This document shows positions 1 to 64,000 of a stretch of DNA of 64,000 nt, piece after piece. A program made the position numbers and the translations under genes. The stretch is taken from positions 1,202,501-1,266,500 of the forward strand of contig JAUPSS010000007.1 of NCBI GenBank assembly GCA_040285825.1, in the 5' to 3' direction. Under the pieces are notes generated by a model. It had not been told where the DNA came from. It made no database searches and worked only from the letters and a program-made list of their open reading frames with translations. The stretch's first letter is position 1, and every line of letters begins with the position of its first letter. The DNA is from Eukaryota sp. TZLM1-RC (taxonomy: Eukaryota; Protista; Metamonada: BaSk clade).

Positions 1-1
1 T

Positions 2-3000
2 CTTTCTGTGGCGAGTAGGGAGTTTGATTCCATTTTTGTTGGCATAGTCGAGTAAGACGCTGTTGATTCTAAAACCATCACGAAGGTTCTCTAATGGTTG
101 CCACAAAGTAGGCCCGTTGAGAAATTTCACTAAGAAAGTAAACTGATTATCCTCAATACGATGATCAGTGATATTTTCTACGATGAATTCGGAAGAGTCT
201 AAGGCAGCAACTGTTCTAGCATTATCGTTGAGTTCGTTTGGTAGAAAAGGTAGAAGTTGATATTGAGAAACGTTGTAAGAGCTGTCGTTAACAATACTTC
301 CAATCTTGTACCCGTTAGATCCAAGTATCTCAAGTACGACGAAGGGTCCAGTGTGCTTAATAAATTTGTTTTTGTTGTCAGATTTCCTAAGAACCAGGTC
401 TCCAATCTTAAATAGTGGTTCATGTTTAAGATGAGGTTTGGTGAAACTGTCTTGCTGATTCTCGGCAGATAGCCATAAGCTAGTGAGTGTATTTTCAAGA
501 TCAAGCAGGAACGTTTTTGCCTTTGTGCGTGAATCTAGTTTGAAATTGGAAATGGGTGAAGATAAGATGTGATCGATGATATTTCGTCGTGGTGATGTAT
601 TAGCCCCAAACAAGAGTGTAAAGGGAGCAAATCCTGTGGATGAGCACGGAAAAGAGTTGATAATTAGTTGAGTGAAGGGAATTAATTTTGACCAATTTGC
701 CCTATTGTTGTATTCGGCTGCGAATCTGTTTAAAGTAGATCGGATATCTCTGTTTCGTCTCTCTGCGAGTCCATTAGATTCGTGATGGTGTGGGTAACTG
801 AAAGTATGTTTTATGTGAAGACTTTTGAGTAGAGCAGCGAAAAGGCGATTGTCAAATTCAGGGCCGTTATCTGTTCTTATCGATTCAGGAAGACCAAACA
901 TGCAAAAAACAGATGAAATCAAAGCGTTTGCTATAGTCTCTGCCGTAATATTGGGAATGGCTTTCAATATAGAAAATCGTGTGAATGCGTCGGTCATTAC
1001 TAAGATGTATTTGTTCCCATCAGAGTCGTCCTGAAGAGGGCCAATGGAATCGAGATGAAGAGATTGGAAGGGTAAGTGTGAGAACAGTTTGCCTGTTAGA
1101 GGCGGAGAAGAAAAAGACGAATTCGAGAATTTTTGGCAGATACCACAGTTATCGATTATGGATTCAACATTTTCTTTGAAGTGAGATGTGTCGAGCTTCA
1201 GGGATTTGAGTTTTTGCAACATACGGGTTTTGCTGAGATGTGCGTTTTCCTTATGGATTGTACTAAGAAATTCCGTACGGAGGTCAGTGTCGTTGAGTAA
1301 AGTTTGTGTGTCCAGGTGTGGTAAGAGTTCATTAAGTTCAGCATAAAGACACAAGTCGTTGTCCGTAGCCGTCGAGGATTTCAATTGATGAGTGTAAGAG
1401 CGAGACAAAAGGTCGGCCCATAAGTTTGAAGGTCTGTCAACATGGTGCATGGTGAAGTCATAGTCAAATAAGATTGGTTTCCAGCGTTCTATAAGGGGAT
1501 TTGAAGTTGAACTGTTCAATAGAAAAAGTAAATTCCGGTGATCCGCATGAAGTTCGAAGCAACGTCCAAACAGAAATTCGTGATGAGGTTCGTAGCGTAG
1601 TGATTCGATAATGGCAAAGAGTTCTTGCTTGATGGTTGGCCAGTTTTGCTGAGTTTTTGTTAATTTGCGGGAAAAGAAAGAAACAGGTTTCAGAGAACGA
1701 TCCTTCAGGGGTTTGTTAGGTGCATAAGGAGGAAGTTCTACGAATAAAGCAGCACCAATACCTGTAGAGGATGCGTCGGTAGTCATGATCAAGGGGTGAT
1801 GGTCATCAGGTATAGTAAGAGGGATGATCTTTTTTACGTGATTGATAAGTTGATCGAATGCCTCACGATGGGTTTTGCAAGGAGAGTACTTGGAGTTTTT
1901 TCTCAGTAATTCGTCAAGAGGGGCTCGAAGTGAAGCTAAGTTGGGGATAAAATCTCGTAAAAAGTTGATTGAGCCGAGAACGGAACGTAATTCGGTTATA
2001 TTTGATGGGAAATTCAATTGTGTAATGGCTTCTGTTTTGGTGGGGTCTGGGAGTCGTTGGCCGTTGTGGAAGATTGTTCCGACAATTCGTATTGGGTAAG
2101 CCTTAGTTGTGATGATGCTTTTCTTGGCTGATAAGCGGATGTTGTGAGCTCGGCATTGTTTTAGAATCCATGCTATATGATTGATAAAGTCTTCGAAAGT
2201 AGCGGCAGTATCGATGAGGTCATCTATGTAGATCCAAGTGTGATCACTACCAAGGATGTTGTTCAATTGTTTTTGGAAGTGGGCTGGTACTGTGGAGAAA
2301 CCGAAGGGAGCTCGGAGAAACTCAATCTTGCGACCCGGTATTACGATAGCAGTCTTAGGAATATCTTCTTCGTGCATCAATATTTGATAAAAAGCGCGTG
2401 GCAGGTCGAAGCATGCGATGTATTTTGCGTTGCCGAGTTGTTTATGAACTTCGCTTAGACGTGGAATATCGGGGATGATAGGAATAAGGATCTCGTTGAG
2501 TCGCCCATAATCGCCAGTTAATCTAGGTTCTTTGTTAGTTCGTTCCACTAGAACAATAGGAGAGGCGAATGGGGAACAAGATGGTCTGGCTAGACCTTTC
2601 TCTATTAAGCTGTCAAATATTTGGTTGGCAATTTTCAGCTTTCTCGGCGATAGAGGTCTTGCAGCGGAGGTAACAATTTTTTCAGGGTGAAGAGGTAAAC
2701 GTAAGGGTTCACATTTGACTCCGTCGGGGTGTAGAGCTGTGGTAAATATGTCTGAGTATTCTTGTAGTAGGTTGGCAAGAGTTTTATGTTCGGCGTCAGT
2801 GAGGCCTTGGATTGTGATGTCGTCTAGATTGTTGGCTTTTTCGGATTCGACGTGAAAAAGCTCGAGTGGATTGGGATATAGGTCAGCAATAGGGTCTGGG
2901 TCTATATCAGGAGTGAAGTTGAAATCAAAATGAAAGGAAGAATTAGTGAGACAGCCAAGTTTCCTAAGAATGTCACAACCGAGAATGAGCTTGTCGGGAA

Positions 3001-4276
3001 GAGGGATGATCACGAGGTTGTGGTTTACGACGGATGGTTTTGAATTAATGAGAGAGATTTCGATACGGGCATCTTTAACCATTTTGTCTGGAGAAAAGGA
3101 TCCAGAGATTGTTTTCAGTTCAATTTCATTAGTCAAGGGTTGAATGTTAAGGTTCAATGTGGCACGTATGTTTTCGGAAATCAGGGAGATGCTTGAACCG
3201 GTATCGATGATTGCTTCTATGGAGGTACCGTTGACTGTAACAGGGCTGCGAAGCACACCGTTGTCTGAGGATATGTGAAAAACTTCTGTTTTCTTGTATC
3301 GAGGGGGAGGTGGATTATTGGGGCAATTTTTTACGTAATGGTCATAAGAACCACAGTGTAAACAGCGGCCGGAGTCCTTAGAGTATTTAAAGCGTCTTTG
3401 AGTATGATGAGCGGATGTTTCATTTTCGTCGGGTCTTCCGTTCTGTGGGATCTCAGAAGTTTCGGAACCGTTATCGTTTTTTGAAGGATTATCGGAAGTG
3501 TTTAGGCGAGGATAATGATTACGTTTCTGTTGATTATACGTTCTTTTGATTAGTTTCTTTGCTTCTTTGTAGACTGTGTGGAGGGATTTCAAATAGCCTA
3601 GGTCAACGTTTTCTTCAATTTCGTTTGCGACATGTTTCGGATGGAGGTTTCTTAGGAAGTAGCGGATGACGGTCTTGTTTTTTGTGTTGAAGCGGCATTG
3701 TTCAACTATTTCGAGAAATCTGACGTAATAATCAGCTAGCTGTTGTTCTTTGTTCTTGATTTTGATGTTCATACGGCATGCTTTCATCGCTTTTTTAGCT
3801 TCGTAGGGGTCGGTAATAATAGTCAATGAGTTCAAGTATCGATGGATTTTTTTGTCTTTGGTGGATCCAGTTTCGACAGTGATTACCTTGAGTAAACGTT
3901 TAGGAATGAAGTTCTTTAAAGGTAGGGCAGTGTTAGAGTTTGTTTTATAGAGTTCGTACTTCTCGAGGAAGTATTTAACATCTGTTCTGCTGAGGGAACG
4001 CAGCGTGACGGGTCTTACCATGGAGCCGGTGATAAACAATTTTTTTAGCGTTTCGGATAGATCGGGTTGTATGGTTGGGTTCTTGTCTTCGACATCATTG
4101 TTGTCTTGGTGGTCTTCATTGGGGTTGCTTCGTTCTTCTTCGGATATTACTTCGGGTTCAGACTCGGACTCTGATTCGCTTAACTGGGCGGTACTCTCGG
4201 AGCTTTCGGAACTTGACGAGGTATCGGCTACGCGTTGTTCGGATTCAGACGGGGGTGGCGATTCGGTATCGGACAT
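2..4276 (-). CDS. Ty3/Gypsy (chromovirus-like) single-frame Gag-Pol: Gag/CCHC, aspartic protease, RT, RNase H, integrase, chromodomain; 3' end lies outside the window
   Basis: Translated by hand from ATG at 4276 (MSDTESPPPS...). Motifs: zinc knuckle CLHCGSYDHYVKNC, protease AIIDTGSS, RT SPFASPIVLV / APFG / YIDD, RNase H TDASSTGIGA / QELFAI / DHRNL, integrase C-x2-C, HLDSIGP, RTDNGPEF, SNGLAER, GPF, and chromodomain-like EFIVENITDHR...FLVKF...WQPLENL. The frame is still open at base 2, which is why the ORF track omits it. Confidence 0.93.
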   Translation of the reverse strand, partial: MSDTESPPPSESEQRVADTSSSSESSESTAQLSESESESEPEVISEEERSNPNEDHQDNNDVEDKNPTIQPDLSETLKKLFITGSMVRPVTLRSLSRTDVKYFLEKYELYKTNSNTALPLKNFIPKRLLKVITVETGSTKDKKIHRYLNSLTIITDPYEAKKAMKACRMNIKIKNKEQQLADYYVRFLEIVEQCRFNTKNKTVIRYFLRNLHPKHVANEIEENVDLGYLKSLHTVYKEAKKLIKRTYNQQKRNHYPRLNTSDNPSKNDNGSETSEIPQNGRPDENETSAHHTQRRFKYSKDSGRCLHCGSYDHYVKNCPNNPPPPRYKKTEVFHISSDNGVLRSPVTVNGTSIEAIIDTGSSISLISENIRATLNLNIQPLTNEIELKTISGSFSPDKMVKDARIEISLINSKPSVVNHNLVIIPLPDKLILGCDILRKLGCLTNSSFHFDFNFTPDIDPDPIADLYPNPLELFHVESEKANNLDDITIQGLTDAEHKTLANLLQEYSDIFTTALHPDGVKCEPLRLPLHPEKIVTSAARPLSPRKLKIANQIFDSLIEKGLARPSCSPFASPIVLVERTNKEPRLTGDYGRLNEILIPIIPDIPRLSEVHKQLGNAKYIACFDLPRAFYQILMHEEDIPKTAIVIPGRKIEFLRAPFGFSTVPAHFQKQLNNILGSDHTWIYIDDLIDTAATFEDFINHIAWILKQCRAHNIRLSAKKSIITTKAYPIRIVGTIFHNGQRLPDPTKTEAITQLNFPSNITELRSVLGSINFLRDFIPNLASLRAPLDELLRKNSKYSPCKTHREAFDQLINHVKKIIPLTIPDDHHPLIMTTDASSTGIGAALFVELPPYAPNKPLKDRSLKPVSFFSRKLTKTQQNWPTIKQELFAIIESLRYEPHHEFLFGRCFELHADHRNLLFLLNSSTSNPLIERWKPILFDYDFTMHHVDRPSNLWADLLSRSYTHQLKSSTATDNDLCLYAELNELLPHLDTQTLLNDTDLRTEFLSTIHKENAHLSKTRMLQKLKSLKLDTSHFKENVESIIDNCGICQKFSNSSFSSPPLTGKLFSHLPFQSLHLDSIGPLQDDSDGNKYILVMTDAFTRFSILKAIPNITAETIANALISSVFCMFGLPESIRTDNGPEFDNRLFAALLKSLHIKHTFSYPHHHESNGLAERRNRDIRSTLNRFAAEYNNRANWSKLIPFTQLIINSFPCSSTGFAPFTLLFGANTSPRRNIIDHILSSPISNFKLDSRTKAKTFLLDLENTLTSLWLSAENQQDSFTKPHLKHEPLFKIGDLVLRKSDNKNKFIKHTGPFVVLEILGSNGYKIGSIVNDSSYNVSQYQLLPFLPNELNDNARTVAALDSSEFIVENITDHRIEDNQFTFLVKFLNGPTLWQPLENLRDGFRINSVLLDYANKNGIKLPTRHRK

Positions 4277-4303
4277 AAATCTCGCGGTCTAAAGTAACGT
4301 TAC

Positions 4304-4395
4304 TGTAGCTTAGAGAGATAAACGAATGTTTTATTATAACTAACACGAGTACTAAACGAGTGATGACGTGGCAATAACTAACTATTACGATTACA
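4304..4395 (-). mobile_element. Candidate short 5' LTR of the Gypsy element
   Basis: The minus strand reads TGTAATCG...AATAAA...GCTACA (TGTA/TACA termini), ending 27 nt upstream of the gag ATG. The second LTR is outside the window, so the boundaries are unverified. Confidence 0.4.
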
Positions 4396-4436
4396 GTTTT
4401 CCTTGGTTGTTTAAATATCCCTTTTATCGCCATTTT

Positions 4437-5096
4437 GCTCTCGCCTGTGCTCTGGAGTGCAATTCCACTCTGACTGCATTGTATCTTGGATATAAAAACA
4501 TTGCCGATGAAGGCGCTAGTGCTCTCGCCCGTGCTCTGGAGAGCAATTCCACTCTGACTGAATTGTATCTTGGTGGAAACAACATTGGCCATGAAGGCGC
4601 TAGTGCTCTCGCCCGTGCTCTGGAGAGCAATTTTACTCTGACTGAATTGTATCTTGGTGGAAACAACATTGGCCATGAAGGCGCTAGTGCTCTCGCCCGT
4701 GCTCTGGAGAGCAATTCCACTCTGACTGTATTGAATCTTCTTTACAACAACATTACCGATGAAGGCGCTAGTGCTCTCGCCTGTGCTCTGGAGAGGAATT
4801 CCACTTTGACTCGATTGTATCTTGAGGACAACAACATTACCGATGAAGGCGCTAGTGCTCTCGCACGTGCTCTGGAGAGCAATTCCACTCTGGCTGTATT
4901 GAATCTTCTTTACAACAACATTGCCAATGAAGGCGCTAGTGCTCTCGCCTGTGCTCTGGAGAGGAATTCCACTCTGACTGAATTGTTTCTTGATGAAAAC
5001 CACATCAGCAACTCATCTAGATCCAAACTTCGCCAAATAGCGAAATTAATAAAAATTTATTACCTGTTGATAGCCTCTATTCAAATAAGGCATTGA
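4437..5096 (+). pseudogene. Truncated RI/NLRC3-like leucine-rich-repeat gene (7 x 28-aa repeats)
   Basis: 84-bp tandem units encode ITDEGASALARALExNSTLTxLxLxxNN. The 5' side abuts the Gypsy element. The 3' end after 5050 is sequence from the duplicated exonuclease/Fanzor block. Confidence 0.85.
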
Positions 5097-5197
5097 GAAC
5101 ATTAGGATCTTATTGTCTTCAGGATGCAATTCTTGTTTTCAAATTGTTTATTCTATTCCAAAGGGATAAAATAATAAATCAGTCATGGTCTACAGTA
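5051..5197 (+). pseudogene. C-terminal remnant of DEDDy 3'-5' exonuclease (ExoIII) in frame with Fanzor
   Basis: Reads KNLLPVDSLYSNKALRTLGSYCLQDAILVFKLFILFQRDKIINQSWSTV. YCLQD at 5111-5125 fits the YxxxD ExoIII motif. It is in the same frame as ATG 5267, interrupted by TAG 5198-5200. Confidence 0.75.
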
Positions 5198-7445
5198 TAG
5201 ACCTCTGTTTCATCTACAGCAAGGTATAGAGAATTAAAAGAAGAGTTACTTATAGCATCTGAGGTAATGACTGCTGTAAGACAACAAACTTCATTTTGTG
5301 TCAAACAGTATCTTTTAGTCAAATTCATGAAGAACAAAGATTTGACAAATTTTGACTACAAACTATTCTATCACACAATGATATGTTTGAAAAAATTATC
5401 TTCAAAGGTGCATCAGTTTAAATTAGCATTCGATAAACCAATACCAACGTTAAGTGATGATTTGAACAACTTTATATTTGGGTTAGGAACTTATGATAAC
5501 AACTCTGAATTCCCTGGGTATCGCCATTGTGTTACTGAATACACCGACACTTCATCAATTTGCCATATGCCTAGACTAGATTATAACCATGTAAATAGAT
5601 CATTTGAATACATGAGTCAATATGAAATGTGGCCTGCTTTTGAACTGAATATCAAAAGAAATTATCATTTATATATCAAAAGGTTCATTAATCATATAAT
5701 GGGAAAAAAAGATTTGGAAGATCTAATGAAGGAAAATTGGACAGAAGTTCTTCCAGATAGTTTGCAACATGTGAATTATATGCAACGCCAAAGATTTCTC
5801 AGTTTCTTAAGATTTCGTTTGAAAATTGTGAAGGATTTTATGACTGGTGGGGAGCGAAATGAGTTGATTAATTACTTGCAAAATTTTGGAAATTCTGATC
5901 ACCCATCTAATGTATATTTTTTACAAGAAGTTATTAAATATTTTGATGATTCTACAACCGATGTTGTGTTTGAAACCACAAATTATTTGATTGAAGAAGG
6001 TGTTACATTATTATTGGAGCACTGGTTGTCTATAATTTTCCCAAATATTATCCAAATTAATGAGGGCAATGGAACAGAAAATGTACAAGTTAAAATACTG
6101 CAATATACCCTTGAAAAGTATCCTTTACATTTTCTGAAACCATCATTTCAAATAATTCAATATTTAGAAGGAATTGAAGCAAAATTGTTTAATGTCATTC
6201 CACTTAATATGGGTAGTAAACCTGGATACTTTCCAATAGACACGCGAACATTGTGGGGTATTGGGAAAAATGCTATGGGTAATTTAGATGGTAAACCTCG
6301 ATTTAAACAAGTCCAAAATTATATGTGTATGTCTGATATTGGTAGTCTAACTCACAATCAACAGAATTCTTATTGGAACAGATGGTTCAACACTAATAAC
6401 AAATCTTTCAAAAAAATGGTTTCAAATTCAATAATTACGCAGTAACCAATGGTATAAGTATTTGTTTTCAGTTTGTGAGAGAAGATCTCGCAGGATTAAC
6501 CTTTAAACCTGATTCAAATATTGCCAAGGTATCAGTCTCTTATTTTGATCACCTTGATCCTGGAGATTATAGTGATCAAAATGTGGTTTTTGGTGATCTT
6601 GGAAAGAGAGATTTAATTCAATTTGGAGCACAGTCGGAAGAATCCAATTCAAATCCACTGAAAAAATATGAATGGATGAGGCTAACATATGGTGAATGGT
6701 CACGTCTCAATAGAAAACACGAACAAGTGTTACAATTTTGTGTTAGACAAAATAATGGTAATAGTGAAGACCAGACAATGACCATTCAGGAATGGAATTC
6801 GTGGTTACGTGATCATGATTCAAAAACTGTTGATTACCACAAATTCAGAGAGTTTATGTTGGCCAAGTGTAAACACTACAATGCAGTGAAACAATTTTAT
6901 AGTTTACCCTTATGGAGGATACATAATATCCAAAGTTATATCCATAGGCAAAAAACTGAAGAAAGAATTGTGAACAAGTTATTGACAACATTCGGTGGTA
7001 AAGACAAAATGGTATTGTGTATTGGGGACTTGGGTCGTAAACCAATCAGTAATCTCAAACATAGTCCCCCAACTCCTTCCAATAGATGGATAAGTTGTTT
7101 TCTTAGACGAGGTTTTCAAACTGTTCTAATTGATGAAAGCCATACTTCTTCAAAGTGTCCCTCTTGCATTGAAAAAAGTGTTTGAAACAACTATCAAAAC
7201 AAGGAATCCAATTCCTAAAAGTGCTGAAAAAAACACCGTTCAAATCTCCTCATGGGCTTTTTGGAATGTAGAAGTTCTCAGTGTATTAATGATGCAAAAA
7301 GCACGATGTAAAAAAGTCAGAAAGTAGAGAAGCAGTCAAGGCAAAGTATTGGAATAGGAACAAGATGGCTTGTTTGAATATGTTGAATGTATTTGATCAC
7401 TGGTTATCCGGTGAAGAAGGTAGGCCTGTTTATCTTAGAACTTAG
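5186..7445 (+). pseudogene. Fanzor1 (eukaryotic TnpB-like RNA-guided RuvC nuclease), copy 1, frameshifted
   Basis: RuvC-I VVFGDLGKRDLI, LCIGDLG...PPTP, RuvC-II VLIDESHTSSKCPSC, HGLLEC-x4-C zinc finger, RuvC-III region WNRNKMACLNM, and C-terminal RPVYL. Indels at ~6410 and 7170-7320 all fall in homopolymer runs. Confidence 0.9.
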
Positions 7446-7600
7446 TTCATTTTTACTGACTAGTAAAATCTAGTTATAGTTGGCATGTGCCATAATAAAG
7501 AATAGTGCATATAAAAATTCAAATTCATAGAATATTTCTACGGTGCTATGTGACTTAAATTTTCGTTTCAAAGAGTTGTGCATCTTCGCAATCCATCATA
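7446..7600 (+). ncRNA. Candidate Fanzor omegaRNA scaffold / element right end
   Basis: Lies immediately 3' of the Fanzor stop, where Fanzor/TnpB omegaRNAs are encoded. Hairpins: TTTTACT-gact-AGTAAAA, TGGC-atgt-GCCA, TAGAA-tat-TTCTA. Boundaries are inferred. Confidence 0.5.
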
Positions 7601-7819
7601 TTTTTACCAAAAGAAAATATTTTCAATATATATATAAATATTATAAGATTACAATAAAATAGTAAAAGAATGATCCAATAGCCCATTTGCTGTTTCAAAA
7701 GAAGCAAAATAAGAAAGAACCTTGAGCAACACAAGTTTAAGTGTCCAATTTATTTTCAGAACTTATCATTAAATCCCAATTGTGGATCTCAAAGCATATT
7801 ATTCTCAATTTGCACAAAA

Positions 7820-8050
7820 TTATATTTTCTCTGTTTGTTTCATTTGCTCAAACTGTTTTCTAGCACCTTTTGCACTGATGGTTAAATAGAACGAACGGAA
7901 ACTTTAACAGATTCTTTTGACAGAATTGAAGTGCTTTTTTCTATTTTGGGTTGTTGAAGATGATTTCTAATGCTCTGCTTTCTCTTCGATCTCACTATGA
8001 GAGAGTTGCATCTCGTTGTTGTGTTTTGGGAGAGATGAATCAATTTGTAT
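7820..8050 (+). mobile_element. Highly degenerate 3' fragment of a CRE-type non-LTR retrotransposon
   Basis: The plus strand gives ...LKMISNALLSLRSHYERVASRCCVLGEM, matching LKMVSDALLSLGSHYERAASSVFVLGEM of the fragment at 13500-13919. Confidence 0.65.
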
Positions 8051-8323
8051 TTGTTCTTCTCACAGCAAGTATTACAGATTTTGTAAAATCTAGATAGACT
8101 AGTTAGACTTTGAGGGAACCATGAACACAATGTTAAATATGTTATTGACTGATCCTTTCGATCGACCCAACATTTAAGTTTAATATTCATCAGAAGATTG
8201 AATATCTACTTGTATCTATTAAATATTCCGCAAAGATGCAGAATTATTTATAAAATAATGATAAAGATATCCTATGCCTAGTATGATTGCAACTGAATCA
8301 AACCATCTACACACATCCATTCC

Positions 8324-8887
8324 ATGTCATCTACTAAGCCAAAAGCTGCTGTTCTTGTCTACGATGGAGTAGAAGAACTTGAATGTATATCAGTTGTTGA
8401 TTTCCTGCGCAGAGCTGATGTTGATGTTGTCATGCTTAAGTGTTACTGCAAAGAATTTGTGGTGACTGGCCTACACAAGCTTGGATTCCGTGCAGATGAA
8501 TGTTTCAATGGAGAAATAACATCAAAAACCTTTTTTGACTTGATTGTCGTACCTGGAGGCAGACAGATGGAGTTTCTCAAGTGTTCTGACTCGATGGATT
8601 TAATTAAGCATCAACATGCAAATGACAAGTTGTTAGCAATCTGCTGTACAGCTTTAGAATCTGTTGGTAAGAAGAGTAGTATCTTCACCAACAAAAAGGT
8701 TGTAGATCACCCGAAGCTCCGAGAACTGCGTATAGAAGGAGTTGAGTATGTGACTGATAATGTTGTTGTAGATGGAAACCTAATAACTGCATTGGGGTTG
8801 TCTTCGGTGTTTGATCTTTCTCGCCAGTGTATATCAATGCTGAAAGGTGAAGCAGTAGCAAAAGACCTCTTTGATAACATGTTATAA
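8324..8887 (+). CDS. DJ-1/PfpI (YajL/ThiJ) family protein, 187 aa
   Basis: AAVLVYDGVEELE, LRRAxVDV, FDLIVVPGG, nucleophile-elbow LLAICC and VVVDGNLITALG; typical length for the family. Confidence 0.92.
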   Translation: MSSTKPKAAVLVYDGVEELECISVVDFLRRADVDVVMLKCYCKEFVVTGLHKLGFRADECFNGEITSKTFFDLIVVPGGRQMEFLKCSDSMDLIKHQHANDKLLAICCTALESVGKKSSIFTNKKVVDHPKLRELRIEGVEYVTDNVVVDGNLITALGLSSVFDLSRQCISMLKGEAVAKDLFDNML

Positions 8888-8899
8888 ATCAATTTTTTT

Positions 8900-10322
8900 G
8901 ATTAATTATTATTAAAATGTTATTAATTAAATTGAACTCAATTTCTGACAAAATTGACCGAATGATGAATTTAGATATAACAAAACACATCAAATTTACC
9001 ATTATAAGACTGTGTTTTAGATCCAATTTTAATCATATATTTCGATCTACAAATCCTCTCGTCACTAGACCTTTGGCTCAAAAGTTTAATGAGTTACGTG
9101 CAAAAGTTCTGTCTCAATTACTGGGATGTAAAATGTTTCAAATTCCAGATCATGCTTACCTTAGTCCACATTATGGTGGTTTAGGGTGGACGAAGGCTTC
9201 TATTCTTACCTCGTGTGCTTTTGTTGGTGGATGCAGAAATGCAATCTTTGAGTTTTCCGAAAGATTTGCAGATTGGGAAGATTTATTGATGACAACGCAA
9301 AGTTCCACTGTTTTTGCATTAAATGAGGAAATTTCAAGAATTGATGTAGAAAAATGGGGTCGATGTTTTCCCCAATCATTCAATGTCAATATTCCAGAAA
9401 AAAATGTTTTAAATTTGAAGTACACTCTTCGAACATTACAGAAAAGATTGACTGGAATGTATGAAAAAGATCTTTATAATAATATTTGCAGCTCGGCTGT
9501 TTTAAATCAAGATCTTCACTCATTGTTATTGGAAAAGGGTGTTTGCGAAAACAAGGCGTCAGATTCTTCACTTTTTGTAACCATTGTACCACGAAGATTT
9601 GGATTGTGTGCCACTAATGAAGCATTTGTAACAAAAATGAGATTATATTTGAACATCCCCATTAACCAATTATTATCAAAAGAAAAATGTATTTGTTCGA
9701 ATTCACCTCAACTCACTTTGCGCCATGCTGTGAATTGCTCTAAATTGATACCTTATCGTTCTTCATTACATGATGCTGTTAGAGACACTGTTTTCAATAT
9801 GGCACAAACTGCAAGGATATCGTGTATCGAAGAGCCCCTGCTGAAGGAAACACTTTCTCTGAATAATTTTGGTTCTGATGATAGAGGTGATGTATACTGT
9901 GATTAGATTGATAATTCTGAAGCTATTGTTGACTTTGTCTCATGTAATTTTGCAAACGATACTTTGGTTCACAGAAGAAAACTTAATCCTGTGGCTGCTC
10001 TGGATTTTAAAGCAAAAGAAAAACATAGAAAATATGATAAAGAAATTGAAGATGCAAATGTCGATAGAAATACACAGCTGGTTTTTATTGCTTTCCCATT
10101 TTCGATAAATGGAAGATTATCAGTTGAAGCAGAAACTTTTTGGATGACTTCCAAAAAAATGGTGAAAGAAAAAAACAATGAAAAGATTTGATATTTTTTT
10201 ATGGCGTTCACGGATTCAATTTGCCATTATTAATAGATTACCGCGGTTTTTCAATCGAATTAGAGAAGCTTTAGCTAGACAGCAAGCAAATCAAGATTTT
10301 TTTAGAGGAAATCTTGGTTTAA
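8900..10322 (+). mobile_element. 5'-truncated CRE-type non-LTR retrotransposon (post-RT region, zinc knuckle and RLE), divergent family, pseudogenised
   Basis: YGGLG, C-x-C...H...C, HDAVRD, DRGDV...VDFV and KHRKY motifs. In-frame TAG at 9904-9906 is shared with the copy at 30465. Confidence 0.85.
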
Positions 10323-10702
10323 TAATAGTCGTCCCATTAGTTATGATTTAATTTAATCAAGTGTGCAAATTCAATAAATACGAATTAAATTGTTATCAAT
10401 ATATCATATTAGTACAGCAATACCAAAGACATTTTAAATAACAAAAAATAATTTTACTATTAACCATCCACACGAAATTCTGAGGTTGCAAGACTTTTAG
10501 GCAGTAGGTTATGCAATCAACGACAATCAATCAACCGAGGTAACTACCTTATTAAAATTGATTCAAGTAAATAATTCTACTCAAAATTTGTATAACACAG
10601 ATGTTTAGTAAAATAATTCAATTGCCTATAAAAAAGAATTAAATCTGTGTTGAACATCAACACTTAAAACCAACAGTATACTACCTAGCTCAGAAGGCAC
10701 CA

Positions 10703-11010
10703 ATGTCAACAACGAATCCTTCTACTACCATTCCTCTGGCACGAGTCAGGCGAATAGCCAAAGCTGATCCAGACACTAATAACATATCCAAACCAGCACT
10801 TGCAGTACTCTCCCACATTGCTGTTTGTTGATACATTGCAAGTACTCATTACAGGTTTTATTTACAGAAACACTAACCAAGGAATCATACAAGTTCTGTG
10901 AACAGTCTAACAGGAAAACACTGCAGTATGGAGATGTAGCTCAAGCCTGTCATGAGATTGATCAGTTTGATTTTCTGGAAGAGGTGGTGCCCAAAACCAA
11001 GACAGCCTAA
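10703..11010 (+). CDS. H2A-like histone-fold protein (POLE4/DPB3, CHRAC1 or NF-YC type), 91 aa, two exons 10703-10822 and 10855-11010
   Basis: IPLARVRRIAKADPD...ISKPAL joins in frame to LFTETLTKESY...RKTLQYGDVAQACHEIDQFDFLEEVVP after removing the 32-nt GTTTGT...ACTCATTACAG intron. Confidence 0.88.
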
Positions 11011-11207
11011 CCTTTAACCCTAAAGATAGTCTAACGTGCATTTGCTTGGTTTTGTTCGTGGTTGATCCATTTCTTCCTCAGCTACTTTGTTTTTGGTTTT
11101 TGGTTTTATTGTAGGATTTTTGATAGGGTTTTTAATCCTTTGAAATGAATCAATTGCTTAAATTAAGTTTATTAAATAACATATGTACAACAAAAAAAGG
11201 AATATAA

Positions 11208-11280
11208 AAAATCAAATCAAATTAAATCAAATTAAATTAAATCAAATTAAATTAAATTAAATCAAATTAAATCAAATTGA
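11208..11280. repeat. (AAATY)n pentanucleotide microsatellite
   Basis: Run of aaatc/aaatt units overlapping the 3' end of the 441-aa gene. Confidence 0.8.
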
Positions 11281-12592
11281 TTGGGTTATGAGTATGATGA
11301 TCACTTTTACCAACAAAAAACTCATTTTTTGTGTTTCCTTTTTTAGAAACAACAAAATCACTACCAATACAAAGACAATCAGGGTCAAATTGATTGCAAA
11401 ACTCAGTCAATTTTGACATTTTGGAACTCTGATATTTGGAATTTTCTATAACTCTACTGGTGGCATGACAAACTTTGGAAGAGCTATCAAATTTTAAATC
11501 ATTATTTAATATTTCCATCAAAGCAACTCTCGACTCTTCAATCAGAAAGGGGTCAACAAAGCTATCAAAATGATTAGTTTCCGCATGTTGTGTAACTAAA
11601 AATAGAACACATAATGTTGTTGATTTCAGTGTCAAACAAGATAGCTTACATTTAATTCTAGAATTTCCAAAACATTTAAATTGAGAAATGTCTCTATTTG
11701 GAATAGCTAAATAATTCTCGACTGCGGTTAAAAACTCCTCATAAACGTCATCAAAGGTTGACGATTGCTCGATAACGGAAGGTGCCACGTGGAGGTCAGA
11801 AAAACGTTGACTAACCACATCGGATGGTATATAACAATCAATCAAATTCGAAGAAATTGATGACGTCATTTGATTGACCTGGAATGCTAATAAAGTGTAA
11901 TATACCACTCTAAGCATCTCTTCCGGACATTGATAACAAATCACTTTTCCACCAGTTACTACTACTGACCCAAGCGGTATGACGGGTGGAGGGTTTGATC
12001 TAAGTCTCCATTGTTGGACCAGTTTGACTAGAGAAAGGTTGATGGAAGAAGAGAGGGTCGTGGGAGGAGAAGAGATAGGAACAAGTGATGGGAGACCAGA
12101 TGTAACGAAAGAAGGAATAAGAAGCGAAACAGAGTCGAGGAGAGTGGTATAAGGGGCATAAAACTGCTGAGGGAGAGAAAGAGTTGAAGGAAGACATCCA
12201 ACTACAGAATCAGCTACATAAATGAATGTAGAGAGAAGAGAAGATGCGACGGATGACGAGACAGATGAGTGAACACCCAAGCAGAGCACAATAGTGGACG
12301 ATAAACATTGAATGGCAAGGGTGAATGGTGTGCATGCTAAAGTAAAGGAGGGGTTAGAGTTTGGGTGAGACTTGGAGAGGGAAGAGTCAATGGTTAGTCT
12401 AGGTAGTGCAATGACTATTCTCGATAACTTGGAAAAATCTATGTTTTGGTTGGATGAAGCAAGGTCGTTACTAATGTAATTATAGACAATGGACTCGTCA
12501 AGGCTATCACAAGGTGAATTGACGGCATCAGTGTTATTAACTGCTAATACAAAATAAGAAGTTTCTGTAAAAGAACATGATTCAGTTGACAT
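11267..12592 (-). CDS. Hypothetical 441-aa protein, possibly a longin-domain protein of the Intu/CCZ1/HPS4 type
   Basis: Long uninterrupted ORF. N-terminal YFVL...ESIVYNY and central PLGSVVVTGGKVICYQCPEE resemble tri-longin GEF subunits. The functional call is weak. Confidence 0.6.
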   Translation of the reverse strand: MSTESCSFTETSYFVLAVNNTDAVNSPCDSLDESIVYNYISNDLASSNQNIDFSKLSRIVIALPRLTIDSSLSKSHPNSNPSFTLACTPFTLAIQCLSSTIVLCLGVHSSVSSSVASSLLSTFIYVADSVVGCLPSTLSLPQQFYAPYTTLLDSVSLLIPSFVTSGLPSLVPISSPPTTLSSSINLSLVKLVQQWRLRSNPPPVIPLGSVVVTGGKVICYQCPEEMLRVVYYTLLAFQVNQMTSSISSNLIDCYIPSDVVSQRFSDLHVAPSVIEQSSTFDDVYEEFLTAVENYLAIPNRDISQFKCFGNSRIKCKLSCLTLKSTTLCVLFLVTQHAETNHFDSFVDPFLIEESRVALMEILNNDLKFDSSSKVCHATSRVIENSKYQSSKMSKLTEFCNQFDPDCLCIGSDFVVSKKGNTKNEFFVGKSDHHTHNPINLI

Positions 12593-13499
12593 CAGCTAGA
12601 AGCACAATGAATGTCAAGCAGTAGTGACACGCTCAGATTATGGGTTTAGAAGGTCCAAGTTGGAAGATGGAAAAGAACTGTGTTATATCCAGTGTTCAGA
12701 ATTTTGACTTCACGGTGGCACATAGTGGTGTATTTTTTAGCCTATAAAAGCTGTTACCTTCTGACATTGTCAAATCATTATGAATAAAACATGTTTATTT
12801 TTACAAACTAATACTAATCCCACAAAGAACAACGCATTTCAGATCATATCATTCCTCCTCAATGTCCTCCGAAACATAAAGATTTCTGAAATAACAAGGA
12901 TCGTATAGGACTTCCTCGTCCAGTGGATAATCTACTTCTTGGTCCTGCTCGTTGACTGCCTCTGCAATTTCCTCCATCTCTTCCATCATTTTCAGTATTT
13001 CAGCATTCATCCATATGAATAAAAGTCACATATGGCATGTATGCGTCCTCTCGGATATTCCACTTCATCATAAGCATTATTAGGGGAAATGTATTCAAAT
13101 ACAGGGTGTTTCCTACCAGGCCATGGTATTGGAAACAAAGAAAGGAGAAAGGAATTGAAATTTTTGAAATGAAATTGACCACCAAGAAAACCACCATATT
13201 GACACCAACCACCACGTGGTCCACATGGTGGTAAAATTGAACCACGTGGTGGTGTCCGAACACTGGTCATATCTTTGAATAGAAGTGTTCCAAATGTTCA
13301 ACTGAACGTATGCCCAACTGGGTTACTAACTTCGGGCTAGATCAAGAACTTTAATAATGAGAGTGAAGCTCCTATAACTGCAACTTCTTTTCCTGAAATA
13401 CCTTTTTATCTGCTACACCATTGTTTTTTGTTCATTTTTAATTTATTACTTTCGAAAAAATAAACACAAAATTTTTTTTAATTTAATTTTATTCAAAAC

Positions 13500-13990
13500 C
13501 TATAAATCAACATCAAAAAAATCCATCTCTCCCAAAACAAAAACACTAGATGCAGCTCTCTCATAGTGAGATCCAAGAGAAAGCAAAGCATCAGAAACCA
13601 TCTTCAACATCCTCTTAAAAATAGAAAACACAATTCTATTTTGCCAAAACAATCTGTTGAAATTTCTGCCAGTTCTTCTCTTTACAATCATTTCAAAATC
13701 ATCCAAAAAACGTAAAGCAGTTTGTGCAAGTGAACCAAAAAGGGAAAATACAAATGGATACAAATTGTATTTTGCATGCTGTAGACTGGCCAATTTGGAC
13801 AAAGGCTCATTGTATTTTTTGAATTTAAAATTTTCAGCATTTGAAAGGGGATTATGAATTTCAGAATTAACAAGCCTTTCATTTGAGGCATTACAAGGAT
13901 CAACAGACATTACATCCAATAAAATGATGCTTCCATCTAATCCAGGTAATATGACATCACCTCTATTATTCTTATGAAAATCATTTTCAG
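13500..13990 (-). mobile_element. CRE-type retrotransposon 3' fragment (RLE); same family as 60330-61273
   Basis: RGDVILPGLDG, KFKKY, YPFVFSLFG and FWQNRIVFSIFK, followed by an A-rich tail. Confidence 0.85.
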
Positions 13991-15189
13991 CACAAAATTA
14001 TAAAGTCTTAATCTTCATATCCCAAATCAGCCAACAGAAATTGACTGGAAGTTTTTCCTTCATCAATGCGACCAAGAGATAATGAAGCAGAAGAGAGAGA
14101 CATAACATTGAATAGGTTTTATAAAAATAAATTAATAAATAAGTAAATGAAACAATTGTCGAATATCTATAGCTGCACTGTTTTTGTCAAATTTGAAGGA
14201 GTGTATTTGAATTTCAGTAGTAAATAAAGCGCCGTTTGTTTCTAAGGATGTGAAATGCTGATGTCAAACACAACAATGGAAAACATAAATGGACAATCTG
14301 TTTGTGATTTATTCCTTGCTGAAATTATGACAATATGGTGCTAGGTTGTGATGTGGGCAATTAGTCTAGAATGGACACCACTAGTGATGTCTCTTATAAA
14401 GGCCAGTCAAATTAAATAAACACCCAATTATTCTTTATTCTGTCGTAGCATGACACGTGAAGCATCGGTTAACAATTATGGTTAGAGGAATGATTCTGCT
14501 TAACGCAAAGAACAATGCAAATCAGTGGAAGTGAGCTCCTTAAGAAGACCACAACAGAAATTAGATTGTTTTTATTTTTCTTAAGAGATTTTTTTAATGT
14601 GAATAGTATGAGTCTGTGGACGTTGCAATGCTTATTTTGGAAAATTATATCTTTTTGATTTAAAAAAGGTGTGTTTTTCAAGTATTTTGTGAGGAATTCA
14701 TGTTTAATATTTATCAAACAATTCCGTGCATTCAATTTATTCAAAATCAAAAAGAGCAAAAAATAGCCGGCAAGCTCATTGGTTTTCCAAAGATATGAAA
14801 GACGAACAGTTTTCGATACAATTACGGACACATCGTCCAAAAAGAATCTCCAAAATCAAAATAATTAACAAACAAAAATATTTTTAGCAAATTGGGTTTT
14901 GCCAATTAATAGCAGTTTTTTAGAAAATGAGCGGGAAAAACTCAGCTTGAGTAATCTTCAGTAATTTCGCGCCAAAGAAAACTAGAAGACGAACAACTAA
15001 AATTGATTATATCTAATAATTTAAATTTTATTTTTAATATATGTGAGTGGAAAGTTAATGCATATGTGGAGAAATGTGTGTTGACCTTCCTCCCACGTAT
15101 ACACACTAAAACTCAACATTTTTTCAGCATTTTTTTATGTTAAAGCATTTACATCAGCAATGTAACTTTTCTGCAAAACAAAACTCACT

Positions 15190-16310
15190 GCTCCAGGAAT
15201 GTTGAAAAGTCACTTATTTTCTTCCGCAAATTTGGTTGGTATTGGATTTACTAAATCTTCAATTTTGTGTCAATCAGCATTCTTGGGTGGTGGCAAAAAA
15301 ATTTATTTATGAATTTGCTCGTAGATTTCCTGATGATGACTTTTTCTTTATTTAAACAAAAACAAAAATGTTAAAAACTAAAAATCTATTTCCTCAAACT
15401 CCACATTTACCATTGACAATTTACCTGCAGCATTTTCTCCAAGAAATCTTCCTAGTGTGAACAACGAGCTAGAAACTAGGCTATGGTTCCCTTTAAAAAT
15501 AGAAAATACAATTTTATTTTGCCAAAAAGTTCGGTCAAATATTTTTCCAGATCTGTTTTTGACATTAGATGAAAAATCGTCCAAGAAAGGTAATGCGGTT
15601 TTACCCAAGGTTCCCCAAAGATGGTGCCAATTTTTCATTTGAGCTGTTTGATACATCAGTAGATCTGACGTCAATAATAATCATTGATCCATTAAGACCG
15701 GGAACTGACACATCAGCGTGGCTATCACAAAAGAATTTTTGTCAGCTTCATGAGCCAATTTTGAAAGCAAAGGTTCCAAAAGGGATTCGATCTTGTAAGA
15801 TTTAAAAGTACAATAGAGCTGATCACGGACTGCATCATGCACTTTTGATCTAAAAGTAATAAAACGATTACAATTAAATAAATGGGTTGGAGTGAAACAC
15901 TTTCCACATTTACAAATTAAACCATGAACAACATTATCAGGCCAAATAATAGATGGAAGACGCATAGATAACAAAAAGCAAGGGTCATTGAGAAACAAAC
16001 CATGAACTCTTGGTACTTGATTAATCAAACAAGAGGCAGAACTATCACAAACATCCAGTAAAAAATTTGCATAAGCAAGAATTCTTCTTCTTGGCCATGC
16101 CAGGACGTACCTCATATCCAGGCATTCAAATATCACTGTCAGTTTTTGTTGAAACTTCTTTACACATTATCTTAAAATAAATAAATCACAGGGAGGAATC
16201 TCCTGAACCAAATCGAAAAAACATGGACTCCAAGTTACTGAAAAACGGACTGTTTGGTTTTATTAATTTTGAGTCCTAATTCATGAAGTAGATAGACAGG
16301 TTCACAAGTT
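15190..16310. mobile_element. Composite CRE remnants: plus-strand internal piece (15190-15340) facing a minus-strand 3' fragment (15378-16310)
   Basis: The plus piece matches 41970-42110. The minus piece encodes LICKCGKCFTPTHLFNC, HDAVRDQL and FWQNKIVFSIFK with frameshifts. Confidence 0.8.
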
Positions 16311-17338
16311 GTAATGAATATGATCACAGATTAAGAAAATTGTGCAAAACAACAGATAATCCTTATAGGCCTGTGTAGTCAATGCCAAAGAGTAAAACAA
16401 ATTGGAATAATAGCCAATCAATGCTTCAATGCCGTCATTTTTAATCATTATGATTGCTGATGAAGTAACATTTGAGTCAGGCCACACACACATTCCAATG
16501 ATTTTCACATTAGATAATTTTCGTTATGTTTCAAATCCAGTTGGATATTTGGATGAAAGTACTGAATATTGTGATTTGGTTATTTATAAAATTATTGAAA
16601 ATTCTTCCAATTCTTTCCTTTACAAATACATTGTAATCCTCAAGCCAATCTTGAGCAACCTAGAGTACCCTGACCTAGAGATCCGAGCAAAGAAAAAACA
16701 AAAGGACATTTATTATTTTGGGCATCAAAATTTTGAATACACCCGACAGCTTATTGTGGATGAACAAACTTCATCAGGGTTACTGGAGTGATTTTACTTT
16801 AAGATTTATCATGCTCAAGCAATATACTTGATTCATTATGCACCACACAAGATAAGTACAATAATCACATTTATTAAAATGAAAATCATCTAAAACATCT
16901 TCAAAATAGAATCTAAGGATCATTCATTGTCATTCTTGATGTCAGTACCCAGTCTATGAGGACCATTGCACCTTTCAATGTCATCAATCTGTTCATCTGA
17001 AGATTCAAGATCCTATTCACATATCAAATTCCGTTCGACAGAAGGAAGTGAGGTCATGGAAATGAAAAGTTGATGGGTGTTTTGTGGAGAGAATATGTGA
17101 AGTAAATGAAGAAGACTGAGTCAGGTTCCAGAATTGATTAAGTGTAAATCAATATAAAGATCCTTACTCTACATTTAGGTAAACCTATAAGAAACTTCTG
17201 TGACTCCTGGTGTTGAGTTGATCAAGTGTTGTTCAGTAGTAATCTATTATTGCAACAAACAAGTGATGTCATTTCCAAACAATAGGATATCTCTTTCATC
17301 ATCAGGTCTCACCTACATGTGCCAATAATGGACTTACA

Positions 17339-18040
17339 ATGACCTACACCGTTTGCATTCCACTATCTATTATACTTCTTATCAGTATCATCTTTGTGTT
17401 TTTAGTTTTGCTTTTCGTTTGCATTCAATGTCTCAAGTGTCGACCAAATAACACCCAATTGCACGTACAAGAAGCGATTCCTGCTGATGACCACCAATCA
17501 TCATCCCCTCTTTATTACCAACCACAACAGTTTCAGATCAACAACCAGTCCAATAACAATAACGAGCTGGATAACCTACCGTTACCAAGTGTGGGTTCTC
17601 TCGTAGATGCTCCTCTTAGTCCTGTTGATCATAGGAAGTCAAGAGAAGTCAAGGAAAGTCAAAGTGCCGAGATTTCACTTAAGCTACCAATAGATACCAA
17701 AGGTCATAGGAGACATTGGTCTTCGCTATCAGCTGAAATAACCCATCTCAGATGTCCACCCACTCCTTCTATACTGTCATCACCATTCAAAAGGAGAATG
17801 GCGAAGGATCTTGTTGTACCAGAAGAACTAGTTTGTCCTATTTCTCTTGAGGTACCCGTTGAGCCAGTCATACTGATAGGAGACGGGAACATTTATGAAA
17901 GAAAAGTCATTGAAGATTGGTTGAAGAACAGCTTAACTTCGCCTATAACAGGCCTGGAACTACATGATTCTAGCATAGTTACTTCATATCCGATCAGGAA
18001 TTTGTGCTATGAATGGAGAAAAAGGCTAGAAAAGAAGTAG
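17339..18040 (+). CDS. Membrane-anchored U-box E3 ubiquitin ligase
   Basis: N-terminal hydrophobic segment followed by a Cys/basic motif. C-terminal U-box VPEELVCPISLEVPVEPV..GDGNIYERKVIEDWL..SLTSPITG. Confidence 0.9.
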   Translation: MTYTVCIPLSIILLISIIFVFLVLLFVCIQCLKCRPNNTQLHVQEAIPADDHQSSSPLYYQPQQFQINNQSNNNNELDNLPLPSVGSLVDAPLSPVDHRKSREVKESQSAEISLKLPIDTKGHRRHWSSLSAEITHLRCPPTPSILSSPFKRRMAKDLVVPEELVCPISLEVPVEPVILIGDGNIYERKVIEDWLKNSLTSPITGLELHDSSIVTSYPIRNLCYEWRKRLEKK

Positions 18041-18259
18041 AAATAAATCACATTTTATTGTAAACCATGCTGAAGTTAAACCTTTAGTTTGTGTTTCTAT
18101 CACAGCAACTTTGAAAATTTGGTAATTGTCCAAACCGTTTTTGACAATCAAAAAACTAATAAACCCTAATAAATCTCAAAAAAACAACTTGGTGAAAAAT
18201 CAAAAAACACTAAAAAATACGTTAAAAGCAACAAGAAATTGTGATTGCTCAGTCAAAAC

Positions 18260-18688
18260 TTACTCTAAGCAGACACGATTTCTCCTTGAAAATTGCTTGT
18301 AAACATCACAACTCAAAGTGAACAATTCTTGATTCCGTAAGCTTTCCTTATGTGTGTCAGAAGCATCAAGTATGGAATCTATCCAAGACTCCATTACCTT
18401 CTGGGTGGGTGCGGCGAGGTGGAAAACACGGTCTACTGTGAGGATAGAGAAATGGTGGTTACCATCCTCCATGACGCCTTTCACATGCACTGTAGCTCTG
18501 CGTAAAGGGATTCGTCCGACTGGTCTATTGTATTGAGCAGCCCCCTTGCAGTAATAAAGATAGTTTTCTCCTGAAGGATCTAGCTTAAGAGCAAAAAAGC
18601 GCTCTTTGAAAGAAGTATTCATGCGTCCTCTTTTGACAAGAAAGCCAGCCTTCTCCGGACAAAGATGTCCCAGTGTTGGAAAGGCCAT
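18260..18688 (-). CDS. PH-domain protein (~142 aa; likely start MAFPT)
   Basis: KAGFLVKRG, FKERFFAL, LYYCK, PVGRIPL, RVFHLAA and MESWIDSI match the PH consensus. Confidence 0.88.
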   Translation of the reverse strand: MAFPTLGHLCPEKAGFLVKRGRMNTSFKERFFALKLDPSGENYLYYCKGAAQYNRPVGRIPLRRATVHVKGVMEDGNHHFSILTVDRVFHLAAPTQKVMESWIDSILDASDTHKESLRNQELFTLSCDVYKQFSRRNRVCLE

Positions 18689-19479
18689 GGTAGAGTCGGA
18701 CGCTTTACTGAAAGAATATGCTACCGATTGAATTGTTAAAAGCTTTGTTAAAGTCAGGGCAGAGCAGGAGTTGCCCTTGGAAAGCCTGAATTTAAATGAA
18801 GATAGAATAAAGAATATCATTAACAATACTGTGCCAAACTGTTGACAAAATTCATTGTCTAACCTAGGCTGGATATTCATTTGGGGTCAGAAGCTTGTGT
18901 ATTAAGGTGTGAATGAGGTCACTGAGGAACCAACTCTCTATTTATATTTGTTGTCAAATGAACCTGACTGGAGTTATAACTGGTTCTAGTAGTTGTGCAT
19001 GCTTCTTTAGTCGACAAACAAATGTGATTATCATCCAGAGTTTTTGTAAACACATTCTGCAGATTTACTGTCAGTAAAAGCGTTATTTACATCATCATCT
19101 TTTTGAAAAGAAGTATGATGGAATCTACATTCAGAACAAAAATGAAGCAACTATATAAAGGAACCAGACATAAAAGATCATTTGTTTTGAAAAAAGCTAA
19201 CCATTCACTCTCCAGTACTGTACTTGACTTCAATTTACTTGAATTAAAATCATTTCACAAAAAGCAACCATACAAAGGTTTGTGGGACAAAGATTGTTTA
19301 ATATTTTAATTATTGTGGAAAACTCCTTACTTGACTTGGAATGAGTCGGCCGATCTAATTAAACTTATGCAGGAAAAAAAGAGAGTTTGATTGTTTGCAA
19401 AAATTGTGTTGTTTGTTTAATTGAGTATGATTTAAATAAAACAAAAAAATTTTGGGGCGTTTTTGTATTATTTTATTCA

Positions 19480-19972
19480 TTCAACAAGAAATATGAAAAC
19501 ATAAAACACAATTAAAACTCCACATCCTCAAAACCTGTCTCCCCTACATCAAAACAATTAATTGCTAAAGATTCAGAAAATTTTCCAAAAGAAGAGAGTG
19601 AATCAGAAATTAGTTTTACAATTCCCTTAAAAATAAAAAATACAATTCTGTTTTGCCAGTAAACACGATTGAAAATTCTTCCAGTTCTTTCCATTACAAC
19701 TACAACAAAATCCTCAAGGAAAGCCATAGCAGCCTTACCTAGAGATCCAAGCAAAGAAAAAAGAAAGGGACATAAATTATATTGGGCATGAGAATTTTCA
19801 TTAATCGAGGAAATGGGTTTCGCATATTTAGCAATTTTATATTTTTCGCCTGCAAGAAGAGGATTATTTACATCCGAGTAAATGAGATGCTCGTTAGAAG
19901 AGTTACAAAGGTCAATAGACATGGTGTCTAAAATAGTAAAACTACCATTTAAACCGGGAACAACTAGATCAA
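19480..19972 (-). mobile_element. CRE-type 3' fragment (RLE); same family as 58700-59392
   Basis: DLVVPGLNG, KIAKY, PFLFSLLG and YWQNRIVF; near-identical to 58726-59180. Confidence 0.85.
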
Positions 19973-20051
19973 ACAAATTTTTTTTTGGTTTAGGTGTATT
20001 TGTAATTCTGATTCTTTATCCTAAAGAATTATTTCCAATCACCATCAATCA

Positions 20052-23000
20052 ATGTTTGATCGTTTTCGAAACTCATCCTTTGTAGAGGAGGCCTTTTATG
20101 CAGATGATCGCCTTGCTGTCATTGAGAGGACCTTTGAACCAAACTCTCTCGATTACATCTTTTGGAAAGTAATCCATCTCCAATCGACCACCGAGGACTT
20201 TACTCTTGAAGAACAGAAGCTACTCAAGTCTCTGTCACTCCAAAATGATTACATTTCAGACCAACTACTACTTCGTAGACTCTTTTCTGATTTTCCCAAC
20301 CTTTCCCCTGAAAATCGTGCCCGTCTTTTTCTATTTCTCCACACCAACTTCCCCTCAACTCCTGATTTTCGTGCCCATACCAAGCCCTCTTCCAGGATGA
20401 CCAACCGTCTCGGATCTTCTCCCGATCAGCCCCCTCCACCTCCTTCCACTCTACTTAGTGATCACGCTGGTAGTTCGGCTGCTTTTGATGTAGAAGATGA
20501 ACTTAGGAAAGTACTTGAGAATAATTATTTTTCTCAACTCAATATCTCAGCATTTGAATTTGTTTTTTCCAATTTGGGAAACAAAGACCAACTGAAATCT
20601 TTCTTTCATCATATTCGTAATTCTTTTCCAAACCTAGTTTACTTCAAGAATCCATCCTCTTTTGTGAAGTCTTTTTTCAAAATTTCCAATTCTTCTTTTA
20701 CAAAATCCATTGGAGATCAGCTTGCCTTATCAGAAATGAAAACACTTTCATTGTTTTCTCTGTCAAGCGACTATGCTTCTGTAATAATCAAATGCTATAT
20801 TGATAAGATTAAACCAAAATTTTCAAACCCCTCTGAAATATTTGAATTTTATCAAGATTTGTTAAAGTTTGTTGATAATTGCAAAGATTCGTTTGTTTTA
20901 TGCAAGGAATATTTGTCCTACCTTTCGTTTTTAATTGAAACTGACAAATCAATAATTAATGCTAAATTGCTGAACAAAATTACCAAATATTTCGCCAACA
21001 GTAGCTGTGGATCAATCAAAAGAGCTCATGATGATGTGATTATTGACCCTTATGATGTGATTGATGAGGGTTTAATAACTTTGTTTTCCCAGCCCAATCC
21101 TCCCAGCCCTTACGATTTTGGAAAATATCAATCAGAATCTTATAGACTTGATCTCTTCGTGTCAACACGACTGTCCAAAAATTTGGAAGTTAAGGCTAAA
21201 TTTTTGGAAAAAGTGTCAAAAGAGTTGCTCAGTCAATCAACTTCTGCTGTTGTTTGTAGATTCTCACGCGATACTCTACGTCATTTTGACCTATCGGAAG
21301 CTGTGAAGCTCAAAATTGAAGTTCAAAATTCTACCTGTTTAATCAATGTTTACGAGGTCGATTTACCTAATTTCTATTTGTTCAATGATACTGACCTCTC
21401 GACAGCAATCAAAACTGATGGATTGATTCCCTCCTGGTCAAAATTTCTCGAGAAGTCGAGTAATCAATTTTTGGAAGAGCAAGTGATTGAGATCCCCAAC
21501 TCAAATCAACGTTGTTGTCTGGTTGCTGACGTGGTTGGTCAAACTCAGTCAAGCAGAGTGATTATTTGGAAAGGAAACCTATCAATTTTCACTTTCGAAA
21601 CAGCTGATGGTCTTTACGTGTCTGTTTTGGATGAAAATGAATCAATCATTTCTGATTGTGATTTGATTGTTTATTGTGATGGAGAGATTGTCCAATCTAC
21701 TCTTCCAGGACTATTCCTGCTTCCACATCCCCATAGACAGCTTGAGTCCAAAATTGTTGCAGTTTATAATGGTTTTGCGACTAGAGTAAAAGTTGTGCGA
21801 AAAGACTTACTATTGAGTTGCGAATTGAATGTTGTTTCGGATCAAGAGCAGTTGATTCCTGACACAACAGCCAAAATTTTGGTGATCCCTTTTGTGCAGC
21901 TCAATAATTCGTATTTTGATCCCTCCAACCTTTTAAACCCATCTGTTATTGTAACAACTACCACTTTCCAAGGCATTTCAAAGAGATTTACCACCGATGT
22001 CAGTCAAAATCAGAGCTTTCTTCATGAATTTTTGGTACCCAAAGGTCTACAGTCGATAACTGTAGAGTTTACAGCTCAGTATAAGCATGAGACAGCCAAT
22101 CAGGTGAAGAATGTCAACTCCCAAAAAACAATAAATGTCAATGTTCCAAAAGATCATGGAATGGTCAATATTTCAATGCGGCAGGAAGACAAGACTAAAT
22201 TTTTATTTTATTTCAGAGGTAAAGCTGGTGAGCCTTTGTGTCGTCGAAGAGTTTCGTTTGAGCTCTGTTATAGATCTACGTCGTCACGCTCAAATTTTGA
22301 ACTTTTTACTGATGGAAAAGGTATAGTAAATGTCACTTGTACTGGAGTAACGAAAATTAAAGCTCAACTGGACTCTTTTTCCCAAATATTCTACTTGTCA
22401 AAGGGAGAAACTATTTGTAATTTTGTTTTTAAACCAGGAAAGTTTTCCCTTCCACTTCAGAGTAGCAAAGAAAACTACAGTCACTGTAGGCTAGTCGAGA
22501 CTGTAGATTTTAGGGGATCAATTGTCAAAAATTTACTCCAATCACCCAAAATTTTGGGAAGTCAGTGCGGACCTGGCTACGTTGAGCTTGATTTGAAGCC
22601 TGGATGTTACAAATTTTCAGCTGTGTCCAATTTGAGCTCTTCTGATAGCATTGTTGTTTACAATATACTCATTTTACCATCAGTGATCTCTTCTCGAGAT
22701 CATCAATTATTTGATTCAAATTTTGGCTCTTTGAGAATGCTGAATCAGGTAAGTCAATTTCACAAACCATTGCCTGTACTAAAGAATATTCAACATGGAG
22801 AAGGTAAACTTGAAGTAGAGATCATCGGCAGCTCATCTTCAAATATTCAGATCTTCGCTGTGGCATCTTCGTTTTTTTCTAATTCATACCCATCATTTCA
22901 GCCAAATGGAAGCCAATCAATCAAAAATCAATCAATTTATGGAGAGCAATCAAAATTGATTGGACCAGTGTCAAGAGTCGAATCGGAAGAGCTCTTGTAC

Positions 23001-26000
23001 GTTGCGAATAGAAAAAGGTTGTCTTCCCAAATTAATTCATTTTTTCCGCCAACAACACTTCTTTTGGCACCCAAATCAACCAAAACAGCCGCTTCCCACG
23101 TCCAATCACTTGGAGGTGGTTCGGAGTTTGCTTCTTTCCCTGCAGAGTGCAGGAGTGCGATGAGAATGGCACCCATGTCTAGATGTATGGCTGGAGGTGG
23201 AAGGGATAGTGGAGAAAAGTTGGAGGTCATTCCGTGGTTGGGCAATCAGTCTTCAGTGGTCAAGGTTGATTTTGACCAGGATGGAAAAGGGAAAGTTGAG
23301 ATTGATGATAATGTTTCTTTTGTCAGAGTAATTGTTATTGACGGCGAACGAAGGTTTTTTTATAATTTGCCTATTTTTGTTTCAAAATTTCCACGTGTCA
23401 ATACTCTCTTGACAAGTGCAGTTGAGGTGAGTAATCCTGAGATTGAAAAATTTAAATTAATATTGAAAGATCAAGAACAGCTCACGATTCCCAATTGCGA
23501 CCCTCTTGCTTCAAAATTTCAAATATTGAATTCCCCCGCAATGATTTTTTCAGCCTTTGTTGCATTCAATCCTTCCTTGAAACCAGTGCTGTCATCTTTG
23601 GACTTTGTTAATGACTGGTTTGACCTCTCGACAGATCAAAAAACCCACAAATTTTTAACCAATTATTGTGATGAGCTCCTCTTGTCAATCTTTCTATTTG
23701 ACAAGCCATTCTTTTTGTCTCATCTGAAGCCAATTTTTTCTTCGTCTAGAGGGAGTATTCAGTCTCTGGTTGTTAGAGCGTTTGTTGCTAATGATGAAGA
23801 TATTTTGAATAATTATTCGAAACCCCAGAAATTTCACCTACTAGACAACTTTGAAAAAATCATTGTTATTTGGTGGATTTCGTTGTCTGACATGTCTATT
23901 TGTCAATCAAATTTGATTAAACAGCTTAGATCAGAAGCCCTGAAAATTTCCAATTTTCCACGAAGAAATAATTTTGCTGATTGTATCCTTCAATGTGAGA
24001 ATATTTCAAAAATTCCCTCAATGGAAAGAACGTCTGATAATCGTGAAGTATCTCCAACGACCATGAAAGAAAAATCCCGTTTGGTCAATGACAAGCTACC
24101 TGTCACTGAGATTCTTGTAAATTTTTGTGAATATTTGGTTGGCTTTGAAAGAGGTAATTGTTTCTTGCCCCAAAAATTCCTCTCTCTCGCCGATGATCCC
24201 TCAATGAGCTCTTTTTGTCTCTTTTTCTGTGTTTTATCTTTATCAATCAAAAAGACTGAATATTTTTCCAAATTTGACAAAAATTTGGCAACTCTTGAAT
24301 TACAAAGTGATTCGCCATTGATGGTTCTTCATAAAAATGTTCATTTTGCAGACGAAAACTTCAAAAAGGATTCGAAAATTTTAGTTCGGAGCTCAATTGA
24401 GCCAATCCAAAAACAAAATGATCCCATCTCGTCTTTTTTGATCTCAACTCCATATGTGTTAAAAATTCATATAACCAATATTTCAGTTCGCAAATTAACG
24501 CTCAATATTCTCCAACGACTTCCAGCGACCTTTATCCCTATCGACCAGGCTGAAAATCTTACCTCTCAGTCAGTTTCTCTCCAACCATTTAAGCAATCTG
24601 TTGTTGAAGTTCCCTTTTATTTTCCAAATAAAGGTGAATTCACTGTTCCATCTTGTTCTGTTAGTAGTTTTGGGAAAGTTATAGCGACTTCTGATCCCTT
24701 CACAATCAAAGTGATTGATTTTGATGACGTTAGACAGTCAGCTTCTGATTCGTTAGTTTCGGATTTGAATTTTGCTCAATTGGTTCATGCAAATATTGAT
24801 GATGTTGTTGAATTTTTGAATACCAAATCCCTTAGTGGTTGTGATTTGGGAATGTTACGACATCATACACGTGAGTACAGCTCACTGGTGAAAATTTTGA
24901 CTTGTCTACAAGCTGCTGGCAGATTTGATGCCAGAATTTGGTACTCAATACTCAATTTTTCAACTCAATTTTTGGAAAGTGAATTTTTTATACGCCAGTT
25001 GATCTCTTCTCCTGCTGGTGATCACTTGAGAAGAAAACTTCATCCCAAAATTTCATCAGGTCTGATTGATCTCGATCTTTTTTGTGACAAATCAGGCTCA
25101 TTTGCTAAAAAATTCAATTTTTTTGACCATGTATTGAAGGAATATCACCCTTATATTGAACCTAGGGCTCATTATTTTGACAAAATTCAATCAATTCCTA
25201 ACCAATCATTTTCTGATACAGTCACAAATTTGATGTTTTTTTCGTTGTTTTACAAAGACATTCCAAATTCTGTTCTTTTGCAAATGGTTAATGTTAATTT
25301 GCAATTAAATAATGTTTCACGAGCTCTCATTCTATTCAACCGAATTAAATCTCGAAATTGCCAAAATTTTAGTACCATGATTCAATTCAAATATATTTCT
25401 GAAATTTTGAATTATCGTTGTGGAAAAGAGCTCTCAGTGATCCCTTCTGAGCTTGTCAATCATCCACTGACACGTTGGAGAACAAGATTTTCAGAATTAT
25501 TCGCATTTATTAATGGTGATTTTTTGAAAGCTAAAATTGGTGAATCTGAAAGTATTGGAGATGATCTTGAGTTTGAAAGATTCAAACTTATGGGTCAAAA
25601 AGAACAAAATGTGCTTGAAATTTCTAGAAAAGGAAATGAGCTTCATTTGATCTCTTCTTTCACGAGTGTCAAAATTTCATTTTGGATTTTAAATTTAGAG
25701 CTTTTGTTCTCGTTAAATCCACACTTTGAATCATCAACTTTGATTCCATTTACCAAGCCAGCAGCTAGTTATGAGCATACTTGTTCCAATCAAGACTCCA
25801 TATTTGAAATTCCGGAACATTTGCGGGAGCAATCGTTACTGGTTTCTGTTTCAGGTGGTGGAATTTCCAAAAATTTGGTTATTTCATCAGAAGAGATCAC
25901 TGTAGATTATCACAATGGAAGTTTGTTTGTGGGACGAAATCTTCAAGGTCTTCCTGCTGCATATGTGAAAATTTACGGAAACAATGGTAAAAATGGCAGA

Positions 26001-26141
26001 ATTGAGTTTATCATGGACAATTTCACAGACTTTATGGGAAATATTACGATTTTAAAGCAAATTATGCTAAATAATAGCGAATTATTTGTTTTTGTCTGTA
26101 CAACCAAGGGAGAGTTGGTAATCAAAAATATAACAATTTGA
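20052..26141 (+). CDS. 2029-aa protein resembling the Dictyostelium AbpF / planctomycete giant hypothetical family (macroglobulin-like beta domains)
   Basis: Intact intronless ORF. N-terminal FVEEAFYADDR...EPNSLDY, internal EYHPYIEPRAH and C-terminal LPAAYVKIY...FIMDNFTDFMG recall that family from memory. The CDS is secure; the family call is moderate. Confidence 0.75.
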   Translation: MFDRFRNSSFVEEAFYADDRLAVIERTFEPNSLDYIFWKVIHLQSTTEDFTLEEQKLLKSLSLQNDYISDQLLLRRLFSDFPNLSPENRARLFLFLHTNFPSTPDFRAHTKPSSRMTNRLGSSPDQPPPPPSTLLSDHAGSSAAFDVEDELRKVLENNYFSQLNISAFEFVFSNLGNKDQLKSFFHHIRNSFPNLVYFKNPSSFVKSFFKISNSSFTKSIGDQLALSEMKTLSLFSLSSDYASVIIKCYIDKIKPKFSNPSEIFEFYQDLLKFVDNCKDSFVLCKEYLSYLSFLIETDKSIINAKLLNKITKYFANSSCGSIKRAHDDVIIDPYDVIDEGLITLFSQPNPPSPYDFGKYQSESYRLDLFVSTRLSKNLEVKAKFLEKVSKELLSQSTSAVVCRFSRDTLRHFDLSEAVKLKIEVQNSTCLINVYEVDLPNFYLFNDTDLSTAIKTDGLIPSWSKFLEKSSNQFLEEQVIEIPNSNQRCCLVADVVGQTQSSRVIIWKGNLSIFTFETADGLYVSVLDENESIISDCDLIVYCDGEIVQSTLPGLFLLPHPHRQLESKIVAVYNGFATRVKVVRKDLLLSCELNVVSDQEQLIPDTTAKILVIPFVQLNNSYFDPSNLLNPSVIVTTTTFQGISKRFTTDVSQNQSFLHEFLVPKGLQSITVEFTAQYKHETANQVKNVNSQKTINVNVPKDHGMVNISMRQEDKTKFLFYFRGKAGEPLCRRRVSFELCYRSTSSRSNFELFTDGKGIVNVTCTGVTKIKAQLDSFSQIFYLSKGETICNFVFKPGKFSLPLQSSKENYSHCRLVETVDFRGSIVKNLLQSPKILGSQCGPGYVELDLKPGCYKFSAVSNLSSSDSIVVYNILILPSVISSRDHQLFDSNFGSLRMLNQVSQFHKPLPVLKNIQHGEGKLEVEIIGSSSSNIQIFAVASSFFSNSYPSFQPNGSQSIKNQSIYGEQSKLIGPVSRVESEELLYVANRKRLSSQINSFFPPTTLLLAPKSTKTAASHVQSLGGGSEFASFPAECRSAMRMAPMSRCMAGGGRDSGEKLEVIPWLGNQSSVVKVDFDQDGKGKVEIDDNVSFVRVIVIDGERRFFYNLPIFVSKFPRVNTLLTSAVEVSNPEIEKFKLILKDQEQLTIPNCDPLASKFQILNSPAMIFSAFVAFNPSLKPVLSSLDFVNDWFDLSTDQKTHKFLTNYCDELLLSIFLFDKPFFLSHLKPIFSSSRGSIQSLVVRAFVANDEDILNNYSKPQKFHLLDNFEKIIVIWWISLSDMSICQSNLIKQLRSEALKISNFPRRNNFADCILQCENISKIPSMERTSDNREVSPTTMKEKSRLVNDKLPVTEILVNFCEYLVGFERGNCFLPQKFLSLADDPSMSSFCLFFCVLSLSIKKTEYFSKFDKNLATLELQSDSPLMVLHKNVHFADENFKKDSKILVRSSIEPIQKQNDPISSFLISTPYVLKIHITNISVRKLTLNILQRLPATFIPIDQAENLTSQSVSLQPFKQSVVEVPFYFPNKGEFTVPSCSVSSFGKVIATSDPFTIKVIDFDDVRQSASDSLVSDLNFAQLVHANIDDVVEFLNTKSLSGCDLGMLRHHTREYSSLVKILTCLQAAGRFDARIWYSILNFSTQFLESEFFIRQLISSPAGDHLRRKLHPKISSGLIDLDLFCDKSGSFAKKFNFFDHVLKEYHPYIEPRAHYFDKIQSIPNQSFSDTVTNLMFFSLFYKDIPNSVLLQMVNVNLQLNNVSRALILFNRIKSRNCQNFSTMIQFKYISEILNYRCGKELSVIPSELVNHPLTRWRTRFSELFAFINGDFLKAKIGESESIGDDLEFERFKLMGQKEQNVLEISRKGNELHLISSFTSVKISFWILNLELLFSLNPHFESSTLIPFTKPAASYEHTCSNQDSIFEIPEHLREQSLLVSVSGGGISKNLVISSEEITVDYHNGSLFVGRNLQGLPAAYVKIYGNNGKNGRIEFIMDNFTDFMGNITILKQIMLNNSELFVFVCTTKGELVIKNITI

Positions 26142-26288
26142 TTGATACTTTTTAATCAATTTATTGATTTTAGAATTGTAAATAAATAAAAATAGTATAA
26201 ATAGAAAACAAATCAAACAATAAATTAGATAAATAAAAAATATAGAAAATCAAAAACTCAAAAAACATAAAAATTAAAACAACAATCC

Positions 26289-26693
26289 CTAACCATAATT
26301 GCTCTTCTTCTTGTCTACCAGAAATTTCAATGCAGCTAAGACCACCCTCCTTTCCATATCAACATCCTGATGTAGTAACCTCCTGAGCAATGGAGCTTCC
26401 TTGAGTGCACTGAACGTGATTGATGACGAAGCATTAACATCGTGTTTATTGGTAAAGCATTTGATCTTGGATGGACCTGAGGAGATGAGGCCAGCAGCTT
26501 CGGCCAATCTCTTGCGCTGAATGTTCTTTTGTGTGGGGAAATTTCTACGACGTTCTTCCTTGAAAGCTTCAACTTGTTCCTTGGTATCTAGTGGAGGGAC
26601 AATATACTCAATGTCATGAATGGGTGAAGAGGGTGGTGTCATGTTGTTTGATGTTGAAGAGAAGATGTGAGATCCATCACCAAACTTGGGCAT
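26289..26693 (-). CDS. NUFIP1/Rsa1-like box C/D snoRNP assembly factor (compact)
   Basis: LDTKEQVEAFKEERRRNFPT fits the NUFIP1 PEP motif, and C-terminal LLRRLLHQDVDMERRVVLAALKFLV fits the conserved tail. The start could be the Met at 26642. Confidence 0.75.
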   Translation of the reverse strand: MPKFGDGSHIFSSTSNNMTPPSSPIHDIEYIVPPLDTKEQVEAFKEERRRNFPTQKNIQRKRLAEAAGLISSGPSKIKCFTNKHDVNASSSITFSALKEAPLLRRLLHQDVDMERRVVLAALKFLVDKKKSNYG

Positions 26694-26779
26694 TCGGGAG
26701 TGATGTAAAGGACAAGATATTCACAGCTTGTTAGATGGTTTTAGACAATGAATGAGAGGATTTCTTTCTCCACAAATGA

Positions 26780-28910
26780 AACTGGAATATTTATTGAGAT
26801 AAAAATAACCATCTAGAATTCAATATCCTCCAAACAAGCGTCACTATAACTGAACCTACTCACAGCATTACGTTCATATTCTACACCAATAGCTAAAAGT
26901 GCCTTTGAAATCATTGTTGGAATAGACTTGAAAATGCAAAAAACAATTCTATTTAACCAGAAAGTGGAGTTCATTGTTTTACCAGACCTATTCAGTAACA
27001 CTTTTTTAAAATTTTCCAAAAAGTGCAAGCCTGAAGGTCCAATATTGCCAAAAAGAGAAATTGCAAACGGCACAAACTGATATTTCACATGTTCCACTCT
27101 ACCTAACTGTGCCAAAGGTTCTTCATATTTTTTTATCTTCTTTTTTTCGGCGTTAGATAACGGCGAGTCAGCGGAATACACTAAACGAGCAGCAGAATTT
27201 TTGCAAACATCCACTGAGACAACGTCTACAACATTGAGAACACCATCGATCCCTGGAGCTACTAAATCTGCCCTTCTTTTACCAAAGGAATCATCAGTTT
27301 GATCTGAAGACAGCTTACGTACTAGTGGCTCAATAAATGCCTCTATATTGAAACTTTTGCACATGGCATATAATTGATCACGAACTGAGTCGTGAACAAG
27401 TGAGCGATAAGTTATGAAATACTTACAGTTTAAAATATGGGAAAGCGTAACAACACTCTTGCAGCGACAAATTAAATCATTTGGCAATGAACAAGGCCAT
27501 AGAAAACATCTCAATCTCATTGCAGTGGTCCATTGGTGATCATTAAGTAGAAGGCCGTAAATGTTGGGAATTTGGGAGATTAAGCAACTTGAGCAACTGT
27601 CTTCAAGATCAATCAAAAAGTTTGCAAAAACGGGATTTTTTTCCTTAGCCAAGCTAAGACGTACAATATAATCCAAGTTTTCTAAAACTTTCAAAATTTT
27701 TTTCTGCAATTTTGCAAAAGTCAATGGTAAGGAGAGCAAGCTTCTTGAAGGAAGTTCCACAATATCAGAGGGGAAACATTTAGCCCAAATATTGGGTGAA
27801 AGAGTTTCAATTTCCTGTTGCAAAGAAATAAGATAGGTGCTGCCACAATTTTCAATGAGATGAATTTTTTCAGGAAAACGATTCACAAATTCATAAATAA
27901 AATTCTTTCCACCTCCAATAAAAGCAGCTTTACAAAGGTAGCTTGACTTATGAAAATCAACACCACCAAAATTTGTACCACAAAAAATGTGGCTTCGTAA
28001 CTGAGATGCATCAATTTCCAATAATTTTGCTAAAAAATTAGTTCTTTGTTCATTAAAAATGCGACAGAACTCCAAGGAAATTGATGGTGATGTTGATCTC
28101 AAAATATGAGTAAATTTTCCAGAATAACAGATTTTGAGGAAAAAGAATTTCAAATGTTTCTCAATATTTAAATTTTCTATTGATTCTAATTCATTTCCAA
28201 ATTGAGTCAACAGAGTCGAAAGTTGGCTTTTGACTTCATCAATATTTCCGAGATAACAACCCAAAAAACGAAAACCAGACTGATCATAATTGATAAAGGG
28301 AACATTGACATCATTAATGAAAAAATCAATTGGTTCATGGCCAATAATCAAACATTTGGAGATATTCAATGAGAGACCAATATCTTCGTAACGCTGTTGA
28401 ATAAAAGTTGCTATTTGTTTCAGAATTGTAATAGGAGCAATTACAGAAATGTCATCCATATATGCTACAATATCTATTTCTGGGAACTTTTCTTTCAATT
28501 CGCACATTAATGGATGAATTGCCAGACAAAAGAAAAAAGGACCAAGTGGATCACCTTGTTTAACACCTGAAGACGAAAGCAGGTCAAAATTTTCATAGAC
28601 CAATGTGGATGATTTTCCATAAAATGAATAGAAAAAAGACTCAACTTCAGGAAAATGCTTTTGCAGCAAAGGTAAAATGGAAGAACGAGATACAGAATTG
28701 AAAGCATTCTTAAAATCTAAATTGAAGATGTAATTAGAATCACTAGAATTAAAAAACACATCCGACGAAAGAGCAGCAGAAGAAGCACCATCAATTGTCT
28801 TGATTCCAAATTGAAACGGACTGAAAAATTCCTTGGCTTTTTTTCCAATTCTATTGAAAACAAGAGACGCAAGAATTCTTGAAAATGATTCTCCAATTGC
28901 AATCATTCTC
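26780..28910 (-). mobile_element. 5'-truncated CRE-type retrotransposon with an open RT-RLE frame (ORF 26813-28924); closest intact relative of the 39.6-55.6 kb array
   Basis: IAIGES, QFG, LDFKNAFN, GVKQGDPLGP, AYMDD, FLG, C-x-C/H/C knuckle, RRADL, VVDVVSVD and KIKKY. Confidence 0.95.
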
Positions 28911-28929
28911 CACAAATGCAACAACTATT

Positions 28930-29280
28930 TTTTAACTGGAATATTTAGTGAGATAAAAATAACCATCTAGAATTCAATATCGTTCAAACAAGCGTTACTA
29001 TTGCTAAACCTACTTACAGCATTACGTTCATATTCTACACCGACAGCTAAAAGCGCCTTTGAAATCATTGTAGGAATAGACTGGAAAATGCTTAAAACAA
29101 TTCTATTTAACCAAAAAGTGGAGTTCATTGTTTTACCAGACCTATTCAGTAACACTTGTTTGAAATTTTCCAAAAAGTGCAACCCTGAAGGTCCAATATT
29201 GCCAAAAAAGAAATTGCAAACGCGCAAACTGATATTTCACATGTTCCACTCTATCTAACTGTGCCAAAGGTTCTTTGTAG
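28930..29280 (-). mobile_element. 3' fragment of an array-type dead CRE unit, abutting the duplication breakpoint
   Basis: Near-identical to the 3' ends of array units (e.g. 42320-42660), including their diagnostic frameshift. Confidence 0.88.
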
Positions 29281-29362
29281 AAACAAAGTAGCTGAGGAAG
29301 AAATGGATCAACCACGAACAAAACCAGCCAAATGCACGTTAGACTATCTTTAGGGTTAAAGG

Positions 29363-29670
29363 TTACGCTATCTTGGTTTTGGGCACCACCTCTTCCAGAA
29401 AATCAAACTGATCAATCTCATGACAGGCTTGAGCTACATCTCCATACTGCAGTGTTTTCCTGTTAGACTGTTCACAGAACTTGTATGATTCCTTGGTTAG
29501 TGTTTCTGTAAATAAAACCTGTAATGAGTACTTGCAATGTATCAACAAACAGTAATGTGGGAGAGTACTGCAAGTGCTGGTTTGGATATGTTATTAGTGT
29601 CTGGATCAGCTTTGGCTATTCGCCTGACTCGTGCCAGAGGAATAGTAGTAGAAGGATTCGTTGTTGACAT
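29363..29670 (-). CDS. Histone-fold protein, duplicate copy with the same 32-nt intron
   Basis: Reverse-complement copy of 10703-11010; ATG at 29670, TAA at 29363. Confidence 0.85.
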
Positions 29671-30050
29671 TGGTGCCTTCTGAGCTAGGTAGTATACTGT
29701 TGGTTTTAAGTGTTGATGTTCAACACAGATTTAATTCTTTTGTATAGGCAATTGAATTATTTTACTAAACAACTGTGTTATACAAATTTTGAGTAGAATT
29801 ATTTACTTGAATCAATTTTAATAAGGTAGTTACCTCGGTTGATTGATTGTCGTTGATTGCATAACCTACTGCCTAAAAGTCTTGCAACCTCAGAATTTCG
29901 TGTGGATGGTTAATAGTAAAATTATTTTTTGTTATTTAAAATGTCTTTGGTATTGCTGTACTAATATGATATATTGATAACAATTTAATTCGTATTTATT
30001 GAATTTGCACACTTGATTAAATTAAATCATAACTAATGGGACGACTATTA

Positions 30051-31470
30051 TTAAACCAAGATTTCCTCTAAAAAATCTTGATTTGCTTGCTGTCTAGCTA
30101 AAGCTTCTCTAATTCGATTGAAAAACCGCGGTAATCTATTAATAATGGCAAATTGAATCCGTGAACGCCATAAAAAAATATCAAATCTTTTCATTGTTTT
30201 TTCTTTCACCATTTTTTGGAAGTCATCCAAAAAAGTTTCTGCTTCAACTGATAATCTTCCATTTATCGAAAATGGGAAAGCAATAAAAACCAGCTGTGTA
30301 TTTCTATCGACATTTGCATCTTCAATTTCTTTATCATATTTTCTATGTTTTTCTTTTGCTTTAAAATCCAGAGCAGCCACAGGATTAAGTTTTCTTCTGT
30401 GAACCAAAGTATCGTTTGCAAAATTACATGAGACAAAGTCAACAATAGCTTCAGAATTATCAATCTAATCACAGTATACATCACCTCTATCATCAGAACT
30501 AAAATTATTCAGAGAAAGTGTTTCCTTCAGCAGGGGCTCTTTGATACACGATATCCTTGCAGTTTGTGCCATATTGACAACAGTGTCTCTAACAGCATCA
30601 TGTAATGAAGAACGATAAGTTATCAATTTAGAGCAATTTAGAGCATGGCGCAAAGTGAGTTGAGGTGAATTCGAACAAATACATTTTTCTTTTGATAATA
30701 ATTGGTTAATGGGGATGTTCAAATATAATCTTATTTTTGTTACAAATGCTTCATAAGTGGCACACAATCCAAATCCTCGTGGTACAATGGTTACAAAAAG
30801 TGAAGAATCTGACGCCTTGTTTTCACAAACATCCTTTTCCAATAACAATGAGTGAAGATCTTGATTTAAAACAGCCGAGCTGCAAATATTATTATAAAGA
30901 TCTTTTTCATACATTCCAGTCAATCTTTTCTGTAATGTTCGAAGAGTGTACTTCAAATTTAAAACATTTTTTTCTGGAATGTTGCCATTGAATGATTGGG
31001 GAAAACATCGACCCCATTTTTCTACATCAATTCTTGAAACTTCTTCATTTAATGCAAAAACAGTGGAACTCTGCGTTGTCATCAATAAATCTTCCCAATC
31101 TGCAATTCTTTCGGAAAACTCAAAGATTGCATTTCTGCATCCACCAACAAAAGCACACGAGGTAAGAATAGAAGCCTTCGTCCACCTCAAATCACCATAA
31201 TGTGGACTAAGGTAAGCATGATCTGGAATTTGAAACATTTTACATCCCAGTAATTGAGACAGAACTTTTGCACGTAACTCATTAAACTTTTGAGCCAAAG
31301 GTCTAGTGATGAGAGGATTTGTAGATCGAAATATATGATTAAAATTGGAACTAAAACACAGTCTTATAATGGTAAATTTGATGTGTTTTTTTATATCTAA
31401 ATTCATCATTCGGTCAATTTTGTCAGAAATTGAGTTCAATTTAATTAATAACATTTTAATAATAATTAAT
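30051..31470 (-). mobile_element. Duplicate of the CRE fragment at 8900-10322
   Basis: ORFs 30465-31454 and 30051-30407 are separated by the same TAG. Confidence 0.85.
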
Positions 31471-31483
31471 CAAAAAAATTGAT

Positions 31484-34400
31484 TTATAACATGTTATCAA
31501 AGAGGTCTTTTGTTACTGCTTCACCTTTCAGCATTGATATACACTGGCGAGAAAGATCAAACACCGAAGACAACCCCAATGCAGTTATTAGGTTTCCATC
31601 TACAACAACATTATCAGTCACATACTCAACTCCTTCTATACGCAGTTCTCGGAGCTTCGGGTGATCTACAACCTTTTTGTTGGTGAAGATACTACTCTTC
31701 TTACCAACAGATTCTAAAGCTGTACAGCAGATTGCTAACAACTTTCCATTTGCATGTTGATGCTTAATTAAATCCATCGAGTCAGAACACTTGAGAAACT
31801 CCATCTGTCTGCCTCCAGGTACGACAATCAAGTCAAAAAAGGTTTTTGATGTTATTTCTCCATTTTTTTGTTAAAAATTTATTTTCAACGCTAACAAAAC
31901 ATTAAACAAAAAACTAGAACTCAATATCCTCAATACACGCATCAACATCATCAAATCTTTTAAGCGCGCGATTTTCATACTCTATTCCTAATTGTAACAG
32001 TGCTTTGGTCAACATTTCTGGAATTGCTTTAAGAATACTGAAAACAATTCTATTGTGCCAGAAATTGAAGTTCAATTCTTTTCCTGCTCTTTCTTTTATA
32101 AAACTTCTGAAACCTTCAAGAAATTTAATGCCAGATATTCCAATGTTACCAAAAAGAGAAACAGCAAATGGAACCAACTGATACTTAACATGCTCAACAC
32201 GTCCTAGCTGAGATAAGGGTTCATTGTACTTTTTGATTTTGCTCTTTTCAGCAAAGCAAAGTGGAGTTTCATCTCTTTTAGCAAAGTCAATTGCTGAGTC
32301 TTTACAAACATCAACAGTGACAACATCAACAACTTTAATAACACCATCAGACGCAGGGGTAATTAAATCAGCACGGCGTTTCCCAAAAGTATTTTCATTT
32401 TCATTTTCAGATGACAACCTTCGCACAAGTGGTTCAACAAAAGCTTCAATGTGATGGCTTTTGCACATAGCGTATAGTTGGTCTCTAACAGCATCGTGAA
32501 CAACTGAGCGATATGTAATATTAAATTTGCAATTAAATAAATGATTCAGATTAATGAGCTGACCACAACGACAAATCAAATCATTTGGCACACTACATGG
32601 CCACAGGAAACACCTCATCCTGAAGGCAGTTGTCCATTGATGATCATTTAATAATAAACCATATACATTTGGAATCTGGGAAATAAGACAACTTGAGCTA
32701 CTATCCTTGAGGTCAATTAAAAAGTTTGCAAAAACGGGATTCTTTTCTTTAGCCAAGCTAAGACGAACAGTGAAATCCAAGTTTTCAAAAACTGTTAATA
32801 TCTTTTTCTGCAATTTTGCATATGCAAATTTCAAGGAAATCAAACTCCTGGGTGGAATTTCTTGAATATCAGCAGGAAAGCATTTGGACCATATGTGAGG
32901 AGAGATGCATTCAATTTCACTCTGCAAGGACACTAAATAGTCACTAACACAACATTCTATCAAATGCTGGTTTTCAGGAAAACGTTTCAAAAATTCAAAA
33001 ACGAAATTTTTTCCTCCACCGATGAATGCGGCTTTACACAAATATTTTGATTTGTGAAAATCCAGGCCTCCAAATTCTGTGCTACAAAAAATATGACTAC
33101 GTAAAAAAGAAGAATCAATATCGAGCAAATTAGCCAAAAATTTTGTTCTTAATTCATTAAAAATTCTGCAAAATTCGAGAGAAATAGATGGTGATGTTGA
33201 TCGTAAAATATGAGTAAATTTCCCTGAATAACAAATTCTGAGGAAGAAAAATTTAAGATGTTTTTCAATATTTAAATCTGAAAGAACCATCAATTCTTCT
33301 TCAAAATTATCCAAAAGAGAGGAAAGCTGATTTCGAATTTCATCAAAGTTGCCCAAATAACAACCTAAAAAACGAAATCCTGATTCAAAATAATTGATAA
33401 AAGGAACACTTTGATCATCAATAATGAGATCAGCAGGCTCTCTACCAATCAATAAACATTTGGAAATATTTAGAGAAAGACCAATTTGATAATAGCGCTG
33501 TTGAACAATTTCAGCAATTGTTCTCAATGAATCAATTGGACCAATTATTGATATGTCATCCATATAAGCAGTTATATGAACATCTGGAAATTCTTGTTTT
33601 AATTCACACATTATAGGATGGATAGCAAGGCAGAAAAAGAAAGGACCTAATGGATCACCTTGTTTGACACCAGATGATGATATTAGATTGAATTCCTCAT
33701 AAACAAGAGTTGACTGTGAGCCATAAAAATTGTAAAAGAACGACTCAGCTTCTGGAAAATGAGTTTGAAGCAAGGGCAAGATGGACGACCTCTTCACTGC
33801 ATTGAATGCGTTTTTAAAATCTAAATTAAAAATATAATTCGAAGTATTGGAATTAAAAAAGACATCAGAAGAGAGTGCTGCAGAAGATGCACCATCAACT
33901 GTTTTAATTCCAAATTGGAAAGGACTAAAAAAATCTTTAGCCTTTTTACCAATCCTGCCAAACACAGCTGAAGCAAGAATACGAGACAAAGATTCACCAA
34001 TTGCAATTGGCCTTATTTTTGATTCATTCTTTTTCAAAGCAATTAAGCGTGAACTTGTCATTTCAGATGGAAGCTTGATTTTTAATGTTAAAATTTTGTT
34101 GAAACAGAAAACCAAATCATCAATGCATTCAGAACATTGGTTTATCGTGGATTTTATCATGTCAAAAGTGATCATTGATGGACCAGGCGCTTTTCCAGAT
34201 GGTAATTGGTTTATCAATTTAATTAGTTCATCATTAGTTACGGGATTTTGCTCCCAATAACTTACATTGTTAGGTTTAGGGCACTTAAAATTTTCAACAG
34301 GATGGAGACTCTTTAGTTGAGCAACAGTATTTTCATTACATTCTGCAAGTTCAGAGGAAAACAGGCATTGCTTAGCGGAACCATAGCGTCCCTTTAAAGC

Positions 34401-34908
34401 TAATTTTCGAACAATTTTTTCTTTCTTCATTACTGAAGGACGAAATTTTGATTTTGATGACAATAATTTTTTATCTTTAAGCAAAAAAATTTCCATAGCG
34501 GTGTAACATCCCATATGCCTTTTTTTAAATTGGTGGTAAATTTTCGAAAACTAATTGAAAAGGGGATGCAAGAAAGAGGACTTACCTGTGATGGAACACG
34601 TATTGGAGGCCTCAAGGAATCAACAACTTTACATGATTCACAAAAACGTAATGGTCGACCAGAAGAATTAATGCCCAAATTTTTGGTACAAAATATACAC
34701 TTATTATTCGGAGTATTTCTCCATTGAAACATTCATCTGCACGGAATCCAAGCTTGTGTAGGCCAGTCACCACAAATTCTTTGCAGTAACACTTGAGCAT
34801 GACAACATCAACATCAGCTCTGCGCAGGAAATCAACAACTGATATACATTCAAGTTCTTCTACTCCATCGTAGACAAGAACAGCAGCTTTTGGCTTAGTA
34901 GATGACAT
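31484..34908 (-). pseudogene. DJ-1/PfpI duplicate split by a retrotransposon insertion
   Basis: N-terminal half at 34714-34908 (MSSTKPK...FNGEI) and C-terminal half at 31484-31864 flank the insertion. Confidence 0.93.
31865..34713 (-). mobile_element. CRE-type RT-RLE non-LTR retrotransposon with 12-bp TSD (ORF 31914-34514, 866 aa, plus a frameshifted Cys-rich N-terminal part)
   Basis: TSD TATTTCTCCATT at 31853-31864 and 34714-34725, present once in the empty allele near 8510. Short oligo-A tail. Motifs KAPGPS, IRPIAIGE, QGDPLGP, YMDD, RRADL and KIKKY. Confidence 0.96.
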
Positions 34909-35629
34909 GGAATTGATGTGTGTAGATGGTTTGATTCAGTTGCAATCATACTAGGCATAGGATATCTTTATCATTATTTTATAAATAATTCTGCATCTTT
35001 GCGGAATATTTAATAGATACAAGTAGATATTCAATCTTCTGATGAATAAACTTAAATGTTGGGTCGATCGAAAGGATCAGTCAATAACATATTTAACATT
35101 GTGTTCATGGTTCCCTCAAAGTCTAACTAGTCTATCTAGATTTTAAAAAATCTGTAATACTTGCTGTGAGAAGAACAAATACAAATTGATTCATCTCTCC
35201 CAAAACACAACAACGAGATGCAACTCTCTCATAGTGAGATCGAAGAGAAAGCAGAGCATTAGAAATCATCTTCAACAACCCAAAATAGAAAAAAGCACTT
35301 CAATTCTGTCAAAAGAATCTGTTAAAGTTTCCGTTCGTTCTATTTAACCATCAGTGCAAAAGGTGCTAGAAAACAGTTTGAGCAAATGAAACAAACAGAG
35401 AAAATATAATTTTGTGCAAATTGAGAATAATATGCTTTGAGATCCACAATTGGGATTTAATGATAAGTTCTGAAAATAAATTGGACACTTGAACTTGTGT
35501 TGTTCAAGGTTCATTCTAATTTTGTTTTTTTGAAACAGCAAATGGACTATTGGATCATTCTTTTACTATTTTATTGTAATCTTATAATATTTGTATATAT
35601 ACATATTGAAAATATTTTCTTTTGGTAAA

Positions 35630-35786
35630 AACATGATGGATTGTGAAGATGCACAACTCTTTGAAACGAAAATTTAAGTCACATAGCACCGTAGAAATAT
35701 TCTATGAATTTGAATTTTTATATGCACTATTCTTTATTGTGGCGCATGCCAACTATGACTAGATTTTACTAGTCAACAAAAATAAA
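35630..35786 (-). ncRNA. Candidate omegaRNA region, copy 2
   Basis: Counterpart of 7446-7600; the substitutions in the first hairpin keep pairing through G-U. Confidence 0.48.
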
Positions 35787-37993
35787 CTAAGTTCCAAGAT
35801 AAACAGGCCTACCTTCTTCACAGGATAACCAATGATCAAATACATTCAACATATTCAAACAAGCCATCTTGTCCCTATTCCAATACTTTGCCTTGACTGC
35901 TTCTCTACTTTCTGACTTTTTACATCGTGCTTTTGCATCATTAATACACTGAGAACTTCTATATTCCAAAAGCCCATGAGGAGATTTGAACGGTGTTTTT
36001 TCAACACTTTTAGGAATTGAATTCCTTGTTTTGATAGTTGTTTCAAACACTTTTTCAAAGCAAGAAGGACACTTTGAAGAAGCATGGCTTTCATCAATTA
36101 GAACAGTTTGAAAACCTCGTCTAAGAAAACAACTTATCCATCTATTGGAAGGAGTTGGGGGACTATGTTTGAGATTACTGATTGGTTTACGACCCAAGTC
36201 CCTAATACACAATACCATTTTGTCTTTACCACCAAATGTTGTCAATAACTTGTTCACAATTCTTTCTTCAGTTTTTTAACTATGGATATAACTTTGGATA
36301 TTATGTATCGTCCATAAGGGTAAACTGTAAAATTGTTTCACTGCAGTGTAGTGTTTACACTTGGCCAACATAAACTCTCTGAATTTGTGGTAATCAACAG
36401 TTTTTGAATCATGATCACGTAACCACGAATTCCATTCCTGAATGGTCATTGTCTGGTCTTCACTATTACCATTATTTTGTCTAACACAAAATTGTAACAC
36501 TTGTTTGTGTTTTCTATTGAGACGTGACCATTCACCATATGTTAGCCTCATCCATTCATATTTTTTCAGTGGATTTGAATTGGATTCTTCCGACTGTGCT
36601 CCAAATTGAATTAAATCTCTCTTTCCAAGATCACCAAAAACCACATTTTGATCACTATAATCTTCAGGATCAAGGTGATTAAAATAAGAGACTGATACCT
36701 TGGCAATATTTGAATCAGGTTTAAAGGTTAATCCTGTGAGATCTTCTCTCACAAACTGAAAACAAATACTTATACCATTGGTTACTGCGTAATTATTGAA
36801 CTTGAAACCATTTTTTTTGAAAGATTTGTTATTAGTGTTGAACCATCTATTCCAATAAGAATTCTGTTGATTGTGAGTTAGAATACCAATATCAGACATA
36901 CACATATAATTTTGGACTTGTTTAAATCGAGGTTTACCATCTAAATTACCCTTAGAATTTTTCCCAATACCCCACAATGTGCGCGTGTCTATTGGAAAGT
37001 ATCCAGGTTTACTACTCATATTAAGTGGAATGACATTAAACAATTTTTCTTCAATTCCTTCTAAATATTGAATTATTTGAAATGATGGTTTCAGAAAATG
37101 TAAAGGATACTTTTCAAGGGTGTATTGCAGTATTTTAACTTGCACATTTTATGTTCCATTGCCCTCATTAATTTGGATAATATTTGGGAAAATTATAGAC
37201 AACCAGTGCTCCAATAATAATGTAACACCTTCTTCAATCAAATAATTTGTGGTTTCAAACACAACATCGGTTGTAGAATCATCAAAATATTTAATAACTT
37301 CTTGTAAGAAATATACATTAGATGGGTGAGCAGAATTTCCAAAATTTTGCAAGTAATTAATTAATTCATTTCGCTCCCCACCAGTCATAAAATCCTTCAC
37401 AATTTTCAAACGAAATCTAAAGAAACTGAGAAATCTTTGGCGTTGCATATAATTCAAATGTTGCAAACTATCTGGAAGAACTTCTGTCCAATTTTCCTTT
37501 TGATACATAAATGATAATTTCTTTTGATATTCAGTTCAAAAGCAGGCCACATTTCATATTGACTCATGTATTCAAATGATCTATTTACATGGTTATAATC
37601 TAGTCTAGGCATATGGCAAATTGATGAAGTGTCGGTGTATTCAGTAACACAATGGCGATACCCAGGGAATTCAGAGTTGTTATCATAAGTTCCTAACCCA
37701 AATATAAAGTTGTTCAAATCATCACTTAACGTTGGTATTGGTTTATCGAATGCTAATTTAAACCGATGCACCTTTGAAGATAATTTTTTCAAACATATCA
37801 TTGTGTGATAAAATAGTTTGTAGTCAAAATTTGTCAAATCTTCGTTCTTCATGAATTTGACTAAAACATACTGTTTGACACAAAATGAAATTTGTTGTCT
37901 TACAGCAGTCATTACCTCAGATGCTATAAGTAACTCTTCTTGTAATTCTCTATACCTTGCTGTAGATGAAACAGAGGTCTTTACTGTAGACCA
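35787..37993 (-). pseudogene. Fanzor1, copy 2 (nonsense codons and a 49-bp deletion)
   Basis: ORFs 37454-37912, 37149-37508, 36276-37145 and 35787-36257. RuvC triad present: FGDLG, IDESH, WNRDKMACLN. C-terminal RPVYL. Confidence 0.92.
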
Positions 37994-38011
37994 TGACTGA
38001 TTTATTATTTA

Positions 38012-39328
38012 ATCCCTTTGGAATAGAATAAACAATTTGAAAACATGAATTGCATCCTGAAGACAACAAGATCCTGATGTTCTCAATGCTTTATTTGAAT
38101 AGAGGTATCAACAGGTAATAAATTTTTAAACTCATCATGAAGTTTAAGTTTTGTTTCAGCGGGTAAATGGTATGCTAAATTGTTCAATGAAGCTCCATAT
38201 CTAATTTTAATAAATTTTTTGGCAAACAAAAAAGTGTCCAAAATAGTGAAATTTTCATAAAACTGAATTACTTCTCTCCAACGTCGATGAAAACATAATT
38301 CATTTAGACCAATTCTTTGGGACAAAATTGGAAAAGTGATTCCAAAATGTGATAATCGCACAGCCAACACAGGTAAATCAAAATTAAAAATATTATGGCC
38401 TAAGAAACCAACAATTTTTTTTATCATAAGTGAATTCTGCAAATGACTTCAATAGTTGTTGTTCATGATCAAAGTTATTCAATGAAACATCAAAAACTGG
38501 TTTGTTATCATTGGTCCATGATAACACTCGTCTCGTTCCCTCTAAATTAGCAACATAATTTATACTCGAGAAATGGAAAATAGTATCCCCATTATGGTCA
38601 ATTTCAAACAAAATCATAGAAATCATTAAAATTTCCTGCCGTTCTAAAAAAAGCTGTTGTTCTAACAATTGCTCATCATCAGTCATTTGGCGACGTCGCT
38701 CTGACTGTGATTGCTTTTGTTGAGCTCGCAAATTGTCTAAAGTTTTATTAATATCTTTTTTCTTGGTTATTTCAACACCAATTTCCTTGGTTTCAATATC
38801 AATTGAACAAATAAGAGGGCGATCAGAGGTACTAACTTCTTGATGAAGAACAGGATCATCAATAAAAGGTTTCTTTTTAACCTTTTTCTTCTTTCCTCGA
38901 ATCACATCAATTTTTTTAAATTCATTAATACTTGAAACAGAAGAATTAGGTGCAACAAGATTTTGAAAATCTCTGGGTTTCTGAGGCAGTTCAGTACTAC
39001 TTCTGTTTTGGACAAACCTACGTCGACTCCTCTTTGATGAATGTTCGGCCGGAATCGGAAATCTTTGACTGTTTCTTAATGATTTTGAATAACCCAATGA
39101 TTTTCTAATTTTGTAATATTGGGTTCTACGTTGTATTGGGGTCAAGGATGAATCTTTTGGATCAATTGAATCAATTTGGGATAGTGTTGAAGGTTCTTGT
39201 TGCAGTCTGTTTTGCTGATTGGAAGAAATCACGGCAGAAGTGATTGGTCTCATAATTTTTACAGAAGAAACAACCTTTGCGGGAACAACAGACGATGATG
39301 ATCGTCTGACAGTTTTTGAAGGAGGGGT
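38012..39328 (-). pseudogene. Basic/low-complexity region plus DEDDy (PolB/DnaQ-like) 3'-5' exonuclease domain
   Basis: ExoI ICSIDIET (~38790-38812), ExoII GFLGHNIFNFDLPVL, ILDTFLFAKK, SLNNLAYH and ExoIII CCLQD (YCLQD in copy 1). Frameshifts in a T-run at ~38420 and a 1-nt deletion at ~38105. Confidence 0.85.
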
Positions 39329-39367
39329 TTATTCCACTGATGACTTTCTCTTTTTGGGCTGACAATA

Positions 39368-39430
39368 TGGACCAGGGTTCGCCTCTACATCACCATGTGC
39401 TGTGAGCAACTGTTGTTTCAATGCTGCGCG
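39368..39430 (-). other. 2A-like StopGo (ribosome skipping) peptide AALKQQLLTAHGDVEANPG|P
   Basis: Exact D(V/I)ExNPGP consensus with the preceding G and an upstream LL helix (GDVEANPGP at 39368-39394). Same frame as ORF 38393-39253, separated only by TAA 39329-39331. Confidence 0.85.
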
Positions 39431-39575
39431 GAACTGATATACATTGACTGAAATATTGGCTGTTTCCGTCAACATCTCGTTTAAAGAAACAAAGTTGTGA
39501 TGATTTTCTATAAAGTACTGTACATATTTCAAACAAAAAATTCCACTATCATTCACACTTTGAACTCTAAGAAAT
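39431..39575 (-). pseudogene. C-terminal remnant of a Ulp1/SENP-like (C48) cysteine protease
   Basis: VQSVNDSGIFCLKYVQYF...YQFRAALKQQL resembles QxNxxDCGxFxxxY...R. The catalytic Cys position is AGT (Ser), one change from TGT. The upstream part is replaced by the CRE array. Confidence 0.55.
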
Positions 39576-39624
39576 TGAACTCTAAGAAATTAAGTAAAAT
39601 TTTTGAAGACAAATTAATTTATTT

Positions 39625-42600
39625 TTAAAACTGGAACAATAATTGAGATAAAAATGACCATCTAGAAATCAATATCCTCCAAACAAGCGTCATTATTACT
39701 TAACCTACTCACAGCATTACGTTCATATTCTACACCAATAGCTAAAAGCGCCTTTGAAATCATTGTAGGAATAGACTGGAAAATGCTTAAAACAATTCCA
39801 TTTAACCAGAAAGTGGAGTTCATTGTTTTACCAGACCTATTCAGTAACACTTGTTTGAAATTTTCCAAAAAGTGCAACCCTGAAGGTCCAATATTGCCAA
39901 AAAAGAAATTGCAAACGCGCAAACTGATATTTCACATGTTCCACTCTATCTAACTGTGCCAAAGGTTCTTTGTCTCTTTTATCTTTTTTTTTCGGCATTA
40001 AATAACGGCCAATCAGCGGAATAGCATAAACTAGTAACACAATTTTTGCAAACATCAACTGAGAAAACATCTACAACATTGCGAACATCATCGATACCTG
40101 GAGCCACTACATCTGCCCTTCTTTTACCAAAGGAATCATCAGGTTGATCTGAAGACAGCTTACGTACTAGTGGCTCAATAAATGCCTCTATATTGAAACT
40201 TTTGCACATGGCATATAATTGATCACGAACTGGGGCGTGAACACTTGTGCGATAAGTTATAAAATATTTACAGTTTAACATATGGGAAAGCGTAACAACA
40301 CTCTTGTCGCGACAAATTAAATCATTTGGTAATGAACAAGACCATAGAAAACATCTCATTCTCATTGCAGTGGTCCATTGGTGATCATAAAGTAGAAGGC
40401 CATAAATGTTGGGAATTTGGGAGATCAGGCAATTTGAGCAACTGTCTTCAAGGTCAATCAAAAAGTTTGCAAAAACGGGATTTTTTTTCCTAAGCCAAGC
40501 TAAGACGTACAATATAATTCAAGTTTTCCTAAACTTTCAAGATTTTTGTTCTGCAATTTTTCGAAAGTCAGTGGTAAGGAGAGCAAGCTTCTTGAAGGAA
40601 GTTCCACAATATCAGAGGGAAACATTTGGCCCAAATATTACGTGAAAGAGTTTCAATTTCCTGTTGCAAAGAAATAAGATAAGGGCTGCCACAATTTTCA
40701 ATGAGATGAATTTTTTCAGGAAAACGATTCACAAATTCACAAATATAATTCTTTTCACCTCCAATAAATGCAGCTTTACAAAGATAGCTTAATTTATGAA
40801 AATCAACACCACCAAAATTTGTACCACAAAAAATGTGGCTTCGCAACTGAGATTTATCAATTTCCAATAATTTTGCTAAAAAAATTGGTTCTTTGTTCAT
40901 TGAATATCGACAAAACTCCAAAAAAAATTGATGCTGATGTTGATTTCAAAATATGAGTAAATTTTCCAGAATAACAAAATTTTAGGAAAAAGAATTTCAA
41001 ATGTTTCTCAATATTTCAATTTTCTATTTATTCTAATTCATTTCCAAATTGGATCAACAGAGTCGAAAATTGGCCTTTGACTTCTTCAATATTTCCGAGA
41101 TAACAACCCAAAAAACGAAAACCAGACTGATCATAATTGATAAAGGGGACATTGAATCATTAATGAAAGAATCAATTGGTTCATCTCCAATAACCAAACA
41201 CTTGGAAATATTCAATGAGAGACCAGTAACTTCATAACGCTTTTGAATAAAAGTTGCTATTTGTTTAAGAATTGTAATAGGTGCAATTACAGAAATGTCA
41301 TCCATATATGCTACAATATCTATTTCTGGGAATTTTTATTTTAATTCGCACATTAATGGATGCATTGCCAGACAAAAGAAAAAAGGATCAAGTGGATCGC
41401 CTTGTTTAACACCTGAAGAAGGAATCAGGTCAAAGTTTTCATAGACCATTGTGGATGACTTTCCATAAAATGAATAGAAAAAGGCTCAAAAAAGAAAATG
41501 CTTTCGCAGCAAAGGTAAAATGGAAGAACGAGATACAGAATTGAAAACATTCTTAAAATCTAAATTGAAGACGTAATTAGAATCACTAGAATTAAAAAAC
41601 ATATCCGACGAAAGAGCAGCAGAAGAAGCACCATCAATTGTTTTGATTCCAAATTGAACTCGACTGAAAAATTCCTTTGCTTTTTCCCAATTCTATCGAA
41701 AACAAGAGACGCAAGAATTCTTGAAAACGATTCTCCAATTGCAATTGGACGGATATTGGATTGACTTTGCTTGAGGGCAATTAAGCGAGCACTGGTCATC
41801 TCAAAAGAAACTGTAATTTCTAACGTAGGAAGATTGTTGAAAAAAAGAACAAGATCATCAGCAATTTCAGGAAACTGTCCAACTGCTGATTTGATCATGT
41901 CAAAATTTAACAACAGTTCATTGAATTCATTGAGAACAGAGTTTTTTGCTGATTTATTACACGTAGAACCAGGAATATTGAAAAGTCACTTATTTTCTTC
42001 AGCAAATTTGGGGGTATTGGATTTTCTAAATCTTCAATTTTGTGTCAATCAGCATTCTTGGCTGGTGGAAAAAAATTTTATTTATGAATTTTCTCGTAGA
42101 TTTCCTGATGATTCTCATCTGTTAGTTCCCAATTGCAGTCCTTATTTGTATGAGTTATCTTGTGAACTTGCAAAATTGCCACCACAAATTTGGACCAAAT
42201 GTTGTCCTCAATCAATTCAAGAAATTCCAAACCGATCTCTTTTTGATTTACAGTTTTGCTGTTCAAAGCTTCAAAAAAAATTGTCAAAGATTTTTGAAAG
42301 CTTGGTTTTTTTTAAAAAACTGGAATATTTATTGAGATAAAAATAACCATCTAGAATTCAATATCGTTCAAACAAGCGTTACTATTGCTAAACCTACTTA
42401 CAGCATTACGTTCATATTCTACACCGACAGCTCAAAGCGCCTTAGAAATCATTGTAGGAATAGACTGGAAAATGCTTAAAACAATTCTATTTAACCAAAA
42501 AGTGGAGTTCATTGTTTTACCAGACCTATTCAGTAACACTTGTTTGAAATTTTCCAAGAAGTGCAACCCTGAAGGTCCAATATTGCCAAAAAAGAAATTG

Positions 42601-45600
42601 CAAACGCGCAAACTGATATTTCACATGTTCCACTCTATCTAACTGTGCCAAAGGTTCTTTGTCTCTTTTATCTTTTTTTCGGCATTAAATAACGGCGAAT
42701 CAGCGGAATAGAATAAACTAGCAACACAATTTTTGCAAACATCAACTGAGAAAACATCTACAACATTGCGAACATCATCGATACCTGGAGCCACTACATC
42801 TGCCATTCTTTTACCAAAGGAATCATCAGGTTGATCTGAAGACAGCTTACGTACTAGTGGCTCAATAAATGCCTCTATATTGAAACCTTTGCACATGGCA
42901 TATAATTGATCACGAACTGGGGCATGAACACTTAATGGATGCATTGCCAGACAAAAGAAAAAAGGATCAAGTGGATCGCCTTGTTTAACACCTGAAGAAG
43001 GAATCAGGTCAAAGTTTTCATAGACCAATGTGGATGACTTTCCATAAAATGAATAGAAAAAGGCTCAAAAAAGAAAATGCTTTCGCAGCAAAGGTAAAAT
43101 GGAAGAACGAGATACAGAATTGAAAGCATTCTTAAAATCTAAATTGAAGACGTAATTAGAATCACTAGAATTAAAAAACATATCCGACGAAAGAGCAGCA
43201 GAAGAAGCACCATCAATTGTCTTGATTCCAAATTGAACTGGACTGAAAAATTCCTTGGCTTTTTCCCAATTCTATCGAAAACAAGAGACGCAAGAATTCT
43301 TGAAAACGATTCTCCAATTGCAATTGGACGGATATTGGATTGACTTTGCTTGAGGGCAATTAAGCGAACACTGGTCATCTCAAAAGAAACTGTAATTTCT
43401 AACGAAGATTGTTGAGAAAAGGAACAAGATCATCAGCAATTTCAGGACACTGTCCAACTGCTGATTTGATCATGTCAAAATTTAACAACAGTTCATTGAA
43501 TTCATTGAGAACAGAGTTTTTTGCTGATTATTACACGTAGAACCAGGAATATTGAAAAGTCACTTATTTTCTTCAGCAAATTTGGGGGTATTGGATTTTC
43601 TAAATCTTCAATTTTGTGTCAATCAGCATTCTTGGGTGGTGGAAAAAATTTTATTTATGAATTTTCTCGTAGATTTCCTGATGATTCTCATCTGTTAGTT
43701 CCCAATTGCAGTCCTTATTTGTTTGAGTTATCTTGTGAACTTGAAAAATTGCCACCACAAATTTGGACCAAATGTTGTCCTCAATCAATTCAAGAAATTC
43801 CAAACCGATCTCTATTTGATTTACAGTTTTGCTGTTCAAAGCTTCAAAAAGAAATTGTCAAAGATTTTTGAAAGCTTGGTTTTTTTTAAAAACTGGAATA
43901 TTTATTGAGATAAAAATAACCATCTAGAATTCAATATCGTTCAAACAAGCGTTACTATTGCTAAACCTACTTACAGAATTACGTTCATATTCTACACCGA
44001 CAGCTAAAAGTGCCTTAGAAATCATTGTAGGAATAGACTGGAAAATGCTTAAAACAATTCTATTTAACCAGAAAGTGGAGTTCATTGTTTTACCAGACCT
44101 ATTCAGTAACACTTGTTTGAAATTTTCCAAAAAGTGCAACCCTGAAGGTCCAATATTGCCAAAAAAGAAATTGCAAACGCGCAAACTGATATTTCACATG
44201 TTCCACTCTATCTGACTGTGCCAAAGGTTCTTTGTCTCTTTTATCTTTTTTTTCGGCATTAAATAACGGCCAATCAGCGGAATAGAATAAACTAGTAACA
44301 CAATTTTTGCAAACATCAACTGAGAAAACATCTACAACATTGCGAACATCATCGATACCTAGAGCCACTACATCTGCCCTTCTTTTACCAAAGGAATCAT
44401 CAGGTTGATCTGAAGACAGCTTACGTACTAGTGGCTCAATAAATGCCTCTATATTGAAACTTTTGCACATGGCATATAGTTGGTCACGAACTGGGTCATG
44501 AACACTCGAGCGATAAGTTATAAAATATTTACAGTTCAAAATATGGGAAAGCGTAACAACACTCTTGCAGCGACAAATTAAATCATTTGGTAATGAACAA
44601 GACCATAGAAAACATCTCATTCTCATTGCAGTGGTCCATTGGTGATCATAACGTAGAAGGCCATAAATGTTGGGAATTTGGGAGATCAGGCAATTTGAGC
44701 AACTGTCTTCAAGATCAATCAAAAAGTTTGCAAAAACGAGATTTTTTTCCTAAGCCAAGCAAAGACGTACAATATAATTCAAGTTTTCCTAAACTTTCAA
44801 GATTTTTTTTCTGCAATTTTGCGAAAGTCAGTGGTAAGGAGAGCAAGCTTCTTGAAGGAAGTTGCACAATATCAGAGGGAAACATTTGGCTCAAATATTA
44901 GGTGACAGAGTTTCAATTTCCTGTTGCAAAGAAATAAGATAAGGGCTGCCACAATTTTCAATGAGATGAATTTTTTCAGGAAAACGATTCACAAATTCAC
45001 AAATATAATTCTTTCCACCTCCAATAAATGCAGCTTTACAAAGATAGCTTAATCTATGAAAATCAACACCACCAAAATTTGTACCACAAAAAATGTGGCT
45101 TCGCAACTGAGATTTATCAATTTGCAATAATTTTGCTAAAAAATTGGTTCTTTGTTCATTGAATATCGACAAAACTCCAAAAAAAATTGATGCTGATGTT
45201 GATTTCAAAATATGAGTAAATTTTCCAGAATAACAAAATTTTAGGAAAAAGAATTTCAAATGTTTCTCAATATTTCAATTTTCTATTTATTCTAATTCAT
45301 TTCCAAATTGGACCAACAGAGTCGAAAGTTGGCCTTTGACTTCTTCAATATTTCCGAGATAACAACCCAAAAAACGAAAACCAGACTGATCATAATTGAT
45401 AAAGGGGACATTGAATCATTAATGAAAGAATCAATTGGTTCATCTCCAATAATTAAACACTTGGAAATATTCAATGAGAGACCAGTATCTTCATAACGCT
45501 TTTGAATAAAAGTTGCTATTTGTTTAAGAATTGTAATAGGTGCAATTACAGAAATGTCATCCATATATGCTACAATATCTATTTCTGGGAATTTTTATTT

Positions 45601-48600
45601 TAATTCGCACATTAATGGATGCATTGCCAGACAAAAGAAAAAAGGATCAAGTGGATCGCCTTGTTTAACACCTGAAGAAGGAATCAGGTCAAAGTTTTCA
45701 TAGACCAATGTGGATGACTCTTCATAAAATGAAAAGAAAAAGGCTCAAAAAAGAAAATGCTTTCGCAGCAAAGGTAAAATGGAAGAACGAGATACAGAAT
45801 TGAAAGCATTCTTAAAATCTAAATTGAAGATGTAATTAGAATCACTAGAATTAAAAAACATATCCGACGAAAGAGCAGCAGAAGAAGCACCATCAATTGT
45901 CTTGATTCCAAATTGAACTGGACTGAAAAATTCCTTGGTTTTTTCCCAATTCTATCGAAAACAAGAGACGCAAGAATTCTTGAAAACGATTCTCCAATTG
46001 CAATTGGACGGATATTGGATTGACTTTTCTTGAGGGCAATTAAACGAGCACTGGTCATCTCAAAAGAAACTTTAATTTTTAACGTAAGAAGATTGTTGAA
46101 AAAAAGAACAAGATCATCGGCAATTTCAGGACACTGTCCAACTGCTGATTTGATCATGACAAAATTTAACAACAGTTCATTGAATTCATATATTAATTTA
46201 TGAAAATCAACACCACCAAAATTTGTACCACAAAAAATGTGGCTTCGCAACTGAGATTTATCAATTTCCAATAATTTTGCTAAAAAATTGGTTCTTTGTT
46301 CATTGAATATCGACAAAACTCCAAAAAAAATTGATGCTGATGTTGATTTCAAAATATGAGTAAATTTTCCAGAATAACAAAATTTTAGGAAAAAGAATTT
46401 CAAATGTTTCTCAATATTTCAATTTTCTATTTATTCTAATTCATTTCCAAATTGGATCAACAGAGTCGAAAGTTGGCCTTTGACTTCTTCAATATTTCCG
46501 AGATAACAACCCAAAAACGAAAACCAGACTGATCATAATTGATAAAGGGGACATTGAATCATTAATGAAAGAATCAATTGGTTCATCTCCAATAATTAAA
46601 CACTTGGAAATATTCAATGAGAGACCAGTATCTTCATAACGCTTTTGAATAAAAGTTGCTATTTGTTTAAGAATTGTAATAGGTGCAATTACAGAAATGT
46701 CATCCATATATGCTACAATATCTATTTCTGGGAATTTTTATTTTAATTCGCACATTAATGGATGCATTGCCAGACAAAAGAAAAAAGGATCAAGTGGATC
46801 GCCTTGTTTAACACCTGAAGAAGGAATCAGGTCAAAGTTTTCATAGACCAATGTGGATGACTCTTCATAAAATGAAAAGAAAAAGGCTCAAAAAAGAAAA
46901 TGCTTTCGCAGCAAAGGTAAAATGGAAGAACGAGATACAGAATTGAAAGCATTCTTAAAATCTAAATTGAAGATGTAATTAGAATCACTAGAATTAAAAA
47001 ACATATCCGACGAAAGAGCAGCAGAAGAAGCACCATCAATTGTCTTGATTCCAAATTGAACTGGACTGAAAAATTCCTTGGCTTTTTCCCAATTCTATCG
47101 AAAACAAAAGACGCAAGAATTCTTGAAAACGATTCTCCAATTGCAATTGGACGGATATTGGATTGACTTTGCTTGAGGGCAATTAAGCGAACACTGGTCA
47201 TCTCAAAAGAAACTGTAATTTCTAACGAAGATTGTTGAGAAAAGGAACAAGATCATCAGCAATTTCAGGACACTGTCCAACTGCTGATTTGATCATGTCA
47301 AAATTTAACAACAGTTCATTGAATTCATTGAGAACAGAGTTTTTTGCTGATTATTACACGTAGAACCAGGAATATTGAAAAGTCAATTATTTTCTTCAGC
47401 AAATTTGGGGGTATTGGATTTTCTAAATCTTCAATTTTGTGTCAATCAGCATTCTTGGGTGGTGGAAAAAATTTTATTTATGAATTTTCTCGTAGATTTC
47501 CTGATGATTCTCATCTGTTAGTTCCCAATTGCAGTCCTTATTTGTATGAGTTATCTTGTGAACTTGAAAAATTGCCACCACAAATTTGGACCAAATGTTG
47601 TCCTCAATCAATTCAAGAAATTCCAAACCGATCTCTATTTGATTTACAGTTTTGCTGTTCAAAGCTTCAAAAAGAAATTGTCAAAGATTTTTGAAAGCTT
47701 GGTTTTTTTTAAAAACTGGAATATTTATTGAGATAAAAATAACCATCTAGAATTCAATATCGTTCAAACAAGCGTTACTATTGCTAAACCTACTTACAGA
47801 ATTACGTTCATATTCTACACCGACAGCTAAAAGTGCCTTAGAAATCATTGTAGGAATAGACTGGAAAATGCTTAAAACAATTCTATTTAACCAGAAAGTG
47901 GAGTTCATTGTTTTACCAGACCTATTCAGTAACACTTGTTTGAAATTTTCCAAAAGTGCAACCCTGAAGGTCCAATATTGCCAAAAAAAGAAATTGCAAA
48001 CGCGCAAACTGATATTTCACATGTTCCACTCTATCTGACTGTGCCAAAGGTTCTTTGTCTCTTTTATCTTTTTTTCGGCATTAAATAACGGCCAATCAGC
48101 GGAATAGAATAAACTAGTAACACAATTTTTGCAAACATCAACTGAGAAAACATCTACAACATTGCGAACATCATCGATACCTAGAGCCACTACATCTGCC
48201 CTTCTTTTACCAAAGGAATCATCAGGTTGATCTGAAGACAGCTTACGTACTAGTGGCTCAATAAATGCCTCTATATTGAAACTTTTGCACATGGCATATA
48301 GTTGGTCACGAACTGGGTCATGAACACTCGAGCGATAAGTTATAAAATATTTACAGTTCAAAATATGGGAAAGCGTAACAACACTCTTGCAGCGACAAAT
48401 TAAATCATTTGGTAATGAACAAGACCATAGAAAACATCTCATTCTCATTGCAGTGGTCCATTGGTGATCATAACGTAGAAGGCCATAAATGTTGGGAATT
48501 TGGGAGATCAGGCAATTTGAGCAACTGTCTTCAAGATCAATCAAAAAGTTTGCAAAAACGAGATTTTTTTCCTAAGCCAAGCAAAGACGTACAATATAAT

Positions 48601-51600
48601 TCAAGTTTTCCTAAACTTTCAAGATTTTTTTTCTGCAATTTTGCGAAAGTCAGTGGTAAGGAGAGCAAGCTTCTTGAAGGAAGTTGCACAATATCAGAGG
48701 GAAACATTTGGCTCAAATATTAGGTGACAGAGTTTCAATTTCCTGTTGCAAAGAAATAAGATAAGGGCTGCCACAATTTTCAATGAGATGAATTTTTTCA
48801 GGAAAACGATTCACAAATTCACAAATATAATTCTTTCCACCTCCAATAAATGCAGCTTTACAAAGATAGCTTAATCTATGAAAATCAACACCACCAAAAT
48901 TTGTACCACAAAAAATGTGGCTTCGCAACTGAGATTTATCAATTTCCAATAATTTTGCTAAAAATTGGTTCTTTGTTCATTGAATATCGACAAAACTCCA
49001 AAAAAAATTGATGCTGATGTTGATTTCAAAATATGAGTAAATTTTCCAGAATAACAAAATTTTAGGAAAAAGAATTTCAAATGTTTCTCAATATTTCAAT
49101 TTTCTATTTATTCTAATTCATTTCCAAATTGGATCAACAGAGTCGAAAGTTGGCCTTTGACTTCTTCAATATTTCCGAGATAACAACCCAAAAACGAAAA
49201 CCAGACTGATCATAATTGATAAAGGGGACATTGAATCATTAATGAAAGAATCAATTGGTTCATCTCCAATAATTAAACACTTGGAAATATTCAATGAGAG
49301 ACCAGTATCTTCATAACGCTTTTGAATAAAAGTTGCTATTTGTTTAAGAATTGTAATAGGTGCAATTACAGAAATGTCATCCATATATGCTACAATATCT
49401 ATTTCTGGGAATTTTTATTTTAATTCGCACATTAATGGATGCATTGCCAGACAAAAAGAAAAAAAGGATCAAGTGGATCGCCTTGTTTAACACCTGAAGA
49501 AGGAATCAGGTCAAAGTTTTCATAGACCAATGTGGATGACTCTTCATAAAATGAAAAGAAAAAGGCTCAAAAAGAAAATGCTTTCGCAGCAAAGGTAAAA
49601 TGGAAGAACGAGATACAGAATTGAAAGCATTCTTAAAATCTAAATTGAAGATGTAATTAGAATCACTAGAATTAAAAAACATATCCGACGAAAGAGCAGC
49701 AGAAGAAGCACCATCAATTGTCTTGATTCCAAATTGAACTGGACTGAAAAATTCCTTGGTTTTTCCCAATTCTATCGAAAACAAGAGACGCAAGAATTCT
49801 TGAAAACGATTCTCCAATTGCAATTGGACGGATATTGGATTGACTTTTCTTGAGGGCAATTAAACGAGCACTGGTCATCTCAAAAGAAACTTTAATTTTT
49901 AACGTAAGAAGATTGTTGAAAAAAAGAACAAGATCATCGGCAATTTCAGGACACTGTCCAACTGCTGATTTGATCATGACAAAATTTAACAACAGTTCAT
50001 TGAATTCATATATTAATTTATGAAAATCAACACCACCAAAATTTGTACCACAAAAAATGTGGCTTCGCAACTGAGATTTATCAATTTCCAATAATTTTGC
50101 TAAAAAATTGGTTCTTTGTTCATTGAATATCGACAAAACTCCAAAAAAAATTGATGCTGATGTTGATTTCAAAATATGAGTAAATTTTCCAGAATAACAA
50201 AATTTTAGGAAAAAGAATTTCAAATGTTTCTCAATATTTCAATTTTCTATTTATTCTAATTCATTTCCAAATTGGATCAACAGAGTCGAAAGTTGGCCTT
50301 TGACTTCTTCAATATTTCCGAGATAACAACCCAAAAAACGAAAACCAGACTGATCATAATTGATAAAGGGGACATTGAATCATTAATGAAAGAATCAATT
50401 GGTTCATCTCCAATAATTAAACACTTGGAAATATTCAATGAGAGACCAGTATCTTCATAACGCTTTTGAATAAAAGTTGCTATTTGTTTAAGAATTGTAA
50501 TAGGTGCAATTACAGAAATGTCATCCATATATGCTACAATATCTATTTCTGGGAATTTTTATTTTAATTCGCACATTAATGGATGCATTGCCAGACAAAA
50601 AGAAAAAAAGGATCAAGTGGATCGCCTTGTTTAACACCTGAAGAAGGAATCAGGTCAAAGTTTTCATAGACCAATGTGGATGACTCTTCATAAAATGAAA
50701 AGAAAAAGGCTCAAAAAAGAAAATGCTTTCGCAGCAAAGGTAAAATGGAAGAACGAGATACAGAATTGAAAGCATTCTTAAAATCTAAATTGAAGATGTA
50801 ATTAGAATCACTAGAATTAAAAAAACATATCCGACGAAAGAGCAGCAGAAGAAGCACCATCAATTGTCTTGATTCCAAATTGAACTGGACTGAAAAATTC
50901 CTTGGCTTTTTCCCAATTCTATCGAAAACAAAAGACGCAAGAATTCTTGAAAACGATTCTCCAATTGCAATTGGACGGATATTGGATTGACTTTGCTTGA
51001 GGGCAATTAAGCGAACACTGGTCATCTCAAAAGAAACTGTAATTTCTAACGAAGATTGTTGAGAAAAGGAACAAGATCATCAGCAATTTCAGGACACTGT
51101 CCAACTGCTGATTTGATCATGTCAAAATTTAACAACAGTTCATTGAATTCATTGAGAACAGAGTTTTTTGCTGATTATTACACGTAGAACCAGGAATATT
51201 GAAAAGTCAATTATTTTCTTCAGCAAATTTGGGGGTATTGGATTTTCTAAATCTTCAATTTTGTGTCAATCAGCATTCTTGGGTGGTGGAAAAATTTTAT
51301 TTATGAATTTTCTCGTAGATTTCCTGATGATTCTCATCTGTTAGTTCCCAATTGCAATCCTTATTTGTATGAGTTATCTTGTGAACTTGAAAAATTGCCA
51401 CCACAAATTTGGACCAAATGTTGTCCTCAATCAATTCAAGAAATTCCAAACCGATCTCTATTTGATTTACAGTTTTGCTGTTCAAAGCTTCAAAAAGAAA
51501 TTGTCAAAGATTTTTGAAAGCTTGGTTTTTTTTAAAAACTGGAATATTTATTGAGATAAAAATAACCATCTAGAATTCAATATCGTTCAAACAAGCGTTA

Positions 51601-54600
51601 CTATTGCTCAACCTACTTACAGAATTACGTTCATATTCTACACCGACAGCTAAAAGTGCCTTAGAAATCATTGTAGGAATAGACTGGAAAATGCTTAAAA
51701 CAATTCTATTTAACCAGAAAGTGGAGTTCATTGTTTTACCAGACCTATTCAGTGACACTTGTTTGAAATTTTCCAAAAAGTGCAACCCTGAAGGTCCAAT
51801 ATTGCCAAAAAAGAAATTGCAAACGCGCAAACTGATATTTCACATGTTCCACTCTATCTAACTGTGCCAAAGGTTCTTTGTCTCTTTTATCTTTTTTTTT
51901 CGGCATTAAATAACGGCCAATCAGCGGAATAGAATAAACTAGTAACACAATTTTTGCAAACATCAACTGAGAAAACATCTACAACATTGCGAACATCATC
52001 GATACCTGGAGCCACTACATCTGCCCTTCTTTTACCAAAGGAATCATCAGGTTGATCTGAAGACAGCTTACGTACTAGTGGCTCAATAAATGCCTCTATA
52101 TTGAAACTTTTGCACATGGCATATAGTTGGTCACGAACTGGGTCATGAACACTCGAGCGATAAGTTATAAAATATTTACAGTTCAAAATATGGGAAAGCG
52201 TAACAACACTCTTGCAGCGACAAATTAAATCATTTGGTAATGAACAAGACCATAGAAAACATCTCATTCTCATTGCAGTGGTCCATTGGTGATCATAACG
52301 TAGAAGGCCATAAATGTTGGGAATTTGGGAGATCAGGCAATTTGAGCAACTGTCTTCAAGATCAATCAAAAAGTTTGCAAAAACGAGATTTTTTTCCTAA
52401 GCCAAGCAAAGACGTACAATATAATTCAAGTTTTCCTAAACTTTCAAGATTTTTTTTCTGCAATTTTGCGAAAGTCAGTGGTAAGGAGAGCAAGCTTCTT
52501 GAAGGAAGTTGCACAATATCAGAGGGAAACATTTGGCTCAAATATTAGGTGACAGAGTTTCAATTTCCTGTTGCAAAGAAATAAGATAAGGGCTGCCACA
52601 ATTTTCAATGAGATGAATTTTTTCAGGAAAACGATTCACAAATTCACAAATATAATTCTTTCCACCTCCAATAAATGCAGCTTTACAAAGATAGCTTAAT
52701 TTATGAAAATCAACACCACCAAAATTTGTACCACAAAAAATGTGGCTTCGCAACTGAGATTTATCAATTTGCAATAATTTTGCTAAAAAATTGGTTCTTT
52801 GTTCATTGAATATCGACAAAACTCCAAAAAAAATTGATGCTGATGTTGATTTCAAAATATGAGTAAATTTTCCAGAATAACAAAATTTTAGGAAAAAGAA
52901 TTTCAAATGTTTCTCAATATTTCAATTTTCTATTTATTCTAATTCATTTCCAAATGGGATCAACAGAGTCGAAAGTTGGCCTTTGACTTCTTCAATATTT
53001 CCGAGATAACAACCCAAAAAACGAAAACCAGACTGATCATAATTGATAAAGGGGACATTGAATCATTAATGAAAGAATCAATTGGTTCATCTCCAATAAC
53101 CAAACACTTGGAAATATTCAATGAGAGACCAGTATCTTCATAACGCTTTTGAATAAAAGTTGCTATTTGTTTAAGAATTGTAATAGGTGCAATTACAGAA
53201 ATGTCATCCATATATGCTACAATATCTATTTCTGGGAATTTTTATTTTAATTCGCACATTAATGGATGCATTGCCAGACAAAAGAAAAAAGGATCAAGTG
53301 GATCGCCTTGTTTAACACCCGAAGAAGGAATCAGGTCAAAGTTTTCATAGACCAATGTGGATGACTCTTCATAAAATGAAAAGAAAAAGGCTCAAAAAAG
53401 AAAATGCTTTCGCAGCAAAGGTAAAATGGAAGAACGAGATACAGAATTGAAAGCATTCTTAAAATCTAAATTGAAGATGTAATTAGTATCACTAGAATTA
53501 AAAAACATATCCGACGAAAGAGCAGCAGAAGAAGCACCATCAATTGTCTTGATTCCAAATTGAACTGGACTGAAAAATTCCTTGGTTTTTTCCCAATTCT
53601 ATCGAAAACAAGAGACGCAAGAATTCTTGAAAACGATTCTCCAATTGCAATTGGACGGATATTGGATTGACTTTTCTTGAGGGCAATTAAACGAGCACTG
53701 GTCATCTCAAAAGAAACTTTAATTCTTAACGTAAGAAGATTGTTGAAAAAAAGAACAAGATCATCGGCAATTTCAGGACACTGTCCAACTGCTGATTTGA
53801 TCATGTCAAAATTTAACAACAGTTCATTGAATTCATTGAGAACAGAATTTTTTGCTGATTTATTACACGTAGAACCAGGAATATTGAAAAGTCACTTATT
53901 TTCTTCAGCAAATTTGGGGGTATTGGATTTTCTAAATCTTCAATTTTGTGTCAATCAGCATTCTTGGGTGGTGGAAAAAATTTTATTTATGAATTTTCTC
54001 GTAGATTTCCTGATGATTCTCATCTGTTAGTTCCCAATTGCAGTCCTTATTTGTATGAGTTATCTTGTGAACTTGAAAAATTGCCACCACAAATTTGGAC
54101 CAAATGTTGTCCTCAATCAATTCAAGAAATTCCAAACCGATCTCTATTTGATTTACAGTTTTGCTGTTCAAAGCTTCAAAAAGAAATTGTCAAAGATTTT
54201 TGAAAGCTTGGTTTTTTTTTAAAAACTGGAATATTTATTGAGATAAAAATAACCATCTAAAATTCAATATCGTTCAAACAAGCGTTACTATTGCTAAACC
54301 TACTTACTTACGTTCATATTCTACACCGACAGCTAAAAGTGCCTTAGAAATCATTGTAGGAATAGACTGGAAAATGCTTAAAACAATTCTATTTAACCAG
54401 AAAGTGGAGTTCATTGTTTTACCAGACCTATTCAGTAACACTTGTTTGAAATTTTCCAAAAAGTGCAACCCTGAAGGTCCAATATTGCCAAAAAAGAAAT
54501 TGCAAACGCGCAAACTGATATTTCACATGTTCCACTCTATCTGACTGTGCCAAAGGTTCTTTGTCTCTTTTATCTTTTTTTTCGGCATTAAATAACGGCC

Positions 54601-55583
54601 AATCAGCGGAATAGAATAATCTAGTAACACAATTTTTGCAAACATCAACTGAGAAAACATCTACAACATTGCGAACATCATCGATACCTGGAGCCACTAC
54701 ATCTGCCCTTCTTTTACCAAAGGAATCATCAGGTTGATCTGAAGACAGCTTACGTACTAGTGGCTCAATAAATGCCTCTATATTGAAACTTTTGCACATG
54801 GCATATAGTTGGTCACGAACTGGGTCATGAACACTCGAGCGATAAGTTATAAAATATTTACAGTTCAAAATATGGGAAAGCGTAACAACACTCTTGCAGC
54901 GACAAATTAAATCATTTGGTAATGAACAAGACCATAGAAAACATCTCATTCTCATTGCAGTGGTCCATTGGTGATCATAACGTAGAAGGCTATAAATGTT
55001 GGGAATTTGGGAGATCAGGCAATTTGAGCAACTGTCTTCAAGATCAATCAAAAAGTTTGCAAAAACGAGATTTTTTTCCTAAGCCAAGCTAAGATGTACA
55101 ATATAATTCAAGTTTTCTAAAACTTTCAAGATTTTTTTCTGCAATTTTGCGAAAGTCAGAGGTAAGGAGAGCAAGCTACTTGAAGGAAGTTCCACAACAT
55201 CAGAGGGGAAACATTTGGCCCAAATATTAGGTGAAAGAGTTTCAATTTCCTGTTGCAAAGAAATAAGATAAGGGCTGCCACAATTTTCAATGAGATGAAT
55301 TTTTTCAGGAAAACGATTCACAAATTCACAAATATAATTCTTTCCACCTCCAATAAATGCAGCTTTACAAAGATAGCTTAATTTATGAAAATCAACACCA
55401 CCAAAAATTGTACCACAAAAAATGTGGCTTCGCAACTGAGATTTATCAATTTCCAATAATTTTGCTAAAAAAAATTGGTTCTTTGTTCATTGAATATCGA
55501 CAAAACTCCAAAAAAAATTGATGCTGATGTTGATTTCAAAATATGAGTAAATTTTCCAGAATAACAAAATTTTAGGAAAAAGA
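39625..55583 (-). repeat. ~16-kb head-to-tail tandem array of a dead CRE retrotransposon unit that includes an inverted ~0.39-kb piece of another CRE family
   Basis: The unit marker ctggaa..t.attgagataaaa recurs at 39631, 42320, 43893, 47716, 51539 and 54226, giving periods of 2689, 1573, 3823, 3823 and 2687. Frameshifts are shared between units. Confidence 0.95.
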
Positions 55584-55619
55584 CACCGCCAAGTTGAATA
55601 TCAGAAAAAATATGATTTT

Positions 55620-58600
55620 TCAAAATTGATTTTAATTTACTTTCAAAACCACAGTCTAAAAGTCAATATCTTCAAAACAAGCTTCCACACCATCAAACCT
55701 TACAGCAGCAATGTTTTCATAATGTGCACTGACAGACATCAAAGCTTTCCAAATCATTTAAGGAATTGATTTGAAAATAGTAAAAACAATACGATTTAGC
55801 CACAAGCGACGATCAAAACGCTTACTCATTCTTCTTTTCACAAGATTTTCAAAATCATCAATAACATTCAAAGCAGTTTTTCCAAGACATCCATACAACG
55901 ATATAGCAAATGGGCAAATTTGGTAATCTACATGGCGAACATGTTTCAATTCTTTTAAAGGATTTGCATACTTTTTCCGTTTGTACAATTCGGAGTCATC
56001 AAGGGAGGATACTTCGGATTGAGCATTTTTCAAGGCATTTTTCTTGCAAACATCCACTGTTACGACATCAACAACATTCATGACATCATCAAACGAGGGC
56101 ACAAAACAACATCAGCACGTCGTTTTCCATATTCTGATTCTTTTATGCTTTCATTTATATCAAGAGACCTCAACAAAGGTTCTACAAAAGATTCAATATG
56201 ATAGGAATAACACATTGCATGGATTTGATCTCTGACTGCGTCATGCAACGTAGAACGATAGGAAATAAATCTATTACAATTAAATAAATGTAATAATGTC
56301 AAACCAGCTCTACATTTGCAAAACGAATCATTGGACAAATTACAAGGCCATAAATAACAATGCATTCACATAGCAGAAGTCCATTGGTCGTCATTCAAAA
56401 ATAGGCCATAAAGCTGGGGAATTTGATTTATCAAAACTGCAGATGAACTGTCCTTCAAATCAATCAAAAAAATTGCAAAAGTAGGATTTTCTTTTTTTAA
56501 CATACTTTTAATTTATTTTCTTTCTTAGCCGTGCTAAGTCGAACAATAAATCCTTGCTTTCAAATTTTTTCCAAAGATGTCGTTGGAACTTTTTCAACGC
56601 AAATTTTAATGAATACAAACTTCTGTCTGGAATTTCTTAAATGTATATGGGGAAACCTGATTGCCATAAGTCGGGAGATAAACTTTTTTTAATTATAATT
56701 TTAATTTACTATTAACCTACAGTCTAAAAGTCAATATCTTCAAAACAAGCTTCCACACCATCAAACCTCACAACAGCAATTTCTTCGTAATGTGCACTGA
56801 CAGACATCAAAGCTTTCCAAATCATTTTAGGAATTGATTTGAAAATAGTAAAAACAATACGATTTAGCCACAAGCGACGATCAAAACGCTTATTCATTCT
56901 TCTTTTCACAAGATTTTCAAAATCATCAATAACATTCAAAGCAGTTTTTCCAAGACATCCATACAACGATATAGCAAATGGGCAAATTTGGTAATCTACA
57001 TGGCGAACATGTTTCAATTCTTTTAAAGGATTTGCATACTTTTTCCGTTTGTACAATTCGGAGTCATCAAGGGGGGATACTTCGGATTGAGCATTTTTCA
57101 AGGCATTTTTCTTGCAAACATCCACTGTTACGACATCAACAACATTCATGACATCATCAAACGAGGGCACAAAACAACATCAGCACGTCGTTTTCCATAT
57201 TCTGAATCTTTTATGCTTTCATTTATATCAAGAGACCTCAACAAAGGTTCTACAAAAGATTCAATATGATAGGAATAACACATTGCATGGATTTGATCTC
57301 TGACTGCATCATGCAACGTAGAACGATAGGAAATAAATCTATTACAATTAAATAAATGTAATAATGTCAAACCAGCTCCACATTTGCAAAACGAATCATT
57401 GGACAAATTACAAGGCCATAAATAACAACGCATTCACATAGCAGCGGTCCATTGGTCGTCATTCAAAAATAGGCCATAAATCTGGGGAATTTGATTTATC
57501 AAAACTGCAGATGAACTGTCCTTCAAATCAATCAAAAAAATTGCAAAAGTAGGATTTTCTTTTTTTAACATACTTTTAATTTATTTTCTTTCTTAGCCGT
57601 GCTAAGTCGAACAATAAATCCTTGCTTTCAAATTTTTTCCAAAGATGTCGTTGGAGCTTTTTCAACGCAAATTTTAATGAATACAAACTTCTGTCTGGAA
57701 TTTCTTAAATGTATATGGGGAAACCTGATTGCCATAAGTCGGGAAAATAAACTTTTTTTAATTATAATTTTAATTTACTATTAAACTACAGTCTAAAAGT
57801 CAATATCTTCAAAACAAGCTTCCACACCATCAAACCTCACAACAGCAATTTCTTCGTAATGTGCACTGACAGACATCAAAGCTTTCCAAATCATTTTAGG
57901 AATTGATTTGAAAATAGTAAAAACAATACGATTTAGCCACAAGCGACGATCAAAACGCTTATTCATTCTTCTTTTCACAAGATTTTCAAAATCATCAATA
58001 ACATTCAAAGCAGTTTTTCCAAGACATCCATACAACGATATAGCAAATGGGCAAATTTGGTAATCTACATGGCGAACATGTTTCAATTCTTTTTAAAGGA
58101 TTTGCATACTTTTTCCGTTTGTACAATTCGGAGTCATCAAGGGGGGATACTTCGGATTGAGCATTTTTCAAGGCATTTTTCTTGCAAACATCCACTGTTA
58201 CGACATCAACAACATTCATGACATCATCAAACGAGGGCACAACAACATCAGCACGTCGTTTTCCATATTCTGAATCTCTTACGCTTTCATTTATATCAAG
58301 AGACCTCAACAAAGGTTCTACAAAAGATTCAATATGATAGGAATTACACATTGCATGGATTTGATCTCTGACTGCATCATGCAACGTAGAACGATAGGAA
58401 ATAAATCTATTACAATTAAATAAATGTAATAATGTCAAACCAGCTCCACATTTGCAAAACGAATCATTGGACAAATTACAAGGCCATAAATAACAACGCA
58501 TTCACATAGCAGCGGTCCATTGGTCGTCATTCAAAAATAGGCCATAAATCTGGGGAATTTGATTTATCAAAACTGCAGATGAACTGTCCTTCAAATCAAT

Positions 58601-60270
58601 CAAAAAAATTGCAAAAGTAGGATTTTCTTTTTTTAACATACTTTTAATTTATTTTCTTTCTTAGCCGTGCTAAGTTTTTTTTTAAGATATTTATTTTTAT
58701 TCAACAACAAATATGAAATACACAATTAAAACTCCACATTCTCAAAACCTGCCTCCCCTACATCAAAATAAATAATCGCTAAAGATTCAGAAAATTTCCC
58801 AAAAGAAGATAGTGAATCAGAAATTAGTGTTACCATTCCCTTAAAAATAGAAAATACAATCCTGTTTTGCCAGTAAACACGATTGAAAATTCTTCCAGTT
58901 CTTTCCTTTACAACTACAACAAAATCCTCAAGGAAAGCCATAGCAGCCTTACCTAGAGATCCAAGCAAAGAAAAAACAAAGGGACATAAATTATATTGGG
59001 CATGAGAATTTTCATTAACCGAGAAAATGGGTTTCGCATATTTAGCAATTTTATATTTTTCGCCTGCAAAAAGAGGATTATTTACATCCGAGTTAATGAG
59101 ATGTTCGTTGGAGGAATAACAAGGGTCAATAGACATGGCGTCCAAAATAGTAAAACTACCATTTAAACCAGGAGCAACTAGATCACCTCTTGTCAGACCT
59201 ATAGAAGCTCTGTTGTAACGCGTACTATCAATATTGGGATCATCAAGAATTAATTTTGATAACAGCGGTTCTAAAAAGGAATCTACACGATATGATTTGC
59301 ACATTACATAAATATGGTCCCTGACGTTATAATGCACTTTGCTTCTAAACGTAATGAAATGTTTACAGTTCAAAAGATGAGTAAACAAAAGAGGTGCTAA
59401 GTCGAACAATAAATCCTTGCTTTCAAATTTTTTCCAAAGATGTCAGATGTCAGATGTTGGAGCTTTTTCAACGCAAATTTTAATGAATAAAAACTTCTGT
59501 CTGGAATTTCTTAAATGTATATGGGGAAACCTGATTGCCATAAGTCGGGAGATAAACTTTTTTTAATTATAATTTTAATTTACTATTAAACTGCAGTCTA
59601 AAAGTCAATATCTTCAAAACAAGCTTCCACACCATCAAACCTCACAACAGCAATTTCTTCGTAATGTGCACTGACAGACATCAAAGCTTTCCAAATCATT
59701 TTAGGAATTGATTTGAAAATAGTAAAAACAATACGATTTAGCCACAAGCGACGATCAAAACGCTTATTCATTCTTCTTTTCACAAGATTTTCAAAATCAT
59801 CAATAACATTCAAAGCAGTTTTTCCAAGACATCCATACAACGATATAGCAAATGGGCAAATTTGGTAATCTACATGGCGAACATGTTTCAATTCTTTTAA
59901 AGGATTTGCATATTTTTTCCTTTTGTACAATTCGGAGTCATCAAGGGGGGATACTTCGGATTGAGCATTTTTCAAGGCATTTTTCTTGCAAACATCCACT
60001 GTTACGACATCAACAACATTCATGACATCATCAAACGAGGGCACAACAACATCAGCACGTCGTTTTCCATATTCTGAATCTCTTATGCTTTCATTTATAT
60101 CAAGAGACCTCAACAAAGGTTCTACAAAAGATTCAATATGATAGGAATTACACATTGCATGGATTTGATCTCTGACAGCATCATGCAACGTAGAACGAAA
60201 GGAAATATATCTATTACAATTAAATAAATGTGATAATGTCAAACCAGCTCCACATTTACAAAACAAATCA
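55620..60270 (-). repeat. Second tandem array: ~1.07-kb 3' fragments of another CRE family (4 units)
   Basis: Stops of ...FEDIDF* at 55656, 56724, 57793 and 59598. Period 1068-1069, interrupted by 58700-59392. Confidence 0.92.
58700..59392 (-). mobile_element. CRE-type 3' fragment interrupting the second array
   Basis: HLLNCKHF, RGDLVAPG, KIAKY and YWQNRIVF; same family as 19480-19972. Confidence 0.85.
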
Positions 60271-60324
60271 GATGGATTTTTTAGATGTTGATTTATAGGT
60301 TTAGAATAAAATTAAATTTAAAAA

Positions 60325-61290
60325 AAATCAATTCAAGAAATTCCAAACCCATCTCTTTTTAATTTACAGTTTTGATGTAAAAAGCTTCAACAAAAATTAA
60401 AGATTTTTGAAAGCTTTGATTTTGATGTTACACTTAACTTGGCCAAGAAAATAATCTCGCTTTTGCAAATCTTTTGGAAAGATATGTGTCACAGTACTTC
60501 TTCTGCCTTAGTAACAACAATTCCACAAGTTTATGGTACTCTCTTAACTGATTCTGCTTGGACTTTGAATATGAGACCTCGCTCCTTTAATTGACCTGAT
60601 AATTTACCTCATAATTTAATTTGTAAATGTTCTCGAGAAATTACAACTGCTCATTTGTTAAATTGTAAACATTTTATTACTTTTAGAAGCAAGGTTCATG
60701 ATGCTGTAAGAGACCAGTTATATTGTATGTGTAAATCTCATAGAATTGAATCCTTCTTGGAACCTCTGTTGTCAAATCTGTTTGATGCTGAAGATGATTT
60801 TCATAAGAATAATAGAGGTGATGTTATATTACCTGGATTAGATGGAAGCTTCATTTTATTGGATGTAAAGTTCATCCTTGTAATGCCTCAAATGAAAGGC
60901 TTGTTAATTCTGAAATTCATAATCCTCTTTCAAATTCTGAAAATTTCAAATTCAAAAAACACAATGAACCTTTGTCCAAATTGGCCAGTCTACAGCATGC
61001 AAAATTCAATTTGTATCCTTTTGTTTTTTGCCTTTTTGGTTCACTTGCACCAACTGCTTTACGTTTTTTGGATAATTTTGAAATGATTGCAAAGAGAAGA
61101 ACTGGCAGAAATTTCAACAGATTGTTTTGGCAAAATACAATTGTGTTTTCTATTTTTAAGGGGATGTTGAAGATGTTTTCTGATGCTTTGCTTTCTTTTG
61201 GATCTCACTATGAGAAAGTTGCATCTAGTGTTTTTGTTTTGGGAGAGATGGGTTTTTGAGATGTTGATTTATAGGATTTGAATAAAATTT
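60325..61290 (+). mobile_element. CRE-type 3' fragment, frameshifted
   Basis: LICKC...HLLNCKHF, HDAVRDQL, RGDVILPG and FWQNTIVF; same family as 13500-13990. Confidence 0.85.
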
Positions 61291-61319
61291 AAATTTTTGG
61301 TCAAAAATAAAACAGAGTG

Positions 61320-61720
61320 TAATGCAAGAGAAAAGAAAAAGGGCCAAGAGGATCACGATGTTTTACACCTCTAGCAGAGGTAAGGGTAAAAGAGTCAAAA
61401 AAGAAGGCTAGATGACGTACCATACATCAATCGAAAATAGGGCAATTGTTCAGGAAAATATCGTTCCAATAAATCATAAATACTACGACGAAAAACCGAA
61501 TTAAAGGCATCCTTATAATCAATATTTGACAAAAAATTGGACACTGAACGGTGAAACATCAAATCAGCCGATAATGAAGCACACGTTGTACCATAAGGGA
61601 CCCCGATAGCAAATTGAAAAGGTCTACAACAATTAATTGAAATTGATTTAATTATTCTTAAACAAATAATAGCGAAAAGACGCATAACTGTCTATCCAAT
61701 AGCAATAGGACGCACAGGTT
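61320..61720 (-). mobile_element. Degenerate CRE RT fragment
   Basis: VRPIAIG, PFQFAIG, IDYKDAFNSV and RGVKHRDPLGP with stops and frameshifts. Confidence 0.8.
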
Positions 61721-61993
61721 TTCAAATGAGAAACAGTAAGATCAGTAAGAAGAGGTTTCCTCTTCAACAGTGCATCATTATAATAAAGACAAAAAATTTT
61801 TATTATAAATGTTCATTACAACAATATGTCGTCACAGTTTCTTGAAAAAATTCAGTAGTGCAATTAAAATTATCACAATATGCAGGATGATGTAAGACAA
61901 AAAATTGAATTAATGGCATTGGATTTATGACATATATGCAATCTGTATTACTTTCAATTAATTATTTCGATATTGAAAATTGATTGTTTTCTG

Positions 61994-63967
61994 TTAAAAA
62001 TGGAAAACCTCCAGAGCCTTCAAGTCATCAGTAAGGTCACTCTCCGAAAGACAGATATCAGCTGTAGTGGAATCCCAGTCCAGAACAGGAATATTCATTA
62101 TGGTGTCGTAGAAGACAAACAATTCAGTAGAATTGTTCACCTGATAAAGAATGTTGATGTCCTCAAGATACAAATGGGTCAGAGTCGAATTTCGCTCAAG
62201 AGCACAGAAAAAAGCACTAGCGCATTTATCGGTAATGTTGTTCTTCGTAAGATTCAATTGGGTCAGAGTCGAATTTTTCTCCAGAGCACGGGCGAGAGCA
62301 CTAGCGCCTTCATCAGTAATGTTGTTGTGACGAAGATCCAATTGGGTCAGAGTCGAATTCTTCTTCAGAGCACGGGCGAGAGCACTAGCTCCTACGTTGG
62401 TAATGGTGTTGCTAGAAAGATACAATTCAGTCAAAGAGGAATTATTCCTCCTATTTAAAAATTTCTTCTCCAGAGCACGGGCGAGAGCACTAGCGCCTTC
62501 ATCGGTAATGTTGTTCTTCGTAAGATTCAATTGGGTCAGAGTCGAATTTTTCTCCAGAGCACGGGCGAGAGCACTAGCGCCTTCATCGGTAATGTTGTTC
62601 TTCGTAAGATTCAATTGGGTCAGAGTCGAATTTTTCTCCAGAGCACGGGCGAGAGCACTAGCGCCTTCATCGGTAATGTTGTTCTTCGTAAGATCCAATT
62701 GGGTCAGAGTCGAATTCTTCTTCAGAGCACGGGCGAGAGCACTAGCGCCTTCATCAGTAATGTTGTTGTGACCAAGATCCAATTGGGTCAGAGTCGAATT
62801 ACCCTCCAGAGCACGGGCGAGAGCACTAGCGCCTTCATCAGTAATGTTGTTGTGACCAAGATCCAATTGGGTCAGAGTCGAATTACCCTCCAGAGCACGG
62901 GCGAGAGCACTAGCACCTTCATCAGTAATGTTGTTGTGACCAAGATCCAATTGGGTCAGAGTCGAATTACCCTCCAGAGCACGGGCGAGAACACTAGCGC
63001 CTTCATCAGTAATGTTGTTTTGACCAAGATCCAATTGGGTCAGAGTCGCATTTCGCTCAAGAGCACGGGCGAGAGCACTAGCGCCTTCATCAGTAATGCT
63101 GTGGTATTGAAAATCCAATTGGGTCAGAGTCGCATTTCGCTCAAGAGCACGGGCGAGAGCACTAGCGCCTTCATCAGTAATGTTGTTGTAACGAAAATCC
63201 AATCGGGTCAGAGTCGCATTTCGCTCAAGAGCACGGGCAAGAGCACTAGCGCCTTCATCAGTAATGCTGTGGTAATGAAAATCCAATTGGGTCAGAGTCG
63301 AATTTCGCTCAAGAGCACGGGCGAGAGCACTAGCGCCTTCATCGGTAATTTCGTTCCCAGATAGATGCAATTGTGCCAGAGTCGCATTTCGCTCAAGAGC
63401 ACGGGCGAGAGCACTAACGCCTTCATCAGTAATGTTGTTGTAACGAAAATCCAATTGGGTCAGAGTCGAATTTCGCTCAAGAGCACGGGCGAGAGCACTA
63501 ACGCCTTCATCAGTAATGTTGTTGTAACGAAAATCCAATTGGGTCAGAGTCGAATTTCGCTCAAGAGCACGGGCGAGAGCACTAACGCCTTCATCAGTAA
63601 AGTCGATGTGACGAAAATCCAATTGGGTCAGAGTCGAATTTCGCTCAAGAGCACGGGCGAGAGCACTAACGCCTTCATCAGTAAAGTCGATGTGACGAAA
63701 CTCCAATTGGGTCAGAGCCGAATTTCGCTCAAGAGCACGGGCGAGAGCCCTAATATCTTCATCTGTAATGAGGCAGTCACGAAGATACAAGTCAGTCAAG
63801 GTGGAATTGCTCTCCAGAGCACGGGCAAGAGCACTAAAGCCATCACAGGCGCAGTTGATAAAATCAAGACATAATTTAGTGATAGAATCTCCGACCAAAC
63901 TCTCGACAGTCTTCTTCACCACATTCGTTAATTTATCCCAATTCACATTTGACTTGATGTCTTCCAA
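61994..63967 (-). CDS. RI/NLRC3-like LRR protein, 657 aa, 20 x 28-aa repeats
   Basis: 84-bp tandem units encoding ITDEGASALARALExNSTLTQLxxxxNN, with short unique N- and C-termini. No NACHT domain within the ORF. Confidence 0.92.
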   Translation of the reverse strand: MEDIKSNVNWDKLTNVVKKTVESLVGDSITKLCLDFINCACDGFSALARALESNSTLTDLYLRDCLITDEDIRALARALERNSALTQLEFRHIDFTDEGVSALARALERNSTLTQLDFRHIDFTDEGVSALARALERNSTLTQLDFRYNNITDEGVSALARALERNSTLTQLDFRYNNITDEGVSALARALERNATLAQLHLSGNEITDEGASALARALERNSTLTQLDFHYHSITDEGASALARALERNATLTRLDFRYNNITDEGASALARALERNATLTQLDFQYHSITDEGASALARALERNATLTQLDLGQNNITDEGASVLARALEGNSTLTQLDLGHNNITDEGASALARALEGNSTLTQLDLGHNNITDEGASALARALEGNSTLTQLDLGHNNITDEGASALARALKKNSTLTQLDLTKNNITDEGASALARALEKNSTLTQLNLTKNNITDEGASALARALEKNSTLTQLNLTKNNITDEGASALARALEKKFLNRRNNSSLTELYLSSNTITNVGASALARALKKNSTLTQLDLRHNNITDEGASALARALEKNSTLTQLNLTKNNITDKCASAFFCALERNSTLTHLYLEDINILYQVNNSTELFVFYDTIMNIPVLDWDSTTADICLSESDLTDDLKALEVFHF

Positions 63968-64000
63968 AATTTCTTCCTTAGAAGGGGTATGATTATCATC

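Follow-up and report, generated by a model that had tools for sequence, protein, structure and literature searches.

Fanzor1 nucleases are the closest described relatives of the element reported here. It shares with SpuFz1, PpFz1 and GtFz1 the RuvC I–III motifs, a cysteine zinc finger, the fold and a structured right end after the stop codon, and with GtFz1 also the D-E-N catalytic triad (PMC11423790). The Spu and Gt Fanzor loci are reported to have no linked transposase (PMC10432273), and none was seen in the loci of the Skoliomonas element. The Fanzor1 elements CRe-1/2/3 and MCi-2, described by Bao and Jurka in 2013, resemble it in that their 3′ ends are intact while their 5′ parts are often truncated or variable, that their TSDs vary in length and that they lack a transposase of their own (PMC3627910). 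The CRe elements, however, combine Helitron2 ends with stand-alone Fanzor genes, whereas neither a Helitron left end nor RepHel was found for the Skoliomonas element. It also differs from described Fanzor1 systems in an N-terminal PolB exonuclease, a 2A-partitioned polyprotein, an Ulp1 module and, in one family, fusion to a DEAH helicase.

Several of these additions have a partial precedent. Non-LTR retrotransposons such as L1Tc and other APE-type clades carry a canonical DxExNPGP motif in frame with enzymes, as does our element, which in contrast has two 2A sites, contains no RT or APE and would release an RNA-guided nuclease. As far as the accessible descriptions go, KAONASHI MULEs and Ginger DNA transposons likewise carry Peptidase C48 as cargo; the Skoliomonas element lacks their DDE transposase, and 2A sites stand on both sides of its protease. 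Engineered TREX2-Cas9 and T5-CasMINI tether an exonuclease to an RNA-guided nuclease (PMC13370227, PMC12337685). The Skoliomonas fusion is a natural counterpart to these engineers' constructs; unlike them it is eukaryotic, uses a Pol delta-like proofreading domain and has a predicted activity. A 2026 survey of 2A peptides lists viruses and retroelements and leaves DNA transposons unmentioned, and the main Fanzor surveys mention neither an exonuclease nor a natural fusion for Fanzors. In a full-text search that covered few subscription papers, Fanzor and 2A peptide occurred together only in unrelated reviews and tool papers; the searched literature thus held no description of this architecture, in agreement with the sequence-only reading from which this work started.

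We analyzed a 64-kb stretch of DNA (the window) from TZLM1-RC, which we take to be Skoliomonas litria, an anaerobic, free-living metamonad flagellate. The Fanzor piece of the window matches proteins of Eukaryota sp. TZLM1-RC (GCA_040285825.1) at 98%. The window also contains host genes (DJ-1, U-box, PH and LRR) and numerous CRE-type retrotransposons; it is neither viral nor human DNA. Its element is a dead, decayed copy of a Skoliomonas mobile element which, by its predicted proteins, is a Fanzor1 member with a new architecture, extending 2A polyproteins to a DNA element without RT and without transposase.

A single frame from leader to Fanzor1

The sequence-only reading had joined eight minus-strand ORF pieces into one ancestral frame encoding an Ulp1-like protease, a 2A peptide, a DEDDy exonuclease and Fanzor1. 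All pieces and lesions lie where it placed them, and in other copies the frame is open across every junction, with no stops kept between the parts. The TZLM1-RC family frame comprises about 1,950 codons in the order leader, 2A, Ulp1/SENP protease, 2A, NLS/linker, PolB exonuclease and Fanzor1 (Table 1). The fusion downstream of the second 2A, predicted at ~1200 aa, measures about 1,206 aa, counted from the proline of the 2A up to the stop codon. No fully intact copy was seen in TZLM1-RC, where the P0007 gene model removes 25 nt around a frameshift by splicing. Uninterrupted natural ORFs span 789 codons from the protease tail through the N-terminal half of Fanzor (L003), 2A-exonuclease-Fanzor (P0022) and the exonuclease with the whole Fanzor (P0032). 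Differences between TZLM1-RC copies appear near neutral and so give no sign of selection on the linker or the leader.

The moiety upstream of the fusion had been thought to be probably a transposase, which the longest copy, L003, does not bear out. L003 carries the element 2 kb further 5′ and encodes, in order, an ATG, a signal peptide, NPTT repeats, a possible beta-helix region (for which there are sub-threshold leads only), a hydrophobic segment, the first 2A, a protease of ~225 aa and the second 2A; the upstream moiety is therefore a leader of signal-peptide/membrane type, then another 2A and the protease. None of 12 loci has a transposase domain within the element. L002 matches L003 from mid-leader onward; this truncated copy has gained an in-frame ATG from its own flank.

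Table 1 Features of the element and its surroundings in the window (ranges in ascending order; motif ranges in reading direction)
Feature	Position	Strand	Remarks
Copy 1: 5′-truncated exonuclease tail and Fanzor	5050..7492	+	3′ flank same as window copy; abuts LRR gene end
Predicted guide, first ~20 nt of flank	35720..35739	-	Putative, if the TnpB/Fanzor rule applies
Terminal hairpin B	35740..35751	-	Last element base is 35740
Right-end hairpin A, 7-bp stem	35756..35775	-	Two-sided changes in GEM-RC1 copies; omegaRNA scaffold candidate
Fanzor1	35787..38011	-	Includes REC/WED part; stop 35789-87; lesions 38011, 37500, 37151, 36278
Fanzor1 RuvC parts	RuvC-I D 36635-36615; RuvC-II E 36098-36075; RuvC-III 35882-35859	-	
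Fanzor1 Cys zinc finger	36071-35940	-	
Family-B (Pol delta-like) DEDDy 3′-5′ exonuclease	38012..38809	-	Frameshifts ~38423, 38106
Exonuclease motifs	Exo I 38809-38789; Exo II 38400-38377; Exo III ~38071-38050	-	
Basic, Ser-rich linker (~180 aa), probably disordered	38810..39343	-	Private stop 39331-29; second basic cluster 38896-38870
NLS candidate PKKRK, SV40-like, basic	39344..39358	-	Putative; directly after skip site
2A/StopGo motif, second of the family's two	39368..39409	-	Predicted skip between Gly 39373-71 and Pro 39370-68
Protease last helices and spacer to 2A	39410..39544	-	
Ulp1/SENP-type protease, C-terminal catalytic motif (Q..Cys)	39545..39568	-	Cys codon is Ser in window copy
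CRE-type retrotransposon array	39584..55583	-	Adjoins broken 5′ end of element; outside element

Decay of the window copy

Part of the element is duplicated in the window: copy 1 and its flank (5050-8518) match 38128-34714 at 96%. Alignment to copy 1 confirms that the five lesions inside this block are open there, namely the 1-nt deletion after 38106, TAA 38011-09, the 49-nt deletion after 37500, TAA 37151-49 and TAA 36278-76. The two lesions outside the block, formerly repaired by inference only, are intact in other copies: L002 and L003 have a sense codon (serine) in place of TAA 39331-29, and the base gained at ~38423 is missing from L002, L003, L004 and a Logan contig that comes from an independent sample. 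Because other copies are open at each site, all seven lesions are private to the window copy. Catalytic positions carry missense changes as well, with the protease Cys replaced by Ser (39547-45) and the Exo III Tyr by Cys (38067). Assembly error is unlikely to have caused the stops and the 49-nt deletion; 1-nt slips in homopolymers may be such errors.

The window copy is front-truncated: element homology begins at 39569, where the CRE array cuts it, and the 5′ part of the element has no second place in the 64-kb window. Copy 1 carries separate damage, namely a stop at 5198, a frameshift at 6409 and five 1-nt insertions. It has a 7-nt direct repeat at 5047 and 7493 and resembles a truncated insertion at the LRR gene end. 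The window copy has the 3′ flank of copy 1 but a longer 5′ part and may therefore have arisen by recombination between a copy-1-type locus and a longer copy. No empty site was found.

Fanzor1 and exonuclease domains

Domain searches were run on separate pieces, not on the joined read-through protein. By its best sequence and structure-model matches, the nuclease part is a Fanzor1 and not a Fanzor2 or TnpB: phmmer matched SpuFz1 (E 5.6e-8) and PpFz1 (1e-7), and the C-terminal D...TS-C4 zinc finger...R[D/N] RuvC motif is present. A Foldseek search, proposed earlier as a check of the segments, agreed: with an AlphaFold model of moderate confidence (mean pLDDT 56), the top six matches were Fz1 structures, and PolB exonucleases came next. 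At the third RuvC position the family has Asn or Ser, and only the window copy has Asp. Since the Asn form of the D-E-N triad is active in GtFz1 (PMC11423790), Asn does not mark the family as dead.

The exonuclease passes the Pfam DNA_pol_B_exo1 model, and single window fragments gave just one weak PolB exonuclease match in Pfam. Its best PDB match is Pol delta (E 4e-12, versus 1e-7 for archaeal PolB). The family has Exo I as DxE, Exo II as N..FD and Exo III as Y..D, the tyrosine being Cys only in the window copy.

2A sites and protease

The 2A motif is present once (chance expectation about 5e-5) and follows the class A pattern (G/H)D(V/I)ExNPGP in frame, canonical in the window, L002, L003 and L012; variants in TZLM3-RCL have H in place of E. 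Its position is the same in five divergent families. Ribosome skipping at both 2A sites would yield three proteins.

A homologue search with the protease piece of the window gave no match. In L002 and L003, the N-terminal part of the protease matches Peptidase_C48 and the catalytic residues follow the order His-Asp-Gln-Cys (HW, DS, Q..DCG). Of 30 protease matches in the Atlas, 25 carry Peptidase_C48. A PDB profile search returned SENP1 (E 4e-4), SENP8 and Ulp1, the SENP8 match (E 0.01) extending over a longer stretch than that to SENP1, so the substrate could be SUMO or NEDD8; the Cys part matches Ulp2/SENP7 weakly. The GEM-RC1 protease matches Pfam C48 (E 4e-4) and has the His and Asp, with no recognizable catalytic Cys motif.

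Element ends and the candidate omegaRNA

Four unrelated flanks follow the same end, which corresponds to window position 35740, and a Logan contig match also stops there, fixing the right end of the element. The omegaRNA interval drawn earlier, down to 35630, is ~90 nt too long: positions 35630-35739 recur with copy 1 solely because this flank lies within the duplicated block, and they fold no better than shuffles (z +0.97). With the element ending at 35740, the omegaRNA candidate therefore consists of two short hairpins and a guide in the flank. The omegaRNA likely comprises the right end, perhaps with its start within the ORF, and the adjoining 15-20 nt of flank. The hairpins remain paired in GEM-RC1: 91% of cells are paired and 3 pairs show two-sided change, drawn from two to three independent lineages only; an Rfam search returned no match. 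The right end of the helicase family forms a 14-bp hairpin (z -4.3).

Left ends are ragged and differ in every copy. With wider windows and a null model, we found direct repeats of 7-10 nt shared by the right end and the left limit in five of 11 copies (null p 0 to 0.075). Four of these repeats overlap the last bases of the element; the other six copies had no repeat, and a narrow-window TSD test gave none. The element has no poly(A) tail and no RT gene, and no TIRs or fixed left end were seen in the fetched loci. Neither RepHel/Rep nor a Helitron left end was found in these loci, while the 3′ hairpins and 5′ truncation would fit a Helitron. Right ends are not generally docked at host start codons, the first ATG lying at +8, +26, +56 and +107.

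Relatives within Skoliomonas

The exonuclease-Fanzor fusion is conserved in three Skoliomonas genomes (TZLM1-RC, GEM-RC1 and TZLM3-RCL) at 27-53% identity, with the Exo I, II and III residues kept. TZLM1-RC family A and the GEM-RC1 family cluster with strong support. In GEM-RC1, L012 reads hydrophobic leader, 2A, C48 protease and linker, then an interrupted stretch, 2A, exonuclease and Fanzor, so that the 2A-protease-2A order recurs next to a fusion that is ~50% identical. TZLM3-RCL families have leader, 2A, exonuclease and Fanzor without the protease. One TZLM3-RCL protein, P0032, is an uninterrupted 2,027-aa DEAH helicase-exonuclease-Fanzor without 2A; its helicase belongs to SF2 DEAH, not Pif1, and its natural ORF should be expressible without repair. 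The leaders of six families show no mutual similarity. Because the fusion is kept while protease, 2A and leaders differ among families, it is the constant core to which variable upstream modules are attached.

Outside the genus, no fusion was found in metagenomes, viral contigs or prokaryotic genomes, as searched with a word index of proteins 0.55-1.75 times the query length and an all-length HMMER search with a 121-aa exonuclease piece. The metagenome scan returned only archaeal-type PolB, and the viral contigs one stand-alone Fanzor without exonuclease.

Proposed mechanism and alternative explanations

The best explanation, and in our judgment a probable one, is that the window holds the decayed remnant of a Fanzor1 mobile element that is specific to Skoliomonas, has no transposase, encodes a 2A-split polyprotein and most likely spreads from one end via machinery supplied in trans. 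After skipping, the leader, with its signal peptide and one membrane segment, would go to the ER. The protease would stay soluble and probably remove SUMO or NEDD8, easing silencing. The 1,206-aa fusion, starting near PKKRK, would enter the nucleus, load omegaRNA made from the right end and flank, and cut flank-matching DNA. The tethered exonuclease could then trim the 3′ ends of the cut and block simple re-ligation; we propose that repair by copying from an element-bearing template is therefore favored. The role of the exonuclease is not obvious, because a 3′-5′ exonuclease removes the 3′ tails needed for strand invasion. That a lineage keeps an end-processing exonuclease on its Fanzor bears on how Fanzors aid the spread of elements, and makes ‘cut, then process ends’ testable.

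New insertions most likely start from the right end and break off at random points, with the machinery acting in trans. That machinery could, tentatively, be the RT and endonuclease of a CRE retrotransposon; an HUH/rolling-circle helper is a weaker candidate, the fusion itself is an unlikely one, and any other source is somewhat less likely still. A more radical version of the preferred reading, which we consider unlikely, is a new class of transposase-less element in which the fusion, joined by the helicase in one family, cuts a guide-chosen site, trims it and is copied in from the right end, the 2A sites permitting exchangeable cargo.

How much of the frame belongs to the element can be read differently. 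It is possible, though we hold this only as a minority view, that exonuclease-Fanzor alone is the real gene, insulated by the first 2A from whatever frame lies upstream, with leader and protease as optional passengers. The dissimilar leaders of the six families, the several TZLM3-RCL families with 2A and no protease, the helicase family without 2A and the ATG that L002 took from its flank all point this way, and L1Tc-type retrotransposons provide a precedent for an N-terminal 2A (cited in PMC11512398). Against it, the 2A-protease-2A order recurs in GEM-RC1 at only ~50% fusion identity, and in the leader of L003 both signal peptide and membrane segment are clear-cut. It is far less plausible that the upstream moiety is a protease-bearing transposase of the MULE, Ginger or Zisupton type, making the element an autonomous DNA transposon. 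Ulp1 domains are common transposon cargo in the accounts available, and 2.3 kb upstream of L005 there is a pogo-like DDE remnant; this remnant, however, is outside the region common to L005 and L010, the frames of L003 and L012 contain no transposase upstream of the protease, and no TIRs, fixed left end or fixed-length TSD were seen.

Viruses are known to carry 2A motifs, PolB and clan-CE proteases. An origin as a fragment of an endogenized virus, Polinton-like or giant, with exonuclease, protease and 2A all viral, could also draw on the presence of Fanzor1 in large DNA viruses (PMC3627910). We nevertheless consider it very improbable: the exonuclease is nearest to eukaryotic Pol delta and lacks a polymerase domain, the protease is nearest to SENP/Ulp1, the flanks are unrelated host genes, and no pPolB polymerase, capsid or packaging gene, ATPase, adenain protease or fused relative among viral contigs was found. 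The fusion might instead serve the host, as an RNA-guided ‘cut and chew’ defense or genome-rearranging nuclease rather than part of a selfish element. Its retention in three species would suit such a role, and P0032, with helicase, exonuclease and guided nuclease in one chain, recalls processive DNA destruction. This too seems improbable, since no syntenic single-copy locus was seen and the element occurs in numerous scattered copies that are truncated and for the most part dead, each with a different flank and hence a different predicted guide.

Duplicated copies and retroelement insertions

The segments at window 5050-11092 and 38128-29281 form an inverted duplication, its contents comprising Fanzor, flank, DJ-1 and a retroelement. 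Locus L001 holds a third version, 99% identical, of copy 1, the truncated plus-strand copy. A 140-bp stretch inside copy 1 (window 7171-7309) holds five 1-nt insertions, which are absent from L001 and may be long-read assembly errors. The DJ-1/PfpI gene is whole in copy 1 (window 8507); its counterpart in copy 2, on the minus strand, is split by a CRE retroelement with a flanking 12-bp TSD (31864-34714). The window also contains a 2,029-aa ORF without introns (20052-26141), for which no Pfam match was found.

Two distinct CRE elements, opposite in orientation, are found at the window locus (39569-39600) and in L002 (9148-9911), each no more than ~10 bp from one shared site of the protease gene; a target preference is possible. 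The junction in the window carries a 15-nt tandem duplication.

Related loci

Other diverged Fanzor remnants adjoin the studied copies at three of the fetched loci (see table), and the one in L007 looks like a short TnpB/Fanzor2 type. In two species, Fanzor genes are interrupted by LTR retrotransposons (L003 13259-20283; L011 13310-19524).

Fanzor remnants and CRE array
Feature	Locus	Position	Strand
Diverged Fanzor remnant	L002	7017-7561	
Diverged Fanzor remnant	L002	14228-14732	-
Diverged Fanzor remnant	L005	3605-4144	-
Diverged Fanzor remnant	L007	8687-9592	
Decayed CRE retrotransposon units, tandem array (16 kb)	window	39584-55583	

The TZLM3-RCL ORF for P0032, a DEAH helicase-exonuclease-Fanzor protein of 2,027 aa, is uninterrupted (L010 7830-16163), and its frame overlaps that of an upstream 682-aa Cys/His-knuckle ORF. 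L005 represents the L010 element with an internal deletion, start and end being identical.

The final 3-4 element bases fall inside the candidate TSDs in L008 (9402/13004), L012 (8020/13399), L011 (9728/20275) and L005 (9797), as if the target shared microhomology with the right end (TAM-like or priming). In the 2A motifs of L006, L009 and L011 (TZLM3-RCL), the conserved Glu is replaced by His (DVHxNPGP), with a Trp-x-x-DL motif upstream.
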